A stretch of DNA of 31,552 nucleotides from Candidatus Woesearchaeota archaeon (GTDB taxonomy: Archaea; Nanobdellota; Nanobdellia; Woesearchaeales; JAGVYF01). Numbering within the stretch: the stretch's first letter is position 1; each line of letters opens with the position of its first letter. Of the stretch, positions 1 through 31,552 are shown piece by piece. Both the position numbers and the translations under genes were made by a program. A model generated the notes under the pieces. It searched no databases, had not been told where the DNA came from, and was given only the letters and a program-made list of their open reading frames with translations. The stretch is taken from contig JACQSS010000011.1 in assembly GCA_016211195.1 (NCBI GenBank), positions 1 through 31,552 on the forward strand, written 5' to 3'.

Positions 1-241
1 ACGATGGCCATCAATACTGTGAGCATCAACTTGTTACTCAATCAAGCAAAAAGGAATTGCAAGAGGGATTTTTGCCAACACCGTGTGAATTAAAAAATCC
101 CAACCGCAGCAAGCTGCGGGGATTTTTTAAGCGTCAAAATGAGTTATTGATTGCCGCAGCAAGCTGCGGAGTATGGACCCATTTTGACCAATCAAATGCG
201 AACCGATGGCCACAGAACGATAGCGAGGAAGCTTTTCAACG
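1..241 (+). repeat. MITE-like repeat element, copy A. The outer end is cut by the window edge, and it carries a 50-nt internal duplication at 120-169.
   Basis: 1-119 is identical by eye to the reverse complement of 5587-5705. 170-241 matches rc(5515-5586) with 3-4 mismatches. The palindrome CCGCAGCAAGCTGCGG is present twice (104-119 and 154-169). Confidence 0.85.
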
Positions 242-256
242 ATTGCGCACGCAATT

Positions 257-264
257 TTTATATA
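257..264 (+). promoter_or_regulatory. TATA-box-like element (TTTATATA) upstream of the 189-aa ORF
   Basis: The AT-rich octamer ends 23 nt before ATG 287. The same spacing recurs at several other genes in the window, which suggests a leaderless transcript. Confidence 0.45.
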
Positions 265-286
265 ATCTGTTCATTTTGATTTTGGC

Positions 287-856
287 ATGAAAAGGGTGAT
301 GGTACTCATTTTTCTCCTGTTCAGTTTACCTGTAACTGCCACCACCTTTATCCATCAGTCCTTGGACGAGCTTGATCAGCAAGCGGATTACGTCATCATG
401 GGTACTGTGCTTGAACATCGTGCATTCAAGGAAAAGGCGTCTATTGTGACGGAGACAACCATTGCAGTCGATGAAACGCTCCGCGGACCATCCCAGCCCT
501 TAATTATCACAGTGAAGGAGTTAGGTGGCATGGTTGATGACGTCCTGATGGTCGTGCCGGGCAGCCCCCAGTTTGATGACGGTGAGCGTATTGCGCTTTT
601 TTTCAAGGAGGACAGGAAATCAAGGATGCAGAGTGCTCTGACAAAATGGGGTGGATTGCAGGGCCATACAGTCGGCATGGGGCAGGGAAAGTTCCGTATC
701 CTGCGTAACGCAGACGGTGTTGATATCCTCCGAAGCGACCTGCACGGTGCTCATCTGCTTGTCGAGTTGCCTATCGAGTCCATTACTTTGGACGCATTTC
801 GTGCCCGTTATAGCTGGTGGGCGCGCTTCACGGCATGGTTGAGGGGCTTCCTGTGA
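287..856 (+). CDS. Secreted protein of unknown function (189 aa)
   Basis: Clean ORF with N-terminal signal-peptide-like segment MKRVMVLIFLLFSLPVTATT. No family motif recognised. Its stop TGA (854-856) overlaps GTG 853 of the downstream giant ORF. Confidence 0.7.
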   Translation: MKRVMVLIFLLFSLPVTATTFIHQSLDELDQQADYVIMGTVLEHRAFKEKASIVTETTIAVDETLRGPSQPLIITVKELGGMVDDVLMVVPGSPQFDDGERIALFFKEDRKSRMQSALTKWGGLQGHTVGMGQGKFRILRNADGVDILRSDLHGAHLLVELPIESITLDAFRARYSWWARFTAWLRGFL

Positions 857-3800
857 AACAGATCATTTTTCTTACTCTGCTTCTTCTAATGGCTGTGCCA
901 TCCTATGGCTATGTCCGGGCAACATTTGACCTCAGCGGTACAGTCATCCCCACCTTCTGGCGGTCTGCAGACATCCCGGTGCAGTGGACGACGTACCTCA
1001 ACGGTTCAGCAGATGTACCATTTAGTGCAATGATGCGGGCATTGAATAATAGCTTCGCAGTCTGGGAAAATCTCAGCTATGCCAATATCTCAACCTCCTA
1101 TCAAGGAAATACAACCAGCACTAATGTTGGCAACGATGCAGTGAACCTCATCGCTTTTGATGAAGATGGATCCTTCCTGTCACAAGGAGCATCAACGCTT
1201 GCCACAACACAATTCTTTGTCTCTGTCTCAACCGGACGTTTGCTCGATGCAGACATCATCTTCAATGGGAAATCATTTACATTTGCGACAGGCGGAGCAG
1301 ATTATGACATTGAATCCATTGCAATGCATGAGATTGGTCATTTCTTTGGACTTGACCATGCAGTCATCGGCTCAGAAGTTTCTACAGATAAACGGCCAAC
1401 CATGACTCCATTCTATATCGGTATCAATGGCAGGACCCTCGAGCAGGATGACCGGGCCGGGTTGGGTGCTACCTATCCCAGCGCCACCTTCTTCAATGTG
1501 ACAGGCAATGTCAGCGGCAATGTCCGTAATGGCACTCAGGAGATCTTCGGTGCCCAAATAGCAGCATTGAATGCGACGACTGGTGTGCCGGCAGTGGCCG
1601 TGCTGACTGGGTATCGCACTGGCTCTGGTGCAACCGGGCAGGGTGATTATCTCATGCTCGGACTTGAGCCCGGTAATTACACCATCAAAGCGACGCCCAT
1701 GGATGGCTCCAATGGTATCACCTCAAGCAACTTCAATGGGATTTTTTCCGATACCTTTGTCACATCATTCCGGACGCAGTATCATCCCAATGTCTTTAAC
1801 CAGTCACAGGCGCGCAATGTTACTATTGCACCAAATTCATTGACCCTTTCTTCGTTTGTTGGCACGCTGTATAATGTGAATATCTCAGCATCGGCTGACC
1901 AGACCATTTTCAATGGGACGAATGCAACATATGCTGTGCTGGTAGGCAACACCGGGAATGACAGGGATACGCTGACCCTTGCGCTTGCTGCCGATGGCAC
2001 TAATGCGTCATTGAATCAAAGCGCGTTTGCATCAGTGCCAGAAGGACAGGTACGTACTGCCTTGGTGACAGTCTCTGCCAGCGCGCCTGGCACTTATACA
2101 GTCCGTGTGAACGTCACATCACAGGGCAATGCGTCAGCGACAGCAGCAATCAACGTCACCACGACCGTACTGGAAACAGTGGCAGCTACAGCCATTTCGC
2201 CGGCATCGTCTGCTCTGGTCACGTCGCCAGTCTCATTTGTCTGTAATGCGACCGGGGCTTCACTCCAGAGCTTGACATTGTTTACGAACCAGAGCGGCTT
2301 TACAGGCGCCAGTACCCAGAATGTCAGCGGCACACGGAATCAAAGCACCTTCAATGTCTCACTCACGGATTCATCATATATCTGGACCTGCCTCGCCAAT
2401 GACACTATGGGAAATGCAGCATTTGCTGCTAACAGGACAGTAACTGTGGACAGTACTGCCCCGCTACTCTCATTAAATGTCAATGCGACCCGTCTTGAGA
2501 TGAATCAGGAATTCCTGCTCATCTCATGGGCGAGTCAGGATGCTCATTTGGGTTCTCCATTCGTTAATGTCTCTTACCCGAACGGTACATTATTTAATCG
2601 GACAGAGAATGCCAGTGGTGCCCTTGCAGTCTCTCCTGGACAATTGGGTACCTACACCATTGACTTGGTGGCCAATGATACGGTAGGTAACAGAAATGCA
2701 ACCCGTACAACCTTCACTGTTGTTGATACATCTGCACCTCTCGTGACGCTCCTGGCGCCAGTGAACGGTTCGGTGACGGGGGCAAATACAACGACTTTCT
2801 CCTGCAATGCGACCGATGTCACCGGGCTTGCTACACTGGCACTGTTCCACAATGGGCAAGGTACTTTTGCGCAGAACGAGTCAGTGTCCGTAACAGGAGC
2901 GCGGAACAATGTTACTGTCACTATTGGCGTTCCTGAAGCACAGCTTCTCTGGAACTGCAAGGCAACGGACATTAATGGAAATGCTTCCTTTGCTTCAGCA
3001 AACTTCTCTCTTATCACCGACCATAGTGCGCCGCGTGTCCATTCCATTGTTCTGAATGATGACTATGTTAGTCCAAATGGCACCATTGTTATGGTCGTCA
3101 ATGCAACAGATACATTGACAGACATTGCAAATGTGACTGCCAATGGGAGCCTGCTCCAAGCAAGCGGGGCTATTTTCAACAGGACTTTCAATGGATCATC
3201 CCAGGCCGGCCGTCATGTGGTCGCGGTGCTTGCAACAGATGAAGTAGGTAATAGTGTCTCTAATGTCACGACGTATGTCGTCGATGCAATATCTCCAGCC
3301 ATTTCGATCTATCTTCCTCCAAGAACTTTCTTTAGTCAGGATGGAAATGTGACACTACTCTGGCAGGTGACTGATGATAATATCAGTTCAACAAATATCA
3401 CTGTAGACACCACAACACAAGTTGGTGTCGTGAATAAGACACTGTCGGCACATAATTTTTCACAGGTCTTTTCTGATCTCAGGTCTGGCTCTCATGCAGT
3501 CATCATAGCTGCTGGTGACAATGCATCACGATCGACCATTCTCCGGTATAACTTCACACTGTCGCGGCCAGAGAACGTGACAGACCTCATCAATCGATTG
3601 CGGACAGCAGGTGGCTTCCAGAATATTGTCTACAGGCAACCGAATGGGAGCATCCTCTCCGGAAACATTCTTCTCAACCAGACACTCGTAAAAGATTTCA
3701 TCACGAATGCAAGCCTGGCCAATATAACAATCAACATAACTGCTTTCGGTGAGCATTTCGACGAAAGCAAGGCATCATTGATACGCCTGCAGTTGAACCG

Positions 3801-5499
3801 GACAGGTGTGTTTGGCTTGGCAGCAGGCCTCCGTCTTAGCGGACGGCCACCGAGTCAGTTCATCCTTTTCCAGAACATGAGCCAATACATTCCAGATAAC
3901 AATTATTCATTTCAGAACGGGACGAAGACATTTGCAACCATCAATTTCAATGGAGAGCTTGGTCGGCTTGTTCCCTTTTATGTCGTCGATGATGATGGTG
4001 CTGATGTCCGGCTGTTGGGTCAGTGCACGAATAACACAGCACCCACCACAGAGCCGTCATTGAGTACAATGTGCTACACGAACAGCAGTACTGCTGTGAC
4101 GCTTTACGTGCCGCATCTGTCCGGCGGCGGTCTTGATGATCCGGCAAATGCACCCACTATCAACATAACATCCCCCCAGGATCGTAGTAATGATACTGCT
4201 TTCACTGCTACGGGGCAGGTCCTTGACCTGAATCTTGGCAGTTGCACGTATAATCTTACGAATACAACGAGCACTCTCGTCTCCCCAACATCATTCAGCC
4301 CGTCGCTCGTGGGTGTAAACACCTCGAATTATACATTTTCTATAGACAATGCAGGTTTCACTGGTCTGGCTAATGGGAGCAGGTATAATCTGACCGTGAG
4401 TTGTTCTTCCACAGATGGAAACACAACCACTGTTGTCTCCTCATTTCAGGTGAATGACATTATCCCACCCCGTACCACAGCAATCACCACCAGCGGTGCA
4501 ACATCGGTAACTTCTTCAGGAACTCTTTCTGCATTGTTTACAACGCATGAATATGCGACGTGCGGGTACAACAGCTCTGTCCCAACGGCGGTCCTGACCT
4601 CATTTTCCCAAGCAAATACGAACCTCTCCAGCAGCAGTGCAGGAACAATACATACGTACTCAACAACGTACACTGCAGACGGGACAGTGACTGTCCCGGC
4701 TGTTATATGTATTGACGTCAACGGTAACAGTCAGTCACGGGCCAATGACAGCTTTGGCGTGGCCGTGAATGTTCAGGAGCCAAGTGCTTCGTCAAGTAGT
4801 GGTGGTGGAGGCGGCGGCAAGGCAACGCCAAAGACAACAGGCCCCATCAAAATTGTCAAAAAAATGGCTCATATCCAGCAAGGGCAAGCAGTTACAGTCA
4901 GCTTCATTGCAAAGGAAATCGCTCTGACAAAAATAGAGTTTATTGCTTCAGAAGCAATCTCAAACCTTGAGTTGTCTGTCAGCACAGCAGCTAAGCCAGT
5001 AACCATTCCAGAATTCCCGGGTCTTGTGTATCAATACATCACTATCACTTCTGCTCCTGAAGGAAAAGTGAAAAATGCCGCACTTGATTTCCGGCTTGCA
5101 AAAGAGTGGGTCGATGCAAATAAGTTGGACGATAAGACGATTGTCTTGTATCTGTTTGATGGTCAATGGCAACCATTACCGACGGTGAGTACTGGATCCA
5201 GCGATGTGCAGGTAACCTTCCGTGCGCAGACTCCGCATCTGAGCTGGTTTGCGATTGCTGGTCCACAGGAAGAAGAAGTTCCTGTAGAAGTGTCCACCAA
5301 GGAGCAGTCAGAGGAAACACAACTTGAGCCACCTCAACAGGAAGCAGTGCAGCAGCCAGTGAATGTGAGCACCTCCGGAGAAGTACAAGAGGTTTCACTA
5401 ATCGAAGGGCAGTCATGGGTGTGGTGGATCAGCGGGTTCTTTATACTGGTCCTGTTTGGCGCCTTCCTTGCATGGTGGCACTTTCGGAATCCGGAATGA
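835..5499 (+). CDS. Giant surface protein with an N-terminal matrixin/metzincin Zn-protease domain, Ig-like/CARDB-like repeats, a PGF-pre-PGF-like domain and a C-terminal TM anchor
   Basis: HEIGHFFGLDH (HExxHxxGxxH) with a downstream Met-turn candidate RPTMTP. Signal peptide KQIIFLTLLLLMAVPSYG. Carboxypeptidase-regulatory-like segment (GNVRNG...LEPGNYTIKATP). Recurrent domain boundaries VDSTAPLLSL / VDTSAPLVTL / TDHSAPRVHS / VDAISPAISI / VNDIIPPRTT. PGF-pre-PGF-like block (PGLVYQYITITS...LSWFAIAG), an acidic linker, then TM helix WVWWISGFFILVLFGAFLAWW. The start is uncertain: ATG 835, or GTG 853 in a GTGA overlap with the upstream stop. Confidence 0.9.
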   Translation: MVEGLPVKQIIFLTLLLLMAVPSYGYVRATFDLSGTVIPTFWRSADIPVQWTTYLNGSADVPFSAMMRALNNSFAVWENLSYANISTSYQGNTTSTNVGNDAVNLIAFDEDGSFLSQGASTLATTQFFVSVSTGRLLDADIIFNGKSFTFATGGADYDIESIAMHEIGHFFGLDHAVIGSEVSTDKRPTMTPFYIGINGRTLEQDDRAGLGATYPSATFFNVTGNVSGNVRNGTQEIFGAQIAALNATTGVPAVAVLTGYRTGSGATGQGDYLMLGLEPGNYTIKATPMDGSNGITSSNFNGIFSDTFVTSFRTQYHPNVFNQSQARNVTIAPNSLTLSSFVGTLYNVNISASADQTIFNGTNATYAVLVGNTGNDRDTLTLALAADGTNASLNQSAFASVPEGQVRTALVTVSASAPGTYTVRVNVTSQGNASATAAINVTTTVLETVAATAISPASSALVTSPVSFVCNATGASLQSLTLFTNQSGFTGASTQNVSGTRNQSTFNVSLTDSSYIWTCLANDTMGNAAFAANRTVTVDSTAPLLSLNVNATRLEMNQEFLLISWASQDAHLGSPFVNVSYPNGTLFNRTENASGALAVSPGQLGTYTIDLVANDTVGNRNATRTTFTVVDTSAPLVTLLAPVNGSVTGANTTTFSCNATDVTGLATLALFHNGQGTFAQNESVSVTGARNNVTVTIGVPEAQLLWNCKATDINGNASFASANFSLITDHSAPRVHSIVLNDDYVSPNGTIVMVVNATDTLTDIANVTANGSLLQASGAIFNRTFNGSSQAGRHVVAVLATDEVGNSVSNVTTYVVDAISPAISIYLPPRTFFSQDGNVTLLWQVTDDNISSTNITVDTTTQVGVVNKTLSAHNFSQVFSDLRSGSHAVIIAAGDNASRSTILRYNFTLSRPENVTDLINRLRTAGGFQNIVYRQPNGSILSGNILLNQTLVKDFITNASLANITINITAFGEHFDESKASLIRLQLNRTGVFGLAAGLRLSGRPPSQFILFQNMSQYIPDNNYSFQNGTKTFATINFNGELGRLVPFYVVDDDGADVRLLGQCTNNTAPTTEPSLSTMCYTNSSTAVTLYVPHLSGGGLDDPANAPTINITSPQDRSNDTAFTATGQVLDLNLGSCTYNLTNTTSTLVSPTSFSPSLVGVNTSNYTFSIDNAGFTGLANGSRYNLTVSCSSTDGNTTTVVSSFQVNDIIPPRTTAITTSGATSVTSSGTLSALFTTHEYATCGYNSSVPTAVLTSFSQANTNLSSSSAGTIHTYSTTYTADGTVTVPAVICIDVNGNSQSRANDSFGVAVNVQEPSASSSSGGGGGGKATPKTTGPIKIVKKMAHIQQGQAVTVSFIAKEIALTKIEFIASEAISNLELSVSTAAKPVTIPEFPGLVYQYITITSAPEGKVKNAALDFRLAKEWVDANKLDDKTIVLYLFDGQWQPLPTVSTGSSDVQVTFRAQTPHLSWFAIAGPQEEEVPVEVSTKEQSEETQLEPPQQEAVQQPVNVSTSGEVQEVSLIEGQSWVWWISGFFILVLFGAFLAWWHFRNPE

Positions 5500-5512
5500 C
5501 TATTCTTGCGGT

Positions 5513-5721
5513 CCCATTGAAAAGTTTCCTCGCTATCGCTCCGTGGCCATCGGTTCGCATTTGATTGGTCAAAATGGGTCCATACTCCGCAGCTTGCTGC
5601 GGTTGGGATTTTTTAATTCACACGGTGTTGGCAAAAATCCCTCTTGCAATTCCTTTTTGCTTGATTGAGTAACAAGTTGATGCTCACAGTATTGATGGCC
5701 ATCGTGAACTTTTCAATATGG
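5513..5721 (-). repeat. MITE-like repeat element, copy B. It is complete at ~209 bp and inverted relative to copy A.
   Basis: Reverse complement matches 1-119 and 170-241. Perfect 11-bp terminal inverted repeats ATTGAAAAGTT (5516-5526) and AACTTTTCAAT (5707-5717). No transposase ORF inside. Confidence 0.85.
5587..5614 (+). terminator. Hairpin plus T-tract downstream of the giant gene, located inside repeat copy B
   Basis: Palindrome CCGCAGCTTGCTGCGG (7-bp stem, 5587-5602) followed by TTGGGATTTTTT (T6 at 5609-5614), about 90 nt after the stop at 5499. Confidence 0.5.
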
Positions 5722-5737
5722 CCGAGTAACAGTAACA

Positions 5738-5745
5738 TTTATAAA
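5738..5745 (+). promoter_or_regulatory. TATA-box-like element (TTTATAAA) upstream of the aglB operon
   Basis: Ends 23 nt before ATG 5768. Confidence 0.45.
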
Positions 5746-5767
5746 AAAAGTGCAATCTGGCTGAGAC

Positions 5768-6319
5768 ATGAGACTGAGATTTCGCAAGGAAACCGCCTCA
5801 TTGATACTCCTTGCCATTATGGTCCTAAGCGGCCTAGGCGTTTACGTCGGAAATCAGGACGAAACAGCAACAACATATAATGGGTATCAATTTTTCCCCC
5901 AGCCGAGTGGTTGGCTTGTGCGAATAAACAATGCCCAGTACCAGTTTCAGTACTTGCCGACGGACACTAATTTCAGCATCGGTACAATCCCCCTCGGAGA
6001 AAAAGTGTATATCGCATATGACCCACTTGAAAAGAATATTACTACCGAGAACATTATTGCACAGACTAGTGCATTATTCCGGCAATTTGGTGTATGGCCA
6101 GTGGTGGCATGTGTGAGAGAAGAAGGTTGTCCGGCAGATTTACCCCTCGTTGCATGCGAGACAGCACCAGCACCCGTCTTCTATTTCCGCAGTGCCGAAG
6201 AAAGAGGAGTTGTTCATCAGGGGCAATGCATCATTATCCAGGCACAGACGAGCATAGACCTGCATAGAGCAGTCGAACGAATGGCATATCAATTGCTGGG
6301 GGTCATGAAGAATGAGTGA
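5768..6319 (+). CDS. Membrane-anchored extracytoplasmic protein of unknown function (183 aa)
   Basis: N-terminal TM segment ASLILLAIMVLSGLGVYV followed by a soluble domain containing cysteines. Overlaps the aglB start by 8 nt, so it is probably co-transcribed. Confidence 0.65.
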   Translation: MRLRFRKETASLILLAIMVLSGLGVYVGNQDETATTYNGYQFFPQPSGWLVRINNAQYQFQYLPTDTNFSIGTIPLGEKVYIAYDPLEKNITTENIIAQTSALFRQFGVWPVVACVREEGCPADLPLVACETAPAPVFYFRSAEERGVVHQGQCIIIQAQTSIDLHRAVERMAYQLLGVMKNE

Positions 6320-9029
6320 CGATGACCTCAGACGTGAGCAGTTAGTCACCTTCCTGCGAACCCACAAGAAGATCATAACATGGCTCTTACTGGCATTCAT
6401 TATCTACACTGCGACATCGGTGCGTTTCTCCAATTTGGGTTACCTTAAGGATGTCACATCCGGAAATTACGTCGCTGCAGACCTTGATGCATTCCTCTTC
6501 TACCGGTATGCGGAATATATCCTTGAGCATGGAACAGCCATGGAGCATGACAGCATGCGGTATTACCCATACGGTGAACCATGGGACTTGTTACATGGAC
6601 ATCAGGGATTCCCGCATTTTCTGGTCATGTGGTATAAGTTCCTGCACTTTTTTAACGGTGCAGTCACGTTTGATTATGCCTATATCATCTATCCGACTGC
6701 CATCCTTGCATTGACACTACTTGTTTTTTTCCTGCTGGTACAAACTGTCTTTGGTAGTTTTGCCGGGTTGCTTGCAACCGCAGCATTAGGATATAGTCCC
6801 GCCTATCTTTTTCGTACCATGACTGGTGTTGCTGACCACGATGCAGTGGGTATGCTTATGCTTACCCTTTCTCTTTTTCTCTATATGAAAGCCCTGCAAC
6901 AGGAAACCGTGAAAATGAGCGTATTCTATGGGTTTTTGACCGGCCTCTCTACCATCACGATGGTCTTTGTCTGGCTGGGTGCAGGGAATTTCCTTTACCT
7001 TATTCTTGGAGGCACCACACTTGTCCAGATATTCCTTAACTTGTTCCACGAGAAAGATTATTTTGCGTATCTCACATGGTTCATCACGTTTCTCAGTGGC
7101 CTGGAATATCTTGAGCTGCTATCTATTGGAGACCTGCTTGGCTCGACGACAACAGAGATGGTCGTCCTTGCATTGGGGACAGGAACTATCTATTACCTCC
7201 TTTTTGAAAAAGACATCTTTGGCGCAGCACCTAGGCTGAAAAAGCTATTGCCGAGTGGCATCACGTGTGTGCTCTGCACTGTCTTCATAGGCCTTCTTCT
7301 CATCTCTGCTGTACACGGTCCCACGTTCCTTTTCCAAAAAGCAGGCAAGCTCTATGGTGACATGGTCGCTCCGTGGGCAAAGGATCGGTGGCAACTGACT
7401 GTCGCTGAGCAGCACCAGCCATATCTTGTTGATTGGTACGGTCAGATGGGCAAGTATTATGTCCTTTTCTTCCTGCTCGGGTCAGTCTATCTTTTCTACG
7501 AGCTGATGAAACCACTGGGTCACCATCTGAAGAAGGTCAATATCCCTTATATTTCGATGACCAGCCTTGTTTTGTTCTATGCGGCATTCATTTTCAGTTT
7601 CACATTCAGCAGATATTCACAGGATTCAACATTGAACGGGACGAACTCCTTATCTATCTGGCTCTATCTCGGCAGCCTTGTTGTGTTTATTGTGGGATTC
7701 TTTATCCTCTATACGTATCTCTTTTATCAGAACAGGGACGATTTTTATAACGCAGTATCACAATTGAACAAGACATACATCCTCATTTTTGTGTGGTTCT
7801 TTTTCATGACCGTTGGCGCGCGTGGGGCCATACGGCTCGTTTTCACGTATACACCGGTCACCACACTCCTATTCGGGTATTTTGTCATGCGACTTTTTGA
7901 GCTCGCCAATGGATTGCAGGATAAACTCTATCGTGTTCCTGCGCTCCTCCTGCTCGGACTGCTTGTCCTGTCCCCAATTTCTCTGGGGAGTACACTGGGC
8001 AAGGGAATACTTCCACAGTATTATGACGGCATTAAGGCACAGGCGCAATATACAGGAACACCATACAATCAGCAATGGCAGCTTGGCATGGATTGGGTGC
8101 GCCGCAATACGCCACAGGATGCTGTCTTTGCGCATTGGTGGGATTATGGTTACTGGGTCCAGACTGGTGGACAACGGGCGACAGTAACTGATGGGGGGAA
8201 TGAACACGCCAACTGGAACTATCAGATCGGCCGCCACGTCCTTACTGGACAGAACCAGACAGAGGCACTAGAAGTACTTGCTGCTCATAATGCAACACAT
8301 CTCCTGATTATTGCTGACGAGATTGGAAAATACACAGCTTTCTCCTCAATTGGTTCTGATGCGAACTATGACCGGTATAGTTGGGTCAATGTGTTCACGC
8401 AGAACCTTCAACTGAGCCAGCAGACACGTAATGGGACCACTTTCCTGTATCAAGGGCAATATCCGCTTGATGACGATTTTATGTACAAGGGTGAGTTTTT
8501 TCCGAAGATGGCTTCGGGCATTGGCGGTTTCCTCGTCCCATTCAATGAAGTCACTGTCCAGGAAGGGAACACCACAGCGAAACGCACAGTGGTATCACAA
8601 CCAAAAGCTGCTTTGTTTAGCAGTAACGGGCAACGGACTGATGTGCCGCTTGAATGCTTATACATTGACGGACAGTTTATCACCTTCCCGGAACCTGGTC
8701 TGAAAGGGTGCCTGAAGATTATTCCAACCATCAATGGGGACAAACAAAATATCATCGGGGCAGGTCTTTATGTCTCCGAAGAAGGGGTCAAGGCGATGTG
8801 GACAAACCTGTATCTTTTCGACGGGAAAAATCCTCGTTTCCCGGTTCCGGCATTTGAGCTTGCTTATGATGACAGTGATAAGATGCCTTTCCTTGTCTAC
8901 AATGGCCGGCTGATTGGACCGTTGCGCATCTGGAAAGTCAATTATCCAAAAGAGTTCTCATTGTCAGAAGAGAAGGAGAACCTGTATCTCGGTTTCGCGC
9001 ACGAAAATCCGGAAGCGACGAAGATATAG
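6312..9029 (+). CDS. aglB: Archaeal oligosaccharyltransferase AglB (STT3 family)
   Basis: Long polytopic N-terminal half. Canonical WWDYGYW motif (AHWWDYGYWVQTGG). Acidic DLD in the first external loop region (AADLDAF). Soluble C-terminal domain. 905 aa. Confidence 0.92.
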   Translation: MSDDDLRREQLVTFLRTHKKIITWLLLAFIIYTATSVRFSNLGYLKDVTSGNYVAADLDAFLFYRYAEYILEHGTAMEHDSMRYYPYGEPWDLLHGHQGFPHFLVMWYKFLHFFNGAVTFDYAYIIYPTAILALTLLVFFLLVQTVFGSFAGLLATAALGYSPAYLFRTMTGVADHDAVGMLMLTLSLFLYMKALQQETVKMSVFYGFLTGLSTITMVFVWLGAGNFLYLILGGTTLVQIFLNLFHEKDYFAYLTWFITFLSGLEYLELLSIGDLLGSTTTEMVVLALGTGTIYYLLFEKDIFGAAPRLKKLLPSGITCVLCTVFIGLLLISAVHGPTFLFQKAGKLYGDMVAPWAKDRWQLTVAEQHQPYLVDWYGQMGKYYVLFFLLGSVYLFYELMKPLGHHLKKVNIPYISMTSLVLFYAAFIFSFTFSRYSQDSTLNGTNSLSIWLYLGSLVVFIVGFFILYTYLFYQNRDDFYNAVSQLNKTYILIFVWFFFMTVGARGAIRLVFTYTPVTTLLFGYFVMRLFELANGLQDKLYRVPALLLLGLLVLSPISLGSTLGKGILPQYYDGIKAQAQYTGTPYNQQWQLGMDWVRRNTPQDAVFAHWWDYGYWVQTGGQRATVTDGGNEHANWNYQIGRHVLTGQNQTEALEVLAAHNATHLLIIADEIGKYTAFSSIGSDANYDRYSWVNVFTQNLQLSQQTRNGTTFLYQGQYPLDDDFMYKGEFFPKMASGIGGFLVPFNEVTVQEGNTTAKRTVVSQPKAALFSSNGQRTDVPLECLYIDGQFITFPEPGLKGCLKIIPTINGDKQNIIGAGLYVSEEGVKAMWTNLYLFDGKNPRFPVPAFELAYDDSDKMPFLVYNGRLIGPLRIWKVNYPKEFSLSEEKENLYLGFAHENPEATKI

Positions 9030-9072
9030 TCATTTCATGAAGTGATAGAGGTTAAACAGTAAACCGGTTATC

Positions 9073-10203
9073 TTATCGAATCAGCTTGTTATCATCATAG
9101 ATCTTCAACAGTTGTGGAATCTTTTTGTCCCATGCATATTCATGCTTGATGAATTCGCGGGCCTCTTCCCCTAAAGTAATAAGCTGTTGTTTATTAGACA
9201 AGAGGTCTTGCAGCGTGCGAGCAAATTCATGCTTGTCAAAGACATCAATTGCCAGTTTCTGATGATGAACACGTTCTCTGAAGGCCGTATTATCTCGTGA
9301 AACCAAAGCGGGTGTTCCTGCTGCTTCAGCTTCCAGAATCGCATATCCAAATTCATCATATAAGGACGGTGCTACCAGCAAATGGCTCTGTGCAATATGA
9401 AAAAGCGTTTCCTCCCGAGGCAGCAGCCCCAACAGCTTAATTTTTGGTTTGAGGGTGGGGTACTTATTCAGGACCACCGCAAAGTAAGGGGGAATTTCGC
9501 CCATGATCTCAAGAGTAAAGTTCTGCTTGACATTCTCCAGTGCATTGAAAAGTAAATAGAGTCCTTTTCTTTTTGTCCAGATATGGTGCCGTCCAACGAA
9601 AGTCATGGTCAACTCTTCCTTCTTTTTGACGCGTCCTTTTGGAATTGTTATACCGGGAGGGAAATAGAGCGCCCTATATCCTTTTTTCACGAGGGTCTCG
9701 GTAACAAAATTGGTAACGCCTAAGACACATCTTACTTTCTGCAAAGCAAAATAGTCTTTGATGCTCATCTCAATTTCCCTTACAATCCGGTAAGGTAATT
9801 GAAAAAAAGGTGCATATCGTCTTGCCAGCACCATGCATTCTTTCACTCCCTTGGGAAAATCCCAAGCGACCCCAATCACTGGGGCTCTTATCGTGTGGTA
9901 CGGAAGGTGATCAGCAGTATGAACGATATCTGGGTCGATTCTATTGATAAGTGCAGAGACCTCTTTGCCCACAAAAAAAGGATCAATCGACGAAAAAGGA
10001 GGCAGCTGCTTTATCTTATCACCCAAAAATGAAAACGTTTTCGCTGGTGACGGATAAAAGCAAAGCATGTTCTTTTCAGCAACATCTTTTGCTTCACCGA
10101 TGACGATTATCTCATTATTCGTTTCCTTTAACGCGTGCGCCAACTCAATAATGTATGTTCCTATACCCGATCCTTCTGTATACGGATACAAACAGATTTT
10201 CAT
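9073..10203 (-). CDS. Glycosyltransferase, GT4 family (GT-B fold)
   Basis: C-terminal GT4 signature EFGYAILEAEAAGTPALVS (E-x7-E region) and a typical N-terminal MKICL...G.G.Y start. The size (376 aa) fits. Confidence 0.8.
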   Translation of the reverse strand: MKICLYPYTEGSGIGTYIIELAHALKETNNEIIVIGEAKDVAEKNMLCFYPSPAKTFSFLGDKIKQLPPFSSIDPFFVGKEVSALINRIDPDIVHTADHLPYHTIRAPVIGVAWDFPKGVKECMVLARRYAPFFQLPYRIVREIEMSIKDYFALQKVRCVLGVTNFVTETLVKKGYRALYFPPGITIPKGRVKKKEELTMTFVGRHHIWTKRKGLYLLFNALENVKQNFTLEIMGEIPPYFAVVLNKYPTLKPKIKLLGLLPREETLFHIAQSHLLVAPSLYDEFGYAILEAEAAGTPALVSRDNTAFRERVHHQKLAIDVFDKHEFARTLQDLLSNKQQLITLGEEAREFIKHEYAWDKKIPQLLKIYDDNKLIR

Positions 10204-10242
10204 GGTGCTGAAGAAGAATTCTGAATGCTTCTTAATGCTTTC

Positions 10243-11199
10243 TCATTTAGACCAGTCAAGAGCAATTTCTTTCCCCGTCTCTAAACTCTCCTGAGCAGAC
10301 TGCAAAATCCTAATGATGGTATATCCATTACTCGCGTCAGTCACAGGTTTTTCCCGTGTTCGTACACAATCAAAGAAGTAAGAACACTGGAGCTCCAATG
10401 GGCTCGTCTCATTCAAAAAAGAACGCTGGGATGTGGTACCATTTTGAAGGTTATGAATGCTTAATTCTTTGGAAATGTCATCAAAGAGAACTGTCTTTTT
10501 GCTTCCTGAGATGATGACCTTTCTTGTTTTCTGGGCACCAGTCCAGCCGTTGTAGATAGATCCCTTGATACCACTTGGATAAGTGACCACAATATCAACA
10601 GAATTCGCAGCCATGTGATTCAGTGGGTCTCTTTGTTGGACAAAGACCCTGGTAGGGTTTTCTCCAGTCAAATAATTCATCAGTGAGAAATCATGGGGGG
10701 CATAATCCCACATGACATTAATGTCATTTCTACCCGGTCCGGGGCTGCTTCGGTCAGAAGAAAAATCAATCAAAGTTCCTAATTCCCCTTCAGTAATCAT
10801 CTTTCTTACCACACGTGTTACCGGGTGATAAAGATAAATGTGCCCGACCATCAAAATCCGAGATGATTTTTCTGAGAGAGTAACTATTTTTAGGGCATCC
10901 CCTGAAGAAAGTGTCATCGGCTTTTCGACTAAGATATCCTTTTCAGCTGATAAAGCAGACGTCGCGAGGTCATAATGTGTCCCTGGTGGAGTAGCAATGA
11001 TGAGGGCGTCAATGTGCTTGTCATGCAACAAAGAATGATAATCATGAGTAAATTGGCACCCGGCCGGCAGGTTTTCAATCCTTCGGTGAGGACTACAGAC
11101 CCAACGCAGTTGAACATCGTCCATCTTCATGATGGTTCTGAGATAATTCAAACCCCATGGGCCAACGCCGATGAGACCAATCTGCAGGAGATGATTCAT
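10243..11199 (-). CDS. Gfo/Idh/MocA-family NAD(P)-dependent oxidoreductase, a likely sugar-nucleotide dehydrogenase
   Basis: N-terminal Rossmann motif IGLIGVGPWGLNYL, an EKP motif (LVEKPMTLS), and size typical of the family. Overlaps the upstream gene by 4 nt. Confidence 0.75.
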   Translation of the reverse strand: MNHLLQIGLIGVGPWGLNYLRTIMKMDDVQLRWVCSPHRRIENLPAGCQFTHDYHSLLHDKHIDALIIATPPGTHYDLATSALSAEKDILVEKPMTLSSGDALKIVTLSEKSSRILMVGHIYLYHPVTRVVRKMITEGELGTLIDFSSDRSSPGPGRNDINVMWDYAPHDFSLMNYLTGENPTRVFVQQRDPLNHMAANSVDIVVTYPSGIKGSIYNGWTGAQKTRKVIISGSKKTVLFDDISKELSIHNLQNGTTSQRSFLNETSPLELQCSYFFDCVRTREKPVTDASNGYTIIRILQSAQESLETGKEIALDWSK

Positions 11200-12293
11200 A
11201 TAAATTTGTCTTCCTTTATCTTCTCGACTAATCGTTGAGCCATGAGTGGAGCAGAAATAAATTTACCCTCAAAAAGGGAATAAATCCCGGGAGCATCCTG
11301 ATGAGCCTTGATTCGTGTATGGCGGGCGTCACCAACAACACTGACGGGAATTGGTCGAGTGCCATACAACGACTGCACATATTCCAGATCTCCAAAAAAT
11401 GGGAAGTACTCTTTGCCATGCTCTACCATTTTATCCCAATTGGTCTGACTCCGCTTTGTGTCATCCATGAAATAGCCATCCTTCCTATCCAATACAGAAT
11501 GGACAACATCGTAGACCACATATAACCCTGTCTCTTGTTCACCCATTATCGGCAATAAACTGATGAATGGGCCATCCATGACGGTCAACGCCGGTATTTT
11601 GTCCTTGCTTCGCGCAATGACGACTTCAGTATGCTGAAGGAAATAGCGCGTCATATCTCTTTCTAACCCCAAAATCGTTAAGATGTTATTTGTACATGCA
11701 TAGGTTGCATTGACGATCACATCTGCCGGATGCTGTCTGTTTTTTCCTGAGCGGCCATCAGAAGAGATGATGCAATATCTGTTTGCCTTCTCAAACCCGA
11801 CGACTCTTGAACCAGTGTGAACATCAATCCCTAATTCAGATACTTCTCTCTCTAACAATCTTTTCAGAATCTTTGGATTGTAAACTGGTTCTGGAACTCT
11901 GAAAAAACCGTCTATGTTTTCTTTATTCCAGAAAGTTTTCGCCGGTTCTTTTTCATCATACGGGAGCCCAACATTTTCACAAAATTTCTTATATTGGGGA
12001 TAAGACGTTTTGGACCCTTCCTTTGCCAAGAGATAATAGTTCTCTTCCGGATAAAACAAGGCTTCCGGATATCTTCCCTTAAAAAATTCTAACCCTTCAA
12101 AGCATTCAGCGACGGTTTCAGGTGACCGAGGATAATGATACCCGAGATGCGCCCGGTATTGTGTCGCTATCGATGTTCCCATCATGACCCCAGTCTCTTT
12201 TTCCAACAGAGAGACCTGAACGCCTTCCCGAGCAAGCGCAAGAGAAGAGAGAAGTCCATGCACCCCTCCGCCAATGACCACTGCTTTTACCAT
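11196..12293 (-). CDS. FAD-dependent oxidoreductase (DAO-like)
   Basis: N-terminal dinucleotide-binding motif VVIGGGVHGLLSSLALAREGVQVSLLEKE. Confidence 0.7.
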   Translation of the reverse strand: MVKAVVIGGGVHGLLSSLALAREGVQVSLLEKETGVMMGTSIATQYRAHLGYHYPRSPETVAECFEGLEFFKGRYPEALFYPEENYYLLAKEGSKTSYPQYKKFCENVGLPYDEKEPAKTFWNKENIDGFFRVPEPVYNPKILKRLLEREVSELGIDVHTGSRVVGFEKANRYCIISSDGRSGKNRQHPADVIVNATYACTNNILTILGLERDMTRYFLQHTEVVIARSKDKIPALTVMDGPFISLLPIMGEQETGLYVVYDVVHSVLDRKDGYFMDDTKRSQTNWDKMVEHGKEYFPFFGDLEYVQSLYGTRPIPVSVVGDARHTRIKAHQDAPGIYSLFEGKFISAPLMAQRLVEKIKEDKFI

Positions 12294-12370
12294 TTTCTCA
12301 CGGAGTTCATTTTTTCCACCATTTCAAAGGAAAACAGTCAGTCTTTTAAAAAAGTTATGCAAGAATGGGA

Positions 12371-12423
12371 CCATTGAAAAGCTCTCAATGGCCATCAACC
12401 CTGTGAGCATCGACTTGTTACTC
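12371..12423 (+). repeat. Partial, diverged copy C of the MITE-like element terminus
   Basis: CCATTGAAAAGCTCTCAATGGCCATCAACCCTGTGAGCATCGACTTGTTACTC aligns to rc(5666-5721) with about 6 mismatches and a 2-nt indel. It overlaps the stop codon of the pyrH-like gene. Confidence 0.75.
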
Positions 12424-13080
12424 CAGCACGGTGCCGATGAATGACTCCCTACTAATAATATGGGCCACATTCTCCAGATTAGCTCCATTGGCGAGAATCA
12501 CCCGCAAGCCACTTTTTTGTGCTTCCATGGCTGCGATAGGGTCAAACGGTGCATGCAACCCCGGATTCCACGTCGGCCCAATCATGGCAAGATAATCTTT
12601 CCAACTGAGCACAGGAAGCGGACGTGCATCCGGATGCAGACGTGGGTCTTTGTCATAGACATAATCCTGATTGAACAAGTTAATCAGCAATGTTGCCTTA
12701 TACGTCTGTGCAAGGATCACGGCATCATAGTCTGTGCTGCTGCCCGGCAAGTGCCCTGCTGCAATGATTACCTTGTTTCCTGTCGCTCGTTTATGCGGGT
12801 CATATTGTACTTCGGTAGAACTGCCCAAAGCTGCGCGGAGCAGTTCAGCATTAACCCGTGTGATCATGATTCCTATCCAGTCCAAGCTTTCCTGCTCAGT
12901 CACGCCCAGTGCACGCGCAGTATCCTGGTAGCGTCTGCACACAGCACCCCCACCCGTCACAAGAATAAACCTTGTGTCCCTCATCGATTGAATGAAGTCC
13001 CTAAATCGACTAATGAATTCTGTGTCAATGCTCTCGGGGACAAGCAGGGAACCACCCACAGAGATGACAATCGTCTCCAT
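12418..13080 (-). CDS. pyrH: Archaeal-type uridylate (UMP) kinase
   Basis: ISVGGSLL, LVTGGGAVCRRY, GIMITRVNAELL, PGSSTDYDA and VYDKDPR motifs are collinear with archaeal PyrH. The start is moved to internal ATG 13080 (METIVISVGG), because the longer ORF would run into the upstream gene. Confidence 0.8.
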   Translation of the reverse strand: METIVISVGGSLLVPESIDTEFISRFRDFIQSMRDTRFILVTGGGAVCRRYQDTARALGVTEQESLDWIGIMITRVNAELLRAALGSSTEVQYDPHKRATGNKVIIAAGHLPGSSTDYDAVILAQTYKATLLINLFNQDYVYDKDPRLHPDARPLPVLSWKDYLAMIGPTWNPGLHAPFDPIAAMEAQKSGLRVILANGANLENVAHIISRESFIGTVLE

Positions 13081-13112
13081 GTCCCAACGCAAGGCATCTT
13101 GCTTCTTATATC

Positions 13113-13460
13113 TTACCGTGCCAACCCAATGAGTGAGACGCCGATGATGATACTGCATATCCCCGCAGTTTTCAACAGGTTGATGTCTTCCCTGAGTTGG
13201 TATTTTGACAAGAGAGTAATCCAGATATATGCTGTCGACGTTAGGGGATAGATCACTGATAGGTCACCAAACCGGAGAGCCACGAGGCCCAATGCCATGC
13301 CGACACCATAGCATCCAACCCCGATGACAAGATGTTTGGAGGCCGAACTTTTCAAGGACCATGATAGTTGTGCAGCGGCTTTTTTCAGATAAAGCGCTCC
13401 AAATGATCCGGTAACACATGAAATCAACACAAGTGCCATTGCACCAACTGTTGTTGCCAT
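13113..13460 (-). CDS. Half-size EamA/SMR-like membrane protein (4 TM), ArnE/ArnF-like, subunit 2
   Basis: Four hydrophobic helices in ~115 aa. The motif FGDLSVIYPLTSTAYIW parallels the paralog upstream. The start is placed at ATG 13460, which shares one nucleotide with the upstream stop (TAATG). Confidence 0.65.
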   Translation of the reverse strand: MATTVGAMALVLISCVTGSFGALYLKKAAAQLSWSLKSSASKHLVIGVGCYGVGMALGLVALRFGDLSVIYPLTSTAYIWITLLSKYQLREDINLLKTAGICSIIIGVSLIGLAR

Positions 13461-13831
13461 TATCCTGTCCTCATGGCAATGGCTGTTTTTGACCCCAAGC
13501 CAATGAGCGAAACTCCGAAAATGATTAGTCCGATACCAACCCAACGAAGAGGGGGAATGTCCTCATGTAGGATAAATAAAGAGAGCAAATTGACCCAGAT
13601 GAAGCTTGTAGCAATGCCTGGGTAGAGAACAGAGAGTTCCCCGAATTTCAATGCCACAAGCAAGAGTCCAGCTGCGATGACATAGAGCAAAAGGCCGAGG
13701 AGTAATGGTCCATTCATCGGGAGTGTTCGGCTGATTTTCATCACTCCTGTCTTGAGAAGCAGTTGTGCCACAGATGTAAAGAATGTGCATGTGAGCACGA
13801 GAGCCATTGCCCACCATTTTGTTTGCTGCAT
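13460..13831 (-). CDS. Half-size EamA/SMR-like membrane protein (4 TM), ArnE/ArnF-like, subunit 1
   Basis: 123 aa with four hydrophobic helices. FGELSVLYPGIATSFIW motif. Confidence 0.65.
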   Translation of the reverse strand: MQQTKWWAMALVLTCTFFTSVAQLLLKTGVMKISRTLPMNGPLLLGLLLYVIAAGLLLVALKFGELSVLYPGIATSFIWVNLLSLFILHEDIPPLRWVGIGLIIFGVSLIGLGSKTAIAMRTG

Positions 13832-13854
13832 CAGAGGTCTTACTCTGTAACGGC

Positions 13855-14898
13855 TTATATAGCTTCCGTACCGTTCATGATCGCTAACGGTCTGATTGCT
13901 TCGTGGTGATCAATGGTCAGGGAGCCGCCAGCACCTTGCCATGCCTTGACTGATGTCAAGTATTCATTTATTCCTTTTGCAGTTGCATTTTTCCTGAGCG
14001 CCTCTGCAACAAGCATTATTGCATCATAGGCATTTGCAGCCACCAAGTCTGGCACGGTGCCGTAGCGTTTCTGATATGCATGGATAAATCCTTGTGCTGT
14101 CGTTGTATTAGTAAAAGTGTAATTGACATAGATGACTCCACGATGATGGCCTAATGTTTCTGTTGAAAAGATGGGGCCTTTGTATTCCTGTACCGTACTG
14201 AGAACTTCATCATTGTCAGCAGCGATGAAAAGAGATGTTGCGTCTGGAATAAGGGTCTTATTATTGTAAATTATTTCATCCTCAATCAATCCACCGAGCC
14301 GTATATATGTCTCCTTGAATCTGTTCTTCACAACGAGTGCATAATCTGAATCCATGAAAAGTAATGTTGTCCTGTTGACTCCGATCGCAATCATGTACTC
14401 CGCAAGCAATTTACCCTGTAAATCATCTGACGGCCAGACGCTAAAGACATTGTCCCCGACTTCTCTGATGTCCGGGGATGATGCAGCAATCCCGACAATG
14501 GTCATTTTTGGGTTCAGCAATCCAGCTGCTACAGTTTCTGTATCACAACCAGTAATGATCACGGGTGATGTTCCCCGCATTGCACGCTTTGTTCCAGCAG
14601 CGGTGCATGCTCCATCCCCAAACTGGACTTGCACTGTTTGCCCATGGACGCCGCCGGTGTCTTTGATTTCTTCGACAGCAACATCGATACCTTTCTGCGC
14701 TGATGTACCCATCACTGCAGAAGGACCAGATAATGGGATGATAATCTGGATGACCAATGGCGTTTCGTCAACTGGATCAACAGTATTTTCCTGAGGTGCT
14801 TCTTTTTGTTGGGTACTCTCTTTTTGATAGACAAACCATAAAGAAATAGCGGCAATGAGGAATAATACCACAAGTGGTTCTTTCCGTAGCCGTCTCAT
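13855..14898 (-). CDS. Membrane-anchored periplasmic-binding-protein type I (LivK / Peripla_BP_6-like) solute-binding protein
   Basis: N-terminal TM anchor, then IIIPLSGPSAVMGTSAQKGIDVAVEEIKDTGGVHGQTVQV, which is typical of branched-chain-amino-acid-type binding proteins. Confidence 0.7.
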   Translation of the reverse strand: MRRLRKEPLVVLFLIAAISLWFVYQKESTQQKEAPQENTVDPVDETPLVIQIIIPLSGPSAVMGTSAQKGIDVAVEEIKDTGGVHGQTVQVQFGDGACTAAGTKRAMRGTSPVIITGCDTETVAAGLLNPKMTIVGIAASSPDIREVGDNVFSVWPSDDLQGKLLAEYMIAIGVNRTTLLFMDSDYALVVKNRFKETYIRLGGLIEDEIIYNNKTLIPDATSLFIAADNDEVLSTVQEYKGPIFSTETLGHHRGVIYVNYTFTNTTTAQGFIHAYQKRYGTVPDLVAANAYDAIMLVAEALRKNATAKGINEYLTSVKAWQGAGGSLTIDHHEAIRPLAIMNGTEAI

Positions 14899-14920
14899 GG
14901 ACGTGCGGGGGCGATGGCCT

Positions 14921-14930
14921 CTATATATAG
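14921..14930 (-). promoter_or_regulatory. Palindromic TATA-like element CTATATATAG upstream of the binding-protein gene
   Basis: Lies 23-24 nt from ATG 14898 and sits just past the stop of the upstream gene. Confidence 0.4.
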
Positions 14931-14931
14931 T

Positions 14932-16026
14932 TTAGCTCCATTTCAGGAACATTGCTGCCCAGAGCATGCCCTCATCCCGCACATAGAAGAGGCGCTTATA
15001 CGGTGTTCCATCCGGGTTGAAGACTTCAAGGACATTCTTATGTTTCTCGATGATTTTGGCATGGTCCCGGACATACGGTTGTGCAAGTTTCTTGTCAAGC
15101 ATCATAACTACATCAATGAAGCAGAAGCCGAGGTGCGTCCAGATAGAGTTGCCTTCATAATTTGATGCAAAGAATGAGGGAAGAAAAAGCTCCTGTTCCC
15201 TGATACGCTGTTGTGTGTATTTGGCTGGGAACGGCTTATCCAACCCCTGTGCCTTCATCTCGCCCACTGCAGAAGCAAGCATTTCCTTGTCAGTGAAAAT
15301 GCCGCACCAAAATGGAAAAATATTTGCATCACTTGCGACATGATATTTTCCTGACAGGTCATCAAGGAAATATGTGCCTGTCCAGAACGTTTCTTTAATG
15401 ATGCGTGTAAAATCATAACCTGTAAACGGATTTGTGAGCTTCAGCGTCTTAGCATCACATGCAGCCATGGCTAGCATACAGTTATCGTAGCATGAGGATT
15501 GCCGTGCATAATGGTCCTTTATTGATGAGAAATGTTTATCTTTCCGGACCAGGCCGGTTTTCATGTCAAACATTTCCTGATAGCAGACGCGAAGCTGCGC
15601 CTCAAGGAAGTCCTTATACTTCTGTACAAGCTCTTGTGCATCCGCTTGGACTAAACTATGCAGCAGAAATGGCAGTGAATCAATGGCCATAACCGGAAAA
15701 TCAACGCACTTCCCCTTTTTTGTGATGAACGTGGTTATCCTATTCGCACGCTGATAGTGCTCAAGCGCAAATGAGAGTGAGGAAACAACCTGTTCGCGGT
15801 AGCCCAATGCAAGCAGTGCATCGACGCAAAGCCCAAAGTCACGCATCCAGAACTGGGGAAAATTGCCCGTGCTGACTTGATAATAGGTCCCATTCCAGCA
15901 TTCCTGCACAATCTGCTTGCATATCTGCGGTGCATCGCCTATGTACGTCTTTGGTTTCCGGAAACGTGCAGCCAGTGCCCTTGCTCCGAAGCGGACACCT
16001 TCCTTGATATGAGAGGGACGAAGCAT
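14932..16026 (-). CDS. Hypothetical protein, possibly an (alpha/alpha)6-barrel glycoside-hydrolase-like enzyme
   Basis: A 364-aa ORF on the strand opposite a much weaker ORF. The segment FPQFWMRDFGLCVDALLALGYREQV resembles the W-x-RD helix motif of GDE_C/GH15/GH63-type barrels. The functional call is weak. Confidence 0.6.
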   Translation of the reverse strand: MLRPSHIKEGVRFGARALAARFRKPKTYIGDAPQICKQIVQECWNGTYYQVSTGNFPQFWMRDFGLCVDALLALGYREQVVSSLSFALEHYQRANRITTFITKKGKCVDFPVMAIDSLPFLLHSLVQADAQELVQKYKDFLEAQLRVCYQEMFDMKTGLVRKDKHFSSIKDHYARQSSCYDNCMLAMAACDAKTLKLTNPFTGYDFTRIIKETFWTGTYFLDDLSGKYHVASDANIFPFWCGIFTDKEMLASAVGEMKAQGLDKPFPAKYTQQRIREQELFLPSFFASNYEGNSIWTHLGFCFIDVVMMLDKKLAQPYVRDHAKIIEKHKNVLEVFNPDGTPYKRLFYVRDEGMLWAAMFLKWS

Positions 16027-16046
16027 GGCTGAGTGGAGGAAATGCG

Positions 16047-16056
16047 TTTATTTAAA
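16047..16056 (-). promoter_or_regulatory. AT-rich TATA-like element TTTATTTAAA in a divergent intergenic region
   Basis: Lies 21 nt from ATG 16026 of the minus-strand gene. Confidence 0.35.
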
Positions 16057-16075
16057 GGTGCTGGTGGCCGACGGC

Positions 16076-16083
16076 TATAAATA
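16076..16083 (+). promoter_or_regulatory. TATA-box-like element TATAAATA upstream of the C45-like hydrolase
   Basis: Ends 23 nt before ATG 16106. Confidence 0.45.
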
Positions 16084-16105
16084 CCTGGCTCTTATTATAG
16101 ATGCA

Positions 16106-17056
16106 ATGCTTGATATTCTTCTCAATGGAAAGCCACGGGAAATGGGTCGGCGGCATGGTGAATCATTGCGTAGTGCTATTCGCCAGACAATTGATCTGTA
16201 TCAGGAGCTCTGGAAGATTCCTGCGGGCCAACTACTGGATCGTGTCAATGGCTATGCAACTTCCCTGTCGGCATTGGTTCCCCATATCCTTGATGAAATG
16301 CAGGGTATCGCTGATGGTGCAGCCCTCTCTCTTGAGCAGGTTATTGCACTCAATGCACGGACTGAACTATTGCCGCGCTCTGTGCTTGAGTGCACCTCAA
16401 TTGGGCTTGGTGGAGAGCTAGGTCAGAACTGGGACTGGTTGAACACCTTCAAAGGGCTGCCGTGCATGGTCGAGTTACAGCCGCATGGCGCACCAAGAAT
16501 AAGGGCATTTATTGAGCCGGGCATGGTAGGCAAAATTGGTCTCAATGATGCAGGAGTCGCTGTCTGCCTGAATTATCTGCAGACCGATCAGATAAAATCA
16601 GAAGGTTTCCCTATCCATGTGCTCCTGCGACGCATTTTGGGATGTACCTCATGTGAAGAGGCCATCTCAATGCTCACGTTCTCACCACGCGCTGCATCAG
16701 CTCATTACCTGCTGGCGGATGACTATTTGATTATTAGTGCGGAAGCGACTCCTGAAGCGGTCTACTTTTATTCCGGTCAACAGGTTCTGACGCACACGAA
16801 CTCCTACAGGTCCCGCAATGAGTCATGTCCTCGTCAGACACTGGTGGATAGCTATCTCGGGAAACAGCGGCAAAATGTGTCGAGCGACACTATCAAACGT
16901 GCCTTGGCACTGCCGGGTGTTCAGTTTCCACTGGCAAAACCGGGAGAGATTGAAACACTGCATACCATCCTGCTGCAACCGCGCCTGAAGCAGATGCTGG
17001 TTTCTGACGGTGCAGCTGGGCATGCGTTTACCACGTATTCGTTCAGAAACCTTTAA
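16106..17056 (+). CDS. Peptidase C45 / acyl-CoA:6-aminopenicillanic-acid acyltransferase-like NTN hydrolase
   Basis: Start MLDILLNGKPREMGRRHG, candidate nucleophile LECTSIGL, and NWDW and THTNSY motifs typical of the family. The start is chosen at 16106 from the TATA spacing. The ORF is open from 16025. Confidence 0.7.
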   Translation: MLDILLNGKPREMGRRHGESLRSAIRQTIDLYQELWKIPAGQLLDRVNGYATSLSALVPHILDEMQGIADGAALSLEQVIALNARTELLPRSVLECTSIGLGGELGQNWDWLNTFKGLPCMVELQPHGAPRIRAFIEPGMVGKIGLNDAGVAVCLNYLQTDQIKSEGFPIHVLLRRILGCTSCEEAISMLTFSPRAASAHYLLADDYLIISAEATPEAVYFYSGQQVLTHTNSYRSRNESCPRQTLVDSYLGKQRQNVSSDTIKRALALPGVQFPLAKPGEIETLHTILLQPRLKQMLVSDGAAGHAFTTYSFRNL

Positions 17057-17570
17057 ATTGCCGATGCCGTTCGTCCCGCATAATGGACGAAACGACGAAT
17101 CATGTGTGCCAGAGTTGCATCAAATTCAAGTTCTTCGGCAAAAGCTGCTGGTATTTCTGGGAAGGCAAGAAAGTCTGCACTATGAAGGAAGAGGAATAGA
17201 TAATGTGCATAGACGAGATTGTTGTGCCGGAATCGAAGGAGATGCAAGTGCACCCGCAATCAGGCTTGAGCAGCTTTTGCGTTGGCGCAGCCGGTGGTTT
17301 TGTCACGCTACTTTTACGAACCAATGTCTTATTCTATTTTGAATTCTTAACGCCTAATCAGAAGAAACTAGCGCGTGCACATTATGCATGGGAACTGAAT
17401 GGAGAGAAGCTGGACAGTGCACGCAGTGGTGATCAGTGTGGAGCAACGTGCGCGTTTTATACTGAATGTGCATTAGCCGTCGCTGCAGGAGGCTTTGGCG
17501 GTCTGGCGGGCATTGGATTGTACTTTGGTGCAAAAGCAGTGACGAACACGCTTGGGTATCTCTATTTTCG

Positions 17571-17577
17571 AAAAAGA
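17571..17577 (-). terminator. Oligo-T tract (TCTTTTT on the minus strand) immediately after the tRNA 3' end
   Basis: Plus-strand AAAAAGA directly abuts the discriminator base. Archaeal terminators are typically oligo-T tracts. Confidence 0.45.
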
Positions 17578-17652
17578 CGCGCCTGGGGGGATTCGAACCC
17601 CCGACCTTCAACTTAGGAGGCTGACGCTCTATCCAAACTGAGCTACAGGCGC
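17578..17652 (-). tRNA. tRNA-Arg(CCT): tRNA-Arg (anticodon CCT), no intron, CCA not encoded
   Basis: The reverse complement folds by hand into a cloverleaf: acceptor GCGCCTG/CAGGCGC, D stem GCTC/GAGC, anticodon stem TCAGC/GTTGA with loop CTCCTAA, T stem GGGGG/CCCCC with loop TTCGAAT. Total 75 nt. Confidence 0.9.
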
Positions 17653-17673
17653 ATGTGGTCGGGCAAAGAGCCA

Positions 17674-18375
17674 TTACTTAAAATCCTTTGCAATGCCCCA
17701 TAACAGTTCGAAATACTGCCGGAATGCGTCTGCAATGCCACTGTTGTTGATAAGAATTCCCAACGGCTTTTCCGTCCAGAGAATGATGGCCACCTTACTG
17801 CCATAAATATTCACAGCCGCTTTTGCATCAAGGGGGAGATATCGTATCGTGCTCAAGGGGATTGGGTATGACGGCCGCTGATTAAAGATCATCCGTATCT
17901 GGATGTGCTTCTTCTTCCTTGCTTCATCATACTTGTGGAAATAATACTTGATGATTTCCTGTGCCTGCGGCGATGCGCCAAGGACCAGAATCTCTTTTGC
18001 AGCCAGCTGGTCTGCGAGGATAGTCTTTACCCCTTCCTTTCCGCGGTAAAAGACCGTCTCCTGCTTTTCCTTGACGGTATTGAATTTGTTCAGGAGAGAC
18101 GGCATGATTTTTTCGACATCTTCCTGCGCCTGTTTCATGAGCTCGATGACATGCGCCGGGTTGGTCGCTTCATAGCGTTTTCGCTTACGCTCGACGATAT
18201 AACTAACAAGTCCTTTCTCAGCCAATCTGGCTAATAAATCATAAACCGAGCGGCGGTGGATGCCACTATGTTTTGCAATGCTTCCTGCGAGTGATGGGCC
18301 ATCATCCAGCAATGTCAGATAGACCTTTGCCTCATTCCGTGTGAGTCCAGCCAGCAACAGGATTTTTTCATCCAT
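17674..18375 (-). CDS. TrmB-family transcriptional regulator
   Basis: N-terminal winged-HTH LTRNEAKVYLTLLDDGPSLAGSIAKHSGIHRRSVYDLLARLAEKGLVSY, followed by a C-terminal effector-type domain. Confidence 0.8.
   Translation of the reverse strand: MDEKILLLAGLTRNEAKVYLTLLDDGPSLAGSIAKHSGIHRRSVYDLLARLAEKGLVSYIVERKRKRYEATNPAHVIELMKQAQEDVEKIMPSLLNKFNTVKEKQETVFYRGKEGVKTILADQLAAKEILVLGASPQAQEIIKYYFHKYDEARKKKHIQIRMIFNQRPSYPIPLSTIRYLPLDAKAAVNIYGSKVAIILWTEKPLGILINNSGIADAFRQYFELLWGIAKDFK
17676..17683 (-). promoter_or_regulatory. TATA-like element (TTTTAAGT on the minus strand) upstream of tRNA-Arg
   Basis: Lies 24 nt upstream of the tRNA 5' end and overlaps the TrmB stop codon. Confidence 0.4.
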
Positions 18376-18398
18376 GCCAAGTTCTCAGTTTTTCCACC

Positions 18399-19460
18399 TT
18401 AAAAATGCTGTGCTGCGAACAGCTCAGCAATCTGGGCTGGCCTCGTTGCATCGCGAGGTCCCTTATCCGTTGGTTCCCTGATGTGGGTGATGACAGGAAT
18501 AAGCAACGAATATGCTTTGTCCAAGCCCCCGCAGCTGTGCCAGTTGTCATTGTAGCTGATATCCTGTGCCTTGACCGTGACAACGATTGACTTGTCTGGA
18601 TTGACATACGCAGTCGGTATCTTGCGCTGGTACGTCTTTTTCTGCAATTTGGGGTTAAAGACAATATTCGGCGGAGGGCTATTGGTCAACTGTGATCCAA
18701 TGGATGTGGCGATTTCCTGTTGCAGTTCTCCCGTAACACCAACCTTAACCACAGTCTCATAGGTTCCTGTCGCATCGTTATATGCGCAGAGCAGAACAGC
18801 ATTGAATGGATTATTGTACACGCCGCCGACCACGAGGTCCAGTGTCTCAAATTCCTTAAGCTTGAGCCATGTCTTTGATTCCTTTCCCGCAAGGTATGGT
18901 GCCGTCCTATCTTTGGCGACAAGCCCTTCTTCCTTGCGCGTGTGCACAACGTCCATATAAAACGCAACCAAGTCTTGTTGTGTTGAGATATGCCTACTCT
19001 CTGCAGCAAGGACATTCTTTCCCACAACTATCTTCTCCAGCAGTCCGCGTCGTTCATCAAGCGATGCATCGAGCATTGACTGGCCATAGTAGAGCACGTC
19101 AAAGACACGCAACTGTATCGGGTACTCAGCTACTTTGGCATGGTCTGGATTTTTCTTTGGTCGGCGCTGGATAGCAACAAGGCCTTCTGCACCACCGGCA
19201 GTTCCTACGATTTCTGCGTCAAAGATCGTGGCAATCCTATAGCGCTCAAGGTCTGGCAGCAATTCCGGGAAGCATCGGGGATTAAGCTCCACAAAGTTTT
19301 TGGAAAAGAAGCATGGCCCCTGTCCGGGCATGATGTGGACTTCTGTCCGTTGTCCATTGTATTTGATGTCTGCCTGCGTTCGTCCCTTGTGCTGGCGCAA
19401 GGCGTTCTCCAGATTTCCATTAACCGCTTTCTGGAATGGGATTGGGGTTCCGGGTTTCAT
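18399..19460 (-). CDS. Minimal ATP-dependent DNA ligase (nucleotidyltransferase plus OB domains, no N-terminal DNA-binding domain)
   Basis: Motif I IKYNGQR (a variant of KxDGxR), motif III FDAEIVG, IIIa LRVFDVLYYG, IV EGLVAKD, V TWLKLK, and a motif VI-like IREPTDKGPRDAT. 353 aa. Confidence 0.8.
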   Translation of the reverse strand: MKPGTPIPFQKAVNGNLENALRQHKGRTQADIKYNGQRTEVHIMPGQGPCFFSKNFVELNPRCFPELLPDLERYRIATIFDAEIVGTAGGAEGLVAIQRRPKKNPDHAKVAEYPIQLRVFDVLYYGQSMLDASLDERRGLLEKIVVGKNVLAAESRHISTQQDLVAFYMDVVHTRKEEGLVAKDRTAPYLAGKESKTWLKLKEFETLDLVVGGVYNNPFNAVLLCAYNDATGTYETVVKVGVTGELQQEIATSIGSQLTNSPPPNIVFNPKLQKKTYQRKIPTAYVNPDKSIVVTVKAQDISYNDNWHSCGGLDKAYSLLIPVITHIREPTDKGPRDATRPAQIAELFAAQHF

Positions 19461-20659
19461 TGGTCATCACCATATTTCTTCATCGCATGCTGGAGTGCAC
19501 CATCATATCTGTTCTCAAGCGCATTGAGGATAGAACTGATGGCACATGCCGAACTTGCATATTGGTTCTTTTCTGTCTTATTCCGCCGCTGCAACGATGC
19601 CATAAAGCTGAGCCTCTTTTCCAGTTCCTTAATGTCATCATCATGGTCAAGGTGCGCTATTTTCCGGACAGAATGCTGTATCTGCCGGAGTGATGTCGAA
19701 TGACCCATGAGATTTTTTGTCTCGTAGACGAGATGGCCGAGCATTGCATACCGCTCGATGCGTTTTCCCAGTACTGTCTCCCGTATGGTGGGATATGCAA
19801 TGAGCAGCTCTCCAGCAAGCAGTTCCACCCGTTTGCGCGCCAATGGTGTTTTGGTCATGTGCTGGCAGAGCAGTGTCATATCATAAGCAAGGTCATAGAT
19901 CGTCTGTGCAGGCCGCTCTCTGAGCGCTGTCGCAAGCTGCTTGTTCAACCCCCTGTTCTCGTAGAGCATAAGATAATCTGTAAGCACGTCCCCGTCAATA
20001 GGGATGTCTTTGCTTGCTTCTACTCGCTCCTCAACTTTTTTTCCGAAAGCTGACAATGCCTCGAGTTTCATTGCAAGCGCTTCAAGCGAGAGGTCATGCT
20101 CATTGTCTTTCAGGTGGATAATCTTTCCTCGCACACCCGCTTCCTTATGCAGGAACAGTGTCCAGTTCGTGCAGAGACCATTATACCATGAAATACCGTA
20201 CTTCACTGCAGATTCGCCGTTGCCGCCCCAGTTTCCGTACTTTCCGAGGTCGATGAATGCATAGAGGTTGCCTAGTGAACCCGATAAAGGAACATGGACC
20301 ATTGATGGATGGAACTGCTGCTCGACAATACCCCCAACGTGTAGGCGAGTGAGTGCGTCGCGTATCTGATCAGCAGTAATGCCTGCAAATTTTGATGTGA
20401 CAAGCCCGAACCATTCCTGCCCGGTGCCCCTCACGTAATAGTCACGGTGCTGGAGCTCTTCCTCAAGGCGCATGGCCAAATACATGTTAGCATCATCGCT
20501 GTTCAAACCATTGCATTCGTCCCTCCGGATTCCCAGCCTGCGCATGAGTTTCTGTGTCAGTGGGTGGGGGAGGACGATTTCTCCACCCGGTGTCTCGATA
20601 TGGACATGGCTGTTCACTGTGACTTTTCCTTCAAGCTTTTTGACGATTGTATTGTTCAT
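19457..20659 (-). CDS. Hypothetical protein with a DUF932-like N-terminal domain and a helical C-terminal extension
   Basis: Its stop overlaps the ligase start (ATGA). ATG 20659 is preceded by GGTGA at 5-nt spacing, so the GTG at 20668 in the ORF track is probably part of that SD. The core NGESAVKYGISWYNGLCTNWTLF resembles the DUF932 core DGS...G..R.VCTNG. Confidence 0.7.
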   Translation of the reverse strand: MNNTIVKKLEGKVTVNSHVHIETPGGEIVLPHPLTQKLMRRLGIRRDECNGLNSDDANMYLAMRLEEELQHRDYYVRGTGQEWFGLVTSKFAGITADQIRDALTRLHVGGIVEQQFHPSMVHVPLSGSLGNLYAFIDLGKYGNWGGNGESAVKYGISWYNGLCTNWTLFLHKEAGVRGKIIHLKDNEHDLSLEALAMKLEALSAFGKKVEERVEASKDIPIDGDVLTDYLMLYENRGLNKQLATALRERPAQTIYDLAYDMTLLCQHMTKTPLARKRVELLAGELLIAYPTIRETVLGKRIERYAMLGHLVYETKNLMGHSTSLRQIQHSVRKIAHLDHDDDIKELEKRLSFMASLQRRNKTEKNQYASSACAISSILNALENRYDGALQHAMKKYGDDQ

Positions 20660-20690
20660 TTTCTTCACCGGGCATCGGAAATCAGCAGTA

Positions 20691-20699
20691 TTATATTAA
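20691..20699 (-). promoter_or_regulatory. TATA-like element (TTAATATAA on the minus strand) upstream of the DUF932-like/ligase operon
   Basis: Lies about 32 nt upstream of ATG 20659, which leaves room for a short SD-containing leader. Confidence 0.35.
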
Positions 20700-20749
20700 G
20701 CAATGTGGTGATGAAGAACACCACATTTTATAGAATCAATTTCAACAAC

Positions 20750-20757
20750 TATTTAAG
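20750..20757 (+). promoter_or_regulatory. TATA-box-like element TATTTAAG upstream of the methyltransferase-kinase fusion gene
   Basis: Ends 23 nt before ATG 20780. Confidence 0.4.
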
Positions 20758-20779
20758 CGATTATGTCCTTGTTTTCGGT

Positions 20780-21949
20780 ATGTACGACACCATTTATGAA
20801 CCACGGGAAGACACGTACCTGCTTGGTCGGGCCGTGAGTAGATATGCCCATGGTCGCGTGCTCGACATGGGTACTGGATCCGGCTATCTGGCCCATCTTG
20901 CTGCCCGTAAAGCAAAGCGTGTTGTCGCCGTTGACATCAATCCGGAAGCAATCGCCTATTGCCGTAAGCAGCATCATGACAGGAATATAACATTCATTGA
21001 AAGCAATCTCTTTTCTGCATGTGTTGGTCCATTTGACACAATCATCTTCAACCCGCCATATCTCCCATACGATAAGCGGGAGCCATTGCAGTCGCGGCTC
21101 ATCACGACTGGAGGGAAACATGGCTATGAGCTTCTTGTTCGTTTTATCCAACAGAGCTCGCGCTATCTTTCTTCCCGAGGAGTAATCCTTATTGTGTTTA
21201 GTTCCCTCACCAACAAAGAGAAAATTGATGAGGTGATCATGCAATCTTTGCTCGAGAAAGAAATGGTCATGATGCAGAGGATACCTCATGAGCAGTTGTA
21301 CGTGTATCGTATTACCAAAACTCCTGTGTATACTGTGCTGGAGAAAACCGGAGTTACGGAACTCGCTTTTTTTGCAAAAGGTAAGCGTGGTCTTGTGTTC
21401 ACGGGTCAACTGGGGAATAAGACCATCGCAGCCAAAGTACATCACCCGATGTCCCGGGCGCTTGAAGCATTAGCCCGTGAGGCACGGATGCTGAACGTTG
21501 TTAACAAGCTCGGCATAGGGCCTAAGCTGCTTGGCCACGGCAAATGGTATGTGCTCTATGAATTTGTTCCGGGTGAGCAATTCCGCTACAGGTTGCCATC
21601 CATGAACAAAGATAACCTCAAAAAATTCTTTAAGAGCTTGCTGCTGCAACTTCTTATGCTCGATAAGCATGGCATTGCTAAGGAAGAGATGAGTAACCCC
21701 TATAAGCATATCATTGTTGATGGTGCAAAGCCGGTCCTGCTCGATTTTGAGCGGGCGCATAAGACAAAGCGACCGCATAATGTCACCCAGTTCTGCAGTT
21801 ACCTGTTACGGTTACAGCCCCTTCTTGTCCGGAAAAAGATACGATTCTCGCGTAATGCAGTCATTGCATGGGCAAAGAATTATCGTCCACAACAGCAGTA
21901 TCTTAATAAACTGCTTCGTATTCTTTTCAGTCATGGGAGAACACTATAA
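20780..21949 (+). CDS. Fusion protein: Mtq2/PrmC-like NPPY methyltransferase plus a C-terminal atypical Bud32/RIO-like kinase domain
   Basis: N-terminal part: YEPREDTYLL, VLDMGTGSGYLA and FNPPY (21050-21061). C-terminal part: glycine loop GKRGLVFTG, AAKVHH lysine, EARML helix-C Glu, LDKHGIAKEEMSNPYKHIIV and LLDFERA. The start at 20780 is chosen from the TATA spacing and the canonical Mtq2 N-terminus. ATG 20711 is an alternative. The ORF upstream of that overlaps the opposite-strand gene. Confidence 0.75.
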   Translation: MYDTIYEPREDTYLLGRAVSRYAHGRVLDMGTGSGYLAHLAARKAKRVVAVDINPEAIAYCRKQHHDRNITFIESNLFSACVGPFDTIIFNPPYLPYDKREPLQSRLITTGGKHGYELLVRFIQQSSRYLSSRGVILIVFSSLTNKEKIDEVIMQSLLEKEMVMMQRIPHEQLYVYRITKTPVYTVLEKTGVTELAFFAKGKRGLVFTGQLGNKTIAAKVHHPMSRALEALAREARMLNVVNKLGIGPKLLGHGKWYVLYEFVPGEQFRYRLPSMNKDNLKKFFKSLLLQLLMLDKHGIAKEEMSNPYKHIIVDGAKPVLLDFERAHKTKRPHNVTQFCSYLLRLQPLLVRKKIRFSRNAVIAWAKNYRPQQQYLNKLLRILFSHGRTL

Positions 21950-22529
21950 CGCATTTAAAAAAAAGGTGTTTGAAGAGGCATCACTCGAGCTGCAGTCACA
22001 GCTTGAAATGTTATTGCAAGATTTTTCGCATGGTACGATAACTGAGAAGGAATTCGACAAGAAAAGCGAAGAGCTGATTGTAGAACGTGCATTGCAAAAG
22101 TATCGCGAAACAGTACAGCTGTCTCATGATATCCCATTAGTCCTTGAAGCCACCAAGGAGATCTTGCGTAATTATTGTGATCATACAGAGTATTGTTGTT
22201 CTATGCTCGATTCATATCGCCAGAACCCCCATGTTGCTGCGCAAGATTATGAATTGATGGTGCGCTATCTTGATGATGCCAAGCGCGATTTTCCTTTGTG
22301 GCAGGAAGGGTCCGATATAGGGATGGCATTCAAGGAAGCCGCCAGTTGGGGCATGGATGAAGAGACCCTTTACGCAGCGTTCAGTGTGACGCTCGAAAGA
22401 CTTAGTGCCATCCAGCGTCGACTGGTTTTACCTGATTATAGAGAAGATGTCCGTAAAGATATTGACATTCTTGCAAAAGCCTTTCTGGACGAGTATCGGA
22501 AAGACCGTGGTCCTGACATATGCCACTGA
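21933..22529 (+). CDS. Hypothetical alpha-helical protein (198 aa)
   Basis: ORF with its first ATG after the upstream gene body. Overlaps the upstream stop by 17 nt and the downstream start by 10 nt. No motif recognised. Confidence 0.6.
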   Translation: MGEHYNAFKKKVFEEASLELQSQLEMLLQDFSHGTITEKEFDKKSEELIVERALQKYRETVQLSHDIPLVLEATKEILRNYCDHTEYCCSMLDSYRQNPHVAAQDYELMVRYLDDAKRDFPLWQEGSDIGMAFKEAASWGMDEETLYAAFSVTLERLSAIQRRLVLPDYREDVRKDIDILAKAFLDEYRKDRGPDICH

Positions 22530-22999
22530 CATACTATGATGAGCTTGCGCGGGGCTATGACCGGTTGCACGGTGACGAACAACGGCTGAAGCGAGCCATT
22601 CTCATTGCACATTTGCCCAACGTGCTGGGTAGAATCCTTGATATTGGCTGTGGAACCGGATTGTCATTCTCTCGGAAAAATACGATTGGCCTCGACCCGA
22701 GCATTCGATTGCTCAGATTGGCGAAGAAAAGAGGCGGGTTGCTTGTGCAGGGCTGCGGAGAGGCACTGCCATTCAAGGACAAGTCATTTGCTCTTGTGCA
22801 ATCAGTCAGTGCACTGCATAACTTCCACGACTGGCGGTTGGGTATAGCAGAGATGCGGCGCGTCTCGTCGCAGTGGGTCATTATTTCTCTCCTGAAAAAA
22901 GCAAAGGAGTATAAACAGATTCGGGCAGAAATTCTCACCTTTGCATCAGTACGGGAAATCGATGCAGATCGCGATACGCTCTTTGTGTGCACAGTGTGA
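22520..22999 (+). CDS. Small class I SAM-dependent methyltransferase (Methyltransf_11 / Bud23-like)
   Basis: YYDELARGYD at the N-terminus, motif I ILDIGCGTGLS, and post-I GLDPSIRLL. 159 aa. Confidence 0.75.
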   Translation: MPLTYYDELARGYDRLHGDEQRLKRAILIAHLPNVLGRILDIGCGTGLSFSRKNTIGLDPSIRLLRLAKKRGGLLVQGCGEALPFKDKSFALVQSVSALHNFHDWRLGIAEMRRVSSQWVIISLLKKAKEYKQIRAEILTFASVREIDADRDTLFVCTV

Positions 23000-23096
23000 T
23001 TTTTTTGTCTCAATCCTGCGCACTCCCTGCGAATCATCCTTAAAAAGCGGTTTCTCCTAGATACCATTGTGGCACAAAGGTGTCACAGGTGACTCT

Positions 23097-23468
23097 ATGT
23101 CATGCGGTGCATTCACGTTGTATGGGCAGCTCTGTGGTGTGGATGGCGGGAAACCATCATATGCCCGTAGTGCTGAGTGCTGTCAGTCCACGTTTGCAGA
23201 CGTTTATGCACACGTATCGCCCTACGAAGCCACAGTGCAGAAAGATGTTGCTCATCAAGCAGAGGACTGCTGGAAGCCAGTCCTTTACGTTCAGAAAGAG
23301 ACGCCTATCCTGCCAGCACGGGAACTCGGGTTCACTTACCATCCAACACTTGACCTTGCGCTTAGTTATATGGCCTCGTCGAAAAAAGAAACGTGGGAAC
23401 AAGAACGGGACCAGCTTGAAGAGCTGATTGCCCGGGAGAAAAAACGATGCAGCACGACGACTTGCTAA
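23097..23468 (+). CDS. Hypothetical Cys-containing protein (123 aa)
   Basis: ATG 23097 is preceded by AGGTGA at 4-nt spacing. The 3' end overlaps the AAA ATPase start by 22 nt. The C-terminus WEQERDQLEELIAREKKR looks like an amphipathic helix. Confidence 0.5.
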   Translation: MSCGAFTLYGQLCGVDGGKPSYARSAECCQSTFADVYAHVSPYEATVQKDVAHQAEDCWKPVLYVQKETPILPARELGFTYHPTLDLALSYMASSKKETWEQERDQLEELIAREKKRCSTTTC

Positions 23469-24535
23469 AAAAGGCGCAGGAAAGAGAACTTCTTGCAGGT
23501 GAAGTAGTTGAGCATGAGGAGAGAAAAGCCCTGCTTCTGGAGGCTGCTGATATCTATATCACATTATCAAAGGTCTGTGCAGCAGGCCTTGCCCAGACAT
23601 ACGTCCAACGTGCCAAAGAATGCTATGTCGCATCGCAGCAGCAGCCTAAAAAATCATATCGCCCTCTTATTGTCGAGGAGAAGAAATTGTCATTCGATGA
23701 CGTTGCAGGTTTGGAGCAAGTCAAGGAGAAAATCCGGCTGAAGATTATAGAACCTTTCCGGCACCCAGACCTCTACGCATATTATGGGAAAAAGGTTGGA
23801 GGGGGTATTCTTATGTACGGGCCTCCGGGTTGTGGAAAAACTCTGATAGCAGAAGCTGCGGCGCATGAAGCCGGTTGTTCATTCTTTGTTGCCAATGTGA
23901 GTAACCTGACCAGCAAATATGTGGGTGAAACGGAAAAGAATATCTCCAGTCTCTTTGCACAGGCGCGGGAAGCTGCGCCCAGTATCATCTTCTTTGATGA
24001 GCTTGAAGCCCTGGGTAGTGAGCGGAGCACTGCACAGGAATATGCCCGGACTGCAGTCAGCCAATTGCTCGTTGAAATCAATGGTCTGGGAAACCGCGAC
24101 CAACGTATCCTGCTGATTGGTGCAACCAATGAACCATGGAATGTGGATATCGCATTGCGGCGGGCAGGACGATTCGGGGATCCTCTTTTTGTCCCCCCCC
24201 CAGACTTCAAGACACGGTACAAACTTGTCAAGCAGTATCTCACATTAAAGCCTGTCGCGGGTGATGTCAATGGTATTGCCATTGCTATTGAGACTGAAGG
24301 ATATTCTGGCGCAGACCTTGTGGAGCTGTGCGATAACGCCATTGAGATCGCGTTGCGGGATTCGCTCGCCAGCAAAAAGCCACGTCAGGTAACGATGGAT
24401 GATTTCATTGCTGTGCTTTCAGGCAAACGGGCAGCAACTGTGAATTGGTTCAGGATGGCATTGCAGGAGTTGAAGAAGGATGATACACTCTTTGGTGAGA
24501 TCATGCAGCACAGCCGTCGGCTGGTGGCGATATGA
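23447..24535 (+). CDS. Single-domain AAA+ ATPase (Vps4/CDC48-like) with a helical, possibly MIT-like, N-terminal domain
   Basis: Walker A GPPGCGKT, Walker B IIFFDELEAL, SKYVGETEK, second region of homology GATNEPWNVDIALRRAGRFG. The N-terminal ~65 aa are helical. Confidence 0.85.
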   Translation: MQHDDLLKKAQERELLAGEVVEHEERKALLLEAADIYITLSKVCAAGLAQTYVQRAKECYVASQQQPKKSYRPLIVEEKKLSFDDVAGLEQVKEKIRLKIIEPFRHPDLYAYYGKKVGGGILMYGPPGCGKTLIAEAAAHEAGCSFFVANVSNLTSKYVGETEKNISSLFAQAREAAPSIIFFDELEALGSERSTAQEYARTAVSQLLVEINGLGNRDQRILLIGATNEPWNVDIALRRAGRFGDPLFVPPPDFKTRYKLVKQYLTLKPVAGDVNGIAIAIETEGYSGADLVELCDNAIEIALRDSLASKKPRQVTMDDFIAVLSGKRAATVNWFRMALQELKKDDTLFGEIMQHSRRLVAI

Positions 24536-25443
24536 AGAGTATTGTGTTCCTGCTTCAGGCAGGCTGCAATGAACGATGTCTTTTTTGCTTTAACCATTGG
24601 CGTGAACATGGGCAGATGGCCACATTGTCTCCTGCAGAAAAAAGACGGGCGATTGACAGCGTCATTGCCTTAGCACCATCAATGATAACGTTGTCTGGTG
24701 GAGAGCCATTGCTTGACAAAGGGTTGCCGTCTCTTGTTGATTATATCCGTCAAAAGGCGCCGCAGCTGCCGCTATCCATCCAGACAAATGGTACACTCTT
24801 GACACCAGAGCTTGCAGCCCGGTTCCGGACAGTGAACTATTTTTTCATTTCCTTGCATGGTCCGGAAAAGATACATAATGAACTGACACGGGGACCTTTC
24901 TTTCACAAGACAATGCAAGGTATACGCATTGCGGCTGCAGCAGGCATCCCCGTTGTTCTCAATACGGTTGTGACACGAGCCAATATCGTATCCCTTCCCA
25001 TGTTCCTCAAGGAATGCGCACAGCTTGGCATTGCTGCGCTCCAATTATCTGCTCTGTACGCAGCAGGGGTGGCGCGTAGTCGTCATTATCTTTTTCCAAG
25101 TATGGCTCAGCAAAGGGAACTTGTGCAGGCCGTTTCCTTTCTTTCCCTGCCCTACCACGTTACCTTCCACGCATTTGAGAAGCATCTCCTTCAGGGAACT
25201 CCTTTTCATGCTGACCACTGCGGTGCTGGTGATGAGGAAATAGCCATCCAACCAAATGGGGATGTGACACTCTGTCCAGCGTGGGAGCAGACGTATGGCA
25301 ACATCATGCTGGATGATTGGTCTGTTATTGAGCAGCAGATGAAGTGGGGTCTTGCGCAGGAGAAGCCGATTATTTCAGCATGTCAGGACTGCGGTGGCTG
25401 TGCGCTTTCACGCAAGGCAGCAATCATGGAGCAGTCAGGATAA
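24532..25443 (+). CDS. Radical SAM enzyme with a C-terminal SPASM/twitch-type Cys cluster
   Basis: CNERCLFC (CxxxCxxC) at residues ~12-19, GGEPLL, and a C-terminal CGAG...NGDVTLCP...CQDCGGC. The ATGA overlaps the AAA gene stop. Confidence 0.8.
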   Translation: MKSIVFLLQAGCNERCLFCFNHWREHGQMATLSPAEKRRAIDSVIALAPSMITLSGGEPLLDKGLPSLVDYIRQKAPQLPLSIQTNGTLLTPELAARFRTVNYFFISLHGPEKIHNELTRGPFFHKTMQGIRIAAAAGIPVVLNTVVTRANIVSLPMFLKECAQLGIAALQLSALYAAGVARSRHYLFPSMAQQRELVQAVSFLSLPYHVTFHAFEKHLLQGTPFHADHCGAGDEEIAIQPNGDVTLCPAWEQTYGNIMLDDWSVIEQQMKWGLAQEKPIISACQDCGGCALSRKAAIMEQSG

Positions 25444-26018
25444 TCTTTTTCAGGTGCCAGCTGGTCACGGGGACCGACAAACAATACGCGAAATCCATAC
25501 TGTCGAAGCAGTGCCAGAATCTCCTTTTGCCATGGGCGATAGAAAGGGCATCTGAATTGCTGGGATGAGCCTGCATGGATGACCCAATCCAGGATGCCCT
25601 GCTGATACCATTTGCGCTGCTCGATGGTGAAGAGAAAAATGCCATTAGGCACCAGCACGCGGCTCACCTCCCTGATGCACATTGCCTGCAGGTGTGGCGT
25701 GAGATGACACAATCCGTTGTATGAAAATAATGCATTCTCAAAACTGCCGGGGATAAAAGGGAGCTGTGCTGCATTGCCAATAACGGATCGGGGAAAATGG
25801 GCTTGAGCGAGCATGGCATTAGACAAATCCAGCGCAACCGGCTGATATCCTGCACGTTCAAGACAGTGCGTTGTCCTGCCTGTCCCGGCACCGAGATCAA
25901 GAGTCCTGCCACGTCTGAAATAGCGCCTGATGAGTATTTCTTCAGTAGCCCAAAGTTTTTTTCTGGCTGCGTACAGGGCAATAACTTCCGGATTTGAGTA
26001 TGCCTCACGAACGCTCAT
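25383..26018 (-). CDS. Class I SAM-dependent methyltransferase
   Basis: Motif I TLDLGAGTGRTT and post-I ALDLSNAML. The ATGA overlaps the kae1 stop. The 3' end overlaps the convergent radical-SAM gene by 61 nt. Confidence 0.75.
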   Translation of the reverse strand: MSVREAYSNPEVIALYAARKKLWATEEILIRRYFRRGRTLDLGAGTGRTTHCLERAGYQPVALDLSNAMLAQAHFPRSVIGNAAQLPFIPGSFENALFSYNGLCHLTPHLQAMCIREVSRVLVPNGIFLFTIEQRKWYQQGILDWVIHAGSSQQFRCPFYRPWQKEILALLRQYGFRVLFVGPRDQLAPEKDYPDCSMIAALRESAQPPQS

Positions 26019-27037
26019 GACCAGATAACCTCAACCTCGTCTGTGCGCCAATACGGTAATACTTTTGACTGCTCGACTGGTGTTGTTATCCCGGCTTTGT
26101 GCTCAAGGGTGCCAAGCCACGCGATCATCGCAGCATTATCAACAAGGAATTCATTTGCAGGGACAAAGCACTGCGCATTCCTTTCTCTGCACATTTGTTT
26201 CGCCATATCCTGTAACCGGACGTTGCATGCAACGCCACCACCCAGCAGAAGTTCATTTTTTCCCGTGTGTGCCATGGCCCGTTCAGACACTTCAAGCAGC
26301 ATGGCAAAGACCGTTTCCTGTGCAGAATATGCAAGATCTTCTTTGCTGTATTGGTGCGAATCATATTTCTGTTTCAGGTTGGTCAAAATGCCACCGAAGC
26401 TGAGGTCCATCCCTTTGACGACGTACGGCAGCTCGATGAAATTCTTTCCCTTGCATGCAAGCTCATAGATTTTTGGCCCGCCCGGAAAACCCAATCCCAT
26501 GTACCGTGCGAATTGGTCAAGGAAATTGCCCACACCGATATCTAGCGTTTCACCGAAGATCCGATAGCGTCCTCCCTCTAATGCAATGACTTGTGTATTG
26601 GCGCCGGACGCATAGAGCAGCACCGGATCTTTTGCCTCTGTCTTGAGGCGGCCTATCTCCAGATGTGCAATACAATGATTGACGCCAATAAGTGGTTTTT
26701 TGTGCAATGACGCAAGAACCCGTGCAACAAATGTCCCTACCGTGAGGCAATTGCCAATGCCGGGACCCTGCGAAAAGGCAATGAGGTCGATGTCCTTCAT
26801 CGAACATTGTGCTTTCTCCAGTGCCTTTTTAACGACTGTACCACAGACTTCAACGTGGTGGTCTGCGACTGCAGCAGGGATCATGCCACCTTCTTCAATC
26901 TGCACAGCGTCTTTCATATTGGCACGGACCTCGCCCTTATCTGTTACGATAGCGACGCCAAACGTATGCGCAGTTGTTTCAATGCCGAGGCAGTTCATCT
27001 TCTGCAGAATTGAGGGATTATTTTTAAAACTGCCCAT
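26015..27037 (-). CDS. kae1: Kae1, the tRNA N6-adenosine threonylcarbamoyltransferase (KEOPS catalytic subunit)
   Basis: CLGIETTAHTFGVAIV, metal-binding HCIAHLEIG, and an ASKHA-fold pattern (LLLGGGVACN). 340 aa. Confidence 0.9.
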   Translation of the reverse strand: MGSFKNNPSILQKMNCLGIETTAHTFGVAIVTDKGEVRANMKDAVQIEEGGMIPAAVADHHVEVCGTVVKKALEKAQCSMKDIDLIAFSQGPGIGNCLTVGTFVARVLASLHKKPLIGVNHCIAHLEIGRLKTEAKDPVLLYASGANTQVIALEGGRYRIFGETLDIGVGNFLDQFARYMGLGFPGGPKIYELACKGKNFIELPYVVKGMDLSFGGILTNLKQKYDSHQYSKEDLAYSAQETVFAMLLEVSERAMAHTGKNELLLGGGVACNVRLQDMAKQMCRERNAQCFVPANEFLVDNAAMIAWLGTLEHKAGITTPVEQSKVLPYWRTDEVEVIWS

Positions 27038-27613
27038 CTATTTGAGTAGCTTTCTGTATTTTGCCACGTCCAAAGCAGCCATTTCCTGTTGCACTATCTC
27101 TTCCCAATGGTGGAGCCGTCCTTCAGCAAATCCCTTGTCGGGAAACGGCAGGCTATGGATGATGGTCCCATTGACCTTCGCGACTAGAAACGACAAAGGC
27201 TGCTTTGAGTTTCTCTGGAGGCCAATTGTTGTATTCATTTGTTTGTCGTGGAATATTTTTGTATAATCAAGACCATCGTGCACCACCCATGTGACTTCTT
27301 CCGGCTCGCCAAATGTTTGTGTCTCCTCGTCGTAAGGAGTTTCTATCCAACCAGTGGTGAAGGGCTCAAGTGCGATGTCAATGGTTAGGGACGGAAGATA
27401 TAATTCTGGCGTCAGTTGATCCCCATAGAATCGTTGCTGCAATGCGAGTGAAATAAGGTCCGATGCAAACGCAACGCGTTCCCTGCTACAATAAGTAACA
27501 GTCTTCTTTTCTTGCTGTGCTCGGAGGATAAATGAACCATCTGCCTGGAGAAGATACTCGACAGATTCATACCGTCTTCCAAAGAAAGCCAAAATCTTCT
27601 CTCTCAGTCCCAT
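27038..27613 (-). CDS. Hypothetical protein (191 aa) directly abutting kae1
   Basis: Its stop TAG is immediately followed by the kae1 ATG. ATG 27613 lies 23 nt from a TATA-like ATTATAAG, and the TTG at 27622 in the ORF track is less likely. No motif recognised. Confidence 0.6.
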   Translation of the reverse strand: MGLREKILAFFGRRYESVEYLLQADGSFILRAQQEKKTVTYCSRERVAFASDLISLALQQRFYGDQLTPELYLPSLTIDIALEPFTTGWIETPYDEETQTFGEPEEVTWVVHDGLDYTKIFHDKQMNTTIGLQRNSKQPLSFLVAKVNGTIIHSLPFPDKGFAEGRLHHWEEIVQQEMAALDVAKYRKLLK

Positions 27614-27635
27614 GTGGAGCAAGAATGTGGGGATA

Positions 27636-27643
27636 CTTATAAT
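27636..27643 (-). promoter_or_regulatory. TATA-like element (ATTATAAG on the minus strand) upstream of the 191-aa ORF/kae1
   Basis: Lies 23 nt from ATG 27613, just downstream of the ABC gene stop. Confidence 0.35.
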
Positions 27644-27644
27644 C

Positions 27645-29753
27645 CTACTTCATTATTTCGTGTATCTGCTCTGGCCCTGAGATTACTTGATAGCCGAAAA
27701 CAGGACCTTGCACATGCTTCATCACTTTCTCAATGAGCTGTTTTGTCTTGTGCTCAGCAGCGTCAATTCCTATCTCGGGCATGACAATATAATAACTAAA
27801 CTGTGAGCGCGGTACCTTTGTCATGAAATCAATTGGCCTCAGGTCAGCTTCGATGATTGCTTCAATCCTTGTTATCAGGGACAATGCCTCATCCCGCTTC
27901 ATTGTCTGGAGAATGCGTTCGAAATTGGTGATATTCAGCATGATAAGTGACAACGGTTTTCCGCTCTCGTGCGTGCGCTTCCATTCAGCAGAGAGCTGCT
28001 CCTTGAAGTTATTGAGGCCGCGTGCCTGCGTATGGTAGAACTGGTAAAAGAATCCATGTCGCTCCAGTAGTTTGGTGAATGTGCCTTGTTCGGCCACAAC
28101 ACCATCCTGCAGAAAGACAATCTTATCAACATTCTTGATTGTTGACAAACGGTGGGCAATGATGATTGTTGTCTTGCCCCGGGTGGCATACTCCAATGCT
28201 TCCTGTATCTTCTCTTCAGACTCAGAATCGAGAGAAGATGTGGCCTCGTCAAGGACGATAATCTTCGGGTTTTTCAAGATTGTCCGTGCAATGGAGATGC
28301 GCTGTTTCTGTCCGCCGGAGAGATTGACACCCCGCTCGCCTACAATCGTATTGTATCCCTTTCTGAGCTTCGCGATAAAATCATGGATGTTGGCAAGCCG
28401 TGCAGCTTGTTCTATTTCTTCGTCGGTCGCATCCAGTTTGCCCAGCCGGATATTCTCTTTGATGGTGGCATTAAACAAAATGGTCTCCTGTGAAACATAT
28501 CCAATATTACGTCGCAGGGCTGCAAGTTGTACGTCACGTAGATCTTTTCCATCCAGTGTGATTTTGCCCTGTGCCGGGTCATAGAACCGTGCAATAAGGT
28601 TGGCAATCGTTGTCTTGCCTGAACCTGATGGCCCAACCAAACCCACTGCTTGTCCTGACTTTACCACGAAACTGACATCCTGCAGCACCGGTGCAGTTGG
28701 TTGATAGGAAAAACCAACGTGCTGCAAAGTAACTGCACCCTTGATCAGTCCTAGGGGGCGAGCATTTTTCTTCTCGACGACTTTTGGTTTCGTGTCCAGA
28801 AATTCGAAGACTCTGTTCACGGAAACCATTGTTGACTGGATCGCGATATTGATGCTGCCTAATTCAGAGATAGGACCGAATAGCTTTCCAATATATGTGT
28901 ACAGTGCCATCAGTGCACCGACAGAGATGACATCCTTGATAACCATGTAGCTGCCGTACCACAGGATGATGATCAGTGGAGTGAACGTAATAAGCCCCAC
29001 AACAGTGCCGCTATAGCTTTGGAGAAGGCTGAGGTCCAGATTTAGGTTGATGAGCTTCGTATTTTTTTTCTTGTAGCGCTCGAGCGCGACATTTTCCAGC
29101 ACAAACGACTTTATTGCCTGAATGCTGGTAATGTTCTCCTGCAAGAAGCTAAGCAGGTCACTGGCCCTGTTGATAAGGATCTGTTTTTTCTTACGTACCA
29201 GCTTCCCAAAGTACTTCTGGCTCACGACGTAAAATGGGAAAAAAGCCAATGATGCAAGTGTCACCTGCCAGTTGAGGGAGAGGCAGATGGCGAGAATAAA
29301 AATAGTTGTCAGGACATTCATCAGGATGGAATCAACCACAATGCCGATGAATGATTCAATGCCATAGACGTCATCGTCCAGACGGACAAGAATGTCCCCT
29401 ATCTTGCGCGTATGGAAAAAGCCCAAGTCCAGGTTTTCCAAATGCTCAAACAGCTTGGTCTTGACATCAAACACGATGTTTTCCGCGAGGAGTGTGGTCT
29501 GATAGGACGTGTAGATTTGCACGAAACTCTTGAGGAAGAACAATGCAATGAAGAGGAGCATAAGATAATAGAGAAGATTGAAATCTTTTCTGATGAGAAT
29601 GTCATCTATAAGGATCTTGACAAGGTACGGGCTGACTAAAGACAACGCAGTGAGAAAGGTGGCAATAACAAAGAGCCACAGGATAAGCCCTTTGTAGGGC
29701 GCGGCAAACCGCATGATGCGCCTGAATTTTTGATAGTAGTACCTGAATGCCAT
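27645..29753 (-). CDS. ABC exporter (fused TMD-NBD, MsbA-like) with a ~126-aa C-terminal degenerate GGDEF-like extension
   Basis: Six-TM ABC_membrane region, Walker A GPSGSGKTT, signature LSGGQKQR, Walker B IIVLDEATSSLD, H-loop IIIAHRL. The tail starts after ...FYQFYHTQ. Confidence 0.85.
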   Translation of the reverse strand: MAFRYYYQKFRRIMRFAAPYKGLILWLFVIATFLTALSLVSPYLVKILIDDILIRKDFNLLYYLMLLFIALFFLKSFVQIYTSYQTTLLAENIVFDVKTKLFEHLENLDLGFFHTRKIGDILVRLDDDVYGIESFIGIVVDSILMNVLTTIFILAICLSLNWQVTLASLAFFPFYVVSQKYFGKLVRKKKQILINRASDLLSFLQENITSIQAIKSFVLENVALERYKKKNTKLINLNLDLSLLQSYSGTVVGLITFTPLIIILWYGSYMVIKDVISVGALMALYTYIGKLFGPISELGSINIAIQSTMVSVNRVFEFLDTKPKVVEKKNARPLGLIKGAVTLQHVGFSYQPTAPVLQDVSFVVKSGQAVGLVGPSGSGKTTIANLIARFYDPAQGKITLDGKDLRDVQLAALRRNIGYVSQETILFNATIKENIRLGKLDATDEEIEQAARLANIHDFIAKLRKGYNTIVGERGVNLSGGQKQRISIARTILKNPKIIVLDEATSSLDSESEEKIQEALEYATRGKTTIIIAHRLSTIKNVDKIVFLQDGVVAEQGTFTKLLERHGFFYQFYHTQARGLNNFKEQLSAEWKRTHESGKPLSLIMLNITNFERILQTMKRDEALSLITRIEAIIEADLRPIDFMTKVPRSQFSYYIVMPEIGIDAAEHKTKQLIEKVMKHVQGPVFGYQVISGPEQIHEIMK

Positions 29754-29781
29754 CTTTTTTTAAAGAATACAGACAAAGTGC

Positions 29782-29790
29782 TTATATAAA
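29782..29790 (-). promoter_or_regulatory. TATA-like element (TTTATATAA on the minus strand) upstream of the ABC exporter gene
   Basis: Lies about 30 nt upstream of ATG 29753. Confidence 0.35.
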
Positions 29791-29874
29791 TGTTGCGACG
29801 AGGGATTCCAGTAGAAAATAAATCATCATCCCAAACAGGATAACCACGGAACCCTACCAGAAAAGAAAAAAAAT

Positions 29875-30186
29875 CTATAATTCCAGACTGAATTCGTTGC
29901 CTTTCAGGATATCGCCTGCTTTTGGCAGCTTTGTTGGTTTGACTGTGGCTTGTTTCGGTTGAACCGAGCCTCTCTTACCAGACAGTGCAGCCCATTTGCT
30001 GTCAAATGCATCAGCATCAACAAGGACATCACGTGTGACACCAGTCCCAGAAATATTCCGTATCCGGTAATATTTTCCATCAATCTTTTTACTGCCATCT
30101 AATTTCCAGTTGTTTTCCGCCATATCGTTCACCTCAGCGTATTTGGCCTCTTTTTGTTTTTCCACAGCTTTTTTGTTTATATACAT
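29875..30186 (-). CDS. Small hypothetical protein (103 aa)
   Basis: ATG 30186 is preceded by GGTGA at 5-nt spacing, so the GTG at 30195 in the ORF track is part of that SD. No family recognised. Confidence 0.55.
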   Translation of the reverse strand: MYINKKAVEKQKEAKYAEVNDMAENNWKLDGSKKIDGKYYRIRNISGTGVTRDVLVDADAFDSKWAALSGKRGSVQPKQATVKPTKLPKAGDILKGNEFSLEL

Positions 30187-30244
30187 TTCGGTCACCGTCT
30201 ATGTGTCCCTCTGCAGTAAAAACCAAAATCTTAAATAGGTGCTC

Positions 30245-30257
30245 AACAACGGTTGTT
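30245..30257. promoter_or_regulatory. 6-1-6 palindrome AACAACgGTTGTT in a divergent intergenic region, a candidate operator
   Basis: Perfect inverted hexamers between the divergently oriented small genes at 30186 (-) and 30305 (+). Confidence 0.3.
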
Positions 30258-30304
30258 CTACCTTTTCAAAAAAGAGGAAATAAAAAACGGTGAGGTGTAC
30301 GACA

Positions 30305-30517
30305 ATGGTAAGAGAACTTGCAAAAGTGAGAGGTCAGTTGGGAGACGACTATCTTAAGCTTGATGTCAGTAACAAATCTCCTGCTGCTGACTCCAGCGAG
30401 TTTAAGGTTCTGAGGAGTAAGGTTGAGAAACTCTTCCCCGGCGAAAAGAAACTGGTTGGGAAGGCAGTCTTCGTGACCAAGTGGAAAGGAAACGAAGCAG
30501 AAACTGTTGAGAAGTAA
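30305..30517 (+). CDS. Small hypothetical protein (70 aa), paralog family member P1
   Basis: ATG preceded by GGTGAGGTG. Shares GDDY.KLDV...FKVL..KV.K.FP...V.KWK with the next ORF. Confidence 0.6.
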   Translation: MVRELAKVRGQLGDDYLKLDVSNKSPAADSSEFKVLRSKVEKLFPGEKKLVGKAVFVTKWKGNEAETVEK

Positions 30518-30540
30518 TTTTCTTCTCTCTTTTTTCTTTC

Positions 30541-30786
30541 ATGTCACCGAAGACACTTACATTAGGTACTCTTGTTCGTATAAATGGTTCTTCGGGTGAT
30601 TATTTCTCATTGGATGTCATTGGGGGTATGCCTGTACTAGGCAAAGTCCCGCCGGAAAATACGCCGTTGAAAGTGCTGAAGACCACTGTCCAGAAACGCT
30701 TTCCTAGTGCACAAGACGGACTCGAGTTCAAAGTCATCAAATGGAAAAAAGATGTCGCTGTGGAAATAACTGAAATCAATGGCTAG
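30541..30786 (+). CDS. Small hypothetical protein (81 aa), paralog family member P2
   Basis: SGDYFSLDV...LKVLKTTVQKRFPS...EFKVIKWKK aligns with P1. Confidence 0.6.
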   Translation: MSPKTLTLGTLVRINGSSGDYFSLDVIGGMPVLGKVPPENTPLKVLKTTVQKRFPSAQDGLEFKVIKWKKDVAVEITEING

Positions 30787-31031
30787 TCTTTTATGACCTT
30801 CTTTATTTTGATGAGAAACCTGTTCTGCCCAATAAAACGCCGATCATACTCTACTTCTGGCATTTGCTTTTTTTCAAATGCATCAATGAGATCTGCCTTG
30901 ACCAATGGCGATTCAACATCTGCGACATAAAATCGTTTCCGTCTGACATCCATGACAGAACCGCCAATCAGTTCAAGACCGCTGCTTTCAACTTGTTTGA
31001 AGTGCCACTCACGGACCTTGCTGCGTGTCAT
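30783..31031 (-). CDS. Small hypothetical protein (82 aa), paralog family member P3
   Basis: REWHF...GG...RFYVADVESP...LIDAFEKK...EVEY aligns with P4. Its start abuts the P4 stop. Its stop shares CTAG with the convergent P2 stop. Confidence 0.6.
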   Translation of the reverse strand: MTRSKVREWHFKQVESSGLELIGGSVMDVRRKRFYVADVESPLVKADLIDAFEKKQMPEVEYDRRFIGQNRFLIKIKKVIKD

Positions 31032-31292
31032 TCACTCACGCTCGCTGGTAATACCTGTGATTTCTATCTTCTCCCGGTTCTTGCCAAGTTTGATAACTTT
31101 GTATTCGACGACTGGTGGATTCTTCGCGTGCTTGTCGAAGACTGCCTGAATATTTGCCTGCATGTCCGGACTCATGTCTTCGATAAAGAACTGGTGGTGC
31201 TCTCGGTTGTTCAGTTGCCCGCCACGCAAGACAGGCGTGAGCGTCTTCTCATCCATGATCCAGTACCATCGCCTTAGTCTGTCTTCTGGCAT
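31032..31292 (-). CDS. Small hypothetical protein (86 aa), paralog family member P4
   Basis: RRWYW...GG...QFFIEDMSP...IQAVFDKH...VEYKVIKLGKNREKIEITG. The C-terminal motif also resembles P2 (EFKVIKWKKDVAVEITEING). TAATG overlap with the upstream ORF. Confidence 0.6.
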   Translation of the reverse strand: MPEDRLRRWYWIMDEKTLTPVLRGGQLNNREHHQFFIEDMSPDMQANIQAVFDKHAKNPPVVEYKVIKLGKNREKIEITGITSERE

Positions 31293-31552
31293 TATGTCTT
31301 TACCTTGAATGATTTTGGCAAGGGTTCCTGCTTGCTTGGCTTCCGTAGATTTGTCGCATCGTTGTGCACATCGACGTCGAAAAAGACAACGTCTCCTATC
31401 TGGAACCGTTCTGCATCGTCAGGATTAGCGAGATTGACAACCTTATAACTGCTTCCGCTTTCAGGCACTTCTAATGCAATCCGTCCCCATGCACCCACAT
31501 GCTTCAGCCGCCCCAAGCGGGCTCTGCCCCCGTCTGTCGTGAGCCGTTTCAT
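31292..31552 (-). CDS. Small hypothetical protein (86 aa as seen). Its start coincides with the window edge, so it may be 5'-incomplete.
   Basis: ORF translationally coupled to P4 (TAATG). No family recognised. Confidence 0.5.
   Translation of the reverse strand: MKRLTTDGGRARLGRLKHVGAWGRIALEVPESGSSYKVVNLANPDDAERFQIGDVVFFDVDVHNDATNLRKPSKQEPLPKSFKVKT

Follow-up and report, generated by a model that had tools for sequence, protein, structure and literature searches.

The window, that is, the whole 31.5-kb stretch of DNA analysed here, is archaeal and belongs to an NCBI 'Candidatus Woesearchaeota' MAG, whose source contig extends 157 nt further. At its left end, a gene for a small secreted protein is followed by the gene for a giant surface metzincin, a group of glycosylation genes and pyrH (Table 1). 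The metzincin contains an M10 matrixin domain, Ig-like repeats, a PGF-pre-PGF domain and a C-terminal TM segment, as well as many N-X-S/T sequons. In agreement with a previous sequence-only reading of this DNA, the two genes are translationally coupled: the GTG start of the metzincin at position 853 overlaps the stop codon of the small gene (GTGA). This 189-aa gene is located upstream of the metzincin in all relatives. Based on archaeal promoter geometry, the TATA-like box in front of the pair is the probable promoter of a leaderless small-protein/metzincin operon. The operon is bracketed by two copies of an inverted repeat, left (L) and right (R).

Table 1. Features of the window, with coordinates counted from its first nucleotide.
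Feature	Position	Strand	Description
L copy	1–240	+	core 13–202 plus 50-nt extra segment; off-window first 12 nt of core, ATTGAAAAGTTC
L-only segment	120–169	+	50 nt; terminates in second 16-mer hairpin CCGCAGCAAGCTGCGG (first: 104–119)
L tip and candidate target site	241–254	+	degenerate tip GATTGC (241–246), then GCACGCAA (247–254)
TATA-like box TTTTTATATAA	255–265	+	archaeal; ~25 nt upstream of ATG 287
Secreted protein, 189 aa	287–856	+	N-terminal signal peptide; no Pfam match
Surface metzincin, 1548 aa, MBI4440744.1	853–5499	+	GTG start
Target-site copy X	5502–5509	-	GCAAGAAT on element strand; adjoins R 3′ end, 2 nt past metzincin stop
R copy	5510–5723	-	3′ tip GGGACC (5510–5515), core 5516–5717, 5′ tip GGCCAT (5718–5723)
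Target-site copy W	5724–5731	+	GAGTAACA, pyrH last codon + stop + CA; adjoins R 5′ end, then p183 promoter
Inverted segment (putative)	5732–12358		p183, AglB/STT3, GT4, GFO/MocA, DAO and promoters
p183	5768–6319	+	
AglB/STT3	6312–9029	+	
GT4	9073–10203	-	
GFO/MocA oxidoreductase	10243–11199	-	
DAO-type FAD oxidoreductase	11196–12293	-	
Second copy of X	12359–12366	+	GCAAGAAT; adjoins third copy's 5′ end
Third copy	12367–12423	+	tip GGGACC (12367–12372), core 1–51 (12373–12423); 45/51 identical to R
pyrH (archaeal UMP kinase)	12418–13158	-	stop codon within 8-bp repeat W

A repeat search of the window recovered L and R as two pairs of arms separated by a 50-nt indel. Positions 1–119 are 100% complementary to 5587–5705 over 119 nt, and positions 154–239 match 5517–5602 at 97% over 86 nt; direct reading and alignment concur. 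The sequence-only reading had described the first pair as free of mismatches and had noted a near-identical second match, given there as 170–241 against 5515–5586 with three or four mismatches; the repeat is confirmed. Because no other repeat of at least 30 nt was found in the 31.5 kb by this search, the L/R repeat lies far beyond chance. The perfect 11-bp terminal inverted repeats (TIRs) previously assigned to R are likewise present (ATTGAAAAGTT/AACTTTTCAAT), but since they are located at 5516–5526 and 5707–5717, the core that they bound measures 202 nt and does not span 5513–5721 as had been proposed. The core of L is 252 nt long, and the full elements, including tips, are 214 nt (R) and ~264 nt (L). 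The window opens at core position 13 of L, which leaves 12 nt of the L core outside it; the L 3′ TIR, AGCTTTTCAAC at 230–240, contains two mismatches. The indel aside, L and R do not differ over core positions 13–175 (163 nt), and all four of their differences fall within core positions 176–202 (4/27; Fisher p = 3e-4). This near-identity reflects recent copying or gene conversion among copies. In its shorter interior, R looks like a deletion product between two 16-nt direct repeats.

The sequence-only reading counted two copies of the element. Both are present, but a third, truncated copy was overlooked. This copy, at 12373–12423, is 88% identical over 51 nt (E = 1e-12) and starts precisely at the common 5′ terminus. 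Its final eight nucleotides (12416–12423, TGTTACTC) serve simultaneously as core positions 44–51 and as a copy of target site W, and in reverse complement they read as the pyrH end GAG-TAA-CA. The C-terminus of the encoded UMP kinase (...FIGTVLE*) is intact and collinear with that of relative L003 (...FIGTVLQ*). The comparison set consisted of relatives L001, L002, L003 (GCA_023264635.1), L005, L006 and L007 and an ERZ27297570 contig with P0003, and a related copy of the element was found in L003. The tally is two full copies and one truncated copy within the 31.5 kb, plus the L003 copy.

The anatomy of the element could be read directly from these copies. The family core is non-coding, spans 202–266 nt and is bounded by ATTGAAAAG(T/G/C)T at one end and A(A/G)CTTTTCAA(T/C) at the other. 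As previously noted, the element has no ORF of its own, only short frames. Outside the core there is usually a 6-nt GGNNCC-like tip. A GG tip is found at 5/6 observed ends, and irregular tips occur at the R 5′ end (GGCCAT) and the L 3′ end (GATTGC). The ends and subterminal parts are strongly self-complementary, and folding of the element gives a long terminal hairpin (z = −2.9 and −3.9). The ends are conserved, whereas the interior is poorly conserved. In L003, the core is 266 nt and the element 278 nt long, with identities of ~80% over the 5′ 95 nt and ~91% over the 3′ 45 nt. This copy has a 15-bp TIR, GGCGCCATTGAAAAG, at both ends and reads AAACAATG-GGCGCC-core-GGCGCC-AAACAATG, which corresponds to an intact 8-bp target-site duplication (TSD) on both sides. 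An intact two-sided duplication is seen directly only in the L003 copy, and the 8-bp TSDs of the window were reconstructed from split copies. For L, the 8-mer at 247–254 is a candidate target-site copy, the partner of which would lie off the window.

In the window, each of two duplications is divided between R and the third copy. The sequence GCAAGAAT followed by GGGACC borders both the R 3′ end (5502–5515) and the 5′ end of the third copy (12359–12372), and GAGTAACA/TGTTACTC borders both the R 5′ end (5724–5731) and the pyrH end (12416–12423). Apart from the two flank sites, this second 8-mer is present in the whole window only within the cores of L and R; one specified 8-mer match has a probability of 1.5e-5. 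At the level of sequence, these split duplications are the signature of a putative inversion of 5718–12372 between two oppositely oriented copies. When the inversion is undone, one junction becomes pyrH-p183-AglB, the order seen in L003. A pyrH-p182-AglB order is also seen in L005, with a radical-SAM gene between pyrH and p182, and in L001 the order p182-AglB-GT4 is seen without pyrH. The other junction becomes metzincin-DAO-GFO-glycosyltransferase. L007 shows this order, with identities of 78% for DAO and 63% for GFO. A misjoined collapsed repeat could not give this arrangement because the third copy and R have only short identical runs in common. The earlier description of the element as recombination-prone is upheld by these split duplications, which mark one inversion between copies. 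In classical comparisons of bacterial and archaeal genomes, inversions mediated by IS or repeats are recognised by exchanged target-site duplications. The same pattern is observed here: opposite copies each carry half of two duplications, and flipping recovers the ancestral order. In contrast to the classical cases, the substrate is a ~200-bp non-autonomous element, and one product was apparently truncated later by a deletion between 8-bp direct repeats. GT4 is positioned tail-to-tail with AglB, and the third gene of the L007 cluster is just 40% identical to GT4 of the window. One additional, earlier rearrangement lies behind the placement of GT4, beyond what the inversion explains.

The relatives also provide the unoccupied counterparts of these sites. 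The pair of small gene and metzincin is syntenic, and free of flanking elements, in L001, L003/L002, L006, L007 and the ERZ27297570 contig. NMD3 is located upstream of the pair in L001 and L007, and glycosylation genes are located downstream of it in L001, L003/L002 and L007. For all three insertion points of the window, element-free sites are present in relatives, with no element detected by nhmmer. In L007, the empty spacers measure 95 nt (metzincin|DAO) and 42 nt (NMD3|small gene); upstream of the small gene they measure 53–113 nt in L003, L006 and L001, and L005 has spacers of 39 nt (pyrH|rSAM) and 32 nt (rSAM|p182). Empty sites, which the sequence-only reading had suggested looking for, were thus found in L001, L003, L005, L006 and L007.

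Taken with the flanks, these comparisons make it highly probable that the repeats are copies of a miniature element (MITE) in a DPANN (Woesearchaeota) archaeon, that two copies, E1 and E2, recombined to invert the DNA between them, and that the operon is resident. The history was reconstructed from the flanks and from the relatives. First, E1 would have entered the spacer that separates the metzincin stop from the DAO promoter, with GCAAGAAT as the duplicated target; GGGACC is found at both E1 ends in direct, not inverted, orientation. E2, in the opposite orientation, would then have inserted at the pyrH stop codon, before the p183-AglB promoter, duplicating GAGTAACA, and L would have inserted in front of the small-protein/metzincin operon, ~10 nt upstream of its TATA box. 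E1 and E2, lying in inverted orientation, would subsequently have recombined and so flipped the 6.6-kb p183-AglB-GT4-GFO-DAO segment. The present R would be a hybrid product of this exchange, with its 5′ flank from E2 and its 3′ flank from E1. Finally, a deletion running from the TGTTACTC inside the core to its exact match, the target-site copy at the stop codon of pyrH, may have left only 51 nt of the reciprocal product. In this history, L and R happen to form an incidental 5.5-kb inverted pair, with the copies 5.3 kb apart, around a resident, vertically inherited operon. L and R could recombine because they share 163 identical nt, and there is no sign of such an exchange.

The same flanks, X...W and W...X, are expected whether two separate insertions recombined or E1 moved by copy-in transposition into the pyrH stop. 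In the latter case, duplication of the element, inversion of the DNA between donor and target and splitting of the repeats would all follow from a single event catalysed by an IS6-like transposase supplied in trans. This one-step route is unlikely, although several features are in its favour. The IS6 family makes 8-bp duplications, has GG tips, is abundant in archaea and has known MITE derivatives, and its intramolecular replicative transposition yields deletions or inversions (PMC7986276). The tip GGGACCATTGAAAA agrees with the IS6/IS26 consensus GGTTCTGTTGCAAA, which is a bacterial consensus, at 9/14 positions (PMC6807381). Overall, the element resembles IS6/IS26 and the derivatives MITEBth2 and MITEHarch3 in its 8-bp duplication, its GG tips, the motif ...TTG.AAA, its archaeal host and an inversion with split duplications (PMC7986276, PMC6807381). 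In contrast, although ...TTG.AAA matches, the conserved end positions G7 and cTGTt of IS6 are missing, and the element has A7 and CCATT; of the two marks of an IS6/IS26-derived MITE, the 8-bp duplication is present, whereas the conserved end sequence (GG tip, G at position 7, cTGTt and caaa motifs) is not reproduced as a whole. Duplications of 8 bp are also made by other IS families, which counts against the IS6 reading. In addition, no IS6-like transposase was seen. Finally, the products of a copy-in event should be identical at the start, whereas the third copy and R differ at 6/51 positions and R equals L over 163 nt, so the copy-in route requires that R was later converted by L. These sequence differences would be better explained by two older insertions that recombined than by a replicative event.

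It was also considered whether the first 119–163 nt of L could be an assembly artefact, extended by k-mers of R or by a collapsed multi-copy repeat. The perfectly identical stretch does adjoin the window start, with 0/163 mismatches followed by 4/27, and the 157 extra bases of the contig may all lie to the right because the right end of the window falls exactly on a gene start. Such an artefact is nonetheless improbable. A 50-nt segment, four substitutions and a tip are peculiar to L, as is its junction with the operon promoter, and an independent copy of the element certainly exists at this site. L carries no weight in the main conclusions (MITE and inversion), which are drawn from R, the third copy and L003. 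An assembly break at the repeat is a plausible reason for the position of the window start.

A more far-reaching proposal, that the family is active now and that the L/R pair and its relatives yield a standing orientation polymorphism around the metzincin and AglB N-glycosylation genes, is doubtful. Such polymorphism would arise either through continuing homologous exchange or through replicative inversion in a single step, with an archaeal IS6-like transposase driving the MITE. If true, an episymbiont would have its loci for the cell surface and for glycosylation remodelled by a MITE, and this heterogeneity would be the cause of the contig break inside L.

In the sequence-only reading, the small-protein/metzincin pair was taken for a composite-transposon-like or possibly invertible cassette created by L and R. 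Such a cassette would move or flip as a whole and, if invertible, be phase-variable. The 163 identical nt in inverted orientation suffice for homologous recombination, the family has already mediated one inversion nearby, and the contig may end within L, which would be expected if the assembler was misled by the presence of both orientations or of many copies. This proposal is unsupported because the operon is syntenic and element-free in five relatives, and it must now be regarded as very unlikely. In those relatives the neighbourhood of the pair is unchanged, and, judged against the conserved flank on its right (pyrH ... radical SAM), the pair has the orientation seen in L003. The partners of the R flanks are at the third copy and at pyrH rather than at L; the outer flank of R pairs with the pyrH end. 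The operon promoter travels with its genes, and flipping the bracketed segment would leave expression unswitched because this promoter is inside the segment; both operon promoters sit within their own segments. No recombinase or transposase gene was found in the 31.5 kb. The locus accordingly has the make-up of neither a composite transposon, whose cargo would move as a unit, be missing from the orthologous place in relatives and have one shared duplication at its outer ends, nor an invertible switch or shufflon, which would have a site-specific recombinase nearby and reconnect promoters and genes by inversion. A non-mobile intergenic module (a bidirectional terminator, small RNA gene or regulator-binding platform) that was locally duplicated, to which the hairpin with its T-run, the palindrome GATGGCCATC, the stable fold and the related sequence that follows pyrH in L003 as well as in the window might point, is scarcely credible, as the ends are discrete and the different sites have 8-bp direct duplications that are unrelated in sequence, the pyrH-proximal copies are independent insertions because their orientations are opposite and their duplications different, orthologous spacers are empty in other relatives, no Rfam match was obtained and conservation lies in the ends and not the interior.

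MITEs are non-autonomous class II elements (DNA transposons) that are short (about 50–800 bp), lack a transposase gene and have TIRs of at least 10–15 bp. In its length, TIRs, TSD and insertion polymorphism, the present element agrees with this class, and its earlier assignment as a MITE-type non-autonomous element is supported by discrete ends in three contexts, the 8-bp TSD in L003 and the empty sites. It is an ordinary but clean putative new MITE family, as judged against retrievable sequences, among which it has no match. Exact 23-mer and degenerate 22-mer patterns of the element gave 0 matches in GTDB species genomes, JGI metagenomes and IMG/VR (collections without the source MAG), and a six-frame pseudo-protein gave 0 matches among 5.8 billion proteins. 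Scanned ORFs of the window contained no transposase or recombinase domain, and no autonomous partner of the element was found. The sole transposase in the fetched relatives is an IS200/IS605 Y1 TnpA in L003, which belongs to a family without TIRs or TSDs. PATEs, palindrome-associated elements that derive from IS200/IS605, have no TIRs and no target duplication, possess subterminal hairpins and insert 3′ of a fixed tetra- or pentanucleotide. A PATE was rejected, since the element has TIRs and 8-bp duplications and the 8-mers beside its copies bear no relation to one another.

Prokaryotic MITEs are defined by TIRs, 2–10-bp TSDs and a missing transposase, and a woesearchaeal genome has been reported among the most MITE-dense archaea (PMC11602168). 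They have been described as recombination hotspots, and archaeal examples are reported for Sulfolobus, Halobacterium and Haloquadratum (PMC10969869). Like these elements, the family described here is 200–280 bp long and non-coding, has TIRs and a TSD, occurs in intergenic sites near promoters or stops (three copies in the window), combines conserved ends with a variable interior and acts as a recombination substrate; it differs in its irregular 6-nt tips. Transposable elements of DPANN archaea are barely described, and this locus adds a MITE family that is defined at the sequence level, down to its ends and its 8-bp duplication. No new mechanism is revealed, but the locus offers a fully reconstructable case of MITE-driven gene-order reshuffling in a small genome, here affecting the AglB glycosylation cluster. 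This cluster lies next to the giant surface protease, a protein that can be heavily glycosylated and may mediate host contact. For annotation and binning, the element accounts for a likely contig break, and gene order near its copies can differ between close genomes.

The element may also influence the ends of transcripts. On the + strand, L contains the hairpin CCGCAGCAAGCTGCGG with a T6 run at 123–128, and R contains the hairpin CCGCAGCTTGCTGCGG with a T6 run (5609–5614) ~110 nt past the metzincin stop. These features would provide hairpin and oligo-T terminator-like signals between operons. An internal GC hairpin with a T-run just past a long operon is likewise seen in Correia elements (Neisseria) and SPRITE (S. 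pneumoniae) (PMC10969869). In contrast to this shared layout, there is no sequence relation to either, and archaeal termination requires oligo-T only.

The near-identical inverted repeats that the sequence-only reading had described around the genes for a small secreted protein and a metzincin are real, with arms that are 100% and 97% identical, and no further repeat of at least 30 nt was found by a repeat search of the whole window. The arms belong to a left (L) and a right (R) copy of one element. The perfect 11-bp terminal inverted repeats (TIRs, ATTGAAAAGTT) proposed for R were recovered, and these place its 202-nt core slightly inside the proposed limits of 5513-5721. The element has no ORF, as had been noted, and a long terminal hairpin is predicted on either strand (z = -2.9 and -3.9). 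Relative to R, L, in which the first visible core position is 13, contains an extra 50 nt, at the end of which the 16-mer CCGCAGCAAGCTGCGG occurs for a second time; R looks like the product of a deletion between two such direct 16-mers. Outside of this indel, core positions 13-175 are identical, and all four differences fall within positions 176-202 (p = 3e-4). At 4/4 of these sites, R matches the copy in a related locus, L003, and the diverged 3' end therefore belongs to L. The tips, the 6 nt outside the core, are irregular among copies, and the candidate target-site 8-mer beside L is GCACGCAA. The mosaic make-up of L, in which perfect identity gives way to decay at the 3' end and tip, points to gene conversion between copies, to L being a hybrid as well, or to a repeat that collapsed in assembly where the contig ends. 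The source contig (31,709 nt) exceeds the window by 157 nt. Since the right edge of the window coincides with the ATG of an ORF on the minus strand, all of these bases may belong to the right side, in which case the contig would begin inside L.

Coordinates of the element copies, their flanks and neighboring features
Feature	Locus	Positions	Strand
L	window	1-240	+
R	window	5510-5723 (core 5516-5717)	-
Repeat arms, 100%	window	1-119 / 5587-5705	
Repeat arms, 97%	window	154-239 / 5517-5602	
TIRs of R	window	5516-5526 / 5707-5717	
Extra 50 nt of L	window	120-169	
T6 run in R	window	5609-5614	+
TATA-like box, small-protein operon	window	~255-265 (ATG 287)	
TATA-like box, p183 operon	window	~5738-5750 (ATG 5768)	
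Small-protein gene	window	287-856	+
Metzincin gene	window	853-5499	+
Metzincin to AglB	window	853-9029	
p183	window	5768-6319	+
GT4	window	9073-10203 (9030-10203 with AglB|GT4 spacer)	-
Flank beyond R 3' end	window	5515-5502	
Flank ahead of R 5' end	window	5724-5731	
Inverted segment	window	5718-12372	
Flank ahead of third copy	window	12359-12372	
Third copy, matched part	window	12373-12423	+
8-mer ending third copy	window	12416-12423	
Spacer after pyrH	window	12294-12423	
Block missing from L003	window	16025-20668	
tRNA-Arg(CCT)	window	17576-17653	
HemK/MTS methyltransferase	window	20447-21949	
ORF at right end	window	31292-31552	-
MITE core	L003	9097-9362	
Spacer after pyrH	L003	9074-9444	
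Bracketed element	L003	19001-21056	
187-nt direct repeats	L003	19001-19187 / 20870-21056	
MITE copy at contig end	L002	9667-9698	
GT4 paralogue	L007	7901-9040	

The nearest homologues of the metzincin (44-52% identical) and of AglB (66-69%) yielded five loci with DNA, among them L001 (GCA_053532615.1), L003 (GCA_023264635.1), L002 (a Logan contig from the same organism as L003) and L007 (GCA_053531795.1). In L003, nhmmer revealed a related element between pyrH and p187, the counterpart of p183. This copy has the structure AAACAATG GGCGCC [ATTGAAAAGG ... GACTTTTCAAT] GGCGCC AAACAATG, in which a 266-nt core with a perfect 15-bp TIR is framed by a perfect 8-bp direct duplication. Its ends are conserved relative to the window element (~80% over the first 95 nt and ~91% over the last 45), whereas the interior is not, which is the usual MITE pattern; a cognate autonomous IS would share the end sequence GGNNCCATTGAAAAG. 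The L003 copy, with its intact duplication, is counted as proof that the element is mobile, and the MITE-type assignment made from the sequence is right. Target-site duplications of 2 or 6 bp were rejected, because it is the 8-mers outside the 6-nt tips that match perfectly, in the L003 copy as well as in the window copies with split duplications. The orthologous spacers of the other relatives are too short for the element and gave no nhmmer match. The L002 contig stops 32 nt inside a MITE copy, which hints that the element is repeated in the genome of the L003 organism too.

Searches by blastn and nhmmer, with E values of 1e-12 and 1e-7, found a third, partial copy between pyrH and the gene for a DAO-type oxidoreductase; 45/51 positions match R. 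Its similarity starts precisely at ATTGAAAAG, which makes the 5' terminus a sharp boundary shared by independent contexts. The window flanks were read using the L003 anatomy of a 6-nt tip followed by an 8-bp duplication. Beyond the 3' end of R, the element strand reads GGGACC GCAAGAAT, and the third copy is preceded by GCAAGAAT GGGACC. Ahead of the 5' end of R stands TGTTACTC (GAGTAACA on the + strand), and the third copy ends at TGTTACTC, the reverse complement of the last codon and stop of pyrH plus CA; elsewhere in the window, this 8-mer occurs only inside the L and R cores. The pyrH C-terminus is intact and collinear with that of L003. Each of two distinct 8-bp duplications is split between two copies in opposite orientation, a pattern best read as the trace of an exchange between inverted insertions. 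One ancestral insertion, E1, would have entered between the metzincin stop and the DAO promoter, duplicating GCAAGAAT, and another, E2, between the pyrH stop and the p183 promoter, duplicating GAGTAACA. Exchange between E1 and E2 would have flipped the intervening segment, and the right-hand product would then have been cut down by a deletion that ran from the core-internal TGTTACTC (positions 44-51) to its identical counterpart at the target site.

The gene orders of the relatives agree with this scheme. In window orientation, L001, L003/L002 and a further locus, L005, share GT4(-), AglB(-), p18x(-), with AglB followed by a co-directional GT4. The small-protein(+) and metzincin(+) genes converge on this block in L001 and L003/L002, and pyrH(-), EamA and a PBP gene lie on its other side in L003 and L005, with a 363-aa gene too in L003. 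The far right of the window is likewise collinear with L003 (MTS methyltransferase ... AAA ATPase, radical SAM). The L007 order is NMD3, small, metzincin, DAO(+), GFO(+), glycosyltransferase(+), and that of the window is small(+), metzincin(+), R, p183(+), AglB(+), GT4(-), GFO(-), DAO(-), third copy, pyrH(-). Un-inverting the segment predicts pyrH-p183-AglB, an order present in L003; L005 has it too, except that a radical-SAM gene separates pyrH from p182. Un-inversion also predicts metzincin-DAO-GFO-glycosyltransferase, which is present in L007, a locus located only after the prediction (DAO 78% and GFO 63% identical); the reconstructed metzincin|DAO spacer resembles that of L007 in the TATA box and 5' leader. 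The window GT4, which now closes the DAO-GFO-GT4 operon, has its orthologues in the AglB-linked GT4 genes of L001, L003 and L005 (59-61% identical), whereas the L007 operon closes with another GT4 paralogue (40%). The tail-to-tail position of the window GT4 with AglB implies an earlier, unexplained rearrangement or gene replacement, and the 43-nt AglB|GT4 spacer holds no element remnant.

Recombination between two existing insertions and one-step intramolecular replicative transposition leave an identical flank pattern. The replicative route was considered because the element has an 8-bp duplication and GG tips and matches the end consensus of IS6/IS26 at 9/14 positions; members of this family are frequent in archaea, have given rise to MITEs and produce such inversions (PMC7986276, PMC6807381). 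However, the best-conserved end positions of IS6/IS26 (G7, cTGTt) are missing from the window element, which is therefore not assigned to IS6. In addition, the third copy (the E1 5' end) differs from the 5' end of R at 6/51 positions, whereas the 5' 163 nt of R are identical to L, and this contrast favors recombination between two insertions. Inversion by a single element plus microhomology was rejected, as it predicts that R lacks its 5' 43 nt, yet R is complete. Mis-assembly was also rejected as the cause of the inversion: the third copy is a truncated one that differs from R by 12%, and mis-threading of a collapsed repeat could not create the order.

The spacer after pyrH has been struck independently by the same MITE family in the window and L003 lineages, in opposite orientations and with different 8-bp duplications (GAGTAACA and AAACAATG), and is a possible insertion hotspot. 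Elsewhere in L003, genes for a Bro-N protein and for a Y1 transposase of the IS200/IS605 type lie between two 187-nt direct repeats that are 100% identical, the first of which overlaps a DUF6915 gene at its 3' end. This stretch looks like a small integrated element adjoining the small-protein/metzincin operon of L003.

The earlier view of the two genes as a composite-transposon-like or invertible cassette is not borne out. Relatives without elements there keep the same neighbors: NMD3 precedes the pair in L001 and L007, and glycosylation genes follow it in L001, L003/L002 and L007. Judging from this neighborhood, the operon is resident and vertically inherited, and it has kept its ancestral orientation with respect to the conserved right flank. 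The flanks of R are fully explained by exchange with the third copy. L and the hybrid R are therefore separate insertions that face each other by chance. The accompanying claim of a recombination-prone arrangement does hold for the family, whose exchange is recorded in the split duplications. The 163-nt identity of L and R would allow another inversion; with the promoter inside the segment, it would leave expression unaffected. TATA-like boxes ~25 nt ahead of the ATG in both copy-flanked operons suggest leaderless transcripts. On the + strand, R provides a hairpin (CCGCAGCTTGCTGCGG) and T6 run ~110 nt past the metzincin stop, and L has a hairpin and T6 in both directions owing to its extra 50 nt. 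These features would probably act as terminators or insulators between operons made tandem by the insertions and inversion.

Neither the exact 23-mer GAGGGATTTTTGCCAACACCGTG nor the degenerate 22-mer ATGGCCATCAANNCTGTGAGCATC had a match in GTDB species genomes or JGI metagenomes, collections that lack the source MAG, and four patterns, including two-ended TIR patterns, gave none in IMG/VR. Against phage and plasmid collections, the sole blastn match was a chance-level 39 nt in Synechocystis plasmids. Rfam, at gathering as well as permissive thresholds, returned nothing beyond sub-threshold noise, and a six-frame pseudo-protein search aimed at spurious ORFs annotated over other copies found nothing. 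MITEs are known in archaea, with one Woesearchaeal genome among the most MITE-dense (PMC11602168), and are recognized recombination hotspots (PMC10969869). The element is a genuine, newly described member of this well-known class rather than a new kind of system, and constitutes a clean, well-documented example of moderate interest.

The window is archaeal by content (archaeal-type UMP kinase, TrmB-like regulator, archaeal HemK-related methyltransferase, Kae1 and AglB/STT3, locus tag HY639_01120) and contains no transposase or recombinase genes. The metzincin is 100% identical to NCBI MBI4440744.1, 'PGF-pre-PGF domain-containing protein [Candidatus Woesearchaeota archaeon]'. This 1548-aa protein, dense in N-X-S/T sequons, combines a PGF-pre-PGF domain with a C-terminal TM anchor and is encoded beside the AglB oligosaccharyltransferase; it may be a glycosylated protease on the surface of a DPANN episymbiont. 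All relatives found retain its pairing with the small secreted protein (44-52% identity). Paralogy between the 189-aa and 183-aa proteins was rejected. The longest ORF of the HemK/MTS methyltransferase begins at GTG 20447 and overlaps an upstream minus-strand 403-aa ORF by ~220 nt; as the Pfam/NCBIfam match starts only at residue 112, the real start is probably downstream. Finally, at the collinear position between the genes for the 363/364-aa protein and the MTS methyltransferase, L003 lacks a block encoding a C45 acyltransferase, tRNA-Arg(CCT), a TrmB-like regulator, an ATP-dependent DNA ligase and the 403-aa protein; this difference could represent an insertion beside a tRNA gene or a loss in L003.

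What the first reader, a model, noticed from the sequence alone, without database searches (positions are those of the whole stretch)
18399..20659. DUF932-like protein translationally coupled to a minimal ATP-dependent ligase, downstream of which lie TrmB and tRNA-Arg
The 400-aa upstream ORF has an N-terminal region whose core, NGESAVKYGISWYNGLCTNWTLF, follows an earlier SKFAGITADQIRDAL segment. This resembles what I recall of DUF932 (PF06067; prophage and ICE proteins such as E. coli YfjQ/YafZ, with core DGSSSY...G.FRFVCTNGLV). A ~200-aa helical extension follows.

Its TGA overlaps the ATG of a 353-aa ligase that has only the NTase and OB domains. I do not know of a described DUF932-ligase pairing. 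DUF932 is typical of mobile elements and its function is unknown.

The two-gene module has its own SD and TATA. It sits next to a TrmB regulator and a tRNA gene, which is a classic integration hotspot. It could be a mobile-element remnant, or a nucleic-acid repair or defence module.
Basis: partly seen in the sequence, partly recalled or inferred. Interest (0 to 1): 0.65.

Follow-up and report, generated by a model that had tools for sequence, protein, structure and literature searches.

The report
DUF932-fold protein, minimal ligase, TrmB operon
An uncultured DPANN archaeon (relatives are Woesearchaeota) carries a regulated three-gene operon that pairs a very distant relative of the unexplained DUF932 family with an unusual DNA ligase lacking its DNA-binding domain; this gives a first testable lead on what DUF932-type proteins do.

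Summary
A 400-aa ORF (19457-20659, minus strand) overlaps by ATGA a 353-aa ATP-dependent ligase (18399-19460). A TrmB-family regulator follows 23 nt downstream, then tRNA-Arg(CCT).

The DUF932 guess holds for fold but not for Pfam membership. No HMM hit was found for any of 34 family members. A confident AlphaFold model (pLDDT 89) matches phage DUF932/TIGR03299 proteins over about 330 residues (Foldseek E down to 1.7e-9).

The ligase belongs to a small clade derived from archaeal Lig1-type enzymes. It lacks the DNA-binding domain and has its own OB-domain insertions. Ligases of this clade sit next to the DUF932-like gene in five, probably six, distinct loci, in two different gene orders.

The commoner partner is the TrmB-like regulator, adjacent in 13 of about 20 loci. 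Every family gene whose upstream DNA was on the contig is preceded by a conserved 20-nt palindrome, GTGGTGA-N6-TCACCMC, placed just upstream of a TATA box.

The mobile-element and integration-hotspot reading is not supported. Synteny is chromosomal and conserved, no integrase is present, and there are no viral or defence-database hits.

Most likely this is a dedicated, autoregulated nucleic-acid repair or sealing module. Its biochemical function is inferred, not shown.

The parts
20705..20724 (.). 20-nt inverted repeat GTGGTGTTCTTCATCACCAC (read on the minus strand). Proposed operator, with family consensus GTGGTGA-N6-TCACC(A/C)C.
   Evidence: It is the only 0-mismatch match to GTGGTG-N8-CACCAC in the 31.5-kb window. 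The same element lies at the same position upstream of X genes in 16 distinct loci and essentially nowhere else in 183 kb of related DNA.
20691..20699 (-). TATA-like box TTAATATAA of the X operon, starting 6 nt downstream of the palindrome.
   Evidence: Read directly. Equivalent boxes (TGATATAC, TCATATAG, TTATATA) follow the palindrome by 4-10 nt in all loci. Promoter function is inferred.
20665..20669 (-). GGTGA Shine-Dalgarno-like element 5 nt upstream of the X ATG. It contains the spurious GTG 'start' at 20668.
   Evidence: Read directly.
19457..20659 (-). X: a 400-aa protein of a small unannotated archaeal family with a DUF932-like fold. Its parts are an alpha/beta core (residues 1 to about 190), a family-wide helical domain (about 190-300) and a window-specific helical C-terminal extension (about 300-400, coordinates 19460-19759).
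   Evidence: ORF. The family has 34 clusters among 1.84 billion representatives, all 280-350 aa apart from fragments. AlphaFold2 model pLDDT 88.9, pTM 0.81. Foldseek against BFVD hits DUF932/TIGR03299 proteins at E 1.7e-9 to 5e-3. hhalign against a DUF932 profile gives P 0.0045 and exceeds 300/300 shuffles.
20114..20251 (-). Conserved core motif of X (residues 137-182): D-x-G-x-x-G-x-x-G-G-N-G-E-S-A...G...C-T-N-W-T-L-F...I-H. It aligns to the DUF932 signature N-S-H-D-G-S-S...G-x-F-R-x-V-C-x-N-G...H.
   Evidence: Invariant in X: G139, G142, G145, G146, H182. Nearly invariant: G148, G155. The aligned pairs are N147/D108, G148/G109, G155/G118, C162/C124, N164/N126 and H182/H141.
19457..19460 (-). 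ATGA overlap of the X stop (TGA) and the ligase start (ATG). GGTGA lies at 19467-19471, 6 nt upstream.
   Evidence: Read directly. L001 has the same 4-nt overlap.
18399..19460 (-). 353-aa ATP-dependent ligase with NTase and OB domains only and no N-terminal DNA-binding domain. Motif I is K33-Y-N-G-Q-R (Asn in place of the canonical Asp). It carries clade-specific OB-domain insertions (RKIP..Y and NWHSCG..AYSL).
   Evidence: PF01068 6e-26, PF04679 E 0.01. TIGR00574 positions 182-526 of 527. PDB alignments to 2cfm, 4eq5, 2hiv and 1x9n start at their residues of about 220-320. Alignment with five sister ligases and five canonical ones.
17674..18375 (-). 233-aa TrmB-family regulator (wHTH plus dimerisation helix, and an uncharacterised C-terminal half of about 120 aa). 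It starts 23 nt after the ligase stop and is preceded by GGTGGA. Proposed binder of the palindrome.
   Evidence: PF01978 2e-16. 3qph residues 14-117 match residues 9-115. Orthologues at 43-68% identity flank X in 13 distinct loci. Junction read directly. Binding to the palindrome is inferred.
17576..17653 (-). tRNA-Arg(CCT), 20 nt downstream of the TrmB stop on the same strand, followed by a T-run.
   Evidence: ARAGORN. Rfam RF00005, 70.6 bits. The same tRNA follows TrmB in L001.

Best explanation
This is a chromosomal operon of a DPANN archaeon whose named relatives are all Woesearchaeota. It is not a mobile element.

**Shown**
- One promoter region carries a conserved 20-nt palindrome directly upstream of a TATA box.
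- Behind it lie three tightly packed genes: X, a 400-aa protein with a DUF932-like fold; a two-domain (NTase-OB) ATP-dependent ligase that has lost the DNA-binding domain of its Lig1-type ancestors; and a TrmB-family regulator.
- The pairing of X with this ligase clade recurs in several lineages, and the palindrome and the TrmB neighbour are conserved across the family.

**Inferred**
- The TrmB-like dimer binds the palindrome and so controls the operon, and itself, probably in response to a ligand or stress sensed by its uncharacterised C-terminal half.
- X is the nucleic-acid-engaging partner. Through its mildly basic, conserved alpha/beta core it recognises or prepares a broken nucleic-acid substrate (a nick or an end) and hands it to the ligase, which lacks a DNA-binding domain and then seals it.
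- In lineages without the ligase gene, X would do the same first step alone or with another sealing enzyme.
For: **Gene structure**
- ORFs, the ATGA overlap, the 23-nt and 20-nt gaps and SD-like elements show one compact same-strand unit.

**X has a DUF932-like fold**
- The model is confident.
- In BFVD, 16 hits have E<=1e-3. Every hit that carries a family name is DUF932 or TIGR03299. Alignments cover about 330 columns, that is both domains.
- hhalign scores 28.5, against shuffled controls of mean about 15 and maximum 25 (0/300 reach it), and lies in the DUF932 signature register.

**Ligase**
- Catalytic K33, E83, D121, E178/G179/K183, K200/K202 and R328/D332 are conserved.
- The protein starts exactly at the DBD/NTase boundary.
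- Six such ligases share OB insertions that canonical ligases lack.

**Recurrent pairing**
- X then ligase in the window, L001, L030 and L031, and probably L032.
- Ligase then X in L034. These loci span three X sub-clades.
- A changed gene order with retained adjacency argues for functional linkage.

**Regulation**
- TrmB orthologues (43-68% identity) flank X in 13 distinct loci.
- The palindrome plus TATA lies upstream of X or its operon in 16 distinct loci and is essentially exclusive to that position.

**Chromosomal context**
- Synteny with housekeeping genes and the tRNA is conserved in L001.
- The window has no integrase, there are no viral relatives and no PADLOC hits.

**Charge**
- The X core domain is basic in most members (median net charge +3.5, pI 8.9).
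Against: - No biochemical or structural evidence shows that X binds nucleic acid or the ligase. Neither X nor DUF932 has a detectable solved relative, so fold gives no mechanistic clue.
- More X loci lack an adjacent ligase than have one: 10 of about 20 distinct loci, including all 8 of sub-clade E. X therefore has a ligase-independent role.
- Three of the six ligases were found through X, so 'every ligase of this clade is next to X' is biased by ascertainment.
- The third ligase found independently (P0161) has only two short unannotated ORFs upstream, and its DNA could not be read.
- Other two-domain ligases, such as Chlorella virus ligase, work alone. The clade-specific OB insertions might make this one self-sufficient too.
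- Motif I deviates (Asn for Asp here; Arg is lost in L030 and L034), so normal ligase chemistry is not guaranteed (PMC6035275).
- The window's own X core domain is not basic (net charge -1).
- That TrmB binds the palindrome is inferred from co-occurrence only.
Confidence: 0.45

Rival explanations
1. X is an enzyme in its own right, such as an end-processing nuclease, a phosphoesterase or another hydrolase or transferase that uses the conserved Asn/Asp-Gly, Cys-x-Asn and His residues. The ligase is a lineage-specific add-on that seals the product of X. This would be a 'heal-and-seal' pair, rather than X acting as a passive DNA-binding cofactor.
For: - X occurs without a ligase in 10 of about 20 distinct loci, so it must do something alone.
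- The residues shared between X and DUF932 are polar and potentially catalytic: N147/D108, C162/C124, N164/N126 and the invariant H182/H141.
- The module has a dedicated regulator, as inducible enzymes often do.
Against: - The Cys is lost in many sub-clade E members.
- There is no similarity to any known hydrolase fold.
- No activity has been tested.
- This rival overlaps the best explanation and differs from it only in whether X is catalytic.
Confidence: 0.25
2. This is a split replicative ligase. X replaces the lost DNA-binding domain and forms the third part of the clamp around DNA, and the pair is the cell's only DNA ligase.
For: - The ligase begins exactly where the DBD ends in canonical enzymes and derives from the Lig1 type.
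- X is encoded immediately upstream and is translationally coupled.
- X has a large helical domain.
Against: - The X model shows no similarity to any ligase DBD in the PDB, although many such structures are there.
- The X fold is that of DUF932 proteins, which are not ligase-associated in phages.
- X often occurs without a ligase, and in L034 the gene order is reversed with a 95-nt gap.
- A housekeeping replicative ligase would not be expected to need a dedicated operator and local regulator.
- Whether these genomes also carry a canonical ligase could not be checked.
Confidence: 0.08
3. This is the first reader's reading: a remnant of a mobile element, or a defence module, integrated next to a tRNA gene.
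For: - DUF932 proper is typical of prophages, ICEs and phages.
- A tRNA gene lies 20 nt from the module.
- In L034 the neighbourhood includes toxin-antitoxin genes.
Against: - The same order (methyltransferases, X, ligase, TrmB, tRNA-Arg, then a GH15-like gene nearby) is kept in L001 at only 45-71% protein identity.
- There is no integrase, transposase or flanking element gene in the 31.5-kb window.
- GC content is flat across the region.
- No family member was found in IMG/VR.
- There are no PADLOC hits for X, the ligase or YfjQ.
- The family has its own conserved operator and regulator across Woesearchaeota lineages.
Confidence: 0.07
4. There is no functional link. The ligase merely sits in the X/TrmB neighbourhood by descent, and X and the ligase work in unrelated processes.
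For: - Most X genes lack a ligase neighbour.
- Operons in small DPANN genomes can be mixed.
- The number of independent pairs is small (5-6).
Against: - Both families are very rare: 34 clusters of X among 1.84 billion representatives, and six known ligases of this clade.
- Even so, they are adjacent in three X sub-clades, with 0-12 nt spacing or overlap in five loci, and in reversed order in a sixth.
- In L034 the palindrome and TATA precede the ligase, so the ligase is under the same control as X.
Confidence: 0.12

Closest known systems
DUF932 / PF06067 (also TIGR03299 'phage/plasmid-like protein' and 'DUF945'; for example E. coli CP4-57 YfjQ)
   Same: - The overall two-domain fold, an alpha/beta core plus a helical domain, over about 330 aligned columns.
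- The order and register of the signature: [ND]-G-[ST]-S ... G ... C-x-N ... H.
- Similar size (about 270-350 aa) and no known function.
   Different: - Sequence similarity is below the reach of HMMER and Pfam.
- X has a Gly-rich loop (G-x-x-G-x-x-GGNG) where DUF932 has N-S-H-D-G.
- X is archaeal and chromosomal, with a dedicated TrmB-type regulator, an operator and often a ligase.
- DUF932 proper sits in bacterial prophages, ICEs and phage early regions with no ligase nearby.
Minimal two-domain ATP-dependent DNA ligases (Chlorella virus ligase, T7 ligase, bacterial LigC/LigE, the LIG domain of LigD)
   Same: - NTase + OB architecture without an N-terminal DNA-binding domain.
- The catalytic lysine and motifs III, IIIa, IV, V and VI are conserved.
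   Different: - By sequence it is closest to three-domain archaeal and eukaryotic Lig1-type enzymes (2cfm at 6e-22, against LigD-type at about 5e-4), so it is a secondary loss of the DBD.
- It has unique OB insertions (RKIP..Y and NWHSCG).
- Motif I is relaxed (K-Y-N-G-Q-R).
- It is encoded next to a DUF932-like gene.
Ku-LigD non-homologous end joining (bacteria and some archaea)
   Same: The concept only: a ligase without its own DBD, encoded beside a non-catalytic or end-binding partner.
   Different: - X has no sequence or fold similarity to Ku.
- No polymerase or phosphoesterase domains are present.
- End joining has not been tested.
TrmB/TrmBL1-type archaeal regulators with palindromic operators near BRE/TATA (for example the Thermococcales TGM, TATCAC-N5-GTGATA, cited from my own knowledge)
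   Same: - An N-terminal wHTH plus a dimerisation helix (PF01978; 3qph residues 14-117).
- A palindromic site placed beside the TATA box.
   Different: - The protein is only 233 aa, and its C-terminal half has no match to the TrmB sugar-binding domain.
- The operator sequence is different (GTGGTGA-N6-TCACCMC).
- The target is a DUF932-like/ligase operon rather than sugar metabolism genes.

Membership tests
DUF932 (Pfam PF06067) | Match to the Pfam HMM at or above the gathering score | tested here: not met
   No PF06067 hit at E<=1 for X or for any of 34 family members. The positive control YfjQ scores 3.4e-52.
DUF932 (Pfam PF06067) | Same three-dimensional fold as bona fide DUF932 proteins | tested here: met
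   Foldseek against BFVD gives E 1.7e-9 to 5e-3 and probability 1.00. TM-scores normalised to the target reach 0.54 and about 330 columns align. Named hits are DUF932 or TIGR03299. All of this rests on predicted structures on both sides.
DUF932 (Pfam PF06067) | Signature N-S-x-D-G-[ST]-S ... G-x-[FY]-R-x-[VI]-C-x-N-G ... H | tested here: inconclusive
   hhalign aligns GGNGESA..G.S...C.NWT...IH with SHDGTSS..G.FR.VC.NG...H. The score is 28.5 (P 0.0045, probability 7.7%) and exceeds 300/300 shuffles. The Asp is replaced by Asn, the Arg is absent, and the Cys is lost in some members.
DUF932 (Pfam PF06067) | Location in mobile elements (prophage, ICE, plasmid, phage) | tested here: not met
   The synteny is conserved and chromosomal, with no integrase and no viral relatives.
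ATP-dependent DNA ligase, adenylation domain (PF01068) | HMM match above the cut-off, and the motif I lysine nucleophile | tested here: met
   PF01068 at 91.8 bits against a cut-off of 26.2. K33 is invariant in the alignment with canonical ligases.
ATP-dependent DNA ligase, adenylation domain (PF01068) | Canonical motif I, K-x-D-G-x-R | tested here: not met
   The window and L001 have K-Y-N-G-x-R. Sister ligases have KFDGYG, KSNGHR and KSDGFC. The consequences depend on the enzyme (PMC6035275).
ATP-dependent DNA ligase, adenylation domain (PF01068) | OB-fold domain with motif VI | tested here: inconclusive
   PF04679 scores only E 0.01 (16.7 bits against a cut-off of 27.5). However, phmmer alignments to 4eq5, 2hiv and 1x9n run to the C-terminus, and R328 and D332 of motif VI are conserved.
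Archaeal/eukaryotic Lig1-type three-domain ligase (TIGR00574 dnl1) | N-terminal DNA-binding domain (PF04675) | tested here: not met
   No PF04675 hit. The protein aligns to model positions 182-526 of 527 and starts at the DBD/NTase boundary. It scores 122 bits against a cut-off of 217.8.
TrmB family regulator (PF01978) | N-terminal TrmB-type wHTH | tested here: met
   PF01978 at 2e-16, 60 bits against a cut-off of 25.6. It also matches 3qph.
TrmB family regulator (PF01978) | C-terminal sugar-binding effector domain of TrmB/TrmBL1 | tested here: not met
   NCBIfam TrmB and TrmBL1 equivalogs match only residues of about 8-113 and score far below their cut-offs. No family hit covers residues 116-233.
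Known anti-phage defence systems (PADLOC-DB v2) | HMM match of any component | tested here: not met
   No hit for X, for three ligases of the clade, or for YfjQ. TrmB gives only generic HTH matches to Csa3/CasR.

The most novel reading that the evidence does not exclude
DUF932-superfamily proteins in general, including the thousands of copies in bacterial prophages, ICEs, plasmids and phages, are recognition or processing factors for DNA nicks or ends that act upstream of ligation. The Woesearchaeota operon, in which a DUF932-fold protein is hard-wired to a ligase that has discarded its own DNA-binding domain, would then be the 'Rosetta stone' that reveals the family's function.
Probability: 0.2. 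Interest if true: 0.8.

Novelty: new variant of a known kind. Interest (0 to 1): 0.6.

Why it matters
**A lead on DUF932.** DUF932 is a large family. One search with YfjQ returned more than 7,000 protein clusters. It sits in early or leading regions of phages and in prophages, and I found no experimental function for it in the searchable literature and no solved structure. A conserved, regulated operon that couples a DUF932-fold protein to a ligase lacking its own DNA-binding domain gives a concrete hypothesis that can be tested cheaply: the protein acts on broken nucleic acid upstream of sealing.

**A ligase clade I found no description of.** It derives from Lig1-type enzymes, has lost the DBD and carries distinctive OB-domain insertions. 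This bears on how minimal ligases find their substrates and on DNA maintenance in genome-reduced DPANN archaea.

**A ready-made regulatory system.** The 20-nt palindrome plus the TrmB-like protein form a regulator and operator pair in a lineage where almost nothing is known about transcriptional control.

Tried and rejected
- **HMM libraries.** Pfam, NCBIfam, PHROGs and PADLOC scans of X gave no meaningful hit. The T6PP_N hit at 9e-4 is below its cut-off, lies in the window-specific tail and was ignored.
- **PDB by sequence.** X, the X-family profile and the DUF932 profile found nothing.
- **PDB by fold.** Foldseek with the full model returned only generic helical bundles. With the core domain alone, the best hits were OB-fold proteins (RMI1/2, Cdc13/Stn1) at E>=0.17 and TM<0.3, which is not significant and was not used.
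- **X helical domain as a displaced ligase DBD.** There was no ligase hit in the fold search, so the idea was rejected.
- **Locus searches.** The search for related loci with the 34-sequence alignment failed because the alignment has no conserved stretch, so it was rerun with the 6-sequence alignment. The GTDB scan found only one locus. The IMG/VR scan found none.
- **DUF932 profile.** The search with YfjQ returned only close relatives. A diverse DUF932 profile was therefore built from phage genes. Two members with internal duplications (P0039, P0090) were removed.
- **Phage contexts.** I looked for ligases beside DUF932 genes in four phages and found none.
- **Accessory ORFs.** The small ORFs in the operons (L034 99 aa, L031 128 aa, L035 184 aa) and the C-terminal extension of X in the window are unrelated to one another.
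- **Extra operator copies.** A second palindrome-like site at 24492-24511 and a few others have two mismatches and are within chance expectation.
- **Bacterial promoter and terminator scan.** Uninformative, with counts at shuffle level.
- **Technical failures.** Model coordinates are not exposed, so the spatial clustering of the conserved residues could not be tested.


Full report
**1. What is in the sequence**

The minus strand between 20724 and 17576 carries one compact unit. In order it contains:
- a 20-nt inverted repeat, GTGGTGTTCTTCATCACCAC (20724-20705);
- a TATA-like TTAATATAA (20699-20691);
- a GGTGA Shine-Dalgarno-like element (20669-20665);
- a 400-aa ORF, called X here (ATG at 20659, stop at 19457);
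- a 353-aa ORF whose ATG overlaps the X stop in the tetranucleotide ATGA (19460-18399);
- 23 nt containing GGTGGA;
- a 233-aa ORF (18375-17674);
- 20 nt, then tRNA-Arg(CCT) (17653-17576; Rfam 70.6 bits) followed by a T-run.

The GTG start reported by the ORF finder at 20668 lies inside the GGTGA element. Homologues align from the ATG, so the 400-aa reading is preferred.

**2. The ligase**

The 353-aa protein hits PF01068 at 6e-26 and the OB domain PF04679 only weakly. Against the Lig1-type model TIGR00574 it covers positions 182-526 of 527. In the PDB its best matches are three-domain archaeal ligases (2cfm at 6e-22, also 4eq5, 3gde, 2hiv) and human LIG1. In each case the match starts at their residues of about 220-320, which is after the DNA-binding domain. 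LigD-type minimal ligases match far worse (about 5e-4). It is therefore a Lig1-derived enzyme that has lost the DBD.

A search of 5.8 billion proteins found only two close relatives, both also without a DBD: P0160 (53% identity) and P0161 (38%). All 40 further hits carry PF04675. Three more DBD-less ligases came to light beside X homologues (L030, L031, L034).

In a joint alignment the six share insertions in the OB domain that the canonical enzymes lack (RK[IV]P..Y and N[WF]H[ST]CG...A[YH]S[LI]). They therefore form one distinct clade. The following catalytic residues are conserved:
- K33 (motif I);
- E83 (motif III);
- D121 (motif IIIa);
- E178, G179 and K183 (motif IV);
- K200 and K202 (motif V);
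- R328 and D332 (motif VI).

Motif I is relaxed. The window and L001 have K-Y-N-G-x-R, and L034 and L030 lack the Arg. According to PMC6035275, the motif I Asp is needed by Chlorella virus ligase on adenylated substrate, is dispensable in LigIV on that substrate, and is not conserved in T4 Rnl2. Activity is therefore plausible but not assured.

**3. The upstream protein X**

*No sequence-level annotation.* HMM libraries give nothing: no DUF932 hit for X or for any of 34 family members at E<=1, no PADLOC hit and no PDB relative by sequence or profile.

*A small family.* An exhaustive phmmer search of 1.84 billion representatives found only 34 clusters. Apart from fragments, all are 280-350 aa, so residues of about 300-400 of the window's protein are a lineage-specific helical extension. 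The members that carry a source name are 'hypothetical protein [Candidatus Woesearchaeota archaeon]'. The single hit among GTDB species representatives is also a Woesearchaeota genome.

*Conserved core.* The core reads D-S-G-x-F-G-x-Y-G-G-N-G-x-x-A...G.S...C-x-N-W-T-L-F...R-x-I-H-R. F91, G139, G142, G145, G146 and H182 are invariant.

*Fold match to DUF932.* An AlphaFold2 model built on the family alignment is confident (pLDDT 88.9, pTM 0.81). Against the PDB it finds only generic helical bundles. A model of the core domain alone finds nothing significant either. Against BFVD it finds 16 proteins at E<=1e-3 with probability 1.00, aligned over about 250-390 columns. Every hit that carries a family name is a 'DUF932 domain-containing protein' or 'LGT_TIGR03299 phage/plasmid-like protein'.

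*Independent sequence test.* I built a DUF932 profile from E. coli YfjQ (PF06067 at 3.4e-52), two close relatives of it, and seven phage homologues at 25-40% identity. hhalign between this profile and the X family gives a weak score of 28.5 (P 0.0045, probability 7.7%). The score exceeds all 150 column-shuffled and all 150 block-shuffled profiles (means 14-15.5, SD 2.4, maximum 25.0) and the reversed profile (12.4).

*Conclusion.* X is a very remote member of the DUF932 fold superfamily. It is not a member of Pfam family PF06067 as that family is currently defined.

**4. Is the pairing real?**

Contexts were recovered for about 20 distinct X loci. They fall into these groups:

| Arrangement | Loci | Notes |
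|---|---|---|
| X then ligase, overlap or 2-12 nt gap | window, L001 (sub-clade A); L030, L031 (sub-clade C) | |
| X then probable ligase | L032 (sub-clade C) | the truncated downstream ORF matches the Lys-rich N-termini of the L030 and L031 ligases |
| Ligase then X | L034 (sub-clade D) | order is divergent TrmB, 99-aa ORF, ligase, X |
| TrmB neighbour, no ligase | L005, L014/15, L011, L012, L016, L018, L019, L035, L037 | |
| Neither ligase nor TrmB adjacent | L033; the L002/L007 lineage | |
| Too little flanking DNA to judge a ligase | L008, L017, L038/L039 | L038 has TrmB upstream |

Sub-clades are defined. The ligase is therefore linked to X in three of the four 'long' sub-clades, and in two different gene orders, but it is not universal.

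Two caveats apply. Three of the ligases were found through X, which is an ascertainment bias. The independently found P0161 ligase has a TrmB gene 2 kb away and two short unannotated ORFs upstream that together span about 302 codons, the size of an X gene. Its DNA could not be fetched.

Bona fide DUF932 genes in four phages have no ligase nearby. The pairing is therefore specific to this archaeal branch.

**5. The regulator and a conserved operator (outside the finding's coordinates)**

The commonest neighbour of X is an orthologue of the window's TrmB-like protein (43-68% identity). It is adjacent in 13 distinct loci, usually divergently transcribed.

Reading the intergenic regions showed the same element in front of every X gene for which upstream DNA was available: GTGGTGA-N6-TCACC(A/C)C, followed after 4-10 nt by a TATA-like box. 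The element ends 39-142 nt before the ATG. Its placement varies with context:
- In divergent loci it lies between two TATA boxes. The other TATA box sits about 25 nt from the TrmB ATG, which suggests a leaderless transcript.
- In L034 it precedes the whole operon of 99-aa ORF, ligase and X.
- It is also present where TrmB lies downstream (window, L001, L037) and where TrmB is absent from the fragment (L007, L032, L033).

In the window the exact palindrome occurs once; about 0.002 occurrences are expected for 12 specified bases in 31.5 kb. In 183 kb of related DNA, strong matches occur only at this position. The three other matches have two mismatches each and are within chance expectation.

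The TrmB-like protein matches P. furiosus TrmB (3qph) only over the wHTH and the dimerisation helix. Its C-terminal 120 residues have no detectable relative. That this protein binds the palindrome is an inference from co-occurrence.

**6. Is it a mobile element?**

No. The evidence is as follows:
- The window encodes ordinary archaeal functions: AglB/STT3, a GT4 glycosyltransferase, Kae1/TsaD, an AAA ATPase, a radical-SAM enzyme and methyltransferases. It has no integrase or transposase.
- GC content is flat.
- L001, whose proteins are only 45-71% identical, keeps the same order: methyltransferase, HemK2-like MTase, X, ligase, TrmB, tRNA-Arg(CCT), and nearby a GH15-like gene.
- No relative was found in IMG/VR.

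**7. Mechanism**

*Shown:*
- a compact operon with overlapping or closely spaced genes;
- a DUF932-fold protein;
- a ligase clade without a DBD whose catalytic residues are largely intact;
- recurrent adjacency of the two;
- a conserved palindrome and TATA box;
- a conserved TrmB-like neighbour.

*Inferred:*
- The TrmB-like dimer binds the palindrome and controls the operon, which is autoregulatory in the window.
- X engages or prepares a broken nucleic-acid substrate.
- The ligase seals it.

Weak support comes from the basic character of the X core domain in most members and of DUF932 proteins, although the window's own copy is not basic.

The main alternatives are:
- X is itself an enzyme, and the ligase seals its product.
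- X is a substitute for the ligase DBD in a split replicative ligase. This is unlikely: X shows no DBD similarity, it often occurs without a ligase, and the operon has a dedicated regulator.
- The module is a mobile or defence element, which is not supported.
- The adjacency has no functional meaning. This is unlikely given how rare both families are and that the gene order has been rearranged while adjacency was kept.

**8. Novelty**

I found no experimental function for DUF932, DUF945, TIGR03299, YfjQ or YafZ in the searchable literature. I also found no paper describing a DUF932-ligase pairing or a DBD-less archaeal ligase in DPANN.

The finding is best classed as a new variant of known kinds:
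- a remote archaeal branch of the DUF932 superfamily;
- a new DBD-less clade of Lig1-type ligases;
- a TrmB-family regulator with a new operator.

Its value is as a lead to the function of DUF932.

Noticed in passing
window 20705-20724, with equivalents in L001, L005, L007, L008, L011, L012, L015, L016, L019 and L032-L039: A conserved 20-nt palindrome, GTGGTGA-N6-TCACC(A/C)C, lies immediately upstream of a TATA-like box in front of every X-family gene or operon. In divergent loci it sits between the TATA boxes of TrmB and X. It lies outside the coordinates of the finding as given.
   Followed up: yes
window 20777-21949 (+); also L001 866-2029 and L008: The gene divergent from X encodes a HemK2/MTQ2-type methyltransferase (TIGR00537 at 3e-34) fused to a C-terminal kinase-like region (weak APH and Ser/Thr-kinase matches). 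The ORF finder's GTG start at 20447 overlaps X and is probably wrong. An ATG at 20777 preceded by TATTTAAG fits a leaderless start.
   Followed up: partly
window 27645-29753 (-): A 702-aa ABC exporter (ABC_membrane + ABC_tran) carries a C-terminal GGDEF domain (PF00990, 26.9 bits against a cut-off of 23.8). Diguanylate-cyclase domains are, to my knowledge, unusual in archaea.
   Followed up: no
window 817-5499 (+): A 1560-aa protein has an N-terminal matrixin-type metalloprotease domain (PF00413) and Big-like repeats. It is probably a large secreted or surface protein.
   Followed up: no
JGI sample 3300075153, 10.9-kb contig encoding P0161 (no DNA available): The third DBD-less ligase is preceded by two short unannotated ORFs (157 and 86 aa, together spanning about 302 codons). 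They could be a disrupted X gene. The ligase is convergent with a spore-photoproduct-lyase-type radical-SAM DNA repair gene, and a TrmB gene lies 2 kb upstream.
   Followed up: partly
L031 2944-4908 (-): A HerA-type helicase (DUF87/HerA_C) lies two genes downstream of the X-ligase pair in a Woesearchaeota contig. This is a faint hint of a DNA-repair neighbourhood.
   Followed up: no
L037 1-100: The DNA upstream of the palindrome and X gene contains two copies of a sequence resembling a tRNA 3' end (GGTTCAAATCCGGGCGGTGGCG and GTCCGGGCGGTGGCG). A tRNA may therefore flank the module in another lineage too.
   Followed up: no
L012 about 2609-2622: A second, shorter palindrome, TGGTGAATCACC (half-sites with no spacer), lies about 20 nt upstream of the main operator, on the TrmB side of it.
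   Followed up: no
window 17057-17575: A gap of about 500 bp between the acyltransferase-like gene and the tRNA has no family hit and no Rfam match. A 137-aa ORF (17203-17616, +) with a Gly-rich hydrophobic stretch overlaps the tRNA on the opposite strand.
   Followed up: no
proteins P0062 and P0134 (E. coli-type DUF932 relatives): Some bacterial DUF932 proteins are listed as fusions with an MMR_HSR1 or dynamin-type GTPase domain (PF01926, PF00350). This matches the adjacent yfjP GTPase gene in CP4-57 and suggests a DUF932-GTPase link in bacteria.
   Followed up: no

Follow-up and report, generated by a model that had tools for sequence, protein, structure and literature searches.

Several described systems resemble parts of the locus analysed here. 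Radical-SAM enzymes of the SPASM type are known from cassettes such as PqqE/PqqD, MftC/MftB, AlbA, SkfB, anSME and QhpD, and those with both auxiliary cysteine groups act mostly on peptides or proteins. Among AAA+ ATPases, the nearest counterparts are Vps4/CdvC, with its partner ESCRT-III, and Cdc48/p97 and PAN. Among translation-related enzymes they are the Mtq2/HemK2-Trm112 methyltransferase and ArkI, which has been described mainly from thermophiles. ArkI is a tRNA U47 2'-kinase in which an ArkI-specific DFE replaces DFG (PMC9095486). ESCRT-III has been reported to be absent from DPANN (PMC7619361).

The locus lies in a stretch of 31,552 nucleotides (the window) from a compact, Woesearchaeota-like (DPANN) genome. 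It consists of six tightly packed ORFs at positions 20780-25443, all on the + strand. The reading preferred here, at a probability of about 0.45, is that they form two neighbouring transcription units: g1-g3, which would modify the translation apparatus, and g4-g6, a client/AAA+/radical-SAM cassette that would act by the mechanism proposed below. The genes are as follows.

20780-21949, + strand: g1, 389 aa, methyltransferase domain fused to a kinase domain
21933-22529, + strand: g2, 198 aa, orphan protein
22520-22999, + strand: g3, 159 aa, short class-I methyltransferase
23097-23468, + strand: g4, 123 aa, small cysteine-tipped protein
23447-24535, + strand: g5, 362 aa, AAA+ ATPase
24532-25443, + strand: g6, 303 aa, radical-SAM enzyme

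Layout of the block

A sequence-only reading of the window had described six co-directional ORFs with four of five junctions overlapping. The coordinates and junction sequences agree, with overlaps of 17 nt (g1/g2), 10 nt (g2/g3), 22 nt (g4/g5) and 4 nt (g5/g6). The sole gap, between g3 and g4, had been placed at 22999-23097; it exists, but each end was off by one and the correct interval is 23000-23096 (97 nt). The AGGTGA Shine-Dalgarno sequence assigned to g4 is present at 23087-23092, 4 nt upstream of the ATG. Start codons of all six genes are consistent with the ortholog alignments.

Overlaps are common across the whole window, so those in the block tell little. Seven of the 15 other co-directional junctions overlap when longest-ORF starts are used, and four of 15 when just clean 4- and 8-nt overlaps are counted. 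The hypergeometric probability of at least four overlapping junctions among the five in the block, calculated by hand, is about 0.22 to 0.06.

Gene order in related genomes

Gene order was checked in relatives and found to be kept. The six-gene order recurs full-length at about 50% identity in locus L002; in locus L004 an insertion interrupts it. The block persists across genomes with protein identities of just 25-70% and with differing flanks. Upstream, the window carries a three-gene segment between a tRNA and g1, whereas the tRNA abuts g1 in L002 and L004. Downstream, Kae1 and another methyltransferase follow immediately in the window; some loci have the methyltransferase before Kae1 and others lack it. 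Kae1 and ArkI-like sequences place tRNA-modification genes around the locus.

The alternative of genome compaction holds that unrelated housekeeping genes are packed together and that their order was kept through the limited divergence of close relatives. The overlaps, matched by four to seven of the 15 other junctions, do largely reflect compaction. The close clade has also retained part of a wider synteny (AglB, isopentenyl-phosphate kinase, a binding protein, Kae1 and an ABC transporter). Kae1 is downstream of the block in all close-clade genomes (79-84% identical), so part of the six-gene order could be residual synteny. Conservation of order in relatives nevertheless goes beyond chance and argues against pure chance packing, as does the persistence of the block where the tRNA-g1 segment and the methyltransferase before Kae1 have been rearranged.

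More distant loci add to this. In the Woesearchaeote loci L006 and L007 just g4-g5-g6 are kept, with overlapping junctions and with flanks unrelated to those of the window; there the AAA protein is 44% and the radical-SAM protein 29% identical. The trio of small protein, AAA and radical SAM is thus found again, at 20-44% identity, among unrelated neighbours. The pair of small protein and AAA recurs in about 10 DPANN lineages, and the g6 orthogroup was never seen without an AAA gene among the loci examined. Pure compaction is therefore the least likely of the explanations considered.

The spacer between g3 and g4

The single gap of the block is conserved. Mean column identity of the spacer across the window, L002, L008 and L004 is 79%, above the identity of the flanking proteins. 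Its features are as follows.

22996-23096, + strand: conserved non-coding spacer, 79% mean column identity across four genomes
22996-23018, + strand: conserved block GTGATTTTTTTGTCTCAATCCTG, in which a T7 run comes after the g3 stop
23039-23047, + strand: TATA-like element CTTAAAAAG, 50 nt upstream of the g4 ATG
+ strand: conserved block CACAAAGGTGTCACAGGTGA of the spacer, with the Shine-Dalgarno sequence AGGTGA (23087-23092)

From its conservation and its resemblance to an archaeal-type TATA element, the spacer is a candidate terminator and promoter dividing g1-g3 from g4-g6. In L004, two foreign, unrelated genes are inserted between g3 and the conserved spacer block, and g4-g6 are intact.

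These observations bear on the possibility that one operon serves one pathway, its six products modifying or remodelling one shared target, for instance a ribosomal protein, a release factor or the pre-ribosome. In favour of it are the same six genes in the same order in L002 and, bar the insertion, L004, behind a different upstream flank; the translation-related nature of g1; the Kae1 gene and further methyltransferase directly downstream; and the resemblance of the g5 core not just to p97 but also to D2 of the ribosome-biogenesis ATPases Rix7, Afg2/Drg1 and NVL. The promoter-like spacer, the tolerance of an insertion beside it, the frequency of overlaps throughout the window and the retention of g4-g6 without g1-g3 in L006 and L007 count against it. 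Locus L012 does so as well: g1 lies there without g2 or g3 beside it, about 5.5 kb from the small-protein gene and 6 kb from the AAA gene, and the genes between g1 and the small-protein gene are unrelated. The six genes, which had been taken as one operon, are thus probably not one, and a single common pathway is quite unlikely.

Genes g1 to g3

The first gene had been interpreted as an NPPY methyltransferase fused to a kinase-like domain, and searches bear out both halves. Residues ~1-180 form an Mtq2/HemK2 N5-glutamine methyltransferase domain with the NPPY motif, which passes the archaeal HemK2/MTQ2 model TIGR00537 (118.9 bits; cutoff 87) and matches N6AMT1/HemK2 in the PDB (E=1.6e-13). Residues ~190-389 form an atypical kinase domain of the ArkI family (COG2112), which matches TkArkI (7vnx; E=1e-11) with the DFE motif aligned. 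Unlike in Mtq2 and ArkI, the two predicted activities share one polypeptide. The g1 kinase domain also differs from ArkI in its catalytic-loop triplet, where KEE stands in place of HGQ (the uncharacterised PDB 8yv4 protein shows the same change), and in its tail, where the YKR motif is kept in part (NYR). The fusion is kept in L002 and L004 (58% identity) and in L012 (44%). Through its place in the ArkI tRNA-kinase family, g1 is linked to tRNA and translation, not to the remodelling of proteins.

The second protein is a fast-evolving orphan whose gene overlaps both neighbours. Searches of Pfam (no significant match), NCBIfam, PADLOC and the PDB assigned it no family, and a 99%-identical copy was its sole match in a word-index search. 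Its orthologs in L002 and L004, at 24-28% identity, are found in the corresponding place and likewise overlap g3 by 10 nt. A single-sequence AF2 model is all-helical, but with a pLDDT of just 51.

The third protein is a generic class-I SAM-dependent methyltransferase (Pfam Methyltransf_11, E=1.3e-11) with orthologs of about 50% identity in L002, L004 and L008. The methyltransferase assignment made earlier stands, but its likeness to Bud23 is weak: Bud23 chains reach just E=3e-5 to 4e-4, and an unrelated methyltransferase, 1vlm, matches better and is the top PDB hit (E=9e-9). Of the two Trm112-type methyltransferases claimed for the block, g1 is retained by its Mtq2 score, whereas g3 is in doubt, and no Trm112 gene was identified in the window.

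Genes g4 to g6

As had been proposed, g5 is a single-ring AAA+ ATPase with a helical N-domain. The TPR/MIT-like N-domain of ~65 aa precedes a Cdc48/p97-D2-type core (Pfam AAA, E=1.2e-38; AAA_lid_3, E=1.5e-10) that carries, intact, the full motif set of a substrate-threading AAA: Walker A GPPGCGKT, pore loop KYVG, Walker B FFDE and arginine fingers, together with AAA_lid_3. All of these are shared with p97 D2 (residues ~457-709), which gives the best PDB stretches. The protein is 66-70% identical within the close clade and 44% in L006. Unlike Cdc48 and PAN, it has one AAA domain only, with neither the N-domain of Cdc48 nor the coiled-coil/OB domain of PAN; it falls below the CDC48 and PAN family cutoffs, and none of its orthologs has a C-terminal HbYX proteasome-docking motif.

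In other respects g5 resembles Vps4/CdvC. It is a single AAA ring with an N-terminal helical domain, its pore loop SKYVGETEK is similar to those of the Vps4/spastin/katanin group, and its partner gene is adjacent, a C-terminal amphipathic helix being the only widely conserved internal feature of the partner. The top 10 N-domain profile matches include the MIT domains of calpain-7 (E=0.4) and VPS4A (E=1.3), neither of them significant; a single-sequence AF2 model of the N-domain is one long helix and is uninformative. On the other hand, Pfam MIT and Vps4_C do not match g5, its score on the CdvC model is 181 bits against a cutoff of 650, its lid is AAA_lid_3, and its Walker A GPPGCGKT is of the p97-D2 type. 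Nor does g4 belong to Snf7/ESCRT-III, and the MIM1 consensus is not matched by the g4 helix.

The fourth protein, like g2, had been left without a family, and it has no Pfam or PDB match. It evolves fast; in the alignments its N-terminal Met-Ser-Cys is invariant, it carries an LGF[ST]YxPxLD motif, and its charged C-terminal helix (ERxELExLIAxEK) is conserved. Among 1.84 billion representatives it has just five genuine relatives; of the seven matches, one was the query and another a spurious repeat protein. The g4 gene is always directly upstream of the AAA gene, and at all 13 evaluable Woese- and Nanoarchaeota loci the AAA gene is directly preceded by one for a small M-x-C or M-C protein ending in a charged helix. 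Profile homology between MSC-type g4 and MVCxPH-type upstream proteins was not detectable; the two may be analogous rather than one family. Both the g4 helix and the g5 N-domain are conserved despite the fast evolution of g4, which we propose as a candidate client or adaptor of g5.

The radical-SAM assignment of g6, with SPASM-type cysteines, was confirmed. It has the CX3CX2C core (CNERCLFC), GGEPLL and a C-terminal cysteine set of CX12GX4C plus CX2CX2C, a trimmed SPASM motif; Pfam gives Radical_SAM at E=8.6e-24 and SPASM at 21.4 bits, just under the cutoff of 21.5. The distant orthologs P0010 and P0011 have the canonical CX2CX5CX3C. The core and cysteine set, and a short operon shared with a small Cys-containing protein, recall the SPASM cassettes, and SkfB and PqqE are among the PDB sequence matches. 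Unlike those cassettes, however, g6 has no RRE or PqqD-like recognition domain or protein (there is no N-terminal domain, CX3CX2C beginning at residue 12), its SPASM motif is trimmed in the window clade, and the AAA+ gene lies between candidate substrate and enzyme. The candidate substrate, of 123-235 aa with conserved termini, is also not a leader-core peptide, and g4 is longer than typical RiPP precursors, which counts against g4 as the substrate. No curated radical-SAM family cutoff is reached (best 78 bits; cutoffs 500-650).

A further possibility is a remodelling or proteostasis pair of g4 and g5, in which g4 forms a polymer or condensate or serves as an adaptor, the AAA disassembles it, and g6 does not act on g4. 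The target of g6 might in that case be tRNA, rRNA or a cofactor; alternatively, g6 might itself be a client of the AAA for Fe-S maturation. The trio is found far less widely than the pair. The AAA/radical-SAM link is seen in two independent lineages only, whereas in about eight further DPANN lineages the AAA and small-protein genes have no radical-SAM gene beside them, and this counts against the cassette reading. Many of the upstream proteins are of low complexity and rich in Tyr, Gln, Asn, Pro and Gly, and some lineages carry extra stand-alone or tandem copies of the g5 N-domain. The absence of an RRE, the small-molecule enzymes AhbC/D, NirJ and MoaA, and also BlsE, among the curated families nearest g6, and the tRNA-modification genes nearby fit as well.

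Against this, the g6 start overlaps the g5 stop (ATGA), and this 4-nt overlap is kept in the six close-clade loci with both genes called. The g6 orthogroup (P0002-P0011) adjoins the AAA gene, downstream of it, in every contig of sufficient length, and its association with the pair outlasts change in the rest of the neighbourhood; more distant radical-SAM genes, beyond the orthogroup, are not next to an AAA gene. The kept overlap and this retention argue for shared function rather than coincidence, and the mainly peptide- and protein-directed action of SPASM-type enzymes points the same way. A g4-g5 pair on which g6 does not act is accordingly unlikely.

Proposed mechanism

Under the two-unit reading, the block would be two adjacent operons. 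Unit A (g1-g3) would supply enzymes that modify the translation apparatus: a release-factor glutamine methyltransferase, Mtq2, fused to an ArkI-family RNA-kinase-like domain, a putative lineage-specific helical partner (g2) and a small class-I methyltransferase (g3). Unit B (g4-g6) would be transcribed from its own conserved promoter-like element. In a first step, the helical N-domain of a hexameric, Cdc48-D2-type g5 would bind the C-terminal amphipathic helix of g4, taken as a small, largely unstructured protein. The YVG pore of g5 would then thread g4, and the translationally coupled g6, which lacks an RRE of its own, would modify the unfolded protein, with the invariant Ser-Cys at the N-terminus, or else the conserved aromatic motif, as the most likely target. 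The g4-like protein and the AAA may represent an older and wider core, to which the radical-SAM enzyme would have been added in two lineages. Genes g4-g6 would make up an undescribed trio whose probable role is to remodel a small protein and modify it chemically.

Gene layout and genomic setting

The host belongs to the DPANN archaea and its genome is compact. Genomes in this group are tiny, and the majority of their lineage-specific genes are without known function. Among public sequences, the locus is most closely related to one on contig JAHFLT010000006.1, labelled Candidatus Woesearchaeota archaeon. The six genes under study were placed by an ORF listing and junction reads, with start codons that are each backed by ortholog alignments. 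They are listed here with other genes of the window.

g1: 20780-21949, + strand, Mtq2/HemK2 methyltransferase fused to an ArkI-family kinase
g2: 21933-22529, + strand, 198-aa helical orphan
g3: 22520-22999, + strand, 159-aa class-I methyltransferase
g4: 23097-23468, + strand, 123-aa small protein starting M-S-C
g5: 23447-24535, + strand, 362-aa AAA+ ATPase
g6: 24532-25443, + strand, 303-aa radical-SAM/SPASM-type enzyme
Elsewhere in the window: AglB/STT3, isopentenyl-phosphate kinase and glycosyltransferases
Elsewhere in the window: TrmB regulator, ATP-dependent DNA ligase and ABC exporter
Elsewhere in the window: Kae1, scoring 459 bits where the cutoff is 375
Elsewhere in the window: tRNA-Arg, one copy

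The junctions from g1 to g6 overlap by 17, 10, 22 and 4 nt, and the sole gap, of 97 nt, lies at 23000-23096, with AGGTGA at 23087-23092 ahead of the g4 ATG. The sequence-only reading had the six co-directional ORFs, the overlaps and this Shine-Dalgarno site exactly right; its single gap is present as well, with each end (22999-23097) off by one. Among the co-directional junctions outside the block, 4 to 7 of 15 overlap, depending on the strictness of start calling. Because overlaps are frequent throughout the window, four of five in the block falls short of a significant excess (P about 0.06-0.22, calculated by hand), and the overlaps are best regarded as mostly a product of compaction.

An Rfam scan of the window found tRNA only. 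A defence-system reading was rejected: PADLOC returned only generic AAA (IetA, TRIP13), viperin-like radical-SAM and methyltransferase likenesses, and the context is one of housekeeping genes. The 3' end of g6 (25383-25443) overlaps a convergent methyltransferase gene (25383-26018, - strand) by 61 nt. The gene that converges on g6 in relatives is either the same methyltransferase, overlapping by 4-21 nt, or Kae1, with some 92 nt shared over a non-conserved radical-SAM tail.

Other genes of the window deserve mention in their own right. Upstream of AglB, a 1560-aa protein (817-5499, + strand) has a matrixin domain (Peptidase_M10) at its N-terminus and a Big_3_4 match; it is probably a large protease that is secreted or sits at the cell surface. 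An EamA transporter is encoded by a pair of neighbouring genes of half size (143 and 123 aa) at 13113-13831 (- strand), and likewise at 2053-2762 of the related locus L002. A 702-aa ABC exporter (ABC_membrane and ABC_tran; 27645-29753, - strand) ends in a GGDEF-like domain (PF00990, E=4.8e-6), and its orthologue in locus L003 gives the same weak match; GGDEF domains are unusual in archaea. Beside the exporter, an array of small ORFs of about 75-106 aa (29875-31552, both strands, and L003 6979-8659), with the C-terminal patterns KVIKWK, KVIKLGK and FVTKWKG, looks like a paralogous small-protein family.

Gene order in relatives and the g3-g4 spacer

Gene order is conserved across related genomes. 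Locus L002 carries g1 to g6 complete and in order, and L004 has the same order bar an insertion, with g1-g3 followed by two unrelated opposite-strand orphan genes and then g4-g6. Five shorter contigs (L003, L005, L008, L009 and L010) hold the g4-g5-g6 end of the block and then Kae1; across the relatives, Kae1 is 79-84% identical to that of the window. At two loci of distant Woesearchaeotes, L006 and L007, only the small protein, the AAA and the radical-SAM genes are found, with overlapping junctions and entirely different flanks. At another Woesearchaeote locus, L012, g1 stands without adjoining g2 or g3, about 5.5 kb from the small-protein gene and 6 kb from the AAA gene.

The spacer between g3 and g4 was aligned from four sequences (window, L002, L008 and L004) and has a mean column identity of 79%, well above the flanking proteins. 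Three blocks are invariant. The first, GTGA(T/C)ATTTTTGTCTCA..TCTG, directly follows the g3 stop and has a T7 run in the window; the second, (C/T)CTTAAAAA(G/T), is archaeal TATA-like and lies 50 nt ahead of the ATG; the third, CACAAAG.TGTC(A/G)CAGGT(G/A), includes the Shine-Dalgarno site. In L004 the inserted gene pair lies upstream of the conserved spacer block, which remains with g4. From this conservation we infer that g4-g6 have a promoter of their own and that g1-g3 probably terminate in the T-rich block. A bacterial promoter and terminator scan found no enrichment, its models being bacterial and not applicable to archaea.

The spacer, the L004 insertion, L006 and L012 together point to two adjacent operons, unit A (g1-g3) and unit B (g4-g6), as the likely arrangement. 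They also weigh against the sequence-only reading of one operon serving a single modification or remodelling module: its conserved order holds within the clade, and a single six-gene pathway is nevertheless decidedly unlikely on these four counts. Compaction, as the explanation of the whole block, is very unlikely, since both the g4-g6 trio and the g4-g5 pair recur in unrelated neighbourhoods.

The upstream flank varies. In the window, three genes stand between tRNA-Arg and g1 (tRNA-Arg(CCT), the TrmB regulator, a DNA ligase of only 353 aa and an orphan of 403 aa occupy 17576-20668), and the tRNA-Arg gene of L002 and L004 has its 5' half about 80 nt from g1. That half (L002 ~5880-6000, L004 ~495-620) is identical to the window's; ARAGORN found no tRNA there and Rfam matched model positions 9-63 only. 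The tRNA may have an intron or have been rearranged, and an insertion next to the tRNA may be present in the window. Both genes inserted in L004 (2957-5178, opposite strand, between g3 and the putative g4 promoter block) are 321-aa orphans. A remnant identical to the 3' end of L008 g3 lies just upstream of this putative promoter block, and no direct repeats were found.

Unit A: a methyltransferase-kinase fusion and its neighbours

Residues 5-177 of g1 score 118.9 bits against TIGR00537 (hemK_rel_arch), above the cutoff of 87 for the Mtq2/HemK2 family, and the N-domain of about 180 residues matches human N6AMT1/HemK2 structures at E=1.6e-13. FNPPYLP is invariant in four aligned orthologs and the SAM motif LDMGTGSG is present. 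Mtq2 methylates the GGQ glutamine of release factors in characterized systems. No Trm112-like ORF was recognized among the window ORFs examined.

The 200-residue C-domain matched only ArkI-type proteins in the PDB (TkArkI 7vnx at E=1e-11, 8yv4 at E=4e-9). The 7vnx match spans C-domain residues 6-159 and pairs LLDFERA with LIDFEKA, with DFE for DFG; DFER is invariant among g1 orthologs. ArkI phosphorylates tRNA at U47, and the replacement of kinase DFG by DFE is specific to its family (PMC9095486). The HGQ triplet of the ArkI catalytic loop is absent from g1 (GIAKEEM vs GIDHGQI in TkArkI), a KEEM form that is also found in PDB 8yv4. Because KEE stands in place of HGQ, g1 is named ArkI-family and not ArkI. 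At the C-terminal YKR motif, which serves RNA binding in ArkI, the window has NYR, L012 YKK, and L002 and L004 YA, so that the Tyr alone is invariant. Bud32 was considered as the g1 kinase with Kae1 nearby and was rejected, as no Bud32 structure appeared at E<=1 and only ArkI-type proteins matched.

These two matches bear out the earlier call of g1 as an NPPY-methyltransferase::kinase fusion. The fusion is kept at 58% identity in L002 and L004 and at 44% in the more distant Woesearchaeote L012, g1 of the close clade being 56-58% identical to that of the window; an exact-peptide-pattern scan of the genome collection with g1 gave no match.

The third gene had been called Bud23-like, a likeness that proves to be weak. 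Its best PDB match is a Thermotoga methyltransferase, 1vlm (E=9e-9), and the match to Bud23 chains is weaker than to this unrelated enzyme (E=2.7e-5 to 3.7e-4, residues 5-100 only). Pfam gave the generic Methyltransf_11 and Methyltransf_25 only. Orthologs are about 50% identical to the window protein, and g3 is a short class-I methyltransferase.

The g2 and g4 proteins, described earlier as orphans without an assignable family, are still so: neither has a significant Pfam match or an NCBIfam, PADLOC or PDB relative, and profiles of each against the PDB gave no significant match. The g2 proteins of relatives are 25-28% identical to that of the window, a word-index search with g2 found only a 99%-identical copy, and the single-sequence AF2 model of g2 (pLDDT 51) is unfit for fold search. 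The 10-nt overlap of g2 with g3 is preserved in all three of the genomes compared. It is a lineage-specific helical protein that might conceivably be an adaptor.

Unit B: a small protein and its AAA+ ATPase

The g5 protein has a complete AAA core nearest to p97/Cdc48 D2, with Walker A GPPGCGKT, pore loop KYVG, FFDE, arginine fingers and AAA_lid_3, and close-clade orthologs are 66-70% identical to it. No curated AAA subfamily cutoff was reached (PAN 184 bits vs 500, CDC48 190 vs 803). No g5 orthologue has an HbYX tail, the C-termini being ...LVAI, ...EVVA, ...LAAT, ...SIAA and ...HSFN without a penultimate Tyr; for want of this motif, a proteasome activator of the PAN or archaeal Cdc48 type was ruled out.

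Ahead of the AAA core lies a helical N-domain that is about 65 aa long and conserved. Pfam gave no family for residues 1-84 with the threshold relaxed to E<=1, and AF2, run on the single sequence, modelled the domain as one continuous helix, which is uninformative and unfit for fold search. A 14-sequence profile of the domain against the PDB gave the MIT domains of calpain-7 (E=0.4) and VPS4A (E=1.3), none of the matches being significant, and the MIT resemblance is only suggestive.

A viral or mobile origin was rejected, as one virus-like IMG/VR contig has a related AAA with neither the small protein nor the radical-SAM gene. On this contig (L173, IMGVR_UViG_3300035102_000171, 4914-6005), the 363-aa AAA has a like helical N-domain and the GPPGCGKT Walker A and is 39% identical to g5, and neither an M-x-C protein nor a radical-SAM gene neighbours it. 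In a Phycisphaerae MAG (L042, 4134-7858), a bacterial TPR-AAA gene is transcribed divergently from two SPASM radical-SAM genes, and its product shares the GGGILMYGPPGCGKT signature. The latter may be heme-synthesis enzymes (AhbC/D/NirJ-type), and the adjacency may be coincidence.

An exhaustive phmmer search of 1.84 billion representatives gave five true relatives of g4 (seven matches in all, one of them a spurious repeat protein); a word-index search found only the query itself. Identity to the window protein is 33-36%. The best-conserved features are the two termini, an M-S-C start that is invariant in nine sequences and an ERxELExLIAxEK end, and the interior varies in length and sequence. 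As Cys3 is the sole cysteine common to every g4 protein of the radical-SAM-bearing lineages, it is the prime candidate for a modification site.

A scan with the AAA alignment found about ten further Woese- and Nanoarchaeota loci (L012-L020), in which a small Tyr/Gln/Asn/Pro-rich protein with an M-x-C or M-C start (MVCSPHQY, MSCNG, MCCDG and MTCNK are examples) and a charged-helix end is encoded directly upstream of the AAA. The loci often encode the AAA N-domain once more, either on its own or in a fusion, and in none of them is a radical-SAM gene adjacent. A profile of the g4 alignment A3 did not match the MVCxPH-type upstream proteins, so that their homology with g4 is unproven. The g5 N-domain and a g4-type C-terminal helix co-occur in every lineage, and a functional g4-g5 pair is quite likely.

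In seven of these loci (L013-L018 and L020), three consecutive proteins start with M-C or M-x-C: the Y/Q-rich small protein, an N-domain copy of about 100 aa and the AAA. Their start codons overlap the preceding stop as ATGTG, and several have His-rich tails (HHHH, EHTHDHEHGEHTHVH). Metal binding, or an N-terminal modification common to these proteins, may lie behind such features.

Unit B: the radical-SAM enzyme

The g6 protein has C12-N-E-R-C16-L-F-C19 (CX3CX2C) and SGGEPLL, with its GGE, kept across the orthogroup. It matches Pfam Radical_SAM at E=8.6e-24 and reaches 21.4 bits against the SPASM cutoff of 21.5. In the window clade, the C-terminal cysteines read CX12GX4C and then CX2CX2C, to be compared with the full SPASM pattern CX9-15GX4C ... 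CX2CX5CX3C ... C. Two distant orthologs, P0010 and P0011, have the canonical CX2CX5CX3C as the second block, which indicates a 7-residue deletion in the window clade. Since the radical-SAM motif begins at residue 12, g6 is without an N-terminal (RRE) domain, and no PqqD-like match was found in g2, g4 or g5.

The orthogroup is sharply bounded: seven proteins at 49-54% identity are followed, after a large drop, by two Woesearchaeote proteins at 27-30%, and beyond these the search gave generic radical-SAM enzymes only. Among the neighbourhoods compared, g6 is 50-54% identical to that of the window. Outside the orthogroup, no radical-SAM gene has an AAA gene next to it. A metagenome scan with the radical-SAM alignment likewise found only generic genes besides the known L007, none of them AAA-adjacent. 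In the close clade, all six loci with both genes called have the g6 start overlapping the g5 stop by 4 nt, and the radical-SAM link to the g4-g5 pair occurs in two lineages only. By its position only, g4 is a candidate substrate of g6.

Proposed mechanism and relation to known systems

The best overall explanation of this purely genomic evidence would combine a unit A of translation-apparatus modifiers with a unit B that forms a cassette of client, AAA+ ATPase and radical-SAM enzyme (probability roughly 0.45). The g5 N-domain would dock the C-terminal helix of g4, the g5 ring would unfold g4, and g6 would modify the unfolded protein, perhaps at Cys3, by a chemistry that cannot be read from sequence. 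Docking, unfolding and modification in this order is the most economical account of the threading motifs, the co-occurrence of N-domain and helix in all lineages, the g5-g6 overlap and the lack of a recognition domain. That g4 is indeed the substrate of g6 is a tentative, somewhat doubtful part of it. In an alternative, g4 and g5 form a remodelling pair to which the radical-SAM enzyme is unrelated or a client; the pair spreads more widely than the trio, as this would have it, whereas g5 and g6 are strictly coupled, and the alternative is unlikely.

Unit B resembles SPASM peptide and protein maturation in its working, but the RRE is missing and an AAA+ ATPase is added. It is best described as a variant of the radical-SAM protein-modification cassette, built on a DPANN-specific pair of small protein and AAA+ ATPase. 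In domain logic it is also like Vps4/ESCRT-III. However, g5 reaches 181 of the 650 bits that the CdvC model NF041006 requires and has no Vps4_C match, its lid being AAA_lid_3; the partner is not Snf7, with no match in g2, g4 and nine upstream small proteins, and the spacing of the g4 helix does not fit the MIM1 motif. ESCRT-III homologues occur in all major archaeal lineages except DPANN (review, PMC7619361). It is a long shot that the g4-like protein and the AAA are a DPANN-specific functional analogue of ESCRT-III/Vps4, in which a MIT/TPR-like AAA+ ATPase would seize the C-terminal helix of a Cys-tipped low-complexity protein and so disassemble its polymers or condensates, and a dedicated RRE-less SPASM enzyme would cross-link or otherwise modify that protein in some lineages.

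No described AAA and SPASM system was found in the full-text literature, an absence that is weak evidence. To our knowledge, there is no description of a radical-SAM enzyme that modifies proteins with the help of an AAA.

Significance

The Mtq2::ArkI-like fusion suggests a physical link of release-factor methylation with RNA or protein kinase activity. It extends the ArkI family, with a variant catalytic loop, to apparently non-thermophilic DPANN archaea. Should the unit B cassette prove to be ordinary co-location, the reading of the locus as a six-gene operon would still be corrected to two units. The pair of M-x-C small protein and AAA+ ATPase is conserved in some ten lineages of Woese- and Nanoarchaeota, and in two lineages a dedicated radical-SAM enzyme is joined to it. 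If the proposed mechanism holds, an AAA+ unfoldase would take the place of the RRE in delivering the substrate to a SPASM enzyme, which would be a new coupling of ATP-driven unfolding to radical chemistry.
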